Position numbers and translations under genes: made by a program
Shown: positions 1 to 64,000 of the stretch, piece by piece
Layout of the letters: every line of letters begins with the position of its first letter
Position numbering within the stretch: position 1 is the first letter of the stretch
IMG/VR virus record: IMGVR_UViG_3300037245_001637
Source of the DNA: an uncultured virus (IMG/VR IMGVR_UViG_3300037245_001637)
Lineage: Duplodnaviria > Heunggongvirae > Uroviricota > Caudoviricetes
Direction: 5' to 3' (one strand)
DNA length: 64,000 nucleotides
Notes under the pieces: model-generated
What the model was told of the DNA's origin: nothing
The model's input: the letters and a program-made list of their open reading frames with translations, nothing else
The model's database searches: none

Positions 1-37
1 TAAACATCTTCTTTGCTTCATCTCTACTTATCATTAT

Positions 38-2175
38 TTAATCCTCTATAAATGATAATGTAATAAACCAACCATTCTCTTCTGCTGTTACAAAAGGAAT
101 ATGAACGAACTTACAACATCTCCCCCACCACAATTCATGTTCCTTGTAATCTATTCCTTTTCCCAAGAAGTATCTATATGATTGTCTCCCAGATTCATAA
201 GCTTCTTCAGCTTCTACTAATATTTCTTCTGGTATTTCATAATTTCTATTTAAATTCTTTGCTCTATTTACTTTTAACTCTTCTAATGTTTTCATTTTAA
301 CTCCTTCTAAACCTTCATTCTATCATAATATTTACAATGTACTCCTGAGTCTCCACTATGCCTTCTACAATCAAAGTGTTCACATAATGAATAATCTCTA
401 TTCTTAAACTTCAAAAAGTTCCAACAATTACCACATTTCTTAGTCCCTTTTCTCATACTCTCATAAACTCCACATTCTTTTCCTCAACCATTAACATATT
501 TCCGTTGGAAGGGAAGGGTATCTTGAGCTTAATAGGGAAAGCAGTTGTGAATAAGTTAACAGTATACTCAATTCTGTTACTATAATAATCTTTGAACTTT
601 ACAATTGTTCCTAGCCTCGCTCCCTTATCAGAAGCTTTCTCTAGCATTGTATTAGGCATCATCACTATCCTTATCATATTTATTAAATAATTGAGTAGCT
701 ACCTGTCTTACTCCTAGCACTCCATCTATGTAAACATTATATTCTATATTCGATATAAATGAGCCTTCAAACTCTCCAGCAGGTGTAGAGAATATAACAT
801 CTTCATTATTAAACCTTATTGCTGATACACTGGAATTTCTTTTAGTTACCATTATCTTTCCACAATCATTTGGATCTATGTGTACTATATTTTCATTCAT
901 TTCCTATCCCTTTATTCCATTCGTCTCTTGCTAATGAGTTCTTATTGAAGAAACCTGTATCTCTACCACATACACAGTAAAATCGTACAAGACTATCTTT
1001 TCTTTCCCAACCAAATTGCTTTACTCCACAGATGCATAATTTCATAGTTCTCTTTAATGAGATAGAGGGTTTGTTTACATAACTTCTTTTCTTTTTAGGA
1101 AACATTTCTGGATGTAATGCTTTCAATACTCTTTTGTATTCTCTACTAATTGATTTATCCTCATAGTGTAAACCATCTCCCATCATATCTCCTAATTTAA
1201 TCAATTGTCTGCTTAAGTGATCTCTTGTTTCATCAGTCATCATTTTCCCCACACTCCTTACAGGCATCCCAAAGTAAATCTAAAGGATATTTCTCCCATA
1301 GTTCTTCATTAGTCATATTATGGAAATGTTTTAATTCATCAAATTCTTCCTTAGATATACCAAATACATCTCCTTGATCTAAATATAAGCAATAAGGGAT
1401 AGAAACTGATATGACTTCATCTTTATCATTCACTCTACGTGGGACTTTTTGATCGTGAGTGATCTGTTTCCATACCCAATAAGGACATCTAATATTTCCA
1501 TCGTAACAATAACTTCCATAAGGTATAACTGTTGTGTCTTGATTTGTCATTTAATTCTCCAATTCTACTTTATCTAAATTATCTGGGAATCTACCTTCTA
1601 GGGATAAATAGCTATCATAGTAATCATCTGTGCATTCTTTAAATTCTACTTCTGTTAAGACAAAGTTATAATAAACACTTTGTCCTATAAAATATTCTAA
1701 TCTTTCTGTTCCTTCATTTAATGAGTGTCCTTGTTGTACACATATTCCATTGATAAATAATCCTTCCCAATCATCTGCTTTAACTACTATTGCTTTATTC
1801 ATCTAATTCTCCTTCCATCAATTTATCCCACACTTTAAAATCTATATCTAAATAATCATCCTCTAGTTTAGCCTCATGTCCATAGATGTCAGAGAAATAT
1901 CTTACAACTCTATCTTTGATACAAACCATCATGCTTATTTCTTTGTATGCTTTCTTAAATCCTTCTTCTGTGTGTTCGTATTTTCTTTGAAATGGTACAC
2001 ATCCCCAACGATCAAAAGAATCAACAAAGTCTACTCTTAAACTAAACTCTGTCATATCTTCATTTATATAAAGATATATAAGTAGATTATCAGATTTAAA
2101 CTCCTCTGTAGAATCTGCCCATCTTGGTTTCATTTCAAATAGTGTTAGTAAGTCTATTGTGTTTCTTATTTTCAT
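38..2175 (-). other. Run of small hypothetical phage CDSs (38-295, 453-677, 652-900, 893-1267, 1233-1550, 1551-1802, 1795-2175)
   Basis: Tightly packed, abutting or overlapping minus-strand ORFs, most with GGAG/AGGA-like RBS; no recognisable domain. Confidence 0.7.
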
Positions 2176-3135
2176 TTAATTCTCCTTTCCTAAATAATGT
2201 TCTACCAAAGCTTTTGCTGTTTTATGAGGTAATGCTCCTGGGTCTATATTTTTTTTAAAACACAGCACCGTACATTTTACACCATAACTCTCTAAATATG
2301 ATTTGATATTCATAGCTTTCTCTTGGGCAGCAGGTTCTGGGTCAAATATCACGAATACTTCATCAAAAAGTTTCCTAAGCTGTTGTACTTGTTCATCTTT
2401 ATAACTCGTTCCATAAAATGCCACAATGTTGAAATTACCTGATGCCTGCACCAAATTTAATACGTCTAATGGTCCTTCTACTGCTATGCCCTTTCTTCCT
2501 GTAACCCTGTCCTGATTAAAGAGGAGATTTTTGTGAAAATACAACTCATCTGATTTGTCACAACACATGTATTTATTCATAGCTGAGTCTAAATAACTCC
2601 TCCCAACGTAGGAAACTATTTTTCCTTTGTGTCTAATAGGGAAGAATACTCTATATCCTTTCTTGTAGTCATCAGGATAATTAATTGTTCCTGTAATACC
2701 ATACTCTTTAATAAGCCAATCTGGATCCAAGCCTCTGCCTTTTAAATAATTCCTGTGTACCTCATGGAGGGTATCTCCTGGAACTTCTACATCAGGGGTA
2801 TCATCTTTTATTTCTTCATGTTGAATTATACCTTCTGTGTATAACTCTCCATCTTGCTCTTCCATGACTTGTTTCCACATATTTTGTTCTATGCCTAATG
2901 TGGTTGCAATACCTTGTCTTTCTTTAGTATCAAATACAGGAAAGGCTCTTGCACAGTACCAACAATATCCGTGCGTCATTGAGCGACTAATTCCCATAGT
3001 GTAGTTATCATCATAAGAACAATCTCCACCTGAATCAGCACAGGAGACGTTAACAAAATTACGGCTAGTGTTCTTTCCTGTGGTAATAAAAGGAACAGAA
3101 TACTCTTCTAATAATTCCTCTAAGTCTTGGGCCAT
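2176..3135 (-). CDS. DNA primase (DnaG-like; Cys-rich N-terminus, Toprim domain)
   Basis: YLKGRGL; RVFFPI..KGKIVSYVGR; KY..; Toprim AVEGPLDV and FDPEPAAQ; terminal IDPG motif. Confidence 0.85.
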   Translation of the reverse strand: MAQDLEELLEEYSVPFITTGKNTSRNFVNVSCADSGGDCSYDDNYTMGISRSMTHGYCWYCARAFPVFDTKERQGIATTLGIEQNMWKQVMEEQDGELYTEGIIQHEEIKDDTPDVEVPGDTLHEVHRNYLKGRGLDPDWLIKEYGITGTINYPDDYKKGYRVFFPIRHKGKIVSYVGRSYLDSAMNKYMCCDKSDELYFHKNLLFNQDRVTGRKGIAVEGPLDVLNLVQASGNFNIVAFYGTSYKDEQVQQLRKLFDEVFVIFDPEPAAQEKAMNIKSYLESYGVKCTVLCFKKNIDPGALPHKTAKALVEHYLGKEN

Positions 3136-4038
3136 CTATTCTCCTATCTTCTTCCAAGGCAAAACATTACAAACAAAACCGCAAGCTCTATTATGTCCTC
3201 CACCTCCATATTCTTTAGCTAGATATACAACATCCATATTAACCGAATATAAACTAACCATAAATTGTTCTCCATCGTGTGTATACACAGCTACAAAAGG
3301 GTAGTCTTTAATCAAATCCCCAAATAAGGAAGATGATCTGTTAGTTGAATTACAAGCAATAATTTTGTACTCTTTAAAATTAGCTTCATATCCCCAAGAA
3401 TCAAATGCTGATTTGTTCAACGCTTTTGAATGTTCCTCACAGAGTTTTCCTTTCTCGATCTCTTTGGTTAACAAATCATCTTGGCCCATATTTAACCACC
3501 AATCACTATCTGGATCAGGACTACCTTCTAAAAGATAAGCTTCATGGAAATGTTTAGATTTATCTCCAAAAGCAAACTTCCAAACATCCCTATCACCTAA
3601 TAACCTTGTGAACATGGGACAATCATCTAGCATATCTTTTTCAAAAGGAATCATTTCCTCTTCAGTCGTCCCTCTATCTGTGTTCATTTTATGTATATAA
3701 GCATATGTTAATTCACATCCTGCTATACCATCATATCTTAACCCTTTTATATAGGTTGGGAAGTTATCATACTTGTCTATAGCTGATTTGTGATGATCTA
3801 TCCATGTAACATCTTTAGTTATTTTTAATAATTCTGTCATTACATCTGGTTCTATTGAGAAATCTACTATATAAATCTGCTCATCTTTCTTAATAGATTC
3901 TATTGGAAATACATCATTATAATTGATCGCTGTAAACTCATTATCTGAATTAATATTACTATCTTTTAATCCTACACTTAAATAAACCCAAAAAGCAGAG
4001 CAATGTCCATCGGCATCGTCATGGTAAAAACATCTCAT
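3136..4038 (-). CDS. DHH/DHHA1 phosphoesterase (oligoribonuclease NrnB-like)
   Basis: YHDDADG, IVDFS, WIDHH and GGGGHNRACG motifs. Confidence 0.9.
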   Translation of the reverse strand: MRCFYHDDADGHCSAFWVYLSVGLKDSNINSDNEFTAINYNDVFPIESIKKDEQIYIVDFSIEPDVMTELLKITKDVTWIDHHKSAIDKYDNFPTYIKGLRYDGIAGCELTYAYIHKMNTDRGTTEEEMIPFEKDMLDDCPMFTRLLGDRDVWKFAFGDKSKHFHEAYLLEGSPDPDSDWWLNMGQDDLLTKEIEKGKLCEEHSKALNKSAFDSWGYEANFKEYKIIACNSTNRSSSLFGDLIKDYPFVAVYTHDGEQFMVSLYSVNMDVVYLAKEYGGGGHNRACGFVCNVLPWKKIGE

Positions 4039-4599
4039 CTACACAACCTCTTCTTCAACATCAACTACTTCTAATGCTTTATCGTACTCAACTTGTAATT
4101 CATCTAGGATATCTAAAATAGATAAATCAGGATCAATTAAAGATAGTGCCTGAGCTAATGGTTTAACATCTGTTAAGAGTCTTCTTGCATCAGCTAATAC
4201 ACCACACTTATATTCAAGTCCCAAACGAGCAGAATCCAATCTACCTAATAAGTCAATCTGTTCAGCTATTTTAATCATTACCACTGAGATATCTGTTATT
4301 TGTGTCCATTCCTGATCCATAGAGAGGCTTTTCACTAGTTCTGATACTTGGATACCAAATCTATTTTTAACTTGATCTAAACGTACCTCAGTAAGCTTAA
4401 GTGTGTCTTTTAAAAGAGTTGCCATTAATTGTGTCTCTGTTAATCCCTGGTGTGCTCCAATCTCTGCACAACTAGCTAAGTGCAACATAAAATGCTTGTT
4501 CGATCCGATTGTTGTCTGCCCATCATGAGCCCTAGTAGCAAAGTCATGTACTTCTTTTAATCTATCTGTCATTACATCTCTTAATTTCATTCTTTTCAT
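4039..4599 (-). CDS. Degenerate RelA/SpoT-hydrolase (Mesh1)-like HD protein, probably inactive
   Basis: FATRAHDGQ..HFMLH..LLKDTLKLT..RFG..V..LV..LS..IKIAEQIDL; HD replaced by KD, ED and D/N motifs lost. Confidence 0.65.
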   Translation of the reverse strand: MKRMKLRDVMTDRLKEVHDFATRAHDGQTTIGSNKHFMLHLASCAEIGAHQGLTETQLMATLLKDTLKLTEVRLDQVKNRFGIQVSELVKSLSMDQEWTQITDISVVMIKIAEQIDLLGRLDSARLGLEYKCGVLADARRLLTDVKPLAQALSLIDPDLSILDILDELQVEYDKALEVVDVEEEVV

Positions 4600-4601
4600 A
4601 T

Positions 4602-5213
4602 TTATTTATTCTCTCCTGTTTCTAATACTTTAATGTATTTATTTATTCTTTTTATATTTTCTAGTAAAGGTTCTCGATAACCTTTTAAATCCTCTTTCGT
4701 TACTATGTATAATTCAGCACTCTTTTCTAATCCACAATGTGAAATAGTCTGAAATGCTTCTTCAACAGGAAATATCCCTGCTTTACTCTGAGTAACATAT
4801 CCTGAATGACTTTGATGCCAGAAACCACTATCTGTTCTGATCATACAAAAGTTATCTTTATGTTCTTCTATGAATTTCTTAAATCCTTCTTCTTGATATA
4901 ACTTTCTAATGCTATAGTTGTCTATTTTTCTTCTTGATATAGCATATACATATCGATCTTCTGTATAACTTCTTTCTAATTTTACATCTTTATAGTCTAC
5001 ATCATACTCTGATGAGAAATATAATTTAGCTTTATTACGAGCAGGCTTATCTTTACTGTGGGAGAACGATTCAGAATATCTCTGTCCTTCATCTGTTTTC
5101 CCACTGTAATAATATCCTTTATATGTGCAGATAACATCTTTATCTTTTATCATTTTTCTTAACACCTTTTCAGCATCATCAATACTTAGATAGGTTTGTT
5201 TATGGCTGGTCAT
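4602..5213 (-). CDS. Hypothetical phage protein
   Basis: 203-aa ORF on the coding strand. Confidence 0.7.
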   Translation of the reverse strand: MTSHKQTYLSIDDAEKVLRKMIKDKDVICTYKGYYYSGKTDEGQRYSESFSHSKDKPARNKAKLYFSSEYDVDYKDVKLERSYTEDRYVYAISRRKIDNYSIRKLYQEEGFKKFIEEHKDNFCMIRTDSGFWHQSHSGYVTQSKAGIFPVEEAFQTISHCGLEKSAELYIVTKEDLKGYREPLLENIKRINKYIKVLETGENK

Positions 5214-5261
5214 TTATATGTTCCTTTGCTTTTCATTGAGTTTCTCCTTAATTTCAATACT

Positions 5262-5291
5262 ATAATAACACTAAAGAGGACCCGTTGTCAA
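5262..5291 (-). promoter_or_regulatory. Sigma70-type promoter TTGACA-N18-TATTAT
   Basis: Minus strand reads ttgaca acgggtcctctttagtgt tattat. Confidence 0.6.
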
Positions 5292-5320
5292 GTCCTCTAA
5301 AGCATATTTTATACATTTTG

Positions 5321-6103
5321 TTATATTTTTACTTGAAATATCCATCCTTTATGCTGAGGTTCTTCCCCCCTCGTACAAGCCGTCACGTGTCCTGCATGTA
5401 AATTGTGTTTTCTTGCAAACTCTGCTTGGTTAGTAAATTCCTCTACGTACCCGTCAGATAATCTTGTGCCAATATAAGTTAATCCTGTCAGACAAGGAGT
5501 GTGTCGTCTATTACCCTTTTTAGTGTTTTCTTTATGGGTAATGAACACACATGTATCTTTGGAATATATTTTATTTCCTTTGATTTTTGTGTCCTTGTCT
5601 ATATCATATTCCCGCATAGTGCCATTTATCCAGTCAGTATATCCTTCAAGTTGCATTATATCTCCACAAAAATCCTGAAAACACCACCATCTTATATCTA
5701 TCTCACAGTCTTTGTAAGATGAGTTCTTTGTCTTTTGTAGTTCTTCATCATAACACCGGGAGAAAATATTATGCCACAATGTACCTATCTTTGTAGTTTT
5801 GCCTTTTAATGATACTCTATGTTCCCCTTCTCCCACAAAACCTCGTTGATACAAAAAGGGATAAAACCTATTAAGAACTAGCCCTCTTTTTATACGACTC
5901 ATAGTAGCTATTGTTTTATGCCCATCAGTAAATTGTACCACAAACTTTGAGTAATATTTAGAGTTGTTCTTACTAATAGAATACTCATCTACTTGAGATA
6001 GCACAGTTATTTCCCCACTTTTACTGGTATTCCACACAGAGCCATTAAAATAAACTCTGCTTGTATTTCTTACTCTAATGGGTGTATCTTCTGTATACAT
6101 CAT
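5321..6103 (-). CDS. Free-standing homing-type endonuclease (HNH-like core, C-terminal NUMOD1/IENR1-like helix-turn-helix)
   Basis: LWHNIFSRCY..SYKDC..RWWCFQDFC..YDIDKD..GNKIYSKDTCVF..N; C-terminal EEFTNQAEFARKHNL..KGW; paralog of 42179-42982. Confidence 0.7.
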   Translation of the reverse strand: MMYTEDTPIRVRNTSRVYFNGSVWNTSKSGEITVLSQVDEYSISKNNSKYYSKFVVQFTDGHKTIATMSRIKRGLVLNRFYPFLYQRGFVGEGEHRVSLKGKTTKIGTLWHNIFSRCYDEELQKTKNSSYKDCEIDIRWWCFQDFCGDIMQLEGYTDWINGTMREYDIDKDTKIKGNKIYSKDTCVFITHKENTKKGNRRHTPCLTGLTYIGTRLSDGYVEEFTNQAEFARKHNLHAGHVTACTRGEEPQHKGWIFQVKI

Positions 6104-6292
6104 TTGTGTTTTCCTTTATGGCACTCGTTATCGTAAGGCTCGGTACTGTTATCTTCCCAGCATCTTCTTAATAAATTATTGGGTATACCTACATTTATTT
6201 TCATAACCTCCTGTATATATTCTTCCCACAATCCAAGTTCTTTTTTTGTAAGCTCATTAAATTTTTTCATATCAAACTTCCTATATTTGTTT

Positions 6293-6928
6293 TTAACTTA
6301 ATTCATCACTTATTTTTATTGCTGCTTCTTTAGCTTGTTCTAATGTTTCTATCACAACACTTCCTCTTTCTCTATAAGGGATAACCTCTTCTATTCTTGA
6401 AGAATACTTTGATTTATTAAGTAATTTCTTATATTTTTTAAAATCTTTGTGGAATTCACTCATCTGCCAATCTGCATCAAATATGATATCTCCCACTTTA
6501 AAAGTTTGTCCCCCTCTATGAGAAAAACCATAATACCCAACAAGTTCTTCTTTTTTATAAACTCCTGCTAATCCATGTGCAACCATTTTCATGTTGCTCT
6601 TATAACACATAAATTGATCATCCAAGTTTACTATTGCTCCTGATTTATCCAAAAATATAGGTAATCCTTTGTTAGGATCAAACTCTATAATTTCACTTAC
6701 ATTGGAATCAAAATCGTACAGTCTAGTTTTTAGAGTTAAATCATTTTCCTTAGCTATCTTCTGTAGTAATTCTTTGTTGTAACCCTCTTTTTTAATTCTG
6801 GAAACTAACTTAGTGAATCTTAAATCTAAATGTACCTTATTTAGTTTATTCTTACCTGATTCATAATAAGGCATTTTATCAAATTTAAGATATACCTTTC
6901 CTTTGTAATATGTATTGTTTTTAATCAT
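6293..6928 (-). CDS. Hypothetical phage protein (YYGFSHR..FKVGD motif)
   Basis: 211-aa ORF; the motif resembles a recurrent large-phage family of unknown function. Confidence 0.6.
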   Translation of the reverse strand: MIKNNTYYKGKVYLKFDKMPYYESGKNKLNKVHLDLRFTKLVSRIKKEGYNKELLQKIAKENDLTLKTRLYDFDSNVSEIIEFDPNKGLPIFLDKSGAIVNLDDQFMCYKSNMKMVAHGLAGVYKKEELVGYYGFSHRGGQTFKVGDIIFDADWQMSEFHKDFKKYKKLLNKSKYSSRIEEVIPYRERGSVVIETLEQAKEAAIKISDELS

Positions 6929-7481
6929 TCACTTCTCCTTCAATAGTATCTGATTCTACTTCTTCATCTACAACTTCTGTGAATCTCGTAATGAGTTTTC
7001 CATTTCCAAAGTCGATTGCCTCTTGGAGGATAACAGCATACTCCCCTTCTTTCTCTTCTGAATCTCTTGTCAAAGGAGTATCTCCATCAGTATATTCGTC
7101 ATACTTCAATAAAATAACTTCGGAACGTTCTGCTAGGAAAACTCTTTTGATATGCTCTGTCCCCTCTTTAATAAAACTCTCAGATACTTGTACACCCTTT
7201 TTTACATGCTTCTTATCTAGAACTACAAACTCGGGATTAATAATAATACTCGGCTTGGCAACGTTCTCCATTGAAAAGATGACATTATACTCTATTCCCA
7301 TCTGTCTTGCGTGTAAGTAAGGGACAATTTTGTTCAAGGGATGTTTTTCTTGGTTTTGCATCCAGTTAATACACTCTACAATATCTTGTCCGTGGTTATC
7401 AAAAAATACCTTCATACTTTCTGCTGTCTCTTTTGGAAGAGGTTTTAACACCTCTCCCTCTTTAAATACTCTTAATTTCAT
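6921..7481 (-). CDS. Peptide deformylase-fold protein lacking metal ligands
   Basis: YLHARQMG for GLAAPQIG, IIINPE, SESF for EGCLS, AVILQEAIDFGNGKLI for QHEXDHLXG. Confidence 0.6.
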   Translation of the reverse strand: MKLRVFKEGEVLKPLPKETAESMKVFFDNHGQDIVECINWMQNQEKHPLNKIVPYLHARQMGIEYNVIFSMENVAKPSIIINPEFVVLDKKHVKKGVQVSESFIKEGTEHIKRVFLAERSEVILLKYDEYTDGDTPLTRDSEEKEGEYAVILQEAIDFGNGKLITRFTEVVDEEVESDTIEGEVND

Positions 7482-7922
7482 CTATTCTCCTTCCTCTTTA
7501 TCACAATATTCACATAAGAATGTCTCTGGATCTATTTCTTCACTACATTCTTTACATCTTAAATAATCAAACGGATTATACCCTGATGACTCTGAATCCA
7601 TAACAACAAAAGGATCATCTGAAACTAAAGTAATTTCTCCCTCTTCAATTGTTCCATAGATATCGCTATGTTTCCCCCGTATTTCGCCGAAGCTTACATG
7701 CTGTCCTTGAATATTCTCAACTTGTTCTTTGGTTGCTAGGAATGTTCCTTCAACTATACCTTGTCTTCTTACATCCCATTCAAAATTCCATAAACAGTAT
7801 TTATAGTCTTTAGCTCCATCTAATATTTCTTTAAATCTAGTTTCTAAATCTCTGTAGACTTCTCCATACTCTGTTTTTACAAGCTTAACTAAGGCTTCTA
7901 ACTCTTCTTTATTTAATTTCAT
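7482..7922 (-). CDS. Hypothetical protein with C-terminal CxxC..CxxC zinc ribbon
   Basis: CKEC..CEYC. Confidence 0.7.
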   Translation of the reverse strand: MKLNKEELEALVKLVKTEYGEVYRDLETRFKEILDGAKDYKYCLWNFEWDVRRQGIVEGTFLATKEQVENIQGQHVSFGEIRGKHSDIYGTIEEGEITLVSDDPFVVMDSESSGYNPFDYLRCKECSEEIDPETFLCEYCDKEEGE

Positions 7923-8477
7923 TTATTCTCCTAAAAACTTTTTAACATCATCTAATGTTTTGAACTTATCTCTGATAGTTTCTTTTAATTCTTCTACAGA
8001 TATACTTTGTGTATTTACAATGTACTGTAGTACTATTTTATCAGAAAGATGAGCTAAGTTACAAACAGGACAAAACACTCTTGGAGTTTCATCTAGTTCT
8101 TCCATAAACTCTTCAAAGTCTATATCTTCATAATGCTCTTTTGGTCTTGCATCAAAAACTTCTTTTATAGCTTTTGCGTGAACAATCTGCTCTTCATCAG
8201 TTAATGCCCTTCCGTACCTTCCCTGAAATCTATCCTTTTCTACTTTATTTTCAATATCATACCTATCATTATCATCTACTAATTGTTTCTTCTGATCAAA
8301 TGTTAAGTCCTCTAAATCTATACTAAACTCACTATCACATACAGTGTGTCCACATTCAAACTCAGTCATGTCAAAATCAGAGGCACAATTATCATATCCT
8401 ACTTCTACATCTCCACATACAACACAAATAAAACTCGAACTACTTGAATTCGAAACCCATCCTAATCTACTTTTCAT
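7923..8477 (-). CDS. SNSSSSSF-motif protein 3 (with Cys clusters)
   Basis: N-terminus MKSRLGWVSNSSSSSFIC; CVVC, ECGHTVC, CPVC. Confidence 0.85.
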   Translation of the reverse strand: MKSRLGWVSNSSSSSFICVVCGDVEVGYDNCASDFDMTEFECGHTVCDSEFSIDLEDLTFDQKKQLVDDNDRYDIENKVEKDRFQGRYGRALTDEEQIVHAKAIKEVFDARPKEHYEDIDFEEFMEELDETPRVFCPVCNLAHLSDKIVLQYIVNTQSISVEELKETIRDKFKTLDDVKKFLGE

Positions 8478-8479
8478 CT

Positions 8480-8860
8480 TTAATCTCCATCTTCTATTAT
8501 ATTTATATTTTGTAAACCTTTTAAACCATTATTATATAAGTATGTTCCAACAGGGTTGTCATAATCCTCACTGCTTCCAGATAACATATACACAACCTCT
8601 CCCTTATCTATAGCTTTTATAATTTTATTATACTGTTCTTTAACATATTCATCATCATCTAAAACCTCTTTAAGAGTGTGTCCTCCCCCTCCATGCTGAT
8701 CCATAATGTACTTATCAACTTCTTCTTTTGTCTTTAAAGTTTTGTCTATACACTTAGATAAGTCCATCTCAACCATCACCTTTAAGTTGGTGTCTTCCTG
8801 CGCAGATATAATAAAGGAAGAACTACTAGAATTCGACACCCACCCATTCCGTTTAACCAT
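8480..8860 (-). CDS. SNSSSSSF-motif protein 2 (start corrected to ATG at 8860)
   Basis: MVKRNGWVSNSSSSSFII; GGAG RBS upstream; start overlaps the end of the upstream gene. Confidence 0.85.
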   Translation of the reverse strand: MVKRNGWVSNSSSSSFIISAQEDTNLKVMVEMDLSKCIDKTLKTKEEVDKYIMDQHGGGGHTLKEVLDDDEYVKEQYNKIIKAIDKGEVVYMLSGSSEDYDNPVGTYLYNNGLKGLQNINIIEDGD

Positions 8861-9308
8861 TTCTAGATGCTCCATATTCATATCCTGAACTGTTGCTAAT
8901 AATTGCTTCATCAGACAAGACATCCATTAAGAATTGTTGATTTTCACTAAACCAGTCATAATCTACTTGATCATAATCCATATCATCCCCGTTCCAAAAG
9001 GAAGAGTCACCTTCATTATTTCCTACATTAACCAATAATACTTTTGCTGATGTATCCTCTACCATTAATGTAATATAGGGTTCATCGTTAACACAAGCAG
9101 TATTTACTACTACGCCATTATCATAATGTCCTGCATCCCATCCAGCAGAAGAAGATAATTCTTTTACTTCTTTAATTTCATATCCATACTCCGTACAGCC
9201 ATGTAATTTTAATTCTTTTCTTAATCTCTCTTCATCTTTAATAACCCCTATTCCAATAATAAAACTGGAACTTGAGCTATTCGATACGAACCCTGTTCTT
9301 CTTTTCAT
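8853..9308 (-). CDS. SNSSSSSF-motif protein 1
   Basis: MKRRTGFVSNSSSSSFII; GAAGGAG RBS. Confidence 0.85.
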   Translation of the reverse strand: MKRRTGFVSNSSSSSFIIGIGVIKDEERLRKELKLHGCTEYGYEIKEVKELSSSAGWDAGHYDNGVVVNTACVNDEPYITLMVEDTSAKVLLVNVGNNEGDSSFWNGDDMDYDQVDYDWFSENQQFLMDVLSDEAIISNSSGYEYGASRNG

Positions 9309-9321
9309 TTATATCTCCTTC

Positions 9322-10401
9322 TTAAATCTTATATAAAGGGCAATGTCTACCCTTACTTAATAAATTATCTCTGAATTTATTAGTACTCTTTGCATTCCAA
9401 ACATCTTTTACAAAATCATTATCTTCTAAAACATTTATTACCTCTGGGAAATCTTTATGTCCTTCAGTAAAACTACAAGCAAAGTATTCCCCTCTAGCAT
9501 TTATATAGGAGGAGAAACAAGAACTCTCACAAGGTTCTGCCATTGTCTTAAAGTTGTTATAATTAGGGTGATCTTTAACAGCATCTAGAAATCTATGTGC
9601 TCCACAAGAATCAAACCCAAATCTAATCCCTCTATCTAGTGCATATTGTACAAGCTTTCTATACTGTTCTGTTGTTAATGTTTTAAAATCTTTTCCACCA
9701 CCTTTTTGTTTTAAAGACAGAAATACAATTGCATTCATTTTCTTAAGTCTGGAATCTCTTGACATGTCATCCATAATCTCAAATGCTTTAGCATAAGATT
9801 CTTGTGCACACATATAATGGATGTTGCATTGAGTCATTCCTGCATCTGTGTATTTCTTAATTGAATCATAAGATTTACTTTTATTATAAACAGATACAGC
9901 TACAGCTCCACATAACTCAGATGTTCTCTTAGCATATTCCTCTGTTACATCCAGTCCGTGACAAGTGTAATTTGGCTTAACTCCATTTTCAGAAGCATAT
10001 TCCATCATCTTAAAGAAGTCTGGGTTAGTTCCAATATTTAATATCCCAAAGGCAATCTGCCCAACAGTCTTAGGTAATTTATTAAATATAATTTTAAACT
10101 CTCCTAATGTCATATTGTATGTTGGGTATTTTCCATTAGACTTATAACAGAATCCACATTGGCCTCGGCAGCCCTCGTCATAAACTAATCTGTCTTTGTC
10201 ATATAGATGTTCTTCCTCGGGTCTAACTGATGTAGATATCTCTAAATCTAAAATCTCTGGCCCAAAAGGAGAATAATCAGGATCATCATCTAATGTCCTC
10301 CCCCATCTTTCAAATTCTCCTGTTTTCTTATCTAAATTAAAATTATAATTTTCTGATCTAAATTGTTTTTCATCTTTTGTTTCTTGTATTAGTCCTTTCA
10401 T
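9322..10401 (-). CDS. Radical SAM enzyme with Twitch/SPASM-type C-terminus
   Basis: CRGQCGFC (CxxxCxxC); C-terminal PCESSCFSSYINARGEYFACSF...W...FR...RHCP. Confidence 0.9.
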   Translation of the reverse strand: MKGLIQETKDEKQFRSENYNFNLDKKTGEFERWGRTLDDDPDYSPFGPEILDLEISTSVRPEEEHLYDKDRLVYDEGCRGQCGFCYKSNGKYPTYNMTLGEFKIIFNKLPKTVGQIAFGILNIGTNPDFFKMMEYASENGVKPNYTCHGLDVTEEYAKRTSELCGAVAVSVYNKSKSYDSIKKYTDAGMTQCNIHYMCAQESYAKAFEIMDDMSRDSRLKKMNAIVFLSLKQKGGGKDFKTLTTEQYRKLVQYALDRGIRFGFDSCGAHRFLDAVKDHPNYNNFKTMAEPCESSCFSSYINARGEYFACSFTEGHKDFPEVINVLEDNDFVKDVWNAKSTNKFRDNLLSKGRHCPLYKI

Positions 10402-10403
10402 AT

Positions 10404-11436
10404 TTAATCTTCTCCTTCCTCTCTTATCAATTTATTTCTTTTCTTATTAGCTTCAATTACTTCTGCTTTGTGTCTACTAACATAAGTCTCAACTACTCTT
10501 CTCCATGCTTCTCCTGTTAACTTCTTAGCCGTATTACCCAAATCATCTAACTCTGCATAGTAAATATTATATCTTGATGGTTTATTTAATATCACATCTT
10601 TTATATGAGGTAAACTTCCATAATAACCTTTATACACTTGAATAGATCGCTCTAATAACTCATCCATTATTGAATCTAAATCTGTTAAAACATGAGCTGT
10701 TGTTATTTTAAAGGCAGTTCTTCCACCTTGATCGCCTACTAGGTATATTATCATTTCTGTCTCCTCTCTATCTCATCTATATCATCAAATTGCTGTATTT
10801 TTTCACTATGTAAATCCTCAGATAGACTATTGTAGTTTTTTACTACCTGTGCTAATTCTTCTCTAAGTCTGTCTTCTAAGTCTCGTAGTTGTTTCATATA
10901 GTATATTCTACACTCTTTTTCTGTTGTGAAAATCTGTAATGATACTCCTGCATATCTTCTATAGCCTGTCCCATCATAAGGTGCTATAATATTAGATTTA
11001 ACAGGTTCCCCTTTTTTATTTAGTCTCTTAAAATGATAGTAGCTATATAATACTTTTTTAGTAGTATTGCAATTACCATCACACATGACTTTAGTAGGTT
11101 CTATATGTCTTGCTGGTTTACTTACCATATCATTTTCAAATCTATAATCACATACCCAAACTATTTCATTTTGCATCTGAGCATGTATATATTCGTTATA
11201 TGTCATCTGTACTCCTTGCCTTAAACACAACAGTAACATAGGGCTAAAGGCTTTAGATTGGGCTCTAACACATCTTTAATTTTTAACTTCCATCCATCAG
11301 CTCTTGCTCCTTCAACCATTTGAGTGAACTCCTCTGTTAAGAATGTATATTTGTCATTATGAATACCTTTTTCATAATACTGTTCTCCACACTCATCACA
11401 CTCTATGTAATATTCTCTTCCACTTTTTTCAATCAT
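10404..11436 (-). other. Three hypothetical CDSs (10404-10754, 10751-~11206, 11221-11436)
   Basis: Packed minus-strand ORFs with RBS. Confidence 0.65.
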
Positions 11437-11468
11437 CTAAATCTCCTTTTTAAAACAGTATACCACAC

Positions 11469-12785
11469 TTATGCAAATAAAGCAAGCATTATTTCTTGTT
11501 TCGTTAATAATTCACTCTCTAATTGTAAATCAAAAGCTTTTTTAAGTAAGATCTTAAATGATACTCCTGGCTCCATGCCTTTATCAATCAAATCTCTCCC
11601 TGTAACTAAAGGTTTAACTAGTGGTCCATCTGGACATCTATCTGATTTCTCAAACTCTCTTAACCATGTGTGCCAAGTAATATCCCCCTTAGCTCCCATA
11701 GAATCTGAGCAGGATACTTCAAGTAAGTTCTCATAGTATTCATTCTTTACTAACTTAATAACCTTAGACTTCTTCATCTTAGGTGATTCTTTAATTCTCA
11801 TATGGTTTTTGACTATATAACAAACCTCTTCTATGAACTTATTACTACATTTTAAATCTCTTAATAACTCTTCAGCCATAATAGCTCCTGTGGCATCGTG
11901 CCCATGACTAGTAATTTTACCATCTTCTGCTATCTTTGTATCCTTTACTTTTCCGAGGTCGTGAAGTAAGGTGGACCATACTGTAACAGGAGTTTTAACA
12001 CGTAGACTCTTTAGGGCATAGAAGGTGTGAATTCCCACATTACCTTCACTGTGATGTAAAGGAGGTTGTCTTACATTTACCATTTCATATAAATCAGGAA
12101 GTATTTCTTTTAAAGCATACAACACGTCTTTAAAATCCCCATAGTTCCATGTATTAAGATTCATAAGTATTTTAGTCATTTCTTCAAATATTCTTTCTTT
12201 AGATACTCTCTTTAATAAATAACCTTTGTCTCCAGTTAAATCATAATCTTCCCAATTTAAATTCATGTGAGCATACTTAATCCCAAATCTAAAAAACCTT
12301 AATAGTCTAACTGGATCTTCCTCTAATCTTATATTCATATCTCCAACAAATCTAATTACACCCTCTTTAATATCATGTCTCCCATTTTGTGGATCATAAT
12401 ACTTATCAGCTATAGGATCATAGTATATTGAATTTATGCTTAAGTCCCGTTTGAAAGAGTCTTTACTAATTAACTCTTCTAATGTATGTGTTTTTGGATC
12501 AAGTAATTCTACTTTGAACTCTTTACTGTTATAGTCGTCTTCTCGGAAGGTACATATCTCGTAATCCTTATTTACCACGATTACTCCAAAGGCTTTTCCT
12601 TTTGGGAATGTATCTTCAAATAACGCTTCTACTTGATCTGGAGTCGCACTAGTGACTAAATCTATATCCTTAGGTTTTACTCCAATAAAAACATCCCTAT
12701 TATATCCTCCGACTATAAGAGCATAATGTCCTGCCCCTTGTAAGGTTTTTATTATCTTTGTTGCTTCTTGTAGTTCTTTAGTCAT
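11469..12785 (-). CDS. cca: CCA-adding tRNA nucleotidyltransferase (class II) with HD domain
   Basis: VGGYNRD, DIDL, RDLSINSI, EDPVRLLRFFRF, SKERIFEE, HHSEG, LLHDLGK, GRDL..GMEPG. Confidence 0.88.
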   Translation of the reverse strand: MTKELQEATKIIKTLQGAGHYALIVGGYNRDVFIGVKPKDIDLVTSATPDQVEALFEDTFPKGKAFGVIVVNKDYEICTFREDDYNSKEFKVELLDPKTHTLEELISKDSFKRDLSINSIYYDPIADKYYDPQNGRHDIKEGVIRFVGDMNIRLEEDPVRLLRFFRFGIKYAHMNLNWEDYDLTGDKGYLLKRVSKERIFEEMTKILMNLNTWNYGDFKDVLYALKEILPDLYEMVNVRQPPLHHSEGNVGIHTFYALKSLRVKTPVTVWSTLLHDLGKVKDTKIAEDGKITSHGHDATGAIMAEELLRDLKCSNKFIEEVCYIVKNHMRIKESPKMKKSKVIKLVKNEYYENLLEVSCSDSMGAKGDITWHTWLREFEKSDRCPDGPLVKPLVTGRDLIDKGMEPGVSFKILLKKAFDLQLESELLTKQEIMLALFA

Positions 12786-13735
12786 TCATTCTCCTCTTTA
12801 ATATGCTTTAAATAAACCCTGTGCTGAAACTTATCAATCCACTTAAAATCTGGCTTATCTCTTAATGTAGTTTTATCTGCTGCTTCTTCACATAGTTTAT
12901 AGTACTCTTGATATAATGTCAATAGCTCTTCATAAGAGACTTCTTCATTTCTAACTCTCATAATATCTGTGTGTGCTTTACCTGAAATAGGGAATGTTAG
13001 TTTACCTGTTTCTAATAATTCTCTTCCTTCATGTAAAAGTCTCAATAAATGTTGCCCAAACTTGCAATCATAAAGAAGTTTTTTGAATGAATCAGATTTC
13101 AATCTATACCCATATTTATCATATTCTGCAATTAACTTCTCATACACAACTTTTAAATTGTGTCCTTTGGTGAAGGAATTGCAGTTGTCCTTACTTGATT
13201 TATAATACTTCATTGTTTCGTTTAATAAAGAAGCTGTTACCTCATCTAATAATACTTTCTTATCTGTTTGATCCCATGAAGAGTTTTCAATAAGTTTAAT
13301 CCCCTTTTGTAAATTTAAAAATCTTTCTCTCTTAGTCATTAATTTCTTCTTCTGTGCCATAGCATAGCCTGAGAAACTTTTCCAAACACGCTTTGTAATG
13401 ATTTTATCAGCATTATCTCGTAACTCTTTCATAATCTCTGAATCCTGTAACAAAGCATCTTCTGATGGATATAAGTACTCTAGTAGCGTAGGATTATTCT
13501 GACTTAGTAAGTACAAGAAGTTATCTAAAGCCATGTATTTCTCATCTATATCATCTTTGGTATTCTTTGTATTTGATTTATTAGTAGATAAATCCAACTC
13601 TTTTATTTTATGTATCCCTAATAATTGTTTACTTGTTGGTAAAAACACTCCTCCGTAATCTGTATCTGATTCAGGTGTGCTTGTCCCATATAATTGCGAC
13701 CCTACTTTTAATTTGTAAATAACCTTTTCTTTCAT
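12782..13735 (-). CDS. Pol-beta-superfamily nucleotidyltransferase (RlaP/YcgL-like)
   Basis: VGSQLYGTSTPESDTDYGGVF, NPTLLE, FSGYA..Q, YDCKFGQHLLRLL. Confidence 0.85.
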   Translation of the reverse strand: MKEKVIYKLKVGSQLYGTSTPESDTDYGGVFLPTSKQLLGIHKIKELDLSTNKSNTKNTKDDIDEKYMALDNFLYLLSQNNPTLLEYLYPSEDALLQDSEIMKELRDNADKIITKRVWKSFSGYAMAQKKKLMTKRERFLNLQKGIKLIENSSWDQTDKKVLLDEVTASLLNETMKYYKSSKDNCNSFTKGHNLKVVYEKLIAEYDKYGYRLKSDSFKKLLYDCKFGQHLLRLLHEGRELLETGKLTFPISGKAHTDIMRVRNEEVSYEELLTLYQEYYKLCEEAADKTTLRDKPDFKWIDKFQHRVYLKHIKEENE

Positions 13736-13910
13736 ATTTTATTTCTCCTTTATCCTACGACACCTTTATAATATTCAATGTCTGTCTGCATAGCTATAAC
13801 CATCTCTTCTAGATCATCGTGATCTTTAAGAAGTTCTCTTAGATAATAATCAAAATTATCATCTGATATATAATCTGTTCCTCTTAACTTACTTTTTATG
13901 TCTTGTATGT

Positions 13911-14219
13911 TCATCCTATTTCCCTCATAAGTCTATCTATACGGCTTACCTTATATTTGTATTGTCTTCTCATATTGCCTTTAATAAGTATTCTTAATTT
14001 AGCATACTCTCTTATTTTGAGCTTACTTATTAGGAGACTTTCCCCAGATTTATTAAATCCTTTATTTAGTTTTAAATAATTAGTTCTTATTCTCCACTCT
14101 TCTCCTATATGACACAAAGACATTATGTAAAAATACCGTTTTTTATTTATATCAGGAAAGTTTCTTATACTTCTACTAAATTCTCCTCGTAGGTTTCTTT
14201 TTATTTTATGTTTGGTCAT
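13911..14219 (-). CDS. Hypothetical basic protein
   Basis: 102-aa ORF abutting the upstream gene. Confidence 0.6.
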   Translation of the reverse strand: MTKHKIKRNLRGEFSRSIRNFPDINKKRYFYIMSLCHIGEEWRIRTNYLKLNKGFNKSGESLLISKLKIREYAKLRILIKGNMRRQYKYKVSRIDRLMREIG

Positions 14220-14483
14220 TTATTTGTCCTCGTCAGTTTTTCTAGGTGTCCAGTTCTTAATTATAGTTTCAATAAAACTAGCATCTGTTATAGTTGGTAG
14301 TTCATATCCTTTTTCTTTGTATACTTTAAGAGCCTCTTCTTCCATTTTCACTAACTCTTCTTCACATTTCTTTTTAGATCTCTGCATAGATAAACATCCT
14401 GGTAATTCAGGAATATATCCAACCCACCTAATGTATGCTCCTCGCTCTTCTGGTATTCTTGCTATTACATGTATGTATTTCAT
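14220..14483 (-). CDS. HicB-family antitoxin-like protein
   Basis: YIPELPGCLS..S....EEL..EEAL....GYELP partial RNase H fold signature. Confidence 0.75.
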   Translation of the reverse strand: MKYIHVIARIPEERGAYIRWVGYIPELPGCLSMQRSKKKCEEELVKMEEEALKVYKEKGYELPTITDASFIETIIKNWTPRKTDEDK

Positions 14484-14508
14484 AATTTATATCCTCTCTT
14501 TAAAACAA

Positions 14509-14537
14509 AGTATAAACAAAAAAGAGAAGCCTGTCAA
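14509..14537 (-). promoter_or_regulatory. Sigma70-type promoter TTGACA-N17-TATACT
   Basis: Near-consensus boxes upstream of the HicB-like gene. Confidence 0.75.
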
Positions 14538-14557
14538 GCCCTCCCTTATACTATCTG

Positions 14558-15226
14558 CTATTTAAAAAATCTTTTTAAAGCCTCTGATTGATATGTTAGT
14601 GCATCAATCTCCCTTATTGGATCGTTTTTCTCTCCAAATCTGGCTATAGTCTTTAAGCTGTGAAATAACAAACAAGAACCTTTATCCTTCTCAGACAATT
14701 TCCACTGACTAGCAATAAACCACGGATCCAAAACAATCTCCCCCTTTTTAATATCCTCAGGAGTCAATGTATATTTAAAATCGTAATGTTTTTTTGTCCA
14801 GTCTGATTTCTTACCTTCTCCTAACCTATCTTTACATATAGAGGATACTGAGAAATCTACTTCTTCCTCTTCTTCTTGTATAGGGGCGTTTTCTGCTTTC
14901 ATTTCTCTATGATCGCTTTGAACTGTAAAAGGAGGTTTAGTAAACTCCTCTATCCCTGTTTTATCCTTGTCCCAAGCTCCATCTATTCCTTTGAAATCTT
15001 CTAAGGGTTCTAACCATTCTTCCATAAAACTATAATAAGGTGACTCTTCCATTATAAAATCATACTCTATGTTTTCTTCTATTACTATTAATTCTTTATC
15101 ACAGTATGTAAACATGTTTTCTAGGAAAGTAATATCTTCAATTGACCAATCCCCCTTATATACACTATACCCTTTATCGTCAAACAACGCTAGTAATTCT
15201 TCTTCACTCTTAACTTTTCTTTTCAT
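14558..15226 (-). CDS. Hypothetical phage protein
   Basis: 222-aa ORF with AGGAG RBS. Confidence 0.65.
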   Translation of the reverse strand: MKRKVKSEEELLALFDDKGYSVYKGDWSIEDITFLENMFTYCDKELIVIEENIEYDFIMEESPYYSFMEEWLEPLEDFKGIDGAWDKDKTGIEEFTKPPFTVQSDHREMKAENAPIQEEEEEVDFSVSSICKDRLGEGKKSDWTKKHYDFKYTLTPEDIKKGEIVLDPWFIASQWKLSEKDKGSCLLFHSLKTIARFGEKNDPIREIDALTYQSEALKRFFK

Positions 15227-15322
15227 TTTCTTTATTTCTCCTAAACAATTCTATAAACCATACAAAACCCTTGATAGGTTTAGCTAATTTCCATGGTTGG
15301 CTGTCTATTGGGACTGAGCCTT

Positions 15323-15919
15323 TCATTTTTTATACTCATTTAAAAAATAATCATTGTATACTTTGTATCTTTTTTTAAGATCTATAAAATCCTCTCTATC
15401 CATATCCTTAACTATATCTACACAATAAGTACATTTACTAAACACCTCAGGGCATCCTCCTCGATATACTCCATTGGGAACTAATACATCTGCTAACTCT
15501 GGCTCTGTTAAACCTATAGTAACTTTAAGATCCTCCATTAACTCTCTTGTTTCCTTAGAAGAGCAATAGCATAATCTTTTCCTCGCTGTATCTATTAAAT
15601 GTTGGGCATTAGCTTCTCCATCGAAATTTACAGGATAATTCTGGGATAATTCTCCTCTGTCTATTCCTGTTCTATCTGATCTAGCTGTTGTAATAAAGCA
15701 TTCCCACTTAGCTCTAGAAAAATGAGTAGCGATCCATGATTTAATTTCTTTCCATAACCACCTAACTTTAATCAATCTAATGGGGGAGTGCTCTGATATT
15801 AAAATATCTTCCTTAAATTTAGTAGAAGCCTCATTTTCTGTATGGGCTTTTCCTACGGTTGTTCTTGAAGTGTTTTTAACATCTCTCCAGTCATCTTCTA
15901 TTTTTACTATTTTTGTCAA
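15323..15919 (-). CDS. thyX: Flavin-dependent thymidylate synthase (TTG start)
   Basis: SEHSPIR, ATHFSR, TARSDR, RKRLCYCSSKETR, VPNGVYRGGCPE. Confidence 0.8.
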   Translation of the reverse strand: MTKIVKIEDDWRDVKNTSRTTVGKAHTENEASTKFKEDILISEHSPIRLIKVRWLWKEIKSWIATHFSRAKWECFITTARSDRTGIDRGELSQNYPVNFDGEANAQHLIDTARKRLCYCSSKETRELMEDLKVTIGLTEPELADVLVPNGVYRGGCPEVFSKCTYCVDIVKDMDREDFIDLKKRYKVYNDYFLNEYKK

Positions 15920-15948
15920 TTATTAACTCTCCTTTGTTTTAAATGCCT

Positions 15949-16218
15949 TTAATCTCTACCATCTTCTAATAATCCCTCCACTAGATCATCATACTCTGTA
16001 TTCAACTCTAAAAGCCAGAGAGCAAACTTATCCGTTGTGTCTTCTCTGTAGTCATCCATGTTTGGTACTTTCCCTGTATTTAGGAAATAGTCTAGCAGCA
16101 TAATTTGTTCATCAAGTTCTGCATAGTTATCCGTATCCAGTTTTGATATCCTCGGTAAAATCTCTCTTTGTTCTTCACAGTGGTCTAGTAATACTTTTAC
16201 ACTTCTTCTATTTTTCAT
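15949..16218 (-). CDS. Hypothetical protein
   Basis: AAGGAG RBS. Confidence 0.65.
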   Translation of the reverse strand: MKNRRSVKVLLDHCEEQREILPRISKLDTDNYAELDEQIMLLDYFLNTGKVPNMDDYREDTTDKFALWLLELNTEYDDLVEGLLEDGRD

Positions 16219-16243
16219 TTTGTTTCTCCTTTTATTTTAATGT

Positions 16244-17035
16244 TTAAGCGTCTCCTGAACGGGATTTCCATCGATTTTTTACTGCTTTAGCATACTGATA
16301 TGTTATCGCAGGCACAGTTCCATTGATTACTCTACCTGCTCCCGCATTATAAGCTAAGGAAGCTATTTCGTAATCACCAAACCTCCTATACAAATACCCA
16401 TAAAAGGCTACTCCGACTTGTATATTTGACACATCATCATTTGCATCAAAATTATCTGGATCTCTTATGTAGCCTAAACTAGCTATTAACTCTGGGTTGT
16501 AAAATCTCTCCTCTTGCTCTGCTCTGTATTTTGAATAAGAAGTTAGTTGAAAGAACCCGTCATCCCAACATTTCTCTCCATCTATGGGGTTATAGTATGC
16601 CCTTTCTTCAGTTCTATTTTTATAATTTGGGTGGTTTCCTGAGAAACTCTCAATTTGTCCTAGTGCCATAGCATCCATTACAGAGACATTTTGCAATTCA
16701 CATATCTGCCGAAAATAATCACGTAGTTCATGAGGAAAGTTAAATTTATCAAACAACCTTTCGATTTCATCATCATACTTTACATAATAGCTCCCTTCAT
16801 AACCTCTACCTAACCTCATAGAAACATAAGGAGATATCTCTTCAATTACCCACTCAAATTTATCTTCTTCCAACTCTAAAAAATCCTCGACTATAGGATT
16901 GTTACTAGAAAAGGTTAGCTCTATTCTTTCTTGTTCTTCATGGACAATACTCATCTTCTTATCTGCTGAAACAAACAACATAGCTATAAAAATTAAAACA
17001 ATAGCTGTTATAGATCTCTTGTGCTTAATATACAT
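16244..17035 (-). CDS. Lytic transglycosylase (SLT domain) with N-terminal signal or anchor
   Basis: QIES catalytic Glu, DGFFQL, AYNAGAGRV; hydrophobic N-terminus. Confidence 0.85.
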   Translation of the reverse strand: MYIKHKRSITAIVLIFIAMLFVSADKKMSIVHEEQERIELTFSSNNPIVEDFLELEEDKFEWVIEEISPYVSMRLGRGYEGSYYVKYDDEIERLFDKFNFPHELRDYFRQICELQNVSVMDAMALGQIESFSGNHPNYKNRTEERAYYNPIDGEKCWDDGFFQLTSYSKYRAEQEERFYNPELIASLGYIRDPDNFDANDDVSNIQVGVAFYGYLYRRFGDYEIASLAYNAGAGRVINGTVPAITYQYAKAVKNRWKSRSGDA

Positions 17036-17072
17036 TTAAACTCCTTTTATTAAATCTACTTTACTATAATCC

Positions 17073-18646
17073 TTAAACAATGTCAAGCCAATCTCGATGA
17101 TAATAACACATACCTTTCTCTATAAAGATATCTCCATCTTCGTCTACCTCTGTAATAAGAGCTTCTCTATTATAATCCTCCATATAACAATAAGGGAAGA
17201 CGATTAAACCATTATCTTTATGGTTGTATCTCCCGTTATCTTCTACTAAAGTATGTATAATATCCTCCCACTTCTTAAGTTTTACTATTTTACCTTTTTC
17301 AAGATCCATAATTTTCGCTTCTCCTTATGCTTCGATCTTCTTAAAACTCTTATTTTTGTCTTAAGCCATTTACTATCTGTTCTCTTATACGATGCTATTA
17401 GTCTTTTCTCTTTATCTTTTCTATATTTTCTTTGTGTAATATAAAATGTCAACAACAGAGAAGGCAATACTTATGATCATTCTAAATTCTCCTTGTGTTT
17501 AGTAATTAGATATTCTCTATAAATATGAGCTGTTGCCTCTTTATCCTCTGACCAGTATAGTTTTGTAGCTACCTTTACCTGCTCCATTTCTTTCCAAGTA
17601 AGCTTCTTTACTACTAAACTCTTCTTTTCTCTGACAATCCACCAATTCTTAGATATTACTGTTGTTTTCATAAGGTGTACTCTAGGATTCCTTGAAATGT
17701 TAATCCTAGTAATATTGCTAATATCATATATGTTTTGTAGTGCTGTTTCATTTTAGTTCCTCTATAATCTCTATATATCTTTTATCATTTACTTGTTTAT
17801 CTTCTAGTAGGGTATTTAATTCATTTCTTAATGATTCTTCTTGCATTACCTCTGCTAAGATTGGGTATTCTGTTTTTAGATTGGATAGTGTTATTTTATA
17901 TTCATTGAAACTAAAAGAAGCTACCACTAAAAATGCACACCCTATAATAGCTACTGTAGCTATTGTCTTTTCAGATTTAGTATCTGCTACAGTTACTCCC
18001 AGTACTGTTACAATAATAAAAACTATACTAATAAAAATTAACCATCCTGTCATATTTATATTCTCCTCTCTTCTTAATTACTATATATTAACACACTTTA
18101 TTCAATCTGTCAACACTTTTCTTCCCATTGGTACTTCTTTTTCTGTAATTTCCATGACGATCCAGAATTACTCATTTGTCCTGCATCCCAATCAAAAACT
18201 CTCTGCCTCATAGCCACATCTCTTTTATTTAAAGGGATTATATCTTTATCTCCAAGGAGAGTAGCTAGTACGTTCTTGTAAGATCTATATCCTCTCATTC
18301 CAGAATCAGCTCTTTTCTTATTCGTACCTCTCTTAATCGCTCTGTAAGGGTTCGGATATGTTCTTTGATAGACAAGTACATCTTTTGCTATTTGCTCTGC
18401 TGACACCACCCTGAGTAAGGAATCTAGAAGCATATAAGGCTTAGTTGTTAGCTCCCTAATATATGAATTATATAGGTATGTTACTCCTTGTTTTTTATCA
18501 TTTACATTATGAGCTAAATCAGTTAGATCAGCATTTTTAAAGTACCAAAGGACATGTTGGTAGTCATAGAAATATCCATCATATTCTCCTTTTCTTATGT
18601 CATATAAGTGATACCTCTTTTGTTCTAGTTTTGCTATGTTGTACAT
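17073..18646 (-). other. Small hypothetical CDSs (17073-17309, 17477-17671, 17748-18053 membrane protein, 18110-18646)
   Basis: Packed minus-strand ORFs; two hydrophobic helices in 17748-18053. Confidence 0.6.
18085..18113 (-). promoter_or_regulatory. Sigma70-type promoter TTGACA-N17-TAATAT
   Basis: Boxes read directly from the sequence. Confidence 0.6.
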
Positions 18647-18737
18647 TATTCTCTCCTTTTTATTATAAACAATACATTATAACTATATTACGTGTCAACC
18701 CTTGTTTTTAAATAAATTTAAATAAGGGTTGTACTCA

Positions 18738-19736
18738 TTAAAGGGTTAACAAATCCTCTACCCCATGTACTCTTATTAACTCTTTATCTATTTTCCCTCC
18801 TTTTGATCTATTTGGGGAGGATGACCAGATACGCAAATTTCTATAATTCCACCAGTTATGTATCCATGCTTCGGCCTCTTGGTGTTTCCCTTCTTTTTTA
18901 GCCCTCTTTATTTTTGCTATAAAGTATTTTGATGGGATGATGTGATCACAATCAAATAGAATCTGTCCCTTCTCATTTTTGCTATAATCCCCTAGTGTGT
19001 ACTCTCCTAAATTTAAATGTTTTTGTAAAGCCTCTCTAGAGCATCCTATATATTTCATAATAGATGCAGTTTTTTGTACTCCTATTGTTTTTAGTTGCCT
19101 ATTTAAACTCTTGCCTAAATTGTTTTTAAGTCTGTGTAGAGGGTTGTTCTTTCTTCTAGCTTTCTCTTTTTCCCATTTTCTTAATTTGTTTTCTGGTTTT
19201 TGGGAATATTCCTTTCGGTATTTTCTTGAAGCTTCCTTATTTTCAGGTAAAGCATCGTACGCAGTTTTGTATTCCTTACGGTGTTTTTTATTTTCTGGAA
19301 GTTCTCTTGTCTGCTTTTGGGCTAGTTTAACTTCTGGCTTTTTATTATAGTTATCCCGCCATAGTTTTTCCGACAATATATTTTCTGGTTTTGCATGATA
19401 TTTTTTCATAGTCTCTTTATGCCTTTTTTTATTTTCAGGTAAATCCCTATACTTCTTTGTGCATTCTTTACACGTCCTAATAAACCCTGATTTTGTCTGT
19501 TTAGTTTTACCAAAAAACTCTGCTGTAAGTTCTTTAATTCCTTCACAAGTTCCACATTTTTGCATTCCTTGTGGAACTTGTTCCTTTATTACTGGGTGGT
19601 TTCTACAATCTTTACAAATACCAACAAATCCTGATTTTAACTTATTATTTCTATTAAAAAACTCTGCTGTGTGCTCTTTCACTGTTCCACACTGATTGCA
19701 TTTCTTCATTACTATTTGTTTTTCTTCTTGCTCCAA
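18738..19736 (-). CDS. HNH homing-type endonuclease with two N-terminal CxxC..CxxC zinc fingers and PENK helical repeats (TTG start)
   Basis: KKCNQC..EFF..SGF..CKDC twice; six YxxxPENK-like repeats; DCDHIIP..WWNYRNLRIW..PNRSKG. Confidence 0.8.
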   Translation of the reverse strand: MEQEEKQIVMKKCNQCGTVKEHTAEFFNRNNKLKSGFVGICKDCRNHPVIKEQVPQGMQKCGTCEGIKELTAEFFGKTKQTKSGFIRTCKECTKKYRDLPENKKRHKETMKKYHAKPENILSEKLWRDNYNKKPEVKLAQKQTRELPENKKHRKEYKTAYDALPENKEASRKYRKEYSQKPENKLRKWEKEKARRKNNPLHRLKNNLGKSLNRQLKTIGVQKTASIMKYIGCSREALQKHLNLGEYTLGDYSKNEKGQILFDCDHIIPSKYFIAKIKRAKKEGKHQEAEAWIHNWWNYRNLRIWSSSPNRSKGGKIDKELIRVHGVEDLLTL

Positions 19737-19764
19737 ATCTAATTATTCCTTAAAGGACTATACT

Positions 19765-19920
19765 AAAAAGACTTTAGTTCTAGGGATTAGTACGTTTTCC
19801 AAGACTAGCTACTAAATCTTATCAACATCCCTAGAACTAAAGTCTCTGTATATCCTTCAATCCTTTTCGATCTTTATAGCTAATGTATTTATTAAAGAAG
19901 TACTAATTCTTTATCTCTTA
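19765..19920 (-). ncRNA. Endonuclease-leader structured RNA, copy A (putative)
   Basis: Perfect 19-bp inverted repeat 19769-19787/19827-19845; inner aaga..tctt hairpin; pairings attagtac(19786-93)/gtactaat(19900-07) and tagcta(19806-11)/tagcta(19877-82), the latter extended by G-U pairs. Confidence 0.75.
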
Positions 19921-19925
19921 TATAC

Positions 19926-19946
19926 ATTATACCCTAGTGGGAATTT
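19926..19946 (-). promoter_or_regulatory. Leader-class promoter AATTCCCACTAGGGTATAAT
   Basis: TATAAT with the upstream block shared by the other three leader copies; no TTGACA. Confidence 0.65.
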
Positions 19947-19960
19947 TTTTGGGGGTTTGT

Positions 19961-20518
19961 TTATTTCTCCTCGTCAAGTCTGTGTCTCATCTCCAGAAAA
20001 TCTAATACTATATCAATTCTACTCATGAGTATTTTATGATAATCATTTAATTCTGAATAATCGTCTCTTAATCTCATCATAATAAATCTAGTCTCTTTAT
20101 AATATTTTCTAATGAACTTTAAAGGGGTTGCATCTCCTTGGAGGTATAGGATGTTGTGTAATCTATCTGCTAATTTAATTATTAAAGCTCTTGATGACAT
20201 TTCTACCATTTTCATAGATAAATATACTTTCTTCCCTAATAGCTTAACATGTACTGGATCAGATGTTAGTTCTAATACAAGATCTGCTACTTCGTCTCCA
20301 AATAGCTCTCTTATTTCCTCGATGGTTATATCCGTGTCTTCTACCAAGTCATGACAGAAAGATACAATAATCAATATCTCGTCTTCCGTTAATTTCTGAA
20401 CTATTCTCGCAACACCTTTTGGATGAGAGAAATAAGGTAATCCAGAGAACTTCCTTGTTACTCCTTCATGTGCTTTCTCTGCAAAGTTATATGCTTTTAT
20501 TATTCTGTCTTTAATCAT
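19961..20518 (-). CDS. Small alarmone hydrolase / Mesh1-type HD protein ((p)ppGpp hydrolase-like)
   Basis: AHEGVTRKFSGLPYFSHP, CHDLVEDT, FGDEVADLV.ELT, IKLADRLHN all intact. Confidence 0.88.
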   Translation of the reverse strand: MIKDRIIKAYNFAEKAHEGVTRKFSGLPYFSHPKGVARIVQKLTEDEILIIVSFCHDLVEDTDITIEEIRELFGDEVADLVLELTSDPVHVKLLGKKVYLSMKMVEMSSRALIIKLADRLHNILYLQGDATPLKFIRKYYKETRFIMMRLRDDYSELNDYHKILMSRIDIVLDFLEMRHRLDEEK

Positions 20519-21665
20519 TCTCTAATCCTTTCAATTCTATCTCTATCTGTACTTTCTCATATTCTAAAACCTGTTCTTTTAATGTTGGGATTCTTTTTTC
20601 ATAATATTCTATTGGTGTGTACAATAGACTCAGTACTCCTCCAACAAAGAAGCATATTCCTGCTACCATAAATCCTGATCCCCAATTATTATCGCTATCA
20701 TTATAAAAAGCTGTTGCTAGCATAAAAAATACTACAGATACTACTAATACAAGTACTCCAAATACTATATTTCCTGTCATCTATACCTCCTTATCAATTT
20801 AAATATTTCTTTCATGTCTGTAAATTTAAATTCTTTACTATTATTTGTCGGTTGAAACCCAATAGTAAATCCATGCTCTGCGTGGAATATCTCTGTAACC
20901 CTCTTCCCATTAATCTTATCTATGTAAACCCATGGGTAGTTACCTATACACTCTAGGGTAATTCCAATGCTTTTCATTCTGTTTATGAATTTGTTGAAGT
21001 TTTTCATAGTAATGCCTCTAATCTTACAAGCATCTTCCTTAAAGAAGTTAATTTTCCTTTCACAAATGCTAAGTCTAGTTGATGTGTAACAGTTCCTCCA
21101 TTCATCTTTCTACAATCTGTAATTAGGGATGCTAAATCATCTTCCTGTACTTCTAATAATTTAAGCTCTTCTTTAATGTAATCTATTTCTTTTATTATCT
21201 TTTTCATCTTATTTCCTCTCTTTATGTTTATATGTTATAGGGAATTGGTTGTTGTGTCAAGGGCTTCTGTAATTATTTCTCTATTTCCCAACCTTTTCCA
21301 TTGGATGTTAATTTTATTCTATAGTCTTCATACTTCTTTAATTCAAAAATGTCTATCATATTCATAAGTTCTCCTACAGGAGTTTCTAAAATGTTTATTT
21401 CTGTAAAACTTCTTCGTAACTCTATATAAGCTTCACTTTCTGTATCATCTAACCCATATACTGTTATCCAAAACCATTCCTCTGTATTGTCCTTTAAACT
21501 TGAGGTGACATAGTTTATGTCGTGCTCTGTTCTGTATTCTAATATTTCTTTATGTTTTTGTTCTTCTTTCCTTATATCCCTTCCTGCTAAAAACATAATT
21601 CCTATTATGAGTGTGGTGAATATTAGTAGCATGGATAACACATATATTACATCTTCTTTTGTCAT
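20511..21665 (-). other. Hypothetical CDSs (20511-20780 membrane, 20777-21007, 21004-21207, 21273-21665 membrane-anchored)
   Basis: Overlapping ATGA junctions and RBSs. Confidence 0.65.
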
Positions 21666-21844
21666 ATTAGTTTGTCTCCTTAAATCTCTTTAACTTCCCA
21701 CAATTAGTACATGTGTAATCTGTTATATATTTCTTAATCATAGAATTATGAGAGTTGGGTGTTCTCCTTGATTCAGATACTATCTCAAACTCTGACTTTG
21801 TTTCAAACTGGTTTACTAATTTCCATTCATGTTTTTTACACATC

Positions 21845-22324
21845 TTAATCCTCCTTGCTATTTAAGTTATATAAAATCATCTTATCTATTTCCTTTTTAG
21901 ATAGTTCTAAAGATATAACCAGCTCATCTCTTAATATAGTTACAGCAGTATCATACAACTTTCTCTCTAAAATTGGTAGATCAAGTCTTAAACTTCTCCT
22001 ATAAAGTGTTCTTACTACTTTTACATTATCTAACATCTCACCTGTTTTTAATAGATCAATATTTGTTTGGTACCTCAATTTCCAATCGGGGATAATTATA
22101 TCATCTTCTGATAATGTTTTCAGAGCTTTAATAGCACTGTTTTTTGATATTATCGGTCTAATACCCAGTTCTTCTGCTTTGTCTACTGGAACCATAATTG
22201 TCATTTCTGAATGTACAAAATAGATTACATAATACAATTTATCCTTGCTAACTCTCTTCTGTGTTTTCTCAATTTTGCCGACTCCTTGTAATGGGTAAAC
22301 TATGTATTGATTTTCTTTAAACAT
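21845..22324 (-). CDS. carD: CarD-family RNA-polymerase-binding transcription factor (spirochaete-like)
   Basis: VYPLQGVGKI, MTIMVPVDKAEELGIRPI, DWKLRYQTNIDLLKTG (wedge Trp present), LPILERKLYDTA. Confidence 0.92.
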   Translation of the reverse strand: MFKENQYIVYPLQGVGKIEKTQKRVSKDKLYYVIYFVHSEMTIMVPVDKAEELGIRPIISKNSAIKALKTLSEDDIIIPDWKLRYQTNIDLLKTGEMLDNVKVVRTLYRRSLRLDLPILERKLYDTAVTILRDELVISLELSKKEIDKMILYNLNSKED

Positions 22325-23088
22325 TTATTTCTCCAAATCCTCTATAATCTTTCTGATAGTTCCTTCTTTAGCTCCATACTTAGACATAACAATATCAAAT
22401 TTATCTTTATTTCTCTTAGATAAGGAAACTAGATTATCTACCTCATTAGGTGTTAATCCTTCAACATCTCCTCTAACTAGTAAAGTAGGTTCTTCCTCTC
22501 CATTCTCATATCTTATGAAGGCTTCTCCAAGAGAACTTAATTCTTTAACCATGGAGGCAACTAAACTGTGAGACATTCCAGAATGATCTTGTTTCTCTAA
22601 AACTATGGAAGCTTTCTCAAAATTAGGGAACTCTTTGATAATATCTAGTGTGCATTGTAGTTCCATACCTTCGTATAAGTCATTTAATCTAATCGGTGTG
22701 ATTTTATCCCATAATTCCCAGTATTTCTCTTCTAGGACTTCTCTTCCTTTAGTTGCATATTCTTCCATTAGTTTAGGAACATGGTCCTTGTGTGATCTCT
22801 TTTCTTTATTGTATTTTCTCTTAGTTTTCTATTGTCTTCATCTAGCTCTGCTTTAGTCTTACCCATAACTGTCATATAGGCTGAATCCATAGTAACTGTG
22901 TCTGAATAAAAAGTGTGTCCGTTGAATGTTCCTTTTAATAATCTATGTTCATCTCTTGTGAGTCTGTTTACACAATCTTCTAAATTGCTTCCAATACCAA
23001 ATTCTATTTCTGTATATTGTTTATTTTCATTAGACTTCAGTTTTGCTAGTTGTTCTTTATTTAATGTTCTCATTTGCTCTTTTGTCAT
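22325..23088 (-). CDS. Hypothetical phage protein, apparently one gene split by a 1-nt frameshift near 22814-22817
   Basis: The frame of 22325-22768 stays open upstream (KYNKEKRSHKDHVPKL-MEEY) and joins 22768-23088 if one A is added to the A4 run. Confidence 0.6.
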
Positions 23089-23089
23089 A

Positions 23090-23320
23090 TTAGTTCTCCT
23101 CTCTTCCCAAATAACCTTCTGGTATGAGTATCATAGTTAAAGGAGAATCGTTATTATCAAATAATACTTGATATCCCCAGCAATATTCTCCTGTTCTATT
23201 ATGAAATGTCCATCCAATATCTTTAATAGTTCCTTTAGCTGATCTTGTCCAACCATTTACAGTTACTCTTTGTCCTATAGTGTATTTCTTGGGAGGTTTC
23301 GGTGATTCTGCTTCTTTCAT
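23090..23320 (-). CDS. Hypothetical protein (SH3-like, YTIGQRV)
   Basis: ORF with KOW/SH3-like pattern. Confidence 0.55.
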   Translation of the reverse strand: MKEAESPKPPKKYTIGQRVTVNGWTRSAKGTIKDIGWTFHNRTGEYCWGYQVLFDNNDSPLTMILIPEGYLGREEN

Positions 23321-23509
23321 TTCATTTCATCTCGTATTAGCAATGCAAGGTCTTCAAAATCCTTAACAGTTAAAGGTCTAGTAAATCTTAAAACTTCGTT
23401 ACTCCCCCAAGTAACAGAACTACCATTTAAAGCGTGCCATTGTATCCATTCTCTCATTATTCCTAATTCAGTATTTTCCATATATTGTCTCTCCTCTCTT
23501 TATGTTTAT

Positions 23510-23538
23510 ACTATACAGGTTATAGGGATGTGTGTCAA
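23510..23538 (-). promoter_or_regulatory. Sigma70-type promoter TTGACA-N17-TATAGT
   Basis: Boxes read directly from the sequence. Confidence 0.7.
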
Positions 23539-23740
23539 GCACTATAAGTAATTTATTACATCTTCAAGTTCTTTTGTTGAAAAGTTCTTATATTCTGGGT
23601 CTATTTCTTTTATGAGTAGTTGATGTATTTCTGATTGTAGTATGTCTGTAGTTGAAGAGAGGATGTTTCTTCTTGATATTTGGGCTAGAATATGAATTAG
23701 TTGTTTTTCTTTATTTGTCATTTATTTTGTCTCCTTATGT

Positions 23741-23766
23741 AAAAAAGAACCCTCAACAGGGTTCTT
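23741..23766 (-). terminator. Intrinsic terminator after nrdG
   Basis: aagaaccct/agggttctt stem followed by a U tract on the minus strand. Confidence 0.7.
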
Positions 23767-23769
23767 GGG

Positions 23770-24222
23770 TTATAGTTTATGTATTCTCTGGTTGTCTGAT
23801 GCTAAAAATACTCCATAGTACTCAGGAGCAGGTTTCCTATCTACTAAATATTTTCCTGTTTTAATATAGTCTAACTTAGTTAAAAAAACTTTGTTAACTT
23901 CCTCAATTTCAAAGTGTGTATACAACCATAAAGGTTTAGTGGGGAAATTATGTTTAATCGCCCATAATAATTGATTTAGTTCATCTTCATCTTGATCTAA
24001 GGGCTCTCCTCCCAGAATACATACATGATCAAATGTGAATTCTCTTAAATTTTTCATGTAATCTATTAGTTCTTTTGTGTTAAGTTTTGAGCCTGAATTA
24101 AAATCCCATGTATGATCTGAATGACATCCCTCACAATAACCCTTGCAACCCGAGAGATAAATATTTAAACTTATCCCTGATGTTTCATTGAGAGATCCTT
24201 CTTTTATATTATATATATTCAT
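23770..24222 (-). CDS. nrdG: Anaerobic RNR activase (radical SAM)
   Basis: YLSGCKGYCEGCH..WDF, ILGGEPLDQ, WLYT, DYIKTGKY, ASDNQRI. Confidence 0.92.
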   Translation of the reverse strand: MNIYNIKEGSLNETSGISLNIYLSGCKGYCEGCHSDHTWDFNSGSKLNTKELIDYMKNLREFTFDHVCILGGEPLDQDEDELNQLLWAIKHNFPTKPLWLYTHFEIEEVNKVFLTKLDYIKTGKYLVDRKPAPEYYGVFLASDNQRIHKL

Positions 24223-24398
24223 TATTTAATCTCGTCTATAGAAAACCATCTAATTTCTTTGTTAGGTAGCCATCTATTTTTTCCTGAATCTAGTAACATC
24301 CATAAATGATGATTACCAGCTCTAACCGATTTACATGTAAACTCTTCTAAATATCCATCAAACCATCTTACTTCTACTTTTTCCATTTTATTCTCCTC

Positions 24399-24417
24399 AA
24401 AACCCCCCGAAGGGGTT
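24399..24417 (-). terminator. Terminator-like hairpin after the NrdD tail peptide
   Basis: Minus strand aaccccttcggggggtttt: GC-rich stem, UUCG-type loop, U tract. Confidence 0.6.
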
Positions 24418-24424
24418 ACTGTAC

Positions 24425-24541
24425 TTATACAGCTACTTTTACTCTAACATCTGCTTGTGCTTTTTGACCAATGTTGAAGTTCTCAACAGGGGCTAAATAA
24501 CCTACAACTTTTGTAAATGATGTTGTTTTTACTTTGTTCAT
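24425..24541 (-). CDS. Stand-alone glycyl-radical domain of class III RNR (38 aa; absent from the ORF track)
   Basis: MNKVKTTSFTKVVGYLAPVENFNIGQKAQADVRVKVAV matches the RVxGYxxPVxxFNxGK..R motif; own GGAG RBS and ATG 2 nt after the nrdD stop. Confidence 0.85.
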   Translation of the reverse strand: MNKVKTTSFTKVVGYLAPVENFNIGQKAQADVRVKVAV

Positions 24542-24543
24542 TC

Positions 24544-26397
24544 TTACTCTCCGTCTTTGGGTACTTGGACTATAATTCCACCCATTTTTTTAATATATGC
24601 TAACTCTTTCTCACTGTGAGAATGAGGGCAAAACTCATATTCTTTATCAAGTCTTCCGTGTACAGGACAAACTGTGATTGTTGGGGAGAGTGAGAAGTAG
24701 GGCATTTCATAATTTTCGCAAGCCTTTTTAATTATGTCTCTCCCTTTCTGCCATGTTAATTTTCCTTCTGTGTAAATATGTTGTACTGTTCCAGATGTGT
24801 ACTTCTTTTGTAAGCTATCTTGATGATCTAATATAGCAAATACGTCTTTATTTATTTCATCGTCTTGTGGAATCCAAGTACTATTAGTGTAATATGGATC
24901 TACATCAACTAAACCATTAGATACTATAGCTTTCCCTTTAAAATATTCTTGATCATATTTGGCAAGCTTATATAAACTTCCCTCTCCTGGAGAAGCTTCA
25001 ATATTAAAAAGTAAGCCTTTGGTTGATCCATCTGGATATTTGTAAAACTCTCCTTGCTCTTCTTGATAATCTTGTGATTTCTTCAACATAAAATCTAGTA
25101 TACCTTCCGCAAGGTTCTTTCCTTTGGGATCTAATATACCTTTTTCATACCCAAGATTAAGTAATCCCTCATTTACGCCTCCCAATCCTATAGTGTTGAA
25201 GTGGTTAGAAAAATCATTTAAGTATACTTTAGTATATGGAAATAAGCCTCTATTGAAGTTAATCTCTACATCTCTTCTTTTTATTACTAGAGAATCCTTA
25301 GCTTTATCTAGTGCCTCTTCTAGCAATACAAATAGTCGTTCTTCTGCTGTTTTTGCTTTAAAGAACTCTACAATAACTGTTAGTGGGAATTCTTTTAGTA
25401 CTTTTAGTACTTGCCAGTTTAATGGGTTCTTAGCCATAAACGAGATTCTTGGTATATTTATGGTTACAACGCCAATGGAACCTGTTAACTCACCAGCTCC
25501 GAAGAGTCCTCCACCATTTTTCACTAATTCTCTCTTATCTAGACGTAATCTACAACACATTGAACGAACGTCATCAGGATTCATGTCACTATTAACGAAA
25601 TTAGAGAAGTAAGGTATTCCCGTATCAACTGCCATTGTAAATATTTGTTTAGCTGTTGTACTATTCCAATCAAAATCTTTTGTCATTGAGTAGGTAGGTA
25701 TTGGAAATGAAAAGGGTTTACCTAACGAATCTCCTGCTGACATCACTTCTGCAAAGGCCTTGTTAAACAAGTTAATTTCTTTTTGGCAATCTGAATAGGT
25801 GTAATTTAATTCCTTACCTCCTACTATAACACTATCGGTTTTCATGCTTCCTAATGGTTTTAAGTCCATAGTTATATTAGAAAAAGGGGATTGTAATCCT
25901 GATCTATACTTCTGTGATAATGCAAATATTAATCTCTGGGTTTGTTGTTTTATTTCTTTGTAAGTGAGTTTATCTTCTTTTATAAAAGGTGCTAGGTAAA
26001 CATCCACAGAAGAATATGCTTGGGCTCCTGCAAACTCATTAGTTAGAATAAAGCAGTGATTTAAAATATGCTCTAGAGCTGTACCAAAATGCTTTGCTGG
26101 AGAAGAAGCAGGAAATCTAGTATCTACTGCTAAACCATTTAGTAAAATATCTTTTAATGACCATCCTGCGCAATATGGATATGCCCCTTCCCCCGCTGCA
26201 CTGCTAGTGTCATGAATATGATAAATATGGTTTTTGTGGTAGTTAGCAACTCTTTTTGGTAGGGCATTTAAGGCACTCTTTGCTAATGCTGTCTCTGCTA
26301 AGGTATTTTTTAGACCTCCAATAGAGAAGACTGTGTTTGAGTTCTCTTTCACTCTCCAATCTGCTTTTGATGTATATTCTTTTATATATTTATCCAA
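24544..26397 (-). CDS. nrdD: Anaerobic ribonucleoside-triphosphate reductase large part (no ATP cone, no Gly-radical loop; TTG start)
   Basis: DWRVKENSN, HIHD, YCAGWS, NEFAGAQA, FSFPIPT, RSMCCRL, GSIGVVTIN, YYTNS, CPVHG..CPH. Confidence 0.93.
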   Translation of the reverse strand: MDKYIKEYTSKADWRVKENSNTVFSIGGLKNTLAETALAKSALNALPKRVANYHKNHIYHIHDTSSAAGEGAYPYCAGWSLKDILLNGLAVDTRFPASSPAKHFGTALEHILNHCFILTNEFAGAQAYSSVDVYLAPFIKEDKLTYKEIKQQTQRLIFALSQKYRSGLQSPFSNITMDLKPLGSMKTDSVIVGGKELNYTYSDCQKEINLFNKAFAEVMSAGDSLGKPFSFPIPTYSMTKDFDWNSTTAKQIFTMAVDTGIPYFSNFVNSDMNPDDVRSMCCRLRLDKRELVKNGGGLFGAGELTGSIGVVTINIPRISFMAKNPLNWQVLKVLKEFPLTVIVEFFKAKTAEERLFVLLEEALDKAKDSLVIKRRDVEINFNRGLFPYTKVYLNDFSNHFNTIGLGGVNEGLLNLGYEKGILDPKGKNLAEGILDFMLKKSQDYQEEQGEFYKYPDGSTKGLLFNIEASPGEGSLYKLAKYDQEYFKGKAIVSNGLVDVDPYYTNSTWIPQDDEINKDVFAILDHQDSLQKKYTSGTVQHIYTEGKLTWQKGRDIIKKACENYEMPYFSLSPTITVCPVHGRLDKEYEFCPHSHSEKELAYIKKMGGIIVQVPKDGE

Positions 26398-26604
26398 TTA
26401 AATCTCCTTACTTTTTGTAATTGCATCAGTTCCTGAATAATAAATACCCTCTATTTCTAGTATCGGCATAACCGCTAGTTGCTCTCTTTGAGCTACTTCC
26501 ATAATAGATTTCATGTTGTTAACTTCTTCAAAATCTACCTTTTTCTGTTTTAATACACTTTTTACTGCTTTACAATTAGGGCAATCATTACTGTATAATT
26601 TCAT
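26398..26604 (-). CDS. Glutaredoxin/NrdH-like redoxin (start MKLYS at 26604)
   Basis: CPNC active site; MPILEIEG. Confidence 0.85.
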   Translation of the reverse strand: MKLYSNDCPNCKAVKSVLKQKKVDFEEVNNMKSIMEVAQREQLAVMPILEIEGIYYSGTDAITKSKEI

Positions 26605-27883
26605 CTTCTCTTTTCTCCTTTCTTTTCTTATCATATATTTCTAACTCTTTAAAGTTAATTGAATTTAAGTCTATATGTTCTATATTACTAAAACATTCTC
26701 TTGCTGATCCTCCAAACCCTTTAGTAGGTTTGTAAAGGTAGTTGTGGTGTTTATTGTGTAGGTCTTTTTCTAAATATGTTCCATCGTACATATTAGTTTC
26801 TATTACATCTATTACTTGATATTGGTATGGCATGGTAGCATAATTAGGGTATCTACTTTGAACACTATTCTTGGTTACACCTATTTTGTAAAAATACTCT
26901 TTTGTAATGGAGTCAAAGCAATATATAGTATACACCTTTAGGTGTTCTGTAAGCCATTGTTCTTTGTTCTTCTCTGCGTTCTTAACTGTATACCTTCCGT
27001 GGTCAGCGCAGTCTCTACATCCATGAGAACAACCTAAATGATATCTTACTTGTTGATGAAATATCCCATGAACAGGGCATTTTAATACAAGAACTCTTTT
27101 ATTATCCTCATTTGTGTACACATCTATATAGTCATACTTGTTATTATGTATTTTGTTTCCTTTTTCTCTACACTCATCTAAGGAGTAAATATAAACAGGA
27201 GGTCCTGTTAGTGAGCCATTTTTGATACCCTCTTTTCTTCGTTGAGTTGTACAGTCAGGACAAAATCTTCCTCCTATATTATGACTGTGCATGATAACCT
27301 TAAACTCTCCATGTTCTTTACACTTTAACTTTAAACATCTGTTGCCTTCTTCATCTGTGTAAACATCTAAGTATTCATATTTATCTCCGTGTTTTTCTCG
27401 ACCTATTTTCTCACACTCCTCTAAAGTATAAAAAGTACTAGCTCGGAAACACTCCATACAACCATGATCTCTTTTATGGTTATTTATAGATGACCACCAC
27501 TTATGACCACAATCATTACAGAGGATATACACCTGTGTTTGAGATTTTTCTATCTTAAATTCTAAATATGTATATGCTTCTTCCCACGACTTTCTAAAAT
27601 CTTTTTCATGTCCTTCATTTCTATGTACAATGAAACATTCTCTACAAGGATTTTCCGATTTAACAAAAGTGCTGGGTGTTATTCTAAATATGTTTCCATC
27701 TACTAAACATCTTATTTCTACATGCAATCCTTTCCCATTTTTTACATACCACTCAACTATAATATATTTGTTATGTAATTTCTTTATCCTGTCTTCTACC
27801 CTTGGTCTCCACAAGCTCTTTTTATTTACACCTTTTCTGTCTTCTTTGTAAACTTCCCATGTTTCTTCTGAGTTACTGATAAT
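26588..27883 (-). CDS. Homing-type endonuclease with zinc-ribbon repeats and a C-terminal GIY-YIG-like domain; probable ATT start at 27883 (track start 27814)
   Basis: Repeats HGDKYEY..LKCKEHGEF..H..G..CPDC; C-terminal VYTI..FYKIGVT..RY..E..LH..FGGSARECF; frame open back to an AAGGGA RBS. Confidence 0.7.
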   Translation of the reverse strand: MISNSEETWEVYKEDRKGVNKKSLWRPRVEDRIKKLHNKYIIVEWYVKNGKGLHVEIRCLVDGNIFRITPSTFVKSENPCRECFIVHRNEGHEKDFRKSWEEAYTYLEFKIEKSQTQVYILCNDCGHKWWSSINNHKRDHGCMECFRASTFYTLEECEKIGREKHGDKYEYLDVYTDEEGNRCLKLKCKEHGEFKVIMHSHNIGGRFCPDCTTQRRKEGIKNGSLTGPPVYIYSLDECREKGNKIHNNKYDYIDVYTNEDNKRVLVLKCPVHGIFHQQVRYHLGCSHGCRDCADHGRYTVKNAEKNKEQWLTEHLKVYTIYCFDSITKEYFYKIGVTKNSVQSRYPNYATMPYQYQVIDVIETNMYDGTYLEKDLHNKHHNYLYKPTKGFGGSARECFSNIEHIDLNSINFKELEIYDKKRKEKREDEIIQ

Positions 27884-27900
27884 GATTTCCCTTATGGGTT

Positions 27901-28056
27901 AAAAAGAGTTTATTTGTAGTCTCCTCAAAGATCACGCCTATTTTAAAACCAACCTATAAAAGTCTTAAATAGTCTCTGAGGAACATACAAATAAACTCTC
28001 GTTCATATTGTTTTTACAGGTTTCTTGATTGATCCGTGACGATCTTTTTAATCCAT
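27901..28056 (-). ncRNA. Endonuclease-leader structured RNA, copy B (divergent, putative)
   Basis: 14-bp perfect stem 27905-18/27986-99 extended with bulges; inner ctattt/aaatag hairpin; tcacg(27932-36)/cgtga(28035-39); aacctataaaa(27951-61)/ttttacaggtt(28012-22) with one G-U. Confidence 0.65.
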
Positions 28057-28061
28057 ACTCT

Positions 28062-28082
28062 ATTATACCATACTGGGAATTT
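28062..28082 (-). promoter_or_regulatory. Leader-class extended -10 promoter AATTCCCAGTATGGTATAAT
   Basis: TGnTATAAT plus conserved ATTCCCA block. Confidence 0.7.
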
Positions 28083-28192
28083 ATACAGATTTCGTTTATT
28101 CCTCTAAGTACCCTACAATCACTCTCAGTTTTTTCTTGACAAACCCTTTAAAAAGTTTTTTAAATCCTACATTTATGTAATCTTTTTATCAA

Positions 28193-31100
28193 TCAAACAA
28201 AATCAATACCTACATATACAGAACTCAACCTCTCCTCCAACTCCTCAACTTCCTTCCTCAAAATAATTATACTCTGATACAAAGCATAATCCCTACCATA
28301 CTTTATCTGCTCAGGCATCAAATCCAAATCATACAACAATCCATCCAAAGGCTGATGCAATACCGATTTCCTAAATGAGTCCTGAATATTCCATTTATCT
28401 TCTATCACACAGCTCTCCTTTTCAGCTTCAGATTCACTCTATTAAACACATCTTCCCTATCATTGTTAAATCTTAATCGGACATTATCACAGTATTTATC
28501 TATTATCTCAATAACTACAGCTTCACATCCTACAGCATCCCAATGTCTTCCATGGCACCATGAAACAACCTCTACAACATCACCCAATATAAAATGATCT
28601 GCTATATCTTCCAACAACTCCACATTAACCCAATCAATAGGGTATCTTACTAGTGCATCTGATGCTTTCTTAATCCAAATATGTTCCCCATCTACTTGCC
28701 AGATCTTTCCTATTACATCCCAATCTAACTCATTAGTGTATAATTCCTCTGTACTCTTATCTTTAAATGTTACATGGACTTTGGTGTGTAATGGTAATGA
28801 TACTTTATAATTTTTATTCATAATCATCCCTTTCATCACCTTCACTTAAATGCTCCCGCCAATAATCTCCTTCCATGGAAGAGTCAGATGAGAAGTCATT
28901 GTGTATACATTTACTACAACAAGGTCTACCTCGAACGATCTCACAATTATAACATTCTTTTAATCTGTTAAGTTGTGTTTTTAAGGCTCCTATTGTTCCT
29001 TGTGTATGTAAATGATAATCTTTAACTACTTCAAAATCTTCTCTGGATAAGTTAGCTTGGGCAATTATATTCTCTGCTCTATTTTTTAGTCTCTCCCAAT
29101 CGCTATCTGTCATTTGAATCCTTTCTATGTTTGTTATCATAAATCCTCCTCTAAATACTCTTCCAAATCACCACAAGCATCATCTATTGAATATCTTTTT
29201 GGAAACTCTCCTCTAGAATAACTTGAATGCATTTCTACATGCTTAGGTATCAGTACTGGTGCATGTTTAGTGCATTCTCCTTCAAAGTCCTTGTAATTAT
29301 CATCATCCCAGTCAAATTCTTTCCTTGGTCCCGTAAACCATTTACATTTTAAGCATTTCATTTACTTCCCTCCTCTTAATAACACATCACATAATTAGAA
29401 CAATTTGTATTATGTCTCCATCCATTACTACTGGCTGAGTCTTTACAGCAACTTACTCTATGGGAGCAATTCATAGTATCACATATATCATCAGACATCT
29501 CTTTAGATTTTGTTCTAATAATTATTCCATTTGGTCCTTGAATATCTTTTATTGCAAAGTTCATATCTTGAATGCTAATTTCGATTACTTCATACCTGTC
29601 TTCCTCTAAGTTCATTTATGTCTCTTCTCCATACAACTCTTCTAGTATATGCCAATATCTACTATTATCAGCACCTCCAACTTCTGAATTGCATCTTAAA
29701 CAAAATGTTGCGTAATAAACCTCTGGATAAGGTGCTCCATAATCTTCATGTCTTGTGCTTTTACAGCCGCACTTAGGACAGAATTCATATGGTAGTATTT
29801 CTGGTGGTGTGCTACAGTCGTTTTCTGAAGGGATAAATATTAGACTTTCAATTAACTTTTTAAGTTTTGCTTTACTTGTTTTAGTTCCCAGCAGATTCTT
29901 TTTAAACTTTCTTGACATTTTACCTGTCTCTTGCCATCTTTGATAGTATTTATTAAACTTTTTATATGTCATTTACTTCCCTACTTTACTTAATTTCTCA
30001 ATTCTGCCTAACTGAGTCAACGTTAATTCATTTAGATTATTATGTTCACTGTTGTTAACCATACCAAACACATGACCTTCTATATTATTTAGGTTGGATA
30101 ACATGTCGTTATGATTTTCCAAAATCTCTTCCATTAAAAATTGCATTAACTCTTGTTTTTCATATGTATTCATGCTTAAAATCATTTTCTCTACTTCTCT
30201 TTTCATCTAATCCTCCTTAATCTCAATCCTCTTAGAACAATAAGGGCATGTTTTAAACTCTTTATGTGCATATCTGCATTCACTATCCTTAAATTCTTTA
30301 CAACTAAGAGTAGCTAAATGTCCTGATATATGTTCAAAATAGCAAACTTCCTTACTTATACTATTCCGTAAATCATCCTGCCCTTGATCATACCCATCAG
30401 AAAATCCACTGTCGTATATAGATGAGTTTTCTGTTATTTGCTCTGACATAGGTTTTTCAGGGGGTGTTCCTGTTCCATGGCATACTTTACATGTTCTGTA
30501 TTCTTCATAAGACATTCCATCATAATAAACTTGTCCTGATCCGTTACAATTGCCACATTTCACTTATTCCTCCTCAGTCATCTCCAACATATCTACTCTA
30601 CTCTCTAAATATGTAATAATCTCCTGTATATCATCATCTTCCTCTATACAAGGTATCACATCTCCTAATATTCTCAATTTAAATAAAATATCGTTAATTG
30701 TTATCATTCTTTTCTCCTTCTATTTCAGGTTTCCCATTATCACTAGCCTTCCATAAGATATCTTTCTTGTATAACTCCCATTTAGGTTTAGATTGTTCCT
30801 CGCTGATTCCACGTCGATCCTCTTCTAGTTGAAAATAATCATACAGCTCTTCCCATAATACCTCTTCCACTGTCTCTTGTTTAGAATCATTTCCTACACC
30901 TAATAAATACCCAGTATAAAAAGCCATAGCATCAACATCATCACCAGTATTTCCACTAAACTCCTCTTGAAAAGAATCTTCTTCCTCAGTAGCATCTTTT
31001 GCAACCCATGATTCATAAAGTTTCCCTATTTTATTTCTTAACTTCATCTATTTCCCCTAACACCTTTTCCATTTCTATTACGTAATATAAGGATTCTCCT

Positions 31101-34100
31101 GCTAAATCTATGGCATTTTCATCTTGTAACTCCATAATTCCCGCTAAAGAATCTTTAAGAAGACTTATATATGCCTGTAACCCCACTTCTGGTTCTTCCT
31201 TTAAAGCTTCCAACCGATAATCACAAACTTCATCATTGTCACTATTATATGGAAAAGCTTCTTCCCATTCTTCGTCAGTATAATTAGCTCTACTATCCTC
31301 ATCACACCTCTCAGGCTTCCCTAAAATCTTTCCATAATAAACATTTCCTACCGAGTCGCTCCAACCATCATTACAAGCATCTTCTCTATAATAATCTAAA
31401 CTGCCCTGAGCACTGTCCTTAGCTTCTTCTAGGGTATCGTACTCTTCAAATTCATTATCTTCTGGGAAGTAACTAAAATACATTTCTTTACTCATTTCCC
31501 TTCTCCAAAAACACTTTCATATCTTCTTCAAAATGCTTCTTACCTGCCTCAATTACTTTATCTGATAATTCATCTATAGTATCTGCATACACCCACTCTA
31601 TACTATGCACTGAGTTATTGTAACCCCAACTCGAAGGTTTATCTGTCCCTTCTACAAAAGAAAATCTTACATGTAGAGGAGTTAATACTTCAGCTAGGAA
31701 TCCGCCTTTGTTATTCTTAAACATGAGATGTGCTAAAGGTACTTCTTCCAATTCACTCTCTACCATCTCTATAGTTTTATCATCATTTTTCCAATCTAAG
31801 GTATTACAAACCACCTCTAATCCTTCTTCATAAAACTCTTCCATTATCTCTGAATTTGATTCTTCATATCTACTACTAGATGCTTCCATAGCTATCATAG
31901 TTATTTTATTTATTGAAGCATGACTATCTTCAATCTTATCTCTTAAATGTTTATATATCATTTTATTTCTCTCCCTGAAGTTCTTCTATAAACTCCATTA
32001 TTGCCTGTCTGACATCTTCCCTATTAAAAGGTATTAGTCGTTTAAGAACACAGTTTAATATTACTAATCTAGTCTTTAAATCTCTAACATCATTTCCTAT
32101 ACTAGTTATGGCTATGTCTTTGTACCATTCATCAGAATCAAATCTACTAATAATAACTTCAACATTATGTGATGTGATAGCATTATTGTGTTCTATTGCT
32201 CCTCCTGCATTATACCTTGTTGTAAATTCTTCTCCACAAATTTTACATTTGTAATTAATATTTTCTAAATCCATTTTATTTCTCCTCCTTCCCAAATACT
32301 CTTTGTGGTATTCTTCTCCAATGTTGACATCCCTTTAAGAAGATATTCATCATTTTCCAGTATTCCTCATTTCTCTTTAAATCAGGGAACATCTTAGCAA
32401 AATCATTTGTGCACATATCAGTTGTAAAATCTATTTCCACTTGTTGCATAGCTAAATCATAATCTTCCATAATCTCCTGAGGTGTTTCTCCATCAAGTAA
32501 TCTTTGTTCATATTCCCCTATATATCCTTCATCTTTACATTCTCTCATACCTTCTACATAGTCTAGCCTTTCTTGTTTTGTTAATTTACTTTTCATCTAT
32601 TTCTCCTTCTGTCTTCCCAAACATTCTATCCATTTGTTCTTTCCTAGCTTGTCTATTATATTTTAAATCTTTTCTCAACAACCATACAATAATTATTCGT
32701 TTTCTTCTTTTGGTTAGGAAGTGATTTATCATAAAGGATAGGATTACAGCTTGTATATTTCTGAACCAACTCCCTATTGCTTTTGAATCAAATGTTATTT
32801 GGAAGTACACGGCATTACTCCTAGTACAACTTTTATCCTATCCCATATTGTTAAGGGAGCCATCCTTGCATTGGTGGGTTTTGAGCAAGGACAATAAAGC
32901 ATCTGCATTTTAAACTTTTTATCATAAGTTGCTGTCCAGTTCCCTTCTAATAATTCTTTTTCACACTCTTCACATTTCATATTTTATACTCCTACCACAT
33001 CTGTCATTTCTCTAAGATAGTACAAAACTTCTCCTGCTAGATCAGTTGCATACTCATCTTGTAATTCTATAATATTTTTTAAAGCATGAATACTATTACT
33101 TATGTGTGCTTTCATTATATCTTTCTCAGTGATACTCTGTGTTACCTTTTCTTTAAAAGCTCCAACGATCTGCTCCATAGCTTCATAAGATTCTAATAAT
33201 TCCTTCTCCAACTTCTCAATCTTATATTCTAATCCTGCATTAGTCTCTTCCATACTGTAAAACTTATTTTGGAAATGACTAGCGGACTTCTGTAGAAAAG
33301 AATTATCTAAAATATCATCAATAGCATCTTTAGGTATTCTTAAAACATTACTCCATTGCTCACATCTATGATCTCTGTCTTTTACAAAACTATTACATTC
33401 TGTACAGTAGAATTTATCTTCTTTATGCATCCTTAATATCCTTAAATTCAATATCTTCTATAAACGCATTACCTTGATTTCCATTGGTTGCTTCAATCTT
33501 TATTTCTTGTATAACTTCCTCATTCAAAACTAAATATAGTATTTGTGTATCTTCCCATCCTGTACTATATATTGCTAGATTACCTTGTTTTATTTTAATT
33601 GTTTTTTCATGTTGTACTACTTCATTATTTATTGTTACTTTCTTTTCAATTTTCATCTATCCCCCTAAACAAAACATGCTAAATAATTATCTTCTTCAAT
33701 CATCCAGCTCAATTTCATCAATGCTATTACATCTTCCTTTGTTATTCCATGCACTATAAGTACATCTACACGCTCAGAAAACAGTATATCTTTGCTTGTT
33801 CCTGTTACTACATTATCTGTATATTTAGCTATTATCTGTAATCCTTTGTAAGCATTATCGCCTTCCCAGTTCTTCATGGTGTCGTCATCCATTATCTCTA
33901 TAAATTCTTCTATTGTTATTTTATTCATAAACATCTCCTTCTAACTCTTCATCAATAACTACACTTTCTCTATCAAAACCAAATCTAGGTTCTCCTCCAA
34001 GCTCAACAAGAATATCATTCATCTTATCTTCTATGCAATCTTGACATATATGTCTTAATAATCCTTCAAAAGGTAGTCTTCCGTAGACAAATCCATTACA

Positions 34101-37100
34101 TCTTTCACAAAAACCTACAGGTGTTCCATAATAAGATCCCATTATTTTAGCACCATTTTTACGATATGCCCAATGTCCTTTTGTTAGTAAACCTTCTCTT
34201 TCAAGTATTGTTTTCTGCTCTCTTGTGTAATTGTAAATAGGGTCTTTGGTCATCTAACAATACCCACAATTTTTAAGAATCCCTCTAAATTTTGGTGTAT
34301 CCTCTATGGTATTTTCCTCTCCGTCTTCCCACATAATACACAACTTATCTTCCTGTAGTACTATTTCTCCGTCAATAGGTGTACCTGAATGAAACCATTC
34401 GTTATCCTTTCCATAATAAGTTAGCTTCATTCCCTCCACCAGTTCATATTCCAGTGTATATGTTTCTATTTTCTTAACTAATGTTGTTAATTTTACTTTC
34501 ATCCTATTCCCTCCTAACTCAATCCAGTCTTTCGACCAACATAACTATAAACCTTGCTTATTAAGGCATCTGGCTGAAACCAACTATCTCCTGTTATTAC
34601 AAACTTTATAGGCATGATTATAAATCTTATGCTTACAAACAAAATAAATAGAAGTGGTGCAAATAGTCTCCATAGGAATCCGCCTGTTTCAATTTCATAG
34701 GGATCTTTTATTATTGTATAGGTATTTAATATATTTTCTACTGCTCGAAACTTCTTATTCATAGAGTCAGCTGCATCAACTGCTCTAGCTATTTTCTCTG
34801 AGAGGTTTTCTACATCTCCACACCATAAACTTCTACCTTTATACATTTTAAATATCTTCATTCCCTCTCCTCAACCTTCAATAAACCAGAGTACCTACAA
34901 CCTTGTAAGAAAGCTTCTTCCAACATTAAATCTTCTACTCCATCTGTTATTTCCTTAAAGGCTTTCTTACAATCTTCTTCTGACTCGTCATATATAATTA
35001 AATGCTCTAGTCCCTTTATATCCTCTATCAAATCCTCGGCTAATCTCTTGACATCTTTTGTTAATTCATATTTATCATAGGAATAGCTATTATAATTTGG
35101 ATTCTTTAGAAATGAGCCTGTTATATAAGAAACAATAGTGTCTCTGAAGATCTCCTCTCCTGATTTCCTATGTCTTCTATTATATATTCCTTTAGCTTTC
35201 TCTATCCATTCGTTCATGTGTCCTCCTCAACCATACCCATTAGTAGGAATATGCCCGTAAACTTTCTCTTTTACCCAGTTCTCATCCCAGTAACCACCTT
35301 CGTTTCCATGATAACCTATTCCAATAAACCCTATATCACCATCTTCTCTCCATCCACCATCAGGTCTTGTTAGATATCCATCTGAACTACCAACTGCTTC
35401 TGGGTTGTCTTTTAGTAGTTCTTCAAAGTTTTTATAGTATATGTACATTCTTCATTATCCTTTTTAAATTCTAATACCTTACTAAGTATTTTTACAATAG
35501 CTTCCTCTAAACCTTCATCTGTATCAGGAAAATCCTCTGTAGATTCATAGACATCTTCCATATAAATTCCTATCTCATCTTTTCCAGAATCAGCTATACT
35601 CCATTCTACATAATTATCATCTATCCAGTATGCTTTATTTATTCCGTGTCTAACTCTTTGTAGGAATAATGGAAAATAAACTTCTTTAAATACTTTTGTG
35701 TCATGTAAAGCACTTAATTCATCTGAAATACTTTCATCACCTAAGCCTAAAGAATAGCCTACATGTCCAAAATCTGCCATATAAAAATCCTTTGGATTGA
35801 ATAGATCTATACATTGTTCTAATTGTTTTATACTGTTAAACTTCATTTAACTCTCCTTAAAAATTATTTACCTGTATATTATTATCTCCTAGCTGTACTC
35901 CTGTAGATGATGCCATAAGTATTTCTGGTTTTTCAACAGACTCGCTCAATCCTACCAGACATCTACTATCATAGTTAGTAGTTTGTGTGTAATAACTTCA
36001 TCATCTTGTTTAATAGTACAAGTGCCTAACTCTACATTTGGAGCGACCTCCCAACAAGAACAATTCATACATAATACTGGTCTTGATTGTGTTTCTTTAC
36101 TCATCCTTCAAACTCTCCTCAATCTCTTTCCAAGTCATATCTGTTGCTTCCTCTACTACACTTGCCCATACCTTTAAAGGACAAGCCACTGATTTTTTAC
36201 ATATTCTCCAATTAGTACAATCAGGGCACCCATTATTGTCTAAACATATATCAATCAAAGTATCTAACATTTTTGAAGAGGTTGCAAATAATCTTGCATG
36301 TTTAGGGTTAGCTATATCTGTTGTTATTAGATTAGAGCCCCATGGAAAACAGTTAAGTATATCATATGTCTTTCTCTCATAATCTCCAGAATCATCAACA
36401 CATGTTCTTATTTTAAACTCTCCTCTACAAATTCCTAGTTTTTCTAAGTTATTCATACACTACTCCTTCCAAGCTTTAATTTTCTTGTAATAATTATACA
36501 GTTTCTTAAAACCTTCTTCATAGGAAAGTAGGATGTTCTCTCTTTCTTTAGCTATACAAGTTGTCATATACGTATGTGTTCCATCTCTATATGGAATTAT
36601 TTCTAGGACTTCATAGTTATCATCCATGTACTCACACTCTATTCTACAATTAGCTAGTATATACTGTACATACTTCTTGTGTTCTTCTGGTACAACAAAT
36701 TCAAAATCTAACATCTAAGTAACCTCTTCACAGATCTAACTGAATCAGGATCAACTTCTTCATAGTCATAATTCATTGTATCAGATAGTACACCCATACC
36801 ATTTATATATGTTCCATGAATATCTCTTAATAAATACCCTGTAACAATTTCATCTGTTTGTAAAGCTTTACCTGAATAAACACCTTGCTCAATTTCAGGG
36901 TCAAACCATACACCTTGAAACTCTTTGATCATTCTTAGTATAGTTCTTACCTCATGATGTTCTAGAGTTAATTGTTCTTCTGTATTCTCAAATAGATATC
37001 TAACTATATATTTCTCCCATGCTTCCTGTACTTCTTTATCATAATACTTTCCTGCTGAGTCTAACATTAAGTCAGGTTTATTTTTTATATTGTAAAATTG

Positions 37101-39471
37101 TGTTTCAAATTGTTCTCTAATCATTTCTTATCCTTTTGACTTTCAAAGTACCTTTTATGTCCTGTTACATAACATTCATATGCATACATTGTTTCATATG
37201 ATGTTCTACCTTTAGAGTCTGTATATTCCTTTAACTCAAAATCCCATCTATCTCCTGCTCTGTAGTGAATATCTTCTTCAAACTCTTCTCTTAATATCTC
37301 ATTCTTAAATATTAATTGTAATTCTTTATTGGTCATCTCTTCTCCAAACGACCTTTACTTTAGGTTCTACTTTCTCAAACTCTCCATCTAGGAACATTTG
37401 ATAAGGGTGTCCTTCCATATCATAGATAACTTCTACTTCATCCTCTTCTAAAATACCCCTGCAAAAAATGCCCTCAGGTAACAAATGGGCTTCTTCCCAA
37501 GCTTCCTCTCCTTCTAATATTACACAATAATCCCCTGTGTTCAATTTTACAATAAAATGTACTTCTAGTAATTCTTTAATTGTTTCTTTCATCTTACTAT
37601 TCTCCCTCTTATTAATACTTTCTAATACCTCTTCCTTGACATGATCACATTCTTCAAAGAAAGTCTTACCATCTAATGTTCCAAACATTTGTCCACATAT
37701 TTTACAATTACCATACATATTATACCTCCTCTAATCCTTAAAAACAAATGTAACATCTTTTAAATATATACTATTTGTCTCTGCTATTTTTACCATTAGT
37801 AATATTGCTTCATCTACATATAGGTACTGCTCTAACATTTCTCTATTCTCTTTTAACACTGCCATAATACATCCGTAGGTGTTGTCTTCATAAGCTTTAT
37901 CCTCTGATTGATATCCTGATCCTTCTCTATACATTATTTCCCTTCCTTCAACAAGCTCTCATGCAAGTCTTTCAATTTCTCTCTTACTTCTGTAAAATAA
38001 AATGGGGAATCATGATTATCCACCATATACATTAAACTGTCAAATAGGTCCTCCGCAGATGTAAATATCATCATTGTGTGAAGCATAACTTCAATAGTTA
38101 CCCCTTGGAATAGAGGATTATCAAGTATTTTATAGAAATCTAACGAGGTCTCTAAATCTTTTGTCTCCATCTTATAGCTCTTCCTTAGATACTAGTTTGT
38201 ATAAGTAGGTGAAGGGTTTCTTTGTTTTTATAGTATTTCCCTCAGAAGACACATACACAATCTCGTTGTCATTTAAAACTTTCCCTACAGTAGTTTCACA
38301 TGAAAAATGATCTTTGTATTTAGAATTTATAAAGTGTACTGTGTCATTAACTTCCAAATCTTCTCTTGAGCAAGGAATCCACACAAATTTTCCGCTATAA
38401 TCCCAATACTTCGTGATATACTCAGGAGATTCTACCACATAAAATCCTCTCTGGGATACTCTCAGTAACTGTGTTCCCCTATTAAAAATAATTTGCTTAT
38501 TTGACTCAATCGGAGTCTGCACCACAAATGTCTCAGGCTTCTTAATAATATTCTCTAAAGTTACCATTCTTTCTTTAATTTCCTTAATCTCTTTTAATGC
38601 TTGTTCTCTGTCTGTCATTTTGTTTTTCTCCTCTGCTATTCTTATTTCATTAGATAGGTTATCATATTCTGCTGTAATTGCTTGTAAACGTCTATTAAAT
38701 GGAGGAGGACATTTATACACACTTCTATAAACTTCATCTGCCTCCCTTTCTCCTTGTATCTCTCTATGTAATTCCAACATTCTTACCTCTGCCGAATTTT
38801 TCATATCATATTCTCCTTTACATATTTTGTTCATATTATTTAAACTCTCTTCAAATTTGTTATACATATCATACCATGTTTTTAAACCTGTACACATAAC
38901 TTTTATGGTTAACTTATTTTCTTTAGGTTTTTCAGCAAGTAATATAATTTTCTTAATACTAGAAGATTTATATTCATATCGTCCTAATCCTGTACTGTAG
39001 GAGATACCATGTGCTTTTTCATATCCAAATGATTCTTCCACTTTTAGCTCTTTAACAGGTTTTCCATAATGATTGTTGCATATGTAGACATACTGTGTTT
39101 TCTTTCTATGCCTTATGCTTATTGTACCTATGAGAGTTCTCTTCTTGTATTTATAAGAGACTTGTTTCCCATGAAGCTTTACTAATTCTTTATGAGTTTT
39201 TATCATTCTTATGTTCCTTCAAATACACATAAATATCATCTCTAACAACACTGTCTGAAATTCCATAGGTGCTTGCTTCTGCCTTAAGATGCTTAGGTAG
39301 TGCTTGGAACATTACCTCTAATTGGTCTTTTGGTGTGTCTTCTTGTGTTAGCTCATATACGATATCATGTAGATAGTCATAGTCTCTGTCGTATAATTCA
39401 TATATTGGTTCTTTCATGTTTTCTCCTCTCTTGTTAGTATAATAGCATAGATTGGTGGTTGTGTCAAGCAT
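28193..39471 (-). other. Long array of about 35 small hypothetical CDSs (several Cys-rich zinc-ribbon proteins, a DnaJ-type CxxCxGxG protein at 30207-30563, a YopX-like protein at 36708-37124)
   Basis: Continuous abutting minus-strand ORFs with embedded SD sequences, typical of a large-phage early or accessory region. Confidence 0.7.
39439..39467 (-). promoter_or_regulatory. Sigma70-type promoter TTGACA-N17-TATTAT (TG-extended)
   Basis: Boxes read directly; heads the long small-ORF array. Confidence 0.75.
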
Positions 39472-39478
39472 TATAAAT

Positions 39479-39506
39479 AAAAAAGCCCCAATTAAGGAGC
39501 TTTTTT
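39479..39506 (-). terminator. Intrinsic terminator (possibly bidirectional)
   Basis: aaaaaagcccc..ggagctttttt. Confidence 0.6.
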
Positions 39507-39507
39507 A

Positions 39508-39888
39508 CTAATCTAATTCTTTTAACTTTGCTAATAGGGCATCTTCGGAAAGATTCTCTAAGGCATCTTCTTGTTTCTTGGCTAATATTCCCATGATTTT
39601 CTCTCTTTCAATCTTCTTAGCTCCAGCTTGTTTTCTGGATTTAGCTTCTTCTTTCTTAGTATTTAAGACAGATAGAACGACATCAAAAGCTAATTTTGTT
39701 CTTGAATCCTCTTCTGAAACATCATCTAAGAAGTTTTCCTCTGTAGATGCTTTAACCTGCTTATTTAAATCCATAGCCATTTTATTCAAAATTCCTAGGG
39801 AAATATCAAATAAATCCTCGGTCATTACAACCCCTCTGTCTGTTGCATATCGCAACTTTGCTCTTACTGCTTTTTCAAAAATACTCAT
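39508..39888 (-). CDS. Conserved phage coiled-coil protein of unknown function
   Basis: IFEKAVRAKLRYATDRG..EDLFD.. pattern recurrent in large phages. Confidence 0.7.
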   Translation of the reverse strand: MSIFEKAVRAKLRYATDRGVVMTEDLFDISLGILNKMAMDLNKQVKASTEENFLDDVSEEDSRTKLAFDVVLSVLNTKKEEAKSRKQAGAKKIEREKIMGILAKKQEDALENLSEDALLAKLKELD

Positions 39889-40091
39889 TGTTTCTTTCTC
39901 CTCTTAATGATTTACACAATTTCCCTTGTGTGCCATATATCCTTGATAGTGTGTATTTCTATAAACATACTCACATCCATCTATTTTAACTACTTTCCAG
40001 CCGTCTACTTTACTTGTTCCATTTACAGGGTAGCAACTTATTAAGACTAAAGATAGTGCTATTAACAATAGCTTTTTCATATTAGTTCTCC

Positions 40092-42119
40092 TTAAAACTT
40101 TAATTTAATAGTTCTTGTAAAATTACCTTCTACTTTAACAATAAGCTCATTTCGTTGGGTAGAACTAAATCCAAGTCCTGATAACTGATTATCAGACTGT
40201 GCTACTCTCATTTTATTTCCCAAAGCTGAAAAGACTCGTTTTTGTTCCATTAAATCATTATGTAGGAACTCATTATAGAATCCTCTTGGAGTAGATTCAT
40301 TTATGCAGTCATTCATAAAGAAGAAATAATGTTTATTTCCTGTCTTGTTACCTGACTCCCAAAAGTTAGGACTAAAAGACATAACAGATACAGGTGTAAA
40401 CTTCTGAGTTTTAATACCCCAAATTTCTTTTGAAGACATAGTAGAATCTAAGGATTTAATAAATTTAAGCCCTGAAGTTTTACTTACATCAACACTTGCG
40501 ACTAATACTTTCTCTCCCTGTTGTAACTCTTTATCATAACTAAAAGAATGAATTTCTCCTTCATACTCAATCTCTGCTGTAAAACCTGTTCTTCCCCCAT
40601 TATGAGAAAAGTTATGTACTATAAACTCATATTTACCTTCTAGCATCTTTGATTTATTTGTCCATGTAATATTTTCAACAGCTATTTTATTTCCTGGATG
40701 TTGGATGTCCACATCTAGTCTTCCTGAAGTCATGTTGTTGCTCATCCGACTAAAGTGGATGGTGTTACCACTAGGTTCTTTACAATGAGCATCGAAATCA
40801 TTTTGGTTGTTATCTCCATCATTCCACTGTATAGAGAATCTAAGAACTCCTTCAACATTTCCTCCTGCTTCTTTTACTCTCTGCTTCATGGAGTCTGTAA
40901 TATCTCCATTATACGACCATGAAAAGTTATTATTCCATTTAAGAATACTTGGTGCTTCTTTGTTAACAGGAGCAACTAAACTCATAAGATTACTTTGATG
41001 TTTATTCTCCATTAGAACTGAAATGCTTGTTGTAGTTGGTAGAATATTTTTTACAAAATCTTCAATAGATACTTCTTCAACCTTACCTAATTTCTTGGTA
41101 TTTTCGGGAATATCTGTTTTTAAATCATCAAATACTGATCCACCAATTTTCTTCTTGGCATCTCTGTTAACAAATAATGTGTCATTTACAGTGATGTCCT
41201 GTAATGTAGCATGTTCTCTTGGTAAAGAATCTGTTAATCCTTTCTCAAGAAGAACCTTTTCTGCATCTTCAACCATCTTCTTAGTAAAGATTTCCTTAGG
41301 TCTTTTATAGTTTGTTGGTGCTACTACAGATTCAAACTTTCTTACAGCCATATCTAACTCAACTCCTGCTGATATATCAATCAATAATGTACCAATAGCA
41401 GAGTTTCTTATTCTACCTACAGGATTGTTGAAGGAGTTTTCCCATGCCCAAATATCCTTTTCTTCCTCAGGGATAGCTTCATACTTAGTTTTGTATTTAA
41501 TGAAATCTGTGATAGATTTCTTGAACTCATCTCCTTTGTATAAAGAACCTTGCTCAATTAGCTCTAGGATAGTATTTCCTGCATCTAAAGTCAATTCTTC
41601 CATGGATCTCATAAATACATCTTTAGTCGATCTATGAGATCCTACAATAGATTCAACTGACTTAGAAGTCTTGTTCACAAACTTGTTAGGTAATTCACAA
41701 TAAAAGTGCTCGAATGTTATTACTTTATCATTCTCCCCTAGCTTATTATTGGAGTCTGCCCCTAGCTTATCTTCATTTGATAAAAATACATTTTTGATTG
41801 GTGATGCTTTAACTAGTTTGGACATTTCTTCTGCTACAATGTTGAATGGATAAGGCGCGTTTGGAGTATCCCAAATAGAAATTACCTTATTATCCTTTAT
41901 TGCTATCACATTTCCTATAGCTCTAATAAAGCTTTTGCAACAATTACATTCGTACTCCCTGTTCTCTTTATAAATCTCATTTGTTCCCTCTGGAAAGGAA
42001 GATAAATATAAATTCCATAAATCATCTTTTGGTACACTGGTTACAAATAAGGCCTTGTATTTCATCATATTTTTAATATGATCACTATGTAATTTCTTAA
42101 ACTTCTTAAACTCACTCAT
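40092..42119 (-). CDS. Large conserved phage protein (675 aa; CNCC motif; YfaP-like LDVD..AVENI.W domain)
   Basis: REYECNCCKSFIR, APTNYKRP, LRFSIQWND..NDFDAHC.EP, RGFYNEFL, LSGLGFSST. Confidence 0.75.
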   Translation of the reverse strand: MSEFKKFKKLHSDHIKNMMKYKALFVTSVPKDDLWNLYLSSFPEGTNEIYKENREYECNCCKSFIRAIGNVIAIKDNKVISIWDTPNAPYPFNIVAEEMSKLVKASPIKNVFLSNEDKLGADSNNKLGENDKVITFEHFYCELPNKFVNKTSKSVESIVGSHRSTKDVFMRSMEELTLDAGNTILELIEQGSLYKGDEFKKSITDFIKYKTKYEAIPEEEKDIWAWENSFNNPVGRIRNSAIGTLLIDISAGVELDMAVRKFESVVAPTNYKRPKEIFTKKMVEDAEKVLLEKGLTDSLPREHATLQDITVNDTLFVNRDAKKKIGGSVFDDLKTDIPENTKKLGKVEEVSIEDFVKNILPTTTSISVLMENKHQSNLMSLVAPVNKEAPSILKWNNNFSWSYNGDITDSMKQRVKEAGGNVEGVLRFSIQWNDGDNNQNDFDAHCKEPSGNTIHFSRMSNNMTSGRLDVDIQHPGNKIAVENITWTNKSKMLEGKYEFIVHNFSHNGGRTGFTAEIEYEGEIHSFSYDKELQQGEKVLVASVDVSKTSGLKFIKSLDSTMSSKEIWGIKTQKFTPVSVMSFSPNFWESGNKTGNKHYFFFMNDCINESTPRGFYNEFLHNDLMEQKRVFSALGNKMRVAQSDNQLSGLGFSSTQRNELIVKVEGNFTRTIKLKF

Positions 42120-42153
42120 TTCTGTTTCTCCTCTCTGTCTCTCTTATTATTTA

Positions 42154-42182
42154 ATAATACACCAAATGATTATTTATGTCAA
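42154..42182 (-). promoter_or_regulatory. Sigma70-type promoter TTGACA-N17-TATTAT overlapping the endonuclease stop codon
   Basis: Boxes read directly from the sequence. Confidence 0.75.
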
Positions 42183-42982
42183 GTATTTTTCCTTTTTATT
42201 TCTATTTTCCACCCACCTGTTTCTTTAAGCTTCTCATTACAGCACATATTTACTTTATGTCTATCTAAATTATGTTTTTCAGCAAACTCTGATTGGTTAG
42301 TAAACTCTTCCTGATAATTATCCCATAATCTTGTCCCTACATATGTAAGTCCTGTTACCGTTTGCTTCTTATTATACCTTGCACAATTTTCCTTATGAGA
42401 TACAAATTTACACTTCTCTTTAGAGTATGCTTTATTACCATCTGCTTTTATATCTTTATCCAAATCATACTCATTAACTTTTGTATTACTTGCTTTCCAT
42501 AGGGAGTGCCCTTCTAAATGCTGAATATCTTCACAGAAGTTCTGAAAGTTGTGCCAACGCTCAGCTACTGTGCAATCTTTGTAAGTGGGATGCATTAAAT
42601 GATATTCTTCTGAGTAACATCGTCTAAGCATACTTAGCCATAAATTATATTCTTTTGTTATCTTTCCTCCCATTTTAATTTTCCATTTGCCTTGCCCGCT
42701 GAATCCTACATCCCATACAAATACCTTATTTGGATTTCTTACATCCCCTCTTCTAATATTACTATTTTCTGCTTGTACTTTAGTTCCATCTTCAAACTCT
42801 ACTATAAAATATTTATATGACTTATGTTTATTGCCTCTACTATATCCAAAATAGTATTTAGCCTCTTGTGCAATAATAGTTATTACACCACAATTATTTG
42901 TCTTATATGTACTTCCATTACAGTATGCTGTGCTTGAGTTTGTCTTTGTGGGGATATCTTCTCCACCTTCGTATAAAATCAT
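42179..42982 (-). CDS. Free-standing homing-type endonuclease (HNH-like, C-terminal NUMOD1-like HTH)
   Basis: YNLWLSMLRRCY..TYKDC..RWHNFQNFC..YDLDKD..GNKAYS..C.F; paralog of 5321-6103. Confidence 0.7.
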   Translation of the reverse strand: MILYEGGEDIPTKTNSSTAYCNGSTYKTNNCGVITIIAQEAKYYFGYSRGNKHKSYKYFIVEFEDGTKVQAENSNIRRGDVRNPNKVFVWDVGFSGQGKWKIKMGGKITKEYNLWLSMLRRCYSEEYHLMHPTYKDCTVAERWHNFQNFCEDIQHLEGHSLWKASNTKVNEYDLDKDIKADGNKAYSKEKCKFVSHKENCARYNKKQTVTGLTYVGTRLWDNYQEEFTNQSEFAEKHNLDRHKVNMCCNEKLKETGGWKIEIKRKNT

Positions 42983-43009
42983 TTGCTCTCCTTTTTTGAT
43001 TATATAATA

Positions 43010-43170
43010 GAAAAGACTCTGATTATAGTGGATTGAACCGTTTCTTAAGATGCATTACCAAATCTTAATAACTTCCACTATAATCAGAGTCTCTATATAA
43101 TCTTTATATTTTTCTCCGACTAAGGTAATGCATACAATATATAAAGAAGGTTCAGTTCTTTTTATACCTA
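43010..43170 (-). ncRNA. Endonuclease-leader structured RNA, copy C (putative)
   Basis: Perfect 19-bp inverted repeat 43014-32/43074-92; inner taagat/atctta hairpin; tgaacc(43034-39)/ggttca(43149-54); atgcattacc(43050-59)/ggtaatgcat(43124-33). Confidence 0.8.
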
Positions 43171-43175
43171 TCTCT

Positions 43176-43196
43176 ATTATACCATAGTGGGAATTT
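43176..43196 (-). promoter_or_regulatory. Leader-class extended -10 promoter AATTCCCACTATGGTATAAT
   Basis: TGnTATAAT plus conserved ATTCCCA block. Confidence 0.7.
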
Positions 43197-43254
43197 TTTT
43201 AGCCCTTCGTTTGTATTTATTAAATATTCCTTAAGTTTTTATTAAATAATTATT

Positions 43255-43278
43255 AAAAAAGCCCTTTTACAGGCTCTT
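43255..43278 (-). terminator. Intrinsic terminator
   Basis: Minus strand gagcctgtaaaagggctttttt. Confidence 0.55.
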
Positions 43279-43285
43279 CACATTT

Positions 43286-43852
43286 TTACTTCAATTTGAA
43301 TGGTGAAACAATAATCTGAGGCTCAATGTAAACTGGCTCAGGTTCGTTAGTTGCAGGGTTAAATAGCATCAACCATGTAGAACTAGAACTTGTTGGCATA
43401 TATAGGCCATTAGGATCTGCTTGTGGAGTGGTGATAGGATTGATAGCTCCGTACTCTCCTCCATCATATGTTGAAACCTTCTCTGGATTTGTGAATTGTA
43501 CACTATAAGGTATTCCAAAGCCTAAACAAGGTCCTAAATAATACCCTAATTCTCCTGTCATTGTATTAACTAGGTAGGCATGGCAAATTAAATCTGATTG
43601 ATCTCTTAACTCAAAAATCATCTTAGCTAATTTCTTCTCTTGGAAGTTTTTAACAGCAGGCATACCAATTTGATTGTTAGCTTCTGTCATTAACTGTTCT
43701 GTTCTTCTCTGTTGTACTTTCTCTGCATTACCTACTGAAGATATCTCACTATTACTATTGGCAAATACACTAACCCCACCTACTACAAATAAAACCAATA
43801 CAATAACAGCGACCACTGCTCCTTTAAAACTCTTTCTTCCATTCCTTTTCAT
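43286..43852 (-). CDS. Conserved secreted or membrane-anchored phage protein
   Basis: Signal peptide; GMP.VKNFQEK, GFGIPYSVQFTNPE, PQADPNGLY, PVYIEPQIIVSPF. Confidence 0.75.
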   Translation of the reverse strand: MKRNGRKSFKGAVVAVIVLVLFVVGGVSVFANSNSEISSVGNAEKVQQRRTEQLMTEANNQIGMPAVKNFQEKKLAKMIFELRDQSDLICHAYLVNTMTGELGYYLGPCLGFGIPYSVQFTNPEKVSTYDGGEYGAINPITTPQADPNGLYMPTSSSSTWLMLFNPATNEPEPVYIEPQIIVSPFKLK

Positions 43853-43853
43853 T

Positions 43854-44181
43854 CTAATAATCTCCTCTTCTAACTGCTCTTAAAAATGAACTTAATTCTT
43901 CATCTGCTATTCTATCTGGATCGTAATCACTAAATTGATGATAGCATCTCTTTTTCATTGGGATCTTTACTCCTATTAAACTCTGCCCAAGACTTAACTA
44001 GATCTTGTAACTTCCCTTCATTATAGGTTGTTGTCTCCTTAAACACCTTTCTTTCTATGTTAGCTCCTCTGGTTTTAAAAAACCCTTCAGTAGATTGACT
44101 ACAAGTTCTTACTCCGAACCCTATAACCAAAATCAAAACTAACAATCCAATTCCTTTTAGAACTAATTTTACATTTTCCAT
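43854..44181 (-). CDS. Membrane-anchored hypothetical protein, apparently frameshifted near 43935
   Basis: ORF stops at 43930, but a second frame (HQFSDYDPDRIADEELSSFLRAVRRGDY) fills the gap to the next gene. Confidence 0.55.
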
Positions 44182-44212
44182 TCTTTTTCTCCTCTATCTT
44201 TAATCTTTCTAT

Positions 44213-44241
44213 ATATTATCATGAATGATATTTCATGTCAA
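44213..44241 (-). promoter_or_regulatory. Sigma70-type promoter TTGACA-N17-TAATAT
   Basis: Boxes read directly from the sequence. Confidence 0.6.
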
Positions 44242-44442
44242 TACCTTTTTATGTTATTTCTCCCCAATAATAACTATCAACAAAATCAATAAATCTCCTA
44301 GAGTGTATAACCATAGTTCTATAATTACTTTCAGATATTCTTTCACAATCATATTCCTTTTGTAAGTATCTTCTATATTCCTCTACCAATTCTATTGTGA
44401 ATGATAACTTATGAGTGTCTACAATTAGTTTGTCTTTTGGCA

Positions 44443-45438
44443 TTATAATCCTGCCTGTTCATCTAAATAACTAATAAACCAATTTCTAGCTTTCATACCT
44501 AAAGGTCTTCCAATATCTTTAGGTTCTAACCCATTCTCATTCATAGTATCCATTTCTTCTGCTATAACATCTTTAGATACCCAACTCAAAAAGTCTCTCA
44601 TCATTTTAATATTTGGTTCTGTACCTGTACTCATAAATACCTGTTCCACTCCTTGATTTAATCTATTTTCAGTAATGGCATACTCTATAAAAGCTTCAAC
44701 AGATTTCACCTTCTCGACATCAACAGCAGCTATAGTCTTAACTCGACTTGCCGAGTGCAAACTTCCTTTACATTTAAAGATATAGTCTCTATGTCCATTC
44801 TCATCATAATGACAGAATACAATTCCTTCCCCTATTCCAGATACATCAAAATATTTTCCAACTGGACACTCCGCTTCCACTTGCTGAACCATATCTACAA
44901 TCTTTGCTTGTGCTAATTGAGGAATATTAAAATCAATATCTACTGTGTATTTAGGAAACATGTTTGAATTGAATATTTTATTATCAGGTGAACTTAAATC
45001 TGTTTTTTCATAAGAGTGTATTTCCCCATCTTCTAAACACGTGTACTTTATAGCAAAAATCACAAACATCTTTTCTAACTGATTTAAAGCTACTCCCTTT
45101 TGAATATTCCCACCTGCCCATTCTCCAAATATTGTTGCAATAAATCCTTCTCTTGAAATTTCTTTCATCCAAGTCTCAAATAACTCTTTATTACTATCCA
45201 CGAAAAAAGCAAAGCCAGAATTATCTTTCTCTATAGTAATAATATTCTTTCTACTCTGTGCCCATAATCCATCTTCTTTGGAATAGGATATTCCTGCATT
45301 TGTTCCGTGTAATTTTACTGTCCCTTCAAACGTTAATGTTGGGAACTCTGTTCTTGGTTCTTCTGGATTCACATAACATACATCTCTTATAACTTTTCTA
45401 AACTGATCTATTTTTGTAAACTTTTGCATTGTTTTCAT
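44443..45438 (-). CDS. RNA ligase, Rnl2 family
   Basis: Motif I TVKLHGTNA, QSR, IFGEWAGGNIQKG, GEGIV, FKCKG. Confidence 0.88.
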   Translation of the reverse strand: MKTMQKFTKIDQFRKVIRDVCYVNPEEPRTEFPTLTFEGTVKLHGTNAGISYSKEDGLWAQSRKNIITIEKDNSGFAFFVDSNKELFETWMKEISREGFIATIFGEWAGGNIQKGVALNQLEKMFVIFAIKYTCLEDGEIHSYEKTDLSSPDNKIFNSNMFPKYTVDIDFNIPQLAQAKIVDMVQQVEAECPVGKYFDVSGIGEGIVFCHYDENGHRDYIFKCKGSLHSASRVKTIAAVDVEKVKSVEAFIEYAITENRLNQGVEQVFMSTGTEPNIKMMRDFLSWVSKDVIAEEMDTMNENGLEPKDIGRPLGMKARNWFISYLDEQAGL

Positions 45439-45450
45439 TCTATTTCTCCT

Positions 45451-46395
45451 CTAAGCTTTTGTTAATAATTTTTCATATGTCAGGTTAGCTTTTAGCTTCT
45501 CTAACATCCCTACTTTATTCTTTCTTAAAGAAAATAGATATGGATGTAAAGGTTTTCCCATATACTTTATGATTGCTTGTGCAAATGCCTTATCACTTGT
45601 ATATTCCTCACTCCATTCTTTCTCTAGTTGTTTTAGTGATTCAACTACATCTAAGTGTGCTTCATACTTAACTCTGACCTCATTAAATATCTCTGTATAT
45701 TCAGGATAATAAATCAATAACTCCTTAGACTCTCCGCTAATAACTAGTTTTAACATTCTATCCTTAGATAGTACTCCATTGTTGTTCATATGATGTAAAT
45801 TCAAATAAGCCAATGATTTAACCTTTACTCTTGCCCACTGATCATCTAAAACAACATAACCTTCATCGTCAAACGGTAATTCTTCTGAGGTCTTAACCAT
45901 ATCCTCAAAGGTATTAAATGCATACTCTTTAGGCTTCTTAATTCCAATATCTACATTACTTTCTAAGCCTGTTAAATTGTTTCTCGTCCCTATATGAGTA
46001 ATACTTATTTCCTTATGCGGAACAACTACCCTATTATATGGTGAAGTAACTTCAAATATATAGGTTAGTGCTTTGTCTAATGCATCTATGTCTAAATCCT
46101 GCTCTGATGATGCTTTTGAAAATAAGTGACCAAAAGTATTTAATCCATCAGGACCTATCATAGGTAGATCTGTTTTGTATGCATCTATTACTCCGTTAGT
46201 TGCTGTGCACCATTGTCCATAGTAACAAAATAATTTCATTATAGATCCATCTACCTTCTCTAATATTTTAGCTGAGTTCCAATCTATTTTATGTGCTCTT
46301 CCATCATTATAGTTAAAAAACTTATCAAATGCGTGAGCTACAACAAAAGGATTTAGTCTATCCGCTACATCTACAATAATTCCTCTGCCTGTCTT
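45451..46395 (-). CDS. T4 Rnl1-like RNA ligase; open frame extends to 46395 without an ATG (N-terminus missing or non-canonical start)
   Basis: In frame upstream of the track start: RGIIVD, AFDKFFNY, motif I EKVDGS; downstream FEVTSPYNRVVV, EGYVV, RVKVKS. Confidence 0.8.
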   Translation of the reverse strand, partial: KTGRGIIVDVADRLNPFVVAHAFDKFFNYNDGRAHKIDWNSAKILEKVDGSIMKLFCYYGQWCTATNGVIDAYKTDLPMIGPDGLNTFGHLFSKASSEQDLDIDALDKALTYIFEVTSPYNRVVVPHKEISITHIGTRNNLTGLESNVDIGIKKPKEYAFNTFEDMVKTSEELPFDDEGYVVLDDQWARVKVKSLAYLNLHHMNNNGVLSKDRMLKLVISGESKELLIYYPEYTEIFNEVRVKYEAHLDVVESLKQLEKEWSEEYTSDKAFAQAIIKYMGKPLHPYLFSLRKNKVGMLEKLKANLTYEKLLTKA

Positions 46396-46712
46396 TTAAG
46401 CTTTCGCTGTTCATCATGGTACTCTATATCCTCACCAATATACACCCTGTCTCTTAAATCATCACCATAATTTCTATAGATACTATATATTTCTGTCCAA
46501 CCATAAGTATTAAAATCCCCTGATACTAAATTAAAGATCTTTTCAGTTAAATTTAATTCATCCTTCAATAATACAAGTTTTTTAAGATTCTCTTTTCTCA
46601 ATATCTCATGTTTTGTTATCCATTCCAATTCATGCATAGCTTTTTTCTTTGCTAATATTTCATCTAACTTTCTCTGGTTCTCTTCAAATATGTTTTTCGT
46701 TATTTTTCTCAT
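46371..46712 (-). CDS. Hypothetical protein
   Basis: GAGGGG RBS; directly behind a promoter. Confidence 0.6.
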   Translation of the reverse strand: MRKITKNIFEENQRKLDEILAKKKAMHELEWITKHEILRKENLKKLVLLKDELNLTEKIFNLVSGDFNTYGWTEIYSIYRNYGDDLRDRVYIGEDIEYHDEQRKLKRQAEELL

Positions 46713-46737
46713 TTAATACCCCTCTCTTTATGATTTA

Positions 46738-46766
46738 ATAATATACTAGTAAGTATTCTTTGTCAA
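46738..46766 (-). promoter_or_regulatory. Sigma70-type promoter TTGACA-N17-TATTAT
   Basis: Boxes read directly from the sequence. Confidence 0.7.
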
Positions 46767-46807
46767 GTGGTTTAAATAAAAAAGAACCTTTTTACAGGCT
46801 CTCTTGT

Positions 46808-47206
46808 TTACTTATATAATATGAACTTTGGGCCATGAGCAAAACTTCCATTGTATCTTTTGAAATGAATTTCATATTCAGAAGTATCATCAAAGTGTAA
46901 ATCTATCTTATTAGTATTACAATATTCCCCTTTAAACTTGTTCCAAGTCATATCATCCCAATAAGGTCTATTGTGTTCATCGTATCCAAGGGGATCGAGC
47001 TCTTCCATAAGGGAATCTTGTACTGAAACCAAGTGTGTCCAAAACTTCTTTCCCTTATTATAATTTTTTAATCCCGTGACTAATTCTTCAGTTATAGTCA
47101 CACCTGTAATAATATGCACTTCTTCCCATATTTTACATTTAGCTAACTCTACAAATTTATCTGTGTGGGTGTCTAAAATTCCATGAATGTCTAAGCCTAG
47201 TTTCAT
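46808..47206 (-). CDS. HAD-superfamily phosphatase-like protein
   Basis: LGLDIHGIL (motif I variant), IITG, K..YC..IDLHFDD. Confidence 0.65.
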   Translation of the reverse strand: MKLGLDIHGILDTHTDKFVELAKCKIWEEVHIITGVTITEELVTGLKNYNKGKKFWTHLVSVQDSLMEELDPLGYDEHNRPYWDDMTWNKFKGEYCNTNKIDLHFDDTSEYEIHFKRYNGSFAHGPKFILYK

Positions 47207-48393
47207 TTAATCCTCTCAGCTAAGTTGAATACAGCTCTGATATAATCTTCTGCTATTGGGTAAACACAAACACTTTTTCCTGGTGAATCTGATACCTTAA
47301 GAGTTGGGTGGCCATTACATCTAGTCATTTTAATAACAATCTGTAAAGGCGTTACATCTGGTATATCATTACTAAGTGATGTACCAATTCCAAAAGTACA
47401 GTTGATCTTACCTTTAAATCTTTCCCAAATCTCTCTTGCTTTAGATACTGTTAAACCATCACTCCAAATAAGTGTTTTAGTCTTAGGGTCTATGTTATGT
47501 TTTTCATAATTTTTTATAGCTTTTTCTCCCCATTCAAAAACATCCCCCGAATCTTGTCTAAGTCCGTCATAAAGTTTTAAATCAGAATAACTAAAATCCT
47601 CTAAAAACTTATCAAACGTGTAGGTGTCGGATAAGGCAATTAAATTGGAATCACTAAATTCCTCTGCCCATTTCTTAAACATATACTTCTGAGAGTTCTG
47701 TACAGATGTATCTTTCATACCAACCCCAGCGCAAATTACCTGATGACTCATTGTACCAATTGGTTCTAAATCTAGCTCCATAGCTAATTTAACATTGCTT
47801 GTCCCTTTAAAGTTTGGAAGTGTACTTAATTTTGTAACTACTTCTTCCTGCCATGATCTTGAAAATCTTCTTCTTGTTCCAAAATCAGAGAATGGAAAAC
47901 CTGTTTCTAAAGCATATTCATATTTTTCATTTAAAACTTCTCTAGCTTCCACCTGTAGATTAGTGTAATTTTCTTGTGATTTCATGTACATCTCTGTATG
48001 ATAAAAATAAACCTCATTAACAATAGCTAATATAGGGACTTCAAACATAACTGTATCTACCCAAGATCCTATAATCTTAATTCTTAATTGATCATCAGAT
48101 ATTATAATAGTTATGTTATGTCTATTTAATCTAAATCCCTGTAAGAACTCAATAAAGTCTTGTGTTATTGCTGGTTGTTTTCTTAAAAACATTAGTTCTC
48201 TGTTTGTAAAATCTAATGTGCATAAATAATCTACTTGATTGTGTATATCATTTAGCATAGCCTCATTCCATACAATGCCTTTATTTCTACATGTAAAGTC
48301 ATACTCAACCTGAGTATCTCTAAACTGGTGGTAAGCAAATTTTTGAACTGAAAAAGTATAAAAATCTGTGTCTAATAAACTCTCTATAATCAT
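47203..48393 (-). CDS. pncB: Nicotinate phosphoribosyltransferase
   Basis: SLLDTDFY, FEVPILAIV, DFGTRRRFS, GTSNV, GTMSH (phospho-His), GLRQDSGD, FGIGT, IVIKM..KVSDSPGK. Confidence 0.93.
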   Translation of the reverse strand: MIIESLLDTDFYTFSVQKFAYHQFRDTQVEYDFTCRNKGIVWNEAMLNDIHNQVDYLCTLDFTNRELMFLRKQPAITQDFIEFLQGFRLNRHNITIIISDDQLRIKIIGSWVDTVMFEVPILAIVNEVYFYHTEMYMKSQENYTNLQVEAREVLNEKYEYALETGFPFSDFGTRRRFSRSWQEEVVTKLSTLPNFKGTSNVKLAMELDLEPIGTMSHQVICAGVGMKDTSVQNSQKYMFKKWAEEFSDSNLIALSDTYTFDKFLEDFSYSDLKLYDGLRQDSGDVFEWGEKAIKNYEKHNIDPKTKTLIWSDGLTVSKAREIWERFKGKINCTFGIGTSLSNDIPDVTPLQIVIKMTRCNGHPTLKVSDSPGKSVCVYPIAEDYIRAVFNLAERIK

Positions 48394-48404
48394 CTTTGTT
48401 CTCC

Positions 48405-50246
48405 TTATCTCTCTATTTCTAATATCTTGCTTTTTAAAGAATCATATAATAAACTAGACTCCCAAGCAAACTGACTCTCTCTATGATCATAACCATAACA
48501 TGATTTAGATAACATTACAATAGGTGGAGCTTGAATTCTTTTAAATATAGCTTTTTGTATAGATTTAACAAACCATTCTAAGTCTTGCATGAATACCTCG
48601 GGATCTCTTAAATTATATTTCTCATATAGAGTAATAGGTAAGTTCATCTTATCACATAATTCATTGTCTAAATACCATTGCATAAAGTCCTCTGCTGAAT
48701 ATTTCTTGTAAGACATTAGCATCTCAATCATTCTATCATGATACCCAAACTTCATTGGGTCTAATTGAGCTTCTTTTAATTCTGCTGAAGGGGCTATACC
48801 CTCTAATCCGAAGTTAAAGTTCTCATCAGGAATCATGGACGAAGGAATAGTTTCCCCAAAAGTATCATTTATATATCTACACATCTCAAATACTTCTGCT
48901 TTAGTTAAATCTCCGATAGGACAGAATAGACCATTCATATCGCCATAAATCGTGCAGTACCCCGTTGCTATCTCTAACTTATTTCCATTGTTCGTCATTA
49001 CCCCCTTATGAATAGCTGTTAAATTAGACAAAATAGATGTTCCTCTAATTTTAGCTTGCATATTCTCCTCTACCAAAGAGGACAATTTAACATCTCTTCC
49101 TTGTTTTAAAGCTCTAATATTAGTTTCTACAAGATTTTGTATAGGAAGGACTCCATAATCTATACCCAAAGTGTGAGCTAAATCATACGCAGCATCTTTA
49201 GTCTTTTCAGAATTATATTCAGAAGGCATATTGTAACCTATTACTCTATCCTTACCTAGTGCGTGAACTGCTAAAGTAGTTGTTAAGGCAGAATCGATAC
49301 CACCTGAAATTCCCATTATATAGTTTGGTTTCCATTCCATCATCTCATCCATGCCCTGATAAGCTCTGATAATGGCTTTATACTTAGCCTTTATTTTTTC
49401 ATCATAAGAAAGATATGATTCTATTGGACGAGTATTTATTTCGGAATAGTTATAGTGTACTAGCCCTTCTTCAAACATATCTAAGGGACTTTCTAACGGA
49501 TAGCCATTAGGTGTGAATGCTCTGGAATCCCCGTCAAAAGTAACTATATTTTTACCATTGTTTTGTACACCACAGGCATTAACATATAAGAATGGAACCA
49601 TAGTACTACATAAATTTATAGTATTGCATATATCTGCGACTCTTCTATCTCTTGCTCTGTTTTTGCCATCTGTCCATGGAGAACAAGATATATTTATAAT
49701 TAAACTTGATCCAAGATTTACTAACCTGCTTGTAACAGTATTATAATAATCACCATCCCACATGTCTTCACAGATCTCCACACCAATCTCTGTTCCATTA
49801 TTAAGCTTTATTGGTTCATTCTGTGTCCACTCATTACTTGATATAAAATATCTTTTATCATCAAATATTCTATAGTTAGGTAAATTAGTTTTATGTACTA
49901 TTCCTTTTAATTCCTTATCTTCAAAAACATAAGCTGAATTCATTAATCCTTGTCTTCCGTCTTCTCCTTTTTCATGATCTAATCTGAACACATTTCCATA
50001 AATTAGGATTATGCCTTCTGAGGCCTCTAGTAAGATAGCATTAAAAGACAATAGATTATCTATATATGCTGAATTAGACCACTTATCTCCAACTAAATAA
50101 CCTCCGACAGCCATTTCAGGGAATGCTATGATATCTGAACCTAATTCCTTAGCTTCTTCAATCATTTCTAGCATTCTCTTAACATTCTTCTTAGGTCTTC
50201 CTGCTTTAACATCTAGTTGGGCTAGAGATATCTTTGGATTAGTCAT
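48405..50246 (-). CDS. nadE: Glutamine-dependent NAD+ synthetase
   Basis: Nitrilase triad FPEM / HKTNLPNY / EICEDMW; synthetase GISGGIDS, ENMQAKIRG, GNKLE..GYCTIYGD, PSAEL. Confidence 0.95.
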   Translation of the reverse strand: MTNPKISLAQLDVKAGRPKKNVKRMLEMIEEAKELGSDIIAFPEMAVGGYLVGDKWSNSAYIDNLLSFNAILLEASEGIILIYGNVFRLDHEKGEDGRQGLMNSAYVFEDKELKGIVHKTNLPNYRIFDDKRYFISSNEWTQNEPIKLNNGTEIGVEICEDMWDGDYYNTVTSRLVNLGSSLIINISCSPWTDGKNRARDRRVADICNTINLCSTMVPFLYVNACGVQNNGKNIVTFDGDSRAFTPNGYPLESPLDMFEEGLVHYNYSEINTRPIESYLSYDEKIKAKYKAIIRAYQGMDEMMEWKPNYIMGISGGIDSALTTTLAVHALGKDRVIGYNMPSEYNSEKTKDAAYDLAHTLGIDYGVLPIQNLVETNIRALKQGRDVKLSSLVEENMQAKIRGTSILSNLTAIHKGVMTNNGNKLEIATGYCTIYGDMNGLFCPIGDLTKAEVFEMCRYINDTFGETIPSSMIPDENFNFGLEGIAPSAELKEAQLDPMKFGYHDRMIEMLMSYKKYSAEDFMQWYLDNELCDKMNLPITLYEKYNLRDPEVFMQDLEWFVKSIQKAIFKRIQAPPIVMLSKSCYGYDHRESQFAWESSLLYDSLKSKILEIER

Positions 50247-50808
50247 TTATAACCTCTTCTGTAGTATACCCAATCTCAATATCTAAATCCATTAAATCCT
50301 GTTCAGTCTTCTGTGCTGATTCAGGAGATAAAGCCCCGCAAGCATCTAAAATTACCGTCACATCATCAAAATACTCTTTAGCATCTTTAGCTGTATTATA
50401 CACGCATACTTCTAATGCAAGACCAGTGATGTAAATTTGTACATCATTCTCTAAGTTATCTATCAAAGCTTTTAGGCCTGTTTCTTCTACACCATTTTCA
50501 TTTTTAAACGCTGAATAGCTATCTGCCTCTGGGTTCATTCCTTTTCTTAAGATATGCTTGATATGTGTTTGTTTTAGGTAAGGGGATAACTCTGCTCCTT
50601 TAGTTCCCCACACACAGTGTATAGGCCAATCAATAAATGCCTTCTTATGGAATGGGGGATGCCAGTCTTGCGTTGCTATAACTAAATCAAACAGTCCTGA
50701 GTTCGTTAACCTATTTACATTTGGGATAATATTCTCTGCGTTTGGTACAGCTAAACTCCCTGTAATGAAATCTTTTTGCAAATCTACTATAATTAATACT
50801 TTCTTCAT
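50239..50808 (-). CDS. pncA: Nicotinamidase
   Basis: VDLQKDF, TQDWHP..H, WPIHCV, LRKG, YSAF, GLALEVCV (D-K-C triad). Confidence 0.93.
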   Translation of the reverse strand: MKKVLIIVDLQKDFITGSLAVPNAENIIPNVNRLTNSGLFDLVIATQDWHPPFHKKAFIDWPIHCVWGTKGAELSPYLKQTHIKHILRKGMNPEADSYSAFKNENGVEETGLKALIDNLENDVQIYITGLALEVCVYNTAKDAKEYFDDVTVILDACGALSPESAQKTEQDLMDLDIEIGYTTEEVIND

Positions 50809-50821
50809 TTATTTCTCCTCT

Positions 50822-51094
50822 CTAAACCTCTAATTTCCATATAGATTCCCTTGCAACGAAGTCATAGCCAACAGGAAGATTATCTATAAAATAGCAATCT
50901 CCATCGGATATGTCCCACTCATCTGAGTATGTGGGTTTTTCTGCAAATAAGTGTACCATTCTCTCATCATCTATTGTTATGTATGTTAACTCTGTATATT
51001 CTATAAATACAGAGAAATTAGTCACTAAAGTCTTTATATACTCCTCTACATTCTTATCTGTTATAACTCTTTTTCCAACTGTTACTTTCTTCAT
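50822..51094 (-). CDS. Hypothetical protein
   Basis: GAAGGAG RBS; ATGA overlap with the upstream ORF. Confidence 0.6.
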   Translation of the reverse strand: MKKVTVGKRVITDKNVEEYIKTLVTNFSVFIEYTELTYITIDDERMVHLFAEKPTYSDEWDISDGDCYFIDNLPVGYDFVARESIWKLEV

Positions 51095-51264
51095 TTTTTC
51101 TCCTTCATCTTCGTATATTCTTTAATTGCAATCTCTTGCACCTCTTCCTTGATACCCTCTTTTTCTAAGAAGTCATCAAAGGTGGGTCTTTTCTTATTTA
51201 TCTTCTGTCTTTTTAATTTCTTTAATAAGTTTAACATTATTTCTCCTCTCTTATTTATATTAAA

Positions 51265-51293
51265 ACTATACATTATTTAATTATTTGTGTCAA
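51265..51293 (-). promoter_or_regulatory. Sigma70-type promoter TTGACA-N17-TATAGT upstream of pncA-nadE-pncB
   Basis: Boxes read directly from the sequence. Confidence 0.7.
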
Positions 51294-51295
51294 TA

Positions 51296-52324
51296 CTATT
51301 TCCGAACTAATTTTTCTTTTAAGAAGTAACGTATGATCCTAAGGTGATCTGCGTAAAACATTCCATCCATATTCTTTAATTCATCAATGGGAATCCATCT
51401 AACATCTAATGCATCGTCTTGGGCTGTTATTCTAGGTAATTCTTCAAATCCTTCTAATTCTAGTGCATAACATTCAGTCACGAAGCGTCCTCTTGTGTCT
51501 CTACCGACAAGATCAAAGTGATTATTATGAATAATGGATGCTTGTAAGACACTCATGGGAACATCAATACCTGCTTCTTCATTTAGTTCTCTTAAAGCAC
51601 AATTTCTAATGCTCTCGTTCTTTTCAAGAAAACCCCCAGGAAGAGCGAGTTGTCCTCGTCCAGGCATAGCTTTTCTAGTGATTATCAATATATGATCATT
51701 ACATCTAACAAAGGCATCTCCTGTTAGAAAAGTTGGAGAATAAGGAGCAAAAACCCATGGTTTAATGTATTTTTCTTGTACAACTCTCCACCAATCTTGT
51801 AGATAAATAAAGGATCCAAAGATATAGTTCCTATATGATTCTAACCAAAGTCTTATTTCCTTTGGTACTTGATTTTGCCACCAATTATCTTCTACAAAAA
51901 AGGAATTTCTAATACTCGTAGCCGATAAGCCATTCTCTAACTCTTCTACTTCTACTAGTTCCCATGTAGGGAACAGGTTTAAATAAAAGGAGGAATGATC
52001 CTTAAAGTGTCCTAAAAGTTTTACTGTATCTGTTTCCTTAGTTACTTCTTTAACAGACTTTACTAGTGTATCACACCATACATGATTGTTATAATTTGAA
52101 TCTGCTTGATGAACAAAGGTTATTTCTTTATTGGGGTATACTGCCTCGATCATAATCTGTCTTTCTGAAGCCGTGAAGGGGTTGTCAATGGATCGAGATT
52201 CAGTAGCTGACCCCAATACTATAATTACTTGTTCACCCTCTTCAAACGCTCTATCTACTAATGCTTTATGGCCATTATGGAATGGTTGCATCCTACCTAT
52301 TATAATTGCTTTATCTGCTTTCAT
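51296..52324 (-). CDS. nadM: Bifunctional NMN/NaMN adenylyltransferase - Nudix ADP-ribose pyrophosphatase (NadM-Nudix)
   Basis: GRMQPFHNGH, GSA..NPFT..ER, SATSIR; Nudix box GGFLEKNESIRNCALRELNEEAG; DTRGR; QDDA; ADH. Confidence 0.93.
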   Translation of the reverse strand: MKADKAIIIGRMQPFHNGHKALVDRAFEEGEQVIIVLGSATESRSIDNPFTASERQIMIEAVYPNKEITFVHQADSNYNNHVWCDTLVKSVKEVTKETDTVKLLGHFKDHSSFYLNLFPTWELVEVEELENGLSATSIRNSFFVEDNWWQNQVPKEIRLWLESYRNYIFGSFIYLQDWWRVVQEKYIKPWVFAPYSPTFLTGDAFVRCNDHILIITRKAMPGRGQLALPGGFLEKNESIRNCALRELNEEAGIDVPMSVLQASIIHNNHFDLVGRDTRGRFVTECYALELEGFEELPRITAQDDALDVRWIPIDELKNMDGMFYADHLRIIRYFLKEKLVRK

Positions 52325-52727
52325 AATTTTCCTGCTCCTATATAATTTAATAATTTATGTAATATATTGTAAGATGTTTCTAATCCTGCTCTATCATCTA
52401 ACAAAATATTATAATATATCTTACCAGAATTCTTAAATTGAGGCAAGTAGTTTATATTTATTCCTTCAATTTTAATTCCTATCTCTTTACAATACTCTTG
52501 TATCATCTGATGATCCTGATTTGCTGTAAAGATAACCAAAGGCAAATTATACTTATTACACCTTTTCAATAATTCTAACATCACAGGGTACTTTGTTCCT
52601 TCATTAAAGAAATCAAAGATAGTTCCATCAAAATCCACAGCAATTATTAAACTATTATGTTTTTGTAATCATTTAATAATCTATTGTATGCATTCTCTGA
52701 ATTTAGGTATGGATCTGATAATTTCAT
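52321..52727 (-). CDS. HAD-family phosphatase, apparently frameshifted at an A5 run (52660-52664)
   Basis: Strong RBS plus MKLSDPY..YK in one frame; HNSLIIAVDFDGT..FTAN..KIYYNILLDDRAG in the other. Confidence 0.7.
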
Positions 52728-52728
52728 T

Positions 52729-54059
52729 TTATTTCTCCTTTAATTGATCAAAAATATCTTTTCCATATAAAGCCTCTAGTACTTTATCTGCCATTTCTGT
52801 TTTCCAATCAGCTTCATCGTCTTCATGATATCTATCACTAACTCTAAAATCAATATATAATTTAGCAAAATCCATAACCTCTTTTATATCTACTTGTACC
52901 CAAGGTAACATCTCAGGTGTTATGGTTGGTTCTTTAAAATTCTTTTTAGGAACGAATATAATTAAAAGTTCTTCCTTGTCTTTATCTCCATTGTGCTTTA
53001 ATGAATTAACAGAAAATTCCCCTATTTTAAGTGTATTAAGATATTCTTCTCTTGTTGTTTTTATACCTTTGTTGTTCTTTCCTGATCCCCCTACAAGATT
53101 AAACTCTTTAAATTGTTCTTTTGTTAGAAATGGTATTTTATCTCTGTCTGAAGGTCTTACCCTGTCTGTACTTATATTATATTTCTTTTTCATTTAGTAT
53201 TCTCCTCCATAATCATTCTAAGAGTTTCCTCTAAATTTTCTTGACAAGCTTCACACTCAGGTCTGTGGACTAATAAATTACTACTATAACCTAGGTGATG
53301 AGCATAGAATTCATGTCCCTCTATAATTTCTATTTCAAATAAATATCCTCCACTAGATTCCACTTGCTCCACCTCTTCTTTTTCTTGGTATTCTTCATTG
53401 TTATTAGCAAACCCACTTATTAGAATAGTGCATATTATAATAAATGTTATTGTAAACTTTTTCATCTCATTCCTCCAACTTGTCTCTTTATTGTTATTGT
53501 TTCTCCTAATGTTCCTTTAGCTGATCTTTCTGAATATCTTTCCCCTGTTTCTACAACTTCGTAAATAACGTGAGGAAATATTGCATTCATAGATGAGAGT
53601 TCCTTCTCTCTTGCATAATCCTCTACTGTGTGAATCTTTACAATCTTAACCTCTATCATCTCATATCTAGGTGTTAAAAGCATTATAGTACATAATGTGA
53701 AAGTGCCTACTATTAAAAGTATAACTATAGTTGTTAACTTATTATCCATCTTATTTCTCCTCTTTATATACACCAAATATATTAAACATCTTAGGTATTG
53801 GTGGTTGAACTGTTCTATTAAATTCTACAATAGTTGCATGTTTAGGTACTTTAACTGTTTGTTTATTAACCCATAATGAAATAGTTGATGGATAATAAGT
53901 AACTCCTTCTGATTCGTAATGTCTCTCTACTCCGTTTATATTAACATAGACATCATAAACACTTACTTCTGTTGCAGAAGACCATAGTAGTGCAATAACT
54001 ATATAAAAGAATAATACAAATCCGCCTACCCATATAATAATTTCTTTTCCTTCACTCAT
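52729..54059 (-). other. Hypothetical CDSs (52729-53193; three small membrane-anchored or secreted proteins 53190-53465, 53462-~53749, 53751-54059)
   Basis: N-terminal hydrophobic helices; RBSs. Confidence 0.65.
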
Positions 54060-54111
54060 AGTTGTTTTCTCCTCTTCAATAAGGACATACTACACTTTAT
54101 AGTTATCTATG

Positions 54112-54915
54112 TCAACCCACAAATAGTCCTAAAAGCCAATCTCTTCCTAATCCTGTCCAGACAGAGTAATATACTGGTTCTGTTCCTGTGCTTCTCTCGA
54201 CTTCTTTTTGTTTAATATTCATAAAACCTTTGGATGCATACTCAGCATATAATAACCAAACTCCTCTAGTATCTTTGTATATGATACCTCTTTCATGTAA
54301 CTCTTTATTCAACTTAGTAGCTGATGAAAATCCTATTTCTTTAGCTAATTGAGTGGTAGTATAGGAAGTTGTATTATGAACTAATCTTGTGATTCTATTT
54401 TCTTGTATATTAGCTGTTAGTTTTAATTGTTCTTTTTCTTCTTGTTCAACTATCCAAGCTTTTGCTCTTTCGATAGGGTCTTCTATCATATAGGAACTTC
54501 TTGTTATTGCTACTCCTTCTAGTCTAAGACTCTTTAATAGTTTCTTAACTTCTTTCTTGAATGCTTTAGCTATTGGTTTTCTAGATGTCATTAGGACCTC
54601 ATATAATCCATCTTCTGTTAAGAACCACATATCCCTGTTTTGACCTTTTGAGCTGAGGGAAACAATCTTGCCCTCAGGTTCAGTACTACTTGTAAAGGTA
54701 GTTTGTACTGTTTTTTCATCTTCATCTACACTGTTTAACATCATGTTCACATTTCTTCTTCCTGTGCTCTTATCTTTAAATGCGTATTCTATCCAATCAG
54801 CTACATCCTTAGCTAAAAATAAAGGCTCTTGAAAAGTCCCATACATTTGAAAATCCCTTCCTAATACTTCTTGTTGTTTTATTACAGTTAACTCTGTCTT
54901 CTCTTTTAATTCCAT
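54112..54915 (-). CDS. Phage antirepressor-like protein (Bro-N plus KilAC-type domain)
   Basis: YGTFQEPLFLAKDVA, WFLTEDGLYEVLM.SRKPIAKAFK; TTTQLAKE.G.SATKLN..L..RGI..WLLY..WT..GR. Confidence 0.88.
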   Translation of the reverse strand: MELKEKTELTVIKQQEVLGRDFQMYGTFQEPLFLAKDVADWIEYAFKDKSTGRRNVNMMLNSVDEDEKTVQTTFTSSTEPEGKIVSLSSKGQNRDMWFLTEDGLYEVLMTSRKPIAKAFKKEVKKLLKSLRLEGVAITRSSYMIEDPIERAKAWIVEQEEKEQLKLTANIQENRITRLVHNTTSYTTTQLAKEIGFSSATKLNKELHERGIIYKDTRGVWLLYAEYASKGFMNIKQKEVERSTGTEPVYYSVWTGLGRDWLLGLFVG

Positions 54916-54942
54916 TATTTATATTCTCCTATTTCTGTTATT

Positions 54943-54971
54943 AGTTTACACTACTTTTGGATTGTTGTCAA
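54943..54971 (-). promoter_or_regulatory. Sigma70-type promoter TTGACA-N17-TAAACT right after the endonuclease stop
   Basis: Boxes read directly from the sequence. Confidence 0.6.
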
Positions 54972-54973
54972 TA

Positions 54974-55687
54974 CTAAAGAGTTAGTAAATCTTCAATTCC
55001 ATATTGAGCAATTAAATCATGATCTACAGTAGCAGATTTAGTAAGATTGTCCTTTGCAGGCCAGACTCTGAGATTTCGTGGATTCCACCATTTATATAAC
55101 CATGGTTCCGTTTCTGGGGTTATATTATTGTCTGCGTCCAGTTTTAATTTCTTCAAATAATAATCAGAAGGGATTATGTGATCTATATGAAATAGTATTA
55201 CATCTTTGGTGTTCCTTATATAATCTGTAGCTGTGTATATTCCTGAATTAAAATGATCCAAGAGTTCTTTTTTAGTACAGTCTGTATAGTGCATAGTTCC
55301 ATGAGGCTTAACTGTATTCATCCTTTTTAGTAATACACTAAAAGCAGAACTCATGTTTGCCTTTATCTTATAGAGGGGACTGTCTTTATGCAAATCTTTA
55401 CTATTTTTTAGTGGCGCTGAGGTTTTCTTTTTTATTACATTCCTTTGGGAGCCTTTTATTTTTTTCTTAAATCCCTCTTTTTTATATTCTTTACCGTATT
55501 CTTTTTGATAATCTTTATACTCTGGTAATGCTCTATAATCTTTCATATACTCTTTCCTGCAACTTTTGCATTGGTTATCAAACCCATTACGTTTTGTTTT
55601 GTCTTTATAGAAAAATTCTTTTGTTTGCTCTTTTGTCTCTTCACATTTTGGACATTCATACAGGGCTACTTTTTCTTCTTTGTTCAT
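54974..55687 (-). CDS. HNH homing-type endonuclease with N-terminal zinc finger
   Basis: CPKC..EFF..NGF..CKSC; HIDHIIP..WWNPRNLRVW..DNLTKS; paralog of 18738-19736 (both end EDLLTL). Confidence 0.8.
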   Translation of the reverse strand: MNKEEKVALYECPKCEETKEQTKEFFYKDKTKRNGFDNQCKSCRKEYMKDYRALPEYKDYQKEYGKEYKKEGFKKKIKGSQRNVIKKKTSAPLKNSKDLHKDSPLYKIKANMSSAFSVLLKRMNTVKPHGTMHYTDCTKKELLDHFNSGIYTATDYIRNTKDVILFHIDHIIPSDYYLKKLKLDADNNITPETEPWLYKWWNPRNLRVWPAKDNLTKSATVDHDLIAQYGIEDLLTL

Positions 55688-55711
55688 TTTGGGATTCCTT
55701 TATAAGTAAAT

Positions 55712-55876
55712 AAAAAAGATTTCTGTTAAGTACGGTTCCCCCAGTTTTAAGATAAATCACACAAATCTTACAACACCCGTACTTAACAGAAATCTCTTAC
55801 TTACTTTCCTGTTACTTTCGATTAAAATGTGATTTCTAATTTATTAGAAGTTGGGGAACTTCTTTTTTTATGTCTA
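55712..55876 (-). ncRNA. Endonuclease-leader structured RNA, copy D (putative)
   Basis: Perfect 19-bp inverted repeat 55717-35/55777-95; inner taagat/atctta hairpin; gttcccc(55735-41)/ggggaac(55853-59); aaatcaca(55754-61)/tgtgattt(55828-35). Confidence 0.8.
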
Positions 55877-55881
55877 TCTCT

Positions 55882-55902
55882 ATTATAGCATAGTGGGAAT
55901 TT
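55882..55902 (-). promoter_or_regulatory. Leader-class extended -10 promoter AATTCCCACTATGCTATAAT
   Basis: TGnTATAAT plus conserved ATTCCCA block. Confidence 0.7.
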
Positions 55903-56024
55903 ATTTAGCCTTTCGTTGTAGTTTATAAATAAAAACCCTCAAAACCGAAGCCTGAGGGAAAAATACATGAATATATTTTATTAAATGAAAAAGAGGACTA
56001 AAATGAAAAGATTATCATTTGTTT

Positions 56025-56096
56025 TAGCAGGAGACGGATTTGAACCGCCGACCGTTGGGATATGAGCCCACTAAGCTACCACTGCTCCATCCTGCT
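56025..56096 (-). tRNA. tRNA-Met(CAT), initiator-like; CCA not encoded
   Basis: Acceptor AGCAGGA/TCCTGCT-A; D arm GAGC..GCTT; anticodon arm with GGG/CCC around CTCATAT; T arm GGCGG TTCAAAT CCGTC. Confidence 0.93.
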
Positions 56097-56328
56097 ACGT
56101 TTTAAATAATCCTCCCAATTTCTCAGGAGGATTTCATTGAGCCTTATTTTGATTAAGGTGTTCATCCGCTCTGGGAACACAATTTTAGCTACAAACTTAA
56201 AGGTATTGTCTCACCTGATTTTAGCTCTCCTCCTCAAAGGGGAGCTCATATAGATCCACTAATGAATCCAGCTAACTACTTAAAGTTAGTCTTAAAAATT
56301 AAAGAACCTACTGTAGATTCTCTTCTAC

Positions 56329-56514
56329 CTAAGAAAAGTGGCGAGGCATAATAGTTTTAACTTTACCCCGTTTAGCTTCTTCCATTGCTCCTGCTAATAC
56401 TTCATACAGTTGGTTTGATAAGGCTGTTGCTGTATCACCTGCGCAGTTAAAACCTTCGGCCTTAAGGAATTTTTTCATCTTACTAACCACAATTAAACAT
56501 TCTTTTTCATCCAT
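56329..56514 (-). CDS. Bacterial histone-fold protein (Bd0055-like)
   Basis: LIVVSKMKKFLK..GFNCAGDT..ALS..L..AMEEAKRGKVKTIMPRH aligns by eye with Bd0055 as recalled (LVVTSKVKKLIK..MNTSAET..VLS..AKADGRKTVMARD). Confidence 0.8.
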   Translation of the reverse strand: MDEKECLIVVSKMKKFLKAEGFNCAGDTATALSNQLYEVLAGAMEEAKRGKVKTIMPRHFS

Positions 56515-56574
56515 TTTCTAAATCTCCTATCGATTTCTTTTTAATTTTATTTTAAATCTACTTAGAGTAGATAT

Positions 56575-57125
56575 TTATGCTCTTTCTTCTGGTATAAAAT
56601 GAATACTCAAATTAACCAACTGTCCATCTTCTTGTCTTTCCCACGATAATGCCTCGACTGAGCAAAGATTGATGCCCATAGTGTTAGGTATTACTTCCAA
56701 GGGTAAAGGGCTAGAATTATCCTCTATTAGTTCGTCTACTGTTTTGTAAATTTTTGTCATTTATTATCCTATTTAAATTTTAAATGTATTTGATATAAAG
56801 GTTTCGCTTTTATATAGGAAGTGGAATCTATAAAATCCTTTAAACAACTTGCTGTTTTCAGCCAAGTAAGCTCAGTGTTTGCTTTCTCTTCGACATTACC
56901 TGAGTAATACCAGAAAGTCTCCTCTCCTTCAGCTATAGCTTTCTCTATTAAAGTAAATAAATCATATCCTGTTTCAGATTTCCCATTATCCTCACTAAAA
57001 CCCTTCCCTAGTTTTGTTATTATGTCTTGTTTAAACTCATTAAATGCTATAGATCTTTGTCTTACTTTGTGTAAGTTTTCTACTTTCTCTCTTGATATGT
57101 CTTCTTTTATAATTTTTCTTGTCAT
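56575..57125 (-). other. Two hypothetical CDSs (56575-56760, 56769-57125)
   Basis: RBS-led ORFs. Confidence 0.65.
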
Positions 57126-57142
57126 TACTGCTCCTTTTTAAA

Positions 57143-57296
57143 TAAATAGTCTTTCCTATTAGTCATCGGTTTGACTTTCTTACGAAAAATCCACCCTCTT
57201 CACAGAGGTCATACCTACAATGGTATCTTTGGCGCACCCGACACGAAACGCTCGCAATCAATACTCTATATAAAAATATTCACTGAGGACTATTTC
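57143..57296 (-). ncRNA. Putative multibranch structured RNA
   Basis: Closing stem aaatagtc/gactattt; internal hairpins atacc/ggtat, cctct-GTGA-agagg and agtca/tgact; GC-enriched intergenic island. Confidence 0.45.
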
Positions 57297-57302
57297 TTAA
57301 AT

Positions 57303-57343
57303 AAAAACCCTCACCAAGAAAACTAATAACTCAGTGAGGGGTT
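57303..57343 (-). terminator. Terminator-like hairpin
   Basis: Minus strand aacccctcactgag..cttggtgagggttttt. Confidence 0.55.
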
Positions 57344-58247
57344 GAAGATACTCTCATACCTTCATGAGGAAAAAACCAAAACTTTTTAATGCTACTTTTT
57401 TAAATATATACTATAAAGAAAAAAACTAATTCTTATTAAACATCTCACAGACATACTTGAATAATACTTCTGCTGACTTATCTAAATCTCCTTCAAAACA
57501 AAGTAATCCATCTTTCTTGAATAGTTTACCTATTGCTTCATTATCTTGTATATTAAAGACAATTTCAGAAGGTTGTATGTTTTGAAGAGAGGCTGTATAA
57601 GCTAATTGGGTTTTATCCTGAAACTCTTCAAAATTTTTGTACTTTACTGTATCTGTTGTACTATTATTTATTGTTACTTCTTTTTCTGGTTGCTGTATAT
57701 GTGTACAACCTGAAGAGCATACCTTTAAACCTATGTTGTGTTCTTTCATGTGTTTCTGAACTTCTTGTTCATGCTTTTCGTTTATCATTCAAACTCTCCT
57801 GTAAGATACTGCTCATTATCGGCTTTAATCTTCTCTATATCTTCAAAAGCTGTTTCGATAGCTTCTAAAGCCTCTGCATCTGTTTCAAATATAACATCTT
57901 CATCCTCGACATCTTTACCTAATTGTTTTTTGAGGTAGTCTGATGTGTTGATAGCTACTTTTAATAGTTTATGGTAACTATTTGTTAATACAACAAAGTC
58001 TTCTATTTCTTCCCCAAGAAAATTATCTATAACTGTTTGTTGCTTGAGGTAATGACTTCTAGCGTTAATTTTATCCATGGTATACGTCATATCGGAGAGA
58101 ATTTTCCAATCTTTATCCTGGATAAGCCTCCCTGAGCAATACATTCTTCTTATCCAGTGTAAATACTCATGGTATCTTGTTTTATTTATATTTTCATCAT
58201 ACATACTTTTATATTACCTTTTTAAATCTTTTTATTTAACTTTCTAT

Positions 58248-58276
58248 AGTATAGCACACTTTTCTTTATAAGTCAA
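58248..58276 (-). promoter_or_regulatory. Sigma70-type promoter TTGACT-N17-TATACT
   Basis: Boxes read directly from the sequence. Confidence 0.65.
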
Positions 58277-61200
58277 CCCCTTTTCCTGATTATTTTCAAT
58301 TATTTTCAATTTTAATGAAATTTAAGAACTATTCTATCCTGAAACAGACATGAATCTGCTCTAATATACTCAGAATAAGGGCTTTCTCTCATCCACCAGT
58401 GTAATTCTTTCATCATTTCTTCCGTAGTATCTAAATAAGGGAAGTAGTTGAATCCAGTAAACCTATTTGTTAAAGCCTCTTCCACCTCTTCAAAGATAGT
58501 CATCCCTCTACAAACATTCTCTCGTACATATTCTCGAAACTCAGAAATAGCCTTCTCTCTTTCTCTTGATTGTTCAATTGTTTCTTGTTTTTCTTTTATG
58601 ATATCTTTAAAGTTCATTTAATCCTCCTTCTTTCTATAATAAAGTACATTAGGGTAGTAATCATAACAGTTTTCACACTCTGCAATACCCTTTCTCACAC
58701 AACGTACTTCATCTGGATTGTGTTTATTATACCTGATTAGTAAATGACATTCTAATTTAGTTTGTAAATCCCTAATAGTTTTACTCTGCTCATGTATAAA
58801 ATCACAACCCTTGTTGATCGGATCGTAATTTAAATCCTTAGGTACAATTGAATCCAGTGCCGTTATTACTTTAGCTAATGGAGTTTCTAAATAGTCTTTT
58901 GTCATCTTATCTAATCTCCTTACTATACTGTGTTGTCTCTCTTGGGGCATTTACTAAAACTTCTTTTTGATACTTAGTTAAGGGTTCCCCAAACATATTT
59001 AACTTAAACAGCAAAGTTTGTTCTTTTTGTGTTAACGTTTCCCATGTTACTTCTGCCCAAGGAATATCTTCCCATTTACGTGTTTTTTTCTTGTCTTCTT
59101 TAATCATCTTATCTCCTTTAATTATACTTAAGCATCTCTATCTTTATTTCTTGTTTCTCTTCTCTAAGTCTTTTAGTATTCTTTTTCAATTCTATACATA
59201 ACTTCCTATTGTGTTCTTTATGTGTATTCATAGCATAAGATATACTCCCTGCTGTCCAAGATATTCTTGCACCTTCTTTATGCTTATCTGCTAGATGCAT
59301 TTCTTTAAACCATTCTTCAAAATTCATTTATGTACCTCTCTTATATTTCTTATATCTTGAACACTGTGTATAGCTTCTGTAAAACATATTACAGGTCTTC
59401 AACCCTCGCTTATTATCTAAACATTGCCTCTTACATGGATTGTTTAAAGGAGTATGATAGCAATCTGTACATTGCTCCATCTACTGTATCTTCTCTAGTT
59501 CATAAAAAGTATCTATAAAAAATATTACCCTTTGCTTTGTACTTATACACCTTCCCTTCATCTAAGAGTATCCCTTCTTTTAGAGTTATAGCATAATACT
59601 TTCCTAATCCTCTTTCTTGTTCATCACTAAATTCCTGAACAGGTGTGTTTTTTATTAATATTTCTTTTAACTGTGTTATATAGCTTATTCCTTCTGTCTC
59701 TCCTGTGATTACTCTATATACATAACCATTATCCACTATAATAAATACATAGGGCTTTACACTGTATATTTCTGAATCAGGGTATGCTTCTTTTACAGTA
59801 TCTATTCTTGCCAACCTATTTGTATAATCTTCTTTGTAATCCTCAGAACATCCTAATACTAGAAGTACTATTATGATTGTTGCAATATTTTTCATTTTAT
59901 TTCTCCTTCTTAACCATATCAAAATACGCTTCTTTAGTCTCAGCACATCTCCTCCGAACTTCTGTCTGGAAATACATATCAGCTAAAAACGAATCTTCAT
60001 ATCGATCACAAACACAAACACACTGACCACAATCCATAATGTGTATAACAATTAAATGCTCAGGTTTGCTATCATTACAATCTCCTACCCATAGTTTAGG
60101 AAATTGATGTTGTTTCTTTATTAAGGTCTTTTTGTATTTGTTCCTTAAATAAGTTGCTTGATCAAATTGGTCTTTTATCTGGTAGTTCTTTTTATTTCGT
60201 TTCATTTATTTCTCCTTAATTAAAATCTGGTTCATAACTCTTAACAACAGCCTTTTCTTTCTTAGTATATTCTACTGTTCCACAGAGATTACATTTTCTT
60301 GCATATCTTACAACGTTTTTATCATAATAATTGTATATAGGGTGTGGATCAGAACCATGCCCTTCTAAATGAGAGTAAACTGCTTCTTGCTCTGTTGTAT
60401 CGTCTCTATATGTTTTGCTTCAAGTATGTTTACACATTCCTATTTTACTTCTTTCATAATCCATTTCTCTTTGTAGTTCTTGCATTCTCTTTTTCATTTA
60501 TTTCTCCTTATATGTCTTTTATATCCATCTACTATTTCTTTTTCCATATAATTTTTAAGATAAGTTGTAAATGATTCTCTCTCATCATTAGGGACACAGA
60601 ATTGTATATCTAAATCTCCTATAATACAATCATCAAACTCATCGTAAACAATGTCATTTATTATGTCTGCTGTTATCATCTTAGTACTCCTTCAAGCCCC
60701 ATACGACGCTCTTTTTCACTTGGATGAACCCATACACCTTTTCCTATGTAAGTCTCTCTTAAACTGTCTGGGAGTAGTAGAATTGGATTCTATTAATACT
60801 CCTCTAACTCTTCATCTCTATCTTTAAAATATCCTCTCTCAGGAGTATAACTATATCCACCATATTCCCATAGATTCTCTGAGATCAACTCTCCTCCACC
60901 AATTAAATTATAATGTTCATCTGAAAGTTGCCCTGCACCATAAGCTAAATCTGTAGCATATAGTCTATTAACAAATCTTCCTTCAGAAGTTACAAATCCC
61001 TGATCATCCCTACCAGTAGCACAGGATCCTTTCTCAGAAGTTTCTCTTACATCCACATGACTCTTACCTATACCAATAGATCCATCTGTTCTTCTTATTC
61101 CTGCATGTGCTATTCTTTCCATAATCTATTTCCAGTCCGTATTGTAATGCTTTATACTATCACAATTACCTGTACTTACCCATGCAATAACTTTTTTGTC

Positions 61201-63528
61201 TAAGGGCATTCCAATACCTTTACACCATGAAGTACCTCCACCAGCACCATAGTAAGCGAACCCTGTTGTTCCATCTTCAAACTTTACCTTGCAATCATTA
61301 CAATCATTTGGGACTTCCTCAGTTACATTTACCCAGTTTTCTAAATCTTCCATATTATTGTTTTCCTCTCTTTATACTTTTATACTATAGGAATTGTTCT
61401 TACTTGCCAACCCTTATTTAATAATACTACCACATTTTCTACAAACACTATGTATATATGTTTTACTATTTTCTACCAATAGTTTTCTTGTTCTGTAATG
61501 TTCTGTAAATAGATTATACTTTTTCATTTTATTATACACTGGTTTGTATTTATGTTTACATGTTATTTCCTTATCCATATTTTCCTCTCTTATCTTTATA
61601 CTATAGGGGATTATTGATCTGTGTCAAGTCCTTCCTCTGATTTCATTTCAGGCCATGGAGGATGTACTTTTAATACTATTTTATTAGAGTATGTTCTCAT
61701 ATACATTATTTCTTCTGTTCCTTCCTCATAGTTTTCTTGTTTTACAGATTCAATCCACTCTTCAACAAGCCCTAATTTATATTGAGTTTGTATATAGTAG
61801 GTGTATTCTTTAAACTCATCTCGTTCTATGAATGATGTGTCTCCACTTCGATGACAACTAACTAGTAGAATAATTAATATAATTGTTAGTATTTTCTTCA
61901 TGTTAAATACCCTCCATAAATTCAGAAATCTCATCAAATGTAATTTCTCCATCATCCAACCATGTAATATCCACATCATATGTCTTCTCAGCAACTAAAG
62001 TATTTACAGGTGCTGTCCAGTGATATCCATCTGCTTCCCCGAGATATATAGCATAGTTTCCATAACAGATAACTATTCTCACCTCATCGGACTCTTCTAA
62101 AACAACAGAGTCAAATCCTTGGACAGGAATTGAGATAGCTTGTACTGGTTTAGCATTGTGGGTTAAAGCTTCTTTTATTGTTTCTCTTATTTCATCTGTT
62201 TCAAAGAATGTTTCTTTATTATTTGTTTTCATTTTATTTCTCCTTTACTCTGCTGACCCGATGGCAATAAATGTTATAAACTGCCCAAATCCAAATATAC
62301 CTAACATCATGAAAAAACTAAAACTTATATCAGGTCTCACAATGCTCCCTATAATTAGTGCTAGGTCTACTATCACTGAGGATATAAGAATACCCCAAAT
62401 CATTTTATCTGTCATCCTATTTGTTTCTCTCCTATATGCTTCTCATAATGTCTTTCAATAATAAAATTAGCTAAAGGTCTATACCACTCCCAAGATCCAT
62501 GAAGCATATCTAGTGGTTTTGACTGTCTTCTCCAACTTTTATATTGTCCTGACTCCTGAGTTTTTTTCTTAACTTGGAATAAGTAGTTATCTTTTCTCTC
62601 TATTAACTGTGTCATAGTAGGTAATTTATCGGAAAAAGGATACTCTGAAATATCTACTAATACTTCTTGATACTTACCATAAGCCCTAAAATAATCCTTC
62701 AAACAATGTCTCAACATCCGTAGATTAGTTAAATGACTTATCTCTCCAACATAATCCTCTGCTTTACCAAAATGTGTTATATACTCAATCATATGTTTAA
62801 AAGAATTAAAATCCTTTCTACCTATAGCTAATTTGGGAGTTCTCTTTAAGACTTTTCCATTATTATCTGCTTTATATTTGAACTCTATTCCTAATCTCCA
62901 TTTTAAACCTTTATAGAAAGTAAAGTTCTCATTATTCTTATATATTTCTGTGTCTGTTGAGGAAGCATGAGAATCATAAGCAGGATAATCCCCTGAATAA
63001 CCCCTATAAGGTTTTAACTCTTCTGTATCCCAATTTTTGTAATAAAAATCTCCGTATGCATCCCAGAATCCATTAGCTACTGTATTAGCCAGACATTTAT
63101 CATCTGCACATACAAAAGTCTCTCTTAAAGGTCTTCTAAGAGCGTTTGGATCGGACACATGATCTGAAAGTGTTTCGAATTCTTCATATTTGCCTTGTAC
63201 TAGTTCTGTTTGCTCACAAAATCTGCATTTCATAGCTTCTCTCCTTTTCCATTATAAAATTTATTGTCTCTTACACAAACACCTAAAATAGACAAACCTA
63301 GTGTAAACCCATTTGCAAATGTTTGCAGTTCTTTTAACTCTTTTCCTGCTTCCTGTCTCATAAAATAAGATTCCCCACTGTGCCCTACTTCCTCATCTGT
63401 CAACATCATTTGTTTAATACAACTACTCTGTTCCCATATAATTTCTTTGTATGCCTTTTTCAACTTGGCTAAATGTTTTTGTTTAATATTTATTTCTACT
63501 TTCATACTATCCCTCTCTTTATATTTAC

Positions 63529-63557
63529 ATAATATAGGAATTATCATTCATTGTCAA
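63529..63557 (-). promoter_or_regulatory. Sigma70-type promoter TTGACA-N17-TATTAT
   Basis: Boxes read directly from the sequence. Confidence 0.65.
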
Positions 63558-64000
63558 GTATTTCTATGAAAAAGTAGTAAAACTTATTGACACACCTTGT
63601 CTCCGTAGTAGCTTACAGAATTCATAATCAGACTTATGTGGATACACTCTCTTTGTTGGAACATAATCACTATTATATTCTATAGATCTATAAATCCTTT
63701 GTTTTGAATGGAAATCTATAGTGTAAGATCTTATCTCTCCATCTTCTAGTTCTGTTATGAATGTATCTCTGGCACATGTGTATCCTGATATTAAAATTCT
63801 ATCCTCTTTATTATTTAAATCATATTCTGTTAACAAATGTGTTTCTCTATCGATATTTTCTATTTCTTTTAGTTCTTCTCTGGTCATCTTTATTCTCCTA
63901 TCTAGTTGTCTTAGTAGTTTGTGTTTGTCTCCTTACATATCCATAAGTCTGTCTCTAAAACTTTTACATTGTCTTTAAGCTTACATTTTTGCTTCTGTAA

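Follow-up and report, generated by a model that had tools for sequence, protein, structure and literature searches.

The window, meaning the whole stretch of 64,000 nucleotides analysed here, comes from an uncultured virus of the Caudoviricetes (IMG/VR record IMGVR_UViG_3300037245_001637) and carries four minus-strand intergenic regions with one shared layout. In each of them a promoter (AAATTCCCAnTAnGnTATAAT) is followed by a hairpin P1, a stem P2 enclosing a hairpin P3, a U tract, an RBS and a homing-endonuclease-like ORF (Table 1). The regions, here called copies A to D, lie where the initial annotation had placed them, and folding predicts in every copy the architecture described there, with P1, a long P2, an inner P3 and a U-rich tail. 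The predicted leader RNAs are about 150-160 nt long. The one sequencing run found to contain this DNA is a DNA metagenome and may be its source.

Table 1. Features of the four leader regions and their surroundings in the window
Feature	Position	Strand	Remarks
Copy A promoter and leader	19762..19946	-	promoter 19926-19946; U tract 19762-19770
Copy A pairing words	a 19900-19905, b 19876-19882, X 19851-19872, a' 19788-19793	-	
Copy A helices	P1 19893-19913, P2 19827-19846 with 19768-19787, P3 19800-19821	-	
Copy A nuclease ORF	18738..19736	-	332 aa, TTG start; phrog_1035 'endonuclease VII', E 9e-11
Copy B promoter and leader	27899..28082	-	promoter 28062-28082; U tract 27899-27907; 46.7 bits, E 3e-7
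Copy B pairing words	a 28035-28040, b 28012-28022, X 28000-28011, a' 27931-27936	-	
Copy B helices	P1 28031-28044, outer P2 27986-27999 with 27905-27918, P3 27945-27966	-	
Copy B nuclease ORF	26588..27814	-	408 aa from TTG; phrog_681, E 2e-38; Pfam MUG113, E 5e-6
Copy C promoter	43176..43196	-	AAATTCCCACTATGGTATAAT, extended -10 (TGnTATAAT) and conserved upstream box
Copy C leader RNA	43006..43170	-	~160 nt; start inferred from -10 box, end from U tract; R2 192 bits, E 1e-36
Copy C hairpin P1	43143..43161	-	6 bp; 7-nt loop contains word a (43149-43154)
Copy C word b	43124..43133	-	10 nt; unpaired in terminator fold; partner b' in P3 loop (-13.3 kcal/mol)
Copy C segment X	43113..43123	-	complements P2 5' arm positions 5-15 (43080-43090); candidate antiterminator strand
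Copy C P2 5' arm	43074..43094	-	21 nt
Copy C inner hairpin P3	43046..43067	-	loop contains b' (43050-43059), overlapping 3' stem strand by 2 nt
Copy C word a'	43034..43039	-	unpaired within P2 loop, 1 base before P2 3' arm; -8.7 kcal/mol
Copy C P2 3' arm	43012..43032	-	runs into U tract 43006-43016
Copy C nuclease ORF	42179..42982	-	267 aa; RBS ~42986-42994; phrog_2081 'HNH endonuclease', E 8e-46; no Pfam match at 0.01
Promoter-like site TTGACA-17-TATTAT	42154..42182	-	directly after copy C nuclease stop, before next gene; consensus match only
Equivalent TTGACA-17-TATTAT-type sites	54943-54971 (after D), 18669-18698 (after A)		consensus matches only
Copy D promoter and leader	55708..55902	-	promoter 55882-55902; U tract 55708-55716; 88.8 bits
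Copy D pairing words	a 55852-55858, b 55827-55835, X 55805-55821, a' 55737-55743	-	
Copy D helices	P1 55846-55863, P2 55777-55798 with 55714-55735, P3 55748-55770	-	
Copy D nuclease ORF	54974..55687	-	237 aa; phrog_1035, E 1e-13; same family as A

Four further copies (L001, L007, L010 and L015) are present in G001, a 154-kb IMG/VR phage contig that is otherwise unrelated to the window. All eight leaders precede homing-endonuclease-like ORFs and none precedes another gene, which supports, over two phage genomes, the earlier idea that the leader is a portable module linked to homing-type nucleases. The leader-linked proteins measure 193-408 aa and match PHROG endonuclease families only; they divide into three families by PHROGs or four groups by BLAST. 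The proposal that three protein families are involved holds by PHROGs and BLAST, with the NUMOD and GIY-YIG motifs named in it being putative. Within the window, the N-termini of nucleases A and D align with each other, and the frame of nuclease B is open upstream until just after the RBS. Only 6 of the 83 window ORFs of at least 100 aa are common to the window and G001, and because five of these six are nucleases we regard the cassette as the shared unit. Some nuclease genes lack the leader (one of five in the window, four of eight in G001). L008, the fifth late-promoter nuclease cassette of G001, holds in the same place a plain GC-rich hairpin and a U5 run.

With filters switched off, a covariance model searched against the entire window matched exactly copies A, B, C and D; model R2 with default filters had missed copy D. 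The inner-hairpin pattern occurs four times in the window, with 0.12 occurrences expected. Across the leader copies P2 is 14-22 bp long, with an unbroken run of 20-22 pairs in A, C, D and L015; in the others about 25 pairs are split over two segments, as in copy B with its outer stem of 14 bp and inner stem of about 10 bp. The stem of A, C and D, previously given as a perfect 19 bp, comprises 20, 21 and 22 contiguous pairs when the basal G-U is counted, while the reported loop of 39-41 nt is correct. In all eight copies the promoter lies upstream of the entire fold and the U-rich tail follows directly after P2, and the RBS is located outside P2, 10-25 nt downstream of the U tract. A consensus terminator scan flagged none of the leaders because their loops exceed the 8-nt limit of the scan; AT-rich long stems with structured loops of 40 nt are atypical intrinsic terminators. 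Two other identities for these regions were rejected, a leader peptide for lack of a start codon common to the four window copies (judged by eye), and a group I intron or split host gene on the basis of complete flanking ORFs and no Rfam intron match.

Allowing up to three mismatches, AAATTCCCAnTAnGnTATAAT is found four times in the window compared to 0.40 expected occurrences, a number reached in none of 100 shuffles. Judged by its motif it is a late-type promoter, because in G001 this motif also stands before a scaffold gene and the portal gene (phrog_145, E 2e-106). No conserved antisense promoter was detected in the leaders; a plus-strand promoter-like match inside the leader occurs only in copy C, where it consists of copy-specific letters.

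Short words in the leaders form long-range pairings. In all copies a' pairs best within the P1 loop, and the P3 loop pairs best with a segment located 40-55 nt after the start. As the initial annotation had noticed, the sequences of a/a' and b/b' vary from copy to copy and the own partners pair in every one. Over the eight copies, a:a' reaches a mean of -9.6 kcal/mol within a copy and -5.1 kcal/mol with the partner of another copy (0/20000 permutations), and b:b' reaches -10.4 versus -5.1 kcal/mol (1/20000). These kissing pairs have no nucleotides in common with P2. The eight-copy tests were done with custom scripts, and the formal pair count was restricted to four close copies because MAFFT left the four divergent ones out of register. 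Among the close copies 95.3% of the cells are paired, against 79.7% in shuffles and 35-50% with the partners slid, and two-sided changes affect 24 of 48 pairs, which none of 500 shuffles attains. They are distributed over P1 (3/6 pairs), P2 (12/21, with 100% of cells paired) and the a and b helices (4/6 each), the last two being absent from the model used to fit the alignment. Recognition may be less strictly copy-specific than originally proposed, since orthogonality of the words is incomplete: the L001 loop can pair at -13.7 kcal/mol with the 5' region of L015, B pairs with D at -10.1 kcal/mol, and word a is the same in C and L010. The longest words have no other occurrence anywhere in the window, and no unpaired sequence is conserved across all eight copies.

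A new third pairing joins the P2 5' arm to X, a segment of the junction that separates b from P2. It is again copy-specific, with -8.2 kcal/mol for X:X' compared to -4.2 kcal/mol for other-copy combinations (0/20000 permutations; per-copy shuffle fractions 0.000-0.093), and in copy C it amounts to -11.0 kcal/mol, with none of 300 shuffles as low. The register is not uniform, since the part of the junction that pairs in C is not the one used by A, D and L015. Purines dominate the junction and pyrimidines the P2 arm, so that some other-copy X pairs are strong too, down to -10.5 kcal/mol. When transcripts are truncated just short of the P2 3' arm, the minimum-energy fold of all eight copies has 9-12 nt of the 5' arm paired to the junction upstream, and it contains nested a:a' in five copies and nested b:b' in four. 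P2 becomes the lowest-energy fold only once 3-12 nt of its 3' arm have emerged. Thus a:a', b:b' and X:X' nest together in an alternative fold that competes with the terminator-like P2, and the double pseudoknot on the finished stem, as imagined before, is probably not the working state. In these folding models X is a candidate antiterminator strand. The leaders hence contain a stem running directly into a U tract upstream of an ORF (8/8) together with an alternative pairing that sequesters one of its arms, and the idea of an attenuator is strengthened because X pairs copy-specifically with the terminator 5' arm, as antiterminator logic demands.

In our main reading, which we consider slightly better than even (a probability of roughly 0.55), each leader is a cis-acting transcription attenuator within a mobile cassette composed of late promoter, leader and nuclease gene. 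The best reading of its type is a ligand-free, kissing-loop attenuator that travels with homing-endonuclease cassettes and most likely limits the amount of nuclease made. It builds on the architecture, on the covariation of five helices and of X:X', on the identity of the late-type promoter and on the exclusive link to nuclease genes in two phages. Transcription would start at the phage late-type promoter, and the emerging P1 would present word a in its loop while b and X are single-stranded. X would then bind the 5' arm of the upcoming terminator stem, P3 would present b', and b:b' followed by a:a' would close around the antiterminator hairpin. For P2 to form while the polymerase is still on the U tract, where we infer that transcription terminates, its 3' arm would have to dislodge X despite both opposing loop pairings; the kissing pairs would accordingly oppose termination rather than favour it. 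Should P2 form in time, the outcome would be release of a stable RNA of about 150-160 nt and no nuclease; otherwise read-through would proceed into the RBS and the nuclease ORF 10-25 nt downstream. The fold would in this way set, and may tune, the small share of late transcripts that express a potentially harmful nuclease, and the expected outcome is low nuclease expression. From the portable RNA attenuator suggested by the initial annotation, the nuclease-linked module and the terminator-like stem with its U tract are retained and the X pairing is gained, whereas targets of the C4 type and a clean specificity of the words are not.

A point against attenuation is that in its simple form it would need no such elaborate fold; a plain hairpin would suffice, as in L008. 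The more elaborate fold indicates selection on its shape or on the displayed words, and this speaks for the alternative that we take most seriously while holding it to be improbable, namely that function resides in the terminated RNA of about 150 nt, a stable sRNA made from a strong late promoter and acting in trans, with nuclease arising by leak-through only. Its free a' and b' might capture the nascent a and b of their own leader and block the antiterminator clamp, resulting in negative feedback, or the RNA might serve as a protein-binding decoy or scaffold. Promoter, compact fold and U tract correspond to the anatomy of an sRNA gene, in which the 5' hairpin and the 3' terminator hairpin would protect the ends; both partners of each word pair are shown in loops or single strands, as in antisense-RNA control, and the words differ among copies within one genome. 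However, a'/b' have no target near the RBS, the longest words recur nowhere else in the window, the words are non-orthogonal within a genome, and no unpaired sequence common to the eight copies marks a protein site.

A further and rather doubtful reading is a self-titrating attenuator that works with sense RNA. Here the cis pairs a:a' and b:b' of a nascent transcript would clamp the antiterminator and cause read-through, whereas the formation of P2 in finished RNAs would free their words. Leader RNAs that have accumulated could then act in trans and trap a and b on transcripts started later, ahead of synthesis of the cis partners, and the trapped transcripts would switch to termination. If true, each cassette would have an RNA-only dosage controller without protein or antisense promoter, and the divergence of the words would keep the circuits, as well as the DNA repeats, of different cassettes apart.

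The long perfect duplex could also be a processing or stability element, for example for RNase III, whose cleavage would separate leader from message and set half-life or translation. T7 R sites and lambda sib are precedents for elements of this kind. P2, at about two helical turns, exceeds what a terminator needs, and upon read-through the stem would extend across the U tract to about 30 bp in four copies. In A, C, D and L015 the flanks beyond the U tract pair copy-specifically at -5.5 to -12.1 kcal/mol (6/20000 permutations with the full set of copies), and the base of the extended stem adjoins the RBS. The extension is weak or absent in B, L001, L007 and L010, though, and a:a', b:b' and X:X' are left unexplained. 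We consider processing unlikely as the main role; it could operate alongside attenuation rather than instead of it.

A function of the repeats as DNA, in nuclease recognition, recombination or cruciforms, is very unlikely. Each helix is also an inverted repeat in DNA and the elements flank mobile nuclease genes, but 33 of the 455 pairs in the predicted helices are G-U, and these would be A-C mismatches if the opposite strand or the DNA itself formed the helix. Folding favours the promoter-sense strand by 5.9-6.2 kcal/mol in 4/4 copies, in line with the minus-strand RNA assumed from the start, and the reverse strand of A, C and L015 scores 33-37 bits with the covariance model compared to 192-203. 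The layout of promoter, fold, U tract and RBS is polar, and homing sites normally lie in the nuclease-free allele, not beside the nuclease gene. The least probable option, which had been the alternative of the initial annotation and which we regard as negligible, is an OMEGA/HEARO-like guide or scaffold RNA bound by the downstream nuclease: a structured RNA with variable words does lie directly upstream of HNH-type nuclease genes, but one RNA architecture accompanies small nucleases of three PHROG families (three or four groups overall), no RuvC or IscB-type protein and no HEARO or other Rfam match were found, every variable word has its partner in the same RNA, and the longest words have zero occurrences elsewhere in the window.

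For the favoured attenuator, the nearest mechanistic precedent, by analogy, is the guanidine-IV (mepA) riboswitch. In this riboswitch the loop of an upstream hairpin pairs with the loop of the terminator hairpin, and the kissing interaction hinders completion of the terminator stem and leads to read-through, a decision made during transcription as described in PMC11611296. The riboswitch has conserved loop nucleotides and needs guanidine, whereas the leaders display variable loop words and no conserved pocket is seen in them. They also possess two kissing pairs and a separate strand that pairs with the terminator 5' arm, have no Rfam match, and in 8/8 cases precede phage nucleases rather than genes for guanidine export or detoxification or transporters.

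Similar elements are known from plasmids and phages. In the rep attenuation of pT181 and pIP501, a 'preemptor' strand pairs with the proximal terminator arm and words displayed in loops decide the outcome; the antisense RNA comes from the opposite strand. X resembles the preemptor, but the leaders have no conserved antisense promoter. The C4 RNAs of P1/P7 and the CI RNA of P4 are leader-derived, carry two short words with complements upstream in the same transcript and affect termination. Their targets are a further group of words, overlapping the RBS of the regulated gene or located downstream, and the genes under control serve immunity. The analogy to P1 C4 and P4 CI drawn at the outset is not borne out, as a' and b' pair with the 110 nt past the U tract at -5.8 and -5.7 kcal/mol in their own copy versus -5.0 and -6.5 in other copies, and a C4-type model is unsupported because there is no second word target near the RBS.

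The position before HNH and GIY-YIG genes has been noted in a catalogue of viral csRNAs, whose Supplementary file 5 contains candidates at most 25 bp upstream of genes with such domains ('hnh' 59 and 'giy-yig' 52 occurrences), while its main text leaves them without a name, structure or mechanism ('hnh' 0 occurrences; PMC10690425). At the level of these descriptions, the likeness to our leaders is one of position. Homing endonuclease genes of the T4 type are restricted in their expression by late promoters, stable hairpins and intrinsic terminators, with I-TevI, I-TevII, I-TevIII, segB, Aeh1 mobE and the terminators of T4 mobE and segF described as examples (PMC2988022). In T4 the RBS is buried by hairpins that also contain the late promoter, so that late transcripts lack the 5' half of the structure, and terminators occur inside the coding region; seg43(25) has a hairpin just upstream of a free RBS (PMC2988022). 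In contrast, the leaders have their promoter above the whole fold, an RBS outside it, covarying long-range pairings with a candidate antiterminator, and no sequence relationship to the T4 elements.

Among the selfish elements of large phages, homing endonuclease genes are the most frequent, and to our knowledge a detailed picture of their restraint exists only for T4 and its relatives. In the leader family the solution would be of another kind, with a regulatory RNA module moving together with the gene; it is found in two otherwise unrelated phages with three or four types of nuclease. The module seems to unite a terminator, an antiterminator and two kissing interactions and to lack a conserved ligand pocket. 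If confirmed, it would be a natural, ligand-free counterpart of riboswitches that work through kissing loops and a compact, reprogrammable part for setting expression levels, with words that can be freely changed.

Searches for further members covered several collections. Consistent with the early impression that the leader is not a named Rfam family, Rfam 15 matched only a tRNA in the whole window, and copies C and B at E up to 10 gave sub-threshold matches to long hairpins resembling microRNA precursors (best 25 bits, thresholds 49-120). Against 50,697 phage records, megablast and distant blastn with the region returned nothing or at most 27% query coverage, and tblastn with nuclease D returned no match. 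R1 on 50 IMG/VR records related through a 675-aa protein yielded seven weak matches (E 0.0045-0.097), the best three of which are non-members. In metagenomes, a promoter pattern of 18 nt with 15 fixed bases gave no leader in 80 loci among the matches listed. Two RNA-based patterns were applied to viral contigs, each again with 80 loci among the matches listed: the first gave no match at E up to 0.1 and the second 12 weak ones (E at least 0.031). L468, a locus of the second set unflagged by R1, proved a non-member on inspection. Among 34 of the 37 loci with relatives of the A/D nucleases (the three in G001 excluded) there was one match, at E 0.68, and a promoter scan of genome contigs provided 25 loci with three weak matches (E at least 0.11). 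A structure-only scan for a long stem and T tract over other loci produced 59 candidates, and the leader copies known are the eight described here, from two metagenomic phage sequences.

Four intergenic regions of the window, copies A to D, share one order of parts: a 21-nt promoter box (AAATTCCCAnTAnGnTATAAT), a 5' hairpin carrying word a in its loop (P1), an A/G-rich junction, a long terminator-like stem (P2) that encloses a further hairpin (P3) and an unpaired stretch, a U-rich tail, an RBS and a homing-endonuclease-like ORF. This bears out the single minus-strand architecture proposed in the initial annotation, with one correction: the P2 loop does measure 39-41 nt in copies A, C and D, but the stem has 20, 21 and 22 contiguous pairs, respectively, and not 19. 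In copy B, P2 has an outer stem of 14 pairs and an inner one of about 10. Allowing up to three mismatches, the promoter box has four sites in the window, all at copies A-D, versus 0.40 expected, and the P3 pattern occurs four times, only there, versus 0.12 expected. A covariance model covering promoter and leader (R2), run over the whole window with filters off, retrieved copies A-D alone at E up to 5e-6; it scores 192-203 bits for A, C and L015, a relative in another phage contig, and 33-37 bits for the reverse strand. As had been surmised, an Rfam search gave no matching family, and full-text literature searches, mostly on nuclease leaders, returned no description of such a leader. The supplement of one catalogue contains unnamed candidate RNAs upstream of HNH and GIY-YIG genes, without structures in its text and compared here by description only (PMC10690425). 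We file the leader as a combination of two known themes, cis-regulatory leaders restraining phage homing endonuclease genes and terminator/antiterminator attenuators.

Leaders, nuclease genes and neighbouring signals in the window, and related leaders in the phage contig G001
Feature	Coordinates	Strand	Remarks
Copy A promoter + leader	19762-19946	minus	intergenic
Copy B promoter + leader	27899-28082	minus	intergenic
Copy C promoter + leader	43006-43196	minus	intergenic
Copy D promoter + leader	55708-55902	minus	intergenic
Nucleases A and D			phrog_1035
Nuclease B			phrog_681; also Pfam MUG113
Nuclease C			phrog_2081
Fifth homing-endonuclease-like gene	5321-6103	minus	260 aa, phrog_2081, 44% identical to nuclease C
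Promoter-like sites, perfect TTGACA hexamer	42154-42182, 54943-54971, 18669-18698	minus	directly past stop codons of nucleases C, D, A; precede next gene
tRNA-Met (CAT), single	56024-56097	minus	just upstream of cassette D
Simple terminator-like hairpin	55936-55958	minus	after tRNA-Met
L001 leader	G001 53.5 kb		same architecture, new letters; then nuclease-like ORF
L010 leader	G001 65.6 kb		same architecture, new letters; then nuclease-like ORF
L007 leader	G001 116.4 kb		same architecture, new letters; then nuclease-like ORF
L015 leader	G001 150.3 kb		same architecture, new letters; then nuclease-like ORF

The fold was evaluated in a model-based alignment of the four close copies A, L015, C and D. 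Standard pairs fill 95.3% of cells, compared with 79.7 +/- 1.9% in shuffled alignments and 35-50% with partners displaced by 1-3 columns, and two-sided changes affect 24 of 48 pairs versus 8.3 +/- 2.3 in shuffles; the observed values were matched by none of 500 shuffles on any of five measures. P2 pairs at 100%, with two-sided changes in 12 of its 21 pairs. The helices formed by the copy-specific words, a with a' (unpaired before the P2 3' arm) and b with b' (in the P3 loop), lie outside the structure of the model used for alignment and show two-sided changes in 4/6 pairs each, though b' of D is two columns off register. Because this alignment holds only four sequences and the pseudoknot columns were picked from the same sequences, an alignment-free test was applied to all eight copies, duplexing the region upstream of P2 with every copy's P3 loop or unpaired stretch before the P2 3' arm. 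For all eight copies, a' finds its best partner in the P1 loop, and the P3 loop finds its own 40-55 nt from the start, in agreement with the earlier claim that both words pair in every copy despite differing letters. Own-copy energies average -9.6 (a) and -10.4 kcal/mol (b) against -5.1 for other copies, means that were matched by 0/20000 and 1/20000 permutations, respectively. Word specificity is imperfect: C and L010 carry the same word a, and strong cross-copy pairings occur between the L015 5' region and the L001 loop (-13.7) and between B and the D loop (-10.1). Folding favours the promoter-sense strand over its complement by 5.9-6.2 kcal/mol in all four window copies.

An additional pairing, absent from the initial annotation, is predicted when only the part of each transcript ahead of the P2 3' arm is folded, corresponding to the RNA present as the polymerase nears the stop signal. 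In the lowest-energy fold of all eight copies, X, a junction segment just past b, base-pairs with 9-12 nt (X') of the P2 5' arm; five of these folds also contain a:a' as a nested helix, and four contain b:b' too. This pairing is copy-specific (-8.2 kcal/mol own versus -4.2 other copies; 0/20000 permutations) and shuffled X gives fractions of 0.000-0.093 per copy, although the alignment position of X differs among copies and purine-rich junctions generally pair fairly well with pyrimidine-rich arms. The three pairings a:a', b:b' and X:X' nest and together would make up one alternative fold, which draws on one arm of the terminator stem. P2 becomes lower in energy than this fold only once 3-12 nt of the 3' arm have emerged; at equilibrium, the full P2 hairpin (-31 to -43 kcal/mol) prevails. 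Shine-Dalgarno-like purine runs (AAAGGA, GGAG, AGGAAAG) lie between b and P2 in about six of the eight copies (window 19851-19880 and equivalents); they overlap X and have no shared start codon downstream.

With its succession of promoter, antiterminator, terminator and U tract, the leader has the anatomy of a transcription attenuator and most likely works as one; the RBS lies 10-25 nt beyond the U tract. Judging by the fold, the kissing pairs a:a' and b:b' would belong to the antiterminator state, which they fit best for three reasons: they nest with X:X', they reach completion immediately ahead of the 3' arm, and a two-turn P2 helix should be hard to close around strands tied elsewhere. The strengths of a, b and X would set the balance between termination and read-through, or a factor invisible in the sequence would modulate it. 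Experimental precedent for kissing-loop antitermination is the guanidine-IV riboswitch, in the published account of which a kissing loop on the terminator-hairpin loop hinders stem completion, leading to read-through, and the decision falls within a narrow transcription window (PMC11611296); the phage leaders, in contrast, have no conserved ligand pocket. The putative purpose, restraint of nuclease genes, fits the control of T4-type homing endonuclease genes, for which late promoters, hairpins and terminators are the described restraints (PMC2988022).

The fold is more elaborate than plain attenuation needs, and the main rival to attenuation is an independent function of the terminated RNA, possibly including titration of nascent leaders in trans. 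RNase III may additionally act on the long P2 duplex of A, C, D and L015, whose stems can continue past the U tract once read-through has occurred. The model after the phage P1 C4 RNA, raised in the initial annotation, would call for a second target at the RBS and is not supported. The guide-RNA alternative of that annotation likewise finds no support, nor does a role at the DNA level, with 33 of the 455 predicted pairs being G-U.

All four ORFs downstream of the leaders match PHROGs endonuclease families, three in number as first described. The fifth nuclease gene of the window, whose ATG overlaps the stop codon of a preceding 56-aa ORF, has neither promoter box nor leader, so the leader is not obligatory for the phrog_2081-type family. 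Cassettes A, C and D seem to be situated between transcription units: simple terminator-like hairpins of the upstream gene precede C (identified by eye) and D, and the promoter-like TTGACA-type sites right after A, C and D mean that the leader stop signal need not starve downstream genes. Both features are consistent with a self-contained cassette. The frame of nuclease B is open upstream of its listed TTG start to just past the RBS (AAGGGAAA; window 27814-27890, minus), with AUU or AUC as the only candidate start codons; an ATG at 27860 (minus) lies in another frame and opens 12 codons. Translation could thus begin at a non-canonical codon, or the 5' end of the gene could be damaged. Inside leader C, a plus-strand promoter-like match (TTACCA-18-TATAAT, window 43055-43084) would yield antisense RNA; since its letters are copy-specific and leaders A, B and D lack an equivalent, it is probably due to chance.

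An IMG/VR scan with the promoter box yielded 15 loci distributed over three contigs; 12 lie in G001, an otherwise unrelated 154-kb phage contig. There the box also lies upstream of the portal gene (phrog_145, E 2e-106), a scaffold gene and other non-nuclease genes, and is thus a late-type promoter of that phage. The leaders of these non-nuclease genes are short and plain. Locus L008 (L008:1430-1521, minus; G001 ~98.83-98.93 kb) is a fifth nuclease cassette of G001 with the late promoter. In the place of the leader it has an ordinary GC-rich hairpin with U5, followed by an RBS and an A/D-family nuclease, and it represents the cassette layout in minimal form, lacking the elaborate fold. Three further G001 nuclease genes are leaderless and have either TTGACA-type promoters or no promoter. 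Searches for members beyond the window and G001, made by sequence similarity or anchored on short patterns and protein relatives, were all negative. Only six of the 83 window ORFs of at least 100 aa are shared with G001, five being nucleases; at least as regards this window, the cassette and the promoter type are what the two phages have in common. The sole non-nuclease ORF with a G001 relative (56% identity, G001 2153-2461) encodes 104 aa of unknown function (window 53462-53776, minus). Leader similarity does not track nuclease type. The closest pair, A and L015, is 78% identical after the promoter, and the similarity continues past the RBS and ends a few bases after the TTG start (L015:1300-1345 versus window 19725-19770, both minus), while the two nucleases have no mutual BLAST match at E 1e-4. 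This comparison points to replacement of nuclease ORFs downstream of a promoter-leader-start module that was itself conserved.

The window resembles the early or metabolic region of a large phage infecting a low-GC host and encodes primase, NrdD/NrdG, NAD salvage genes, RNA ligase, tRNA nucleotidyltransferase and one tRNA-Met. Its closest cultured relatives, at ~50% protein identity, are Clostridioides phage pCD1602_4 and Bacillus cereus-group myophages, and the sole sequencing run containing its DNA is a marine-sediment DNA metagenome. An auxiliary cluster (window 44443-52324, minus) of RNA ligase, a second RNA-ligase-like ORF, nicotinamide phosphoribosyltransferase-like, NAD synthetase-like and cytidylyltransferase/NUDIX ORFs represents an NAD salvage set as in large myophages.

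Follow-up and report, generated by a model that had tools for sequence, protein, structure and literature searches.

Sequence and predicted structure point to a phage-encoded α3-truncated histone-fold protein without the usual Arg-Asp clamp

The 64,000-nucleotide stretch of DNA analysed in this study (hereafter, the window), from an uncultured virus (IMG/VR record IMGVR_UViG_3300037245_001637), contains a 61-codon frame that had been proposed, from the letters alone, to encode a Bd0055-like bacterial histone in which both residues of the Arg-Asp (RD) clamp are changed. Bacterial histones were recognised only in 2023. The locus raises the question of whether this frame is a real gene of a phage, whether its product has a histone fold, and how such a protein might act on DNA with its clamp replaced.

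The frame runs from an ATG start through 61 codons at 56329..56514 on the minus strand, a strand that the original prediction had not given. An AGGAG ribosome-binding site, read from the sequence, lies 9 nt 5' of the ATG (56524..56528, minus strand), as had been noted. Both residue patterns described at the outset are also present, namely V9, S11, K12, K14, K15, L17, and K18 in helix 1 and A47, K48, K51, K53, T54, I55, M56, P57, R58, and H59 near the C-terminus. A phmmer search of 1,835,955,588 representative proteins returned 34 matches at E<=1e-3 (top E 7e-14), and only P0002, P0003, and P0004 are close relatives, with 60-61 residues, 57-66% identity, and E-values of 7e-14 to 8e-13. The closest of them, P0002, is identical to an ORF on a 1768-bp metagenome contig (L001). 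A comparison of the histone gene with the L001 gene at 60 aligned codons gave pN 0.27 and pS 0.74, with synonymous sites saturated, and a pN this far below pS indicates purifying selection in the histone frame. Moreover, the ORF directly upstream of the L001 histone gene is homologous (27% identity, E 1e-16) to a 139-aa ORF that lies three ORFs upstream of the histone gene in the window (57785..58204, minus strand). The three full-length relatives and this shared neighbour indicate that a related element has kept the gene together with some of the genes around it.

A chance ORF or a decaying, functionless remnant might be suspected from the shortness of the frame and from its family searches. 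In Pfam, neither a histone family nor DUF1931 was matched (best E 0.13, in unrelated families), PHROGs gave no match at E<=1e-5, and a word-indexed protein search returned nothing beyond the query itself. Pfam likewise gave no match for a cellular homologue (L002). However, the frame is intact and preceded by a ribosome-binding site, and the full-length relatives, the conserved neighbourhood, and the low pN relative to pS already contradict this reading, which can hardly be right. The GC content of the gene (37.6%; GC3 29%) is similar to that of neighbouring genes, so the gene was not recently imported from a high-GC donor.

Judging from its encoded proteins, the window clearly belongs to a large tailed phage. 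From a set of 135 non-overlapping ORFs with a minimum length of 50 aa, the 126 on the minus strand were scanned against PHROGs and the nine on the plus strand were left out; 35 of the 126 matched at E<=1e-5. The matches include a DNA primase, a DHH phosphoesterase, a tRNA nucleotidyltransferase, NrdD/NrdG, an Ant/Bro protein, two RNA ligases, NAD-salvage enzymes, and several HNH and endonuclease VII-like nucleases. Additionally, a 675-aa protein shares 49-51% identity with proteins from Clostridioides phage pCD1602_4 and from Bacillus Bastille-like phages, and a radical-SAM protein is approximately 46% identical to proteins of T4-like Klebsiella phages. These matches agree with the proposal that the histone is phage-encoded. 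Megablast of 20 kb against 50,697 GenBank phages found no nucleotide-level match, and no structural genes occur within the 64-kb window. The GC content of the window is 32.4%. One sequencing run, a metagenome from marine sediment that may be the source, was listed with this DNA, and no RNA run was listed. A Nitrospinota host, considered from the low GC and the nearest cellular relatives, was dropped, as the tree described below gives no such link.

Elsewhere in the window, an auxiliary cluster on the minus strand (44443-52638) encodes the two RNA ligases, a nicotinamide phosphoribosyltransferase, an NAD synthetase, a cytidyltransferase/Nudix (NadR-like) protein, and a phosphoheptose-isomerase-like protein. 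Homing-type nucleases lie at 5321-6103, 42179-42982, 26588-27814, 18738-19736, and 54974-55687, all on the minus strand; the set comprises two paralogous HNH proteins (phrog_2081), an HNH/endonuclease beside nrdD, and two endonuclease VII/Lar-like proteins.

The fold of the phage protein was assessed by sequence searches of the PDB and by structure prediction. With the single protein, phmmer matched HLp of Leptospira perolatii (9qt0, E 4.5e-8) and HBb/Bd0055 (8cmp and 8fvx, ~3e-4). A profile of the four closest sequences matched HLp at 1.7e-13, HBb at 5e-11, and the archaeal face-to-face histone HTkC (9f2c) at 5e-5, with weak matches to archaeal HmvA and eukaryotic H2B and H2A.Z. The alignment with HLp is gapless, whereas a gap in loop 1 is needed with HBb. 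AlphaFold2 gave a pLDDT of 73 from the single sequence and of 92.0 from a 68-sequence alignment (A2) composed mostly of cellular histones, so the latter model partly restates homology and is not fully independent of sequence. In this model, α1 spans residues 10-19, α2 residues 28-49 (22 residues), and a one-turn α3 residues 57-60 (4 residues). Foldseek against the PDB ranked nine α3 histone chains best, followed by eukaryotic core histones at TM 0.52-0.68. The model superposes on HLp with TM 0.85/0.92 and an rmsd of 1.0 Å, on HBb with TM 0.86-0.87, and on HTkC with TM 0.80.

Schwab 2024 (PMC11390915) defines α3-truncated histones by an α3 cut to 3-4 residues and a shortened α2. The model of the phage protein has the same α1-L1-α2-L2-α3 order, an α3 of that length, and an α2 shorter than in nucleosomal histones. 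AlphaFold and Foldseek comparisons had been named in advance as the check on the proposed fold, and their outcome, together with the PDB E-values, bears the histone fold out, clearly against the non-histone prediction that would have refuted it. By sequence and model, the protein is a genuine bacterial α3-truncated histone-fold protein that has no usual Arg-Asp clamp. A six-frame profile scan of the window found no second histone fold (next best E 1.5).

To locate functional residues, we mapped those reported for HLp through the gapless alignment; the position in the phage protein is the published number minus 3, an offset taken from matching residue identities. As given in PMC12701072, the RD clamp of HLp is R55-D62, the tetramer residues are R49, N53, and R55, with T61, and the DNA contacts are A13, S14, K15, K17, K21, T27, G29, K54, T56, T57, and R59. 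The clamp positions correspond to V52 and H59 in the phage protein, exactly the change to V and H that had been noted. The tetramer residues R49, N53, and R55 are replaced by E46, G50, and V52, and T61 by R58; the face-to-face signature is therefore absent. In contrast, identity is kept at 7 of the 11 DNA contacts (S11, K12, K14, K18, G26, K51, and T54). Among the others, T56 becomes K53, the lysine of the usual R-K-T motif, and A13 and T27 become V10 and C24. R59, the largest contributor to the binding energy in HLp according to the same source, becomes M56, as in HBb.

All four close sequences carry S11, K12, K14, K18, G26, K51, K53, and T54, and of these residues S11, K12, K14, and T54 are invariant over the 68 aligned sequences. 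The hydrophobic core of helix 2 is conserved in both sets. The helix-1 lysines of bacterial dimeric histones (HMM positions 11, 13, and 17) are found with equal spacing as K12, K14, and K18, the offset of one between the two numberings being deduced; K14 is invariant and K12 nearly so when the 189 distinct domains described below are considered with the 68-sequence alignment. The bacterial-dimer motif RKT....D is kept only at K53 and T54, with V52 in place of R and H59 in place of D. By residue pattern, the DNA-facing surface is therefore kept, whereas the face-to-face tetramer interface and the clamp are absent. The total charge is only mildly basic (10 K+R against 8 D+E, pI 8.66). In PMC10627809 and PMC11317129, the RD clamp is said to stabilise the L1-L2 DNA-binding arrangement. 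With V52 and H59 in its place, DNA binding could be weaker or altered, and this is the chief reason for doubt over the DNA-binding mechanism.

To see how unusual the loss of the clamp is, we ran the A2 profile on 35 proteins and on the plus-strand frames of 160 loci, which gave 214 domains, 189 of them distinct. In this sample, chosen by likeness to the phage protein and thus not a measure of family-wide frequencies, 184 of the 189 domains carry both Arg and Asp at the clamp positions. The five exceptions are the phage protein itself (V,H), P0003 (N,H), P0019 (K,H), and both halves of P0018 (V,H and K,gap), and all five carry Lys at position 51. Every domain with His at 59 has no Arg at 52, and this constant pairing fits a functional partnership of the two residues. 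P0018 (131 aa) is a two-fold doublet and P0019 has 69 aa; both are further α3 histones with no RD clamp and with His at the Asp position.

A maximum-likelihood tree was built from 82 domains over 60 columns after removal of 132 of the 214 rows as 80% near-duplicates; its bootstrap was incompletely converged. A 15-row clade carrying the R..N.R tetramer signature has support of 90/90, a 58-row clade of dimer-type and ZZ-type sequences has 96/87, and the branch uniting the two has 81/87. The phage protein, P0003, the pair P0002 and P0004 (100/95), P0019, and P0018 all fall outside this branch and do not form one clade; the four-sequence group requires 3 changes and is recovered in 9% of bootstrap trees. 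The phage protein thus lies outside the HLp-type group and also outside the dimer/ZZ clade, at the low resolution that 60 columns allow. We read its group as a small separate lineage with no firm placement.

Cellular relatives were gathered by a metagenome scan, with 224 relatives among 327 pattern matches (80 of the 224 kept), and by a genome scan, with 128 relatives among 208 pattern matches (80 of the 128 kept). The nearest of them, among the matches listed, are 62-aa singlets of 44-47% identity on low-GC (37-39%) contigs or MAGs labelled Nitrospinota or Nitrospirae. One such singlet is chromosomal, judging from the adjoining dnaE, FBPase, and HtrA genes. Most other cellular relatives listed are C-terminal domains of ZZ-type histones from Kofleriaceae and other Myxococcota (many of L006-L160), and the histone domain of the Myxococcota ZZ-type proteins has the loop-1 motif G-F/M-N-C in common with the phage protein. 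Two-fold (doublet) α3 histones of 119-162 aa make up 20 of the 34 phmmer matches. Among P0005-P0031, several doublets carry the face-to-face R..N.R signature in both halves, which suggests fused pseudodimers of the tetramer-forming type.

In two of the nearest ESM Atlas clusters, Uroviricota is the commonest known phylum, a lead only, with the phylum known for 5 of 184 members in one cluster and 20 of 145 in the other. Proteins from uncultured tailed phages that are similar in structure, at 20-25% identity, occur in BFVD. A tblastn search with the phage protein and P0019 against the 50,697 GenBank phages gave no match at E<=1. Six pattern-seeded scans of IMG/VR found no relative; these scans require exact short peptide patterns and do not imply absence. 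Their sole match, a 164-aa ORF (L161, 3532-4026), was rejected, as it has only a short Lys-rich start in common and a non-histone fold.

Comparison with solved proteins refines the original description as Bd0055-like. The best match, at 34-35% identity, is HLp (PDB 9QT0-2; PMC12701072), which is of the same length class, with a short α2 and a one-turn α3, and has the S-K motif, the helix-1 lysines, the loop-2 Lys (K54/K51), and the Thr in common with the phage protein. The differences lie in R49, N53, R55, and the R55-D62 clamp, all replaced in the phage protein, and in R59, which becomes Met; moreover, HLp is a bacterial chromosomal histone, whereas the query is a phage gene. HBb/Bd0055 of Bdellovibrio bacteriovorus (PDB 8CMP, 8FVX, 9EZZ, 9F0E) is 34% identical at TM 0.86-0.87. 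Similar to the phage protein, HBb has no tetramer signature and carries Met at the position of HLp R59; in contrast, it keeps the RD clamp (R51-D58, augmented by D49). The label was therefore inexact as to the nearest solved relative but may be apt as to the oligomer, since the missing tetramer residues make the dimer the better working analogy.

A phage histone of this kind is also less novel than had been implied. According to a 2025 hLife study (PMC13681535), Caudoviricetes encode 84 bacterial-like histone-fold proteins, including a Bd0055-like cluster (BBVHFP) of predicted dimers, while its bench work concerned only eukaryote-like triplet and H4 proteins. The BBVHFP are described there as phage-encoded, Bd0055-like in structure, and predicted to have a helical C-terminus; the query, compared by description and not by sequence, has these features too (TM 0.86-0.87, helix 57-60). 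They come from IMG/VR 4 and PhageScope, with predicted Pseudomonadota hosts. Schwab 2024 (PMC11390915) describes, within the α3 family, a 'phage histone' category with a C-terminal tetramerisation helix and no R.T...D motif. The query resembles these in its α3-type fold, its tailed-phage origin, and the missing motif. However, their C-terminal helix, predicted to tetramerise and bridge DNA, is absent from the query, which ends at residue 61, one residue past α3, and thus also differs from the VTTHFP of the hLife study. The BFVD neighbours that resemble the Schwab 'phage histones' are 99-139 aa long, with 20-25% identity to the query. The phage protein therefore clearly belongs to the α3 family, and it departs from the strict motifs of the bacterial-dimer, face-to-face, and 'phage histone' categories. 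It is a divergent variant of the computationally described phage Bd0055-like histone-fold proteins (Schwab 2024; hLife 2025). Supplements aside, our literature searches brought up neither bench work on a bacterial-type histone encoded by a phage nor any reference to a clamp-less lineage.

How might such a protein act? By analogy with its solved relatives, it is probably a histone-fold homodimer that acts as a nucleoid-associated protein made by the phage, binding DNA non-specifically and bending or coating it. The polypeptide would fold only as a homodimer, and the dimer would bind DNA with no sequence preference through the helix-1 lysine ridge and the L1 and L2 loops, with S11, K12, K14, K18, G26, K51, K53, and T54 as the proposed contacts. 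Such a protein could then organise or shield the replicating phage genome, or compact and silence the host nucleoid. Two other phages offer analogies of proposed function only, as their proteins have folds unrelated to the query. Both SPO1 TF1, an HU homologue, and phi29 p6 are small, abundant, early proteins whose binding and bending of phage DNA serves replication and the early-to-late switch, a role proposed for the query too. The bound dimer would bend or coat DNA as reported for HBb (PMC11317129), and this dimeric bending mode serves as our working model.

An HLp-like face-to-face tetramer wrapping about 60 bp of DNA was considered, as HLp is the best match in both sequence and structure and K51 corresponds to its DNA-contacting K54. 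The replacement of R49, N53, and R55, and of T61 as well, speaks against it, as does the position of the query outside the R..N.R clade. A DNA-wrapping tetramer is thus less likely than an HBb-like dimer, and we consider it quite improbable. Equally improbable is a poison subunit, which would pair with a host α3 histone so that the clamp-less half-site disables host chromatin. In its favour, the nearest cellular relatives, at 44-47% identity, are singlets labelled Nitrospinota, the hydrophobic helix-2 core is conserved, and both clamp partners are lost only in this small lineage. However, the phage lineage is not adjacent to the Nitrospinota sequences in the tree, and the likeness of the other phage proteins is to phages that infect Firmicutes and enterobacteria. 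To our knowledge, histones have not been reported in such hosts. Histone folds occur in only 1.86% of bacterial genomes (Hocher 2023). Furthermore, the DNA-contact residues are retained, although a pure poison would not need them.

The histone fold could also serve as a protein-protein module with no role in DNA binding, for instance by binding a phage or host factor. Such use has been proposed for DUF1931 pseudodimers, and some prokaryotic histone-fold groups have no DNA-binding residues (Schwab 2024). The loss of the RD clamp, the only mildly basic charge, and an acidic 61-aa ORF directly upstream would suit this function. In contrast, three elements that together mark the DNA-binding groups are invariant in the clade, namely the lysines of helix 1, the 'paired ends of helices' S-K motif, and the loop-2 K-T, and we regard a pure protein-binding role as unlikely. 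Among these readings, the non-specific DNA-binding homodimer remains the one we favour.

A more far-reaching and rather doubtful proposal is that the query, P0003, P0019, and the doublet P0018 form a separate clamp-less α3 lineage with its own mode of action, marked by Arg52 changed to V, N, or K, Asp59 changed to His, and an extra Lys51. Of these, the query and P0003 have a link to phages, which for P0003 consists solely in its likeness to the query. If this were true, the shape of loop 2, and thus DNA affinity, could switch with pH or metal through the His; alternatively, a half-site could poison host histone dimers. The clamp-less protein would then be a phage tool for chromatin takeover and not a plain copy of a host histone. 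Irrespective of this proposal, the query offers a compact, easily expressed 61-residue phage histone from a large lytic-type phage, with a natural double substitution in the clamp, which ranks among the best conserved features of histones. The protein could reveal the part that the clamp plays in loop-2 geometry and DNA binding, and also whether phages use histones for packaging or shielding phage DNA or for a takeover of the host nucleoid. Its value is moderate, as proteins of this kind have been described before and no unusual mechanism is shown here.

The histone gene sits among small uncharacterised ORFs, upstream of a tRNA and a terminator-like hairpin. The strongly acidic 61-aa ORF directly upstream (56575..56760, minus strand; pI 4.28, no family match) probably shares a transcription unit with the histone gene, and its product might partner or chaperone the mildly basic histone. 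Between the two lies a weak 6-bp hairpin with an A/T-rich run (56556..56572, minus strand), which the terminator scan did not call. Downstream, a 231-nt spacer (56098..56328, minus strand) that folds better than its shuffles (z -3.3) leads from the histone stop to a tRNA-Met (CAT) (56024..56097, minus strand; Rfam tRNA 58.8 bits), the sole tRNA found in the 64 kb. The terminator scan found an intrinsic-terminator-like hairpin of 8 pairs (4 G-C) with a T-run at 55936..55958 (minus strand), likely the end of the unit that contains the histone gene and the tRNA.

Further upstream, a 118-aa ORF (56769..57125, minus strand) is the first after a hairpin/T-run element at 57299-57340, one of two such elements in the intergenic stretch 57126-57425 on the minus strand (the other at 57195-57208). 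The element at 57299-57340 separates the histone group from two further upstream ORFs. A strong sigma-70-like match, TTGACT-17-TATACT with TG (10/12; 58248..58276, minus strand), precedes the 139-aa ORF, and with the hairpin intervening, this site may not drive the histone gene. Such promoter-like sites are no commoner in the region (11) than in shuffles (mean 13.9), so the match is only a hint. Apart from the tRNA, Rfam searched at E<=1 around the gene returned only sub-threshold matches; one of these, to the 'Histone3' stem-loop, scored 15.8 bits against a gathering threshold of 34 and was set aside as noise. Within the spacer, positions 56132-56184 give a sub-threshold match to the 6A RNA (28.7 bits against a gathering threshold of 41.2, E 0.007). 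The intergenic region at 57126-57425 (minus strand), with no match in Rfam, is locally GC-rich and structured (z -3.2) and could hold a small RNA gene.
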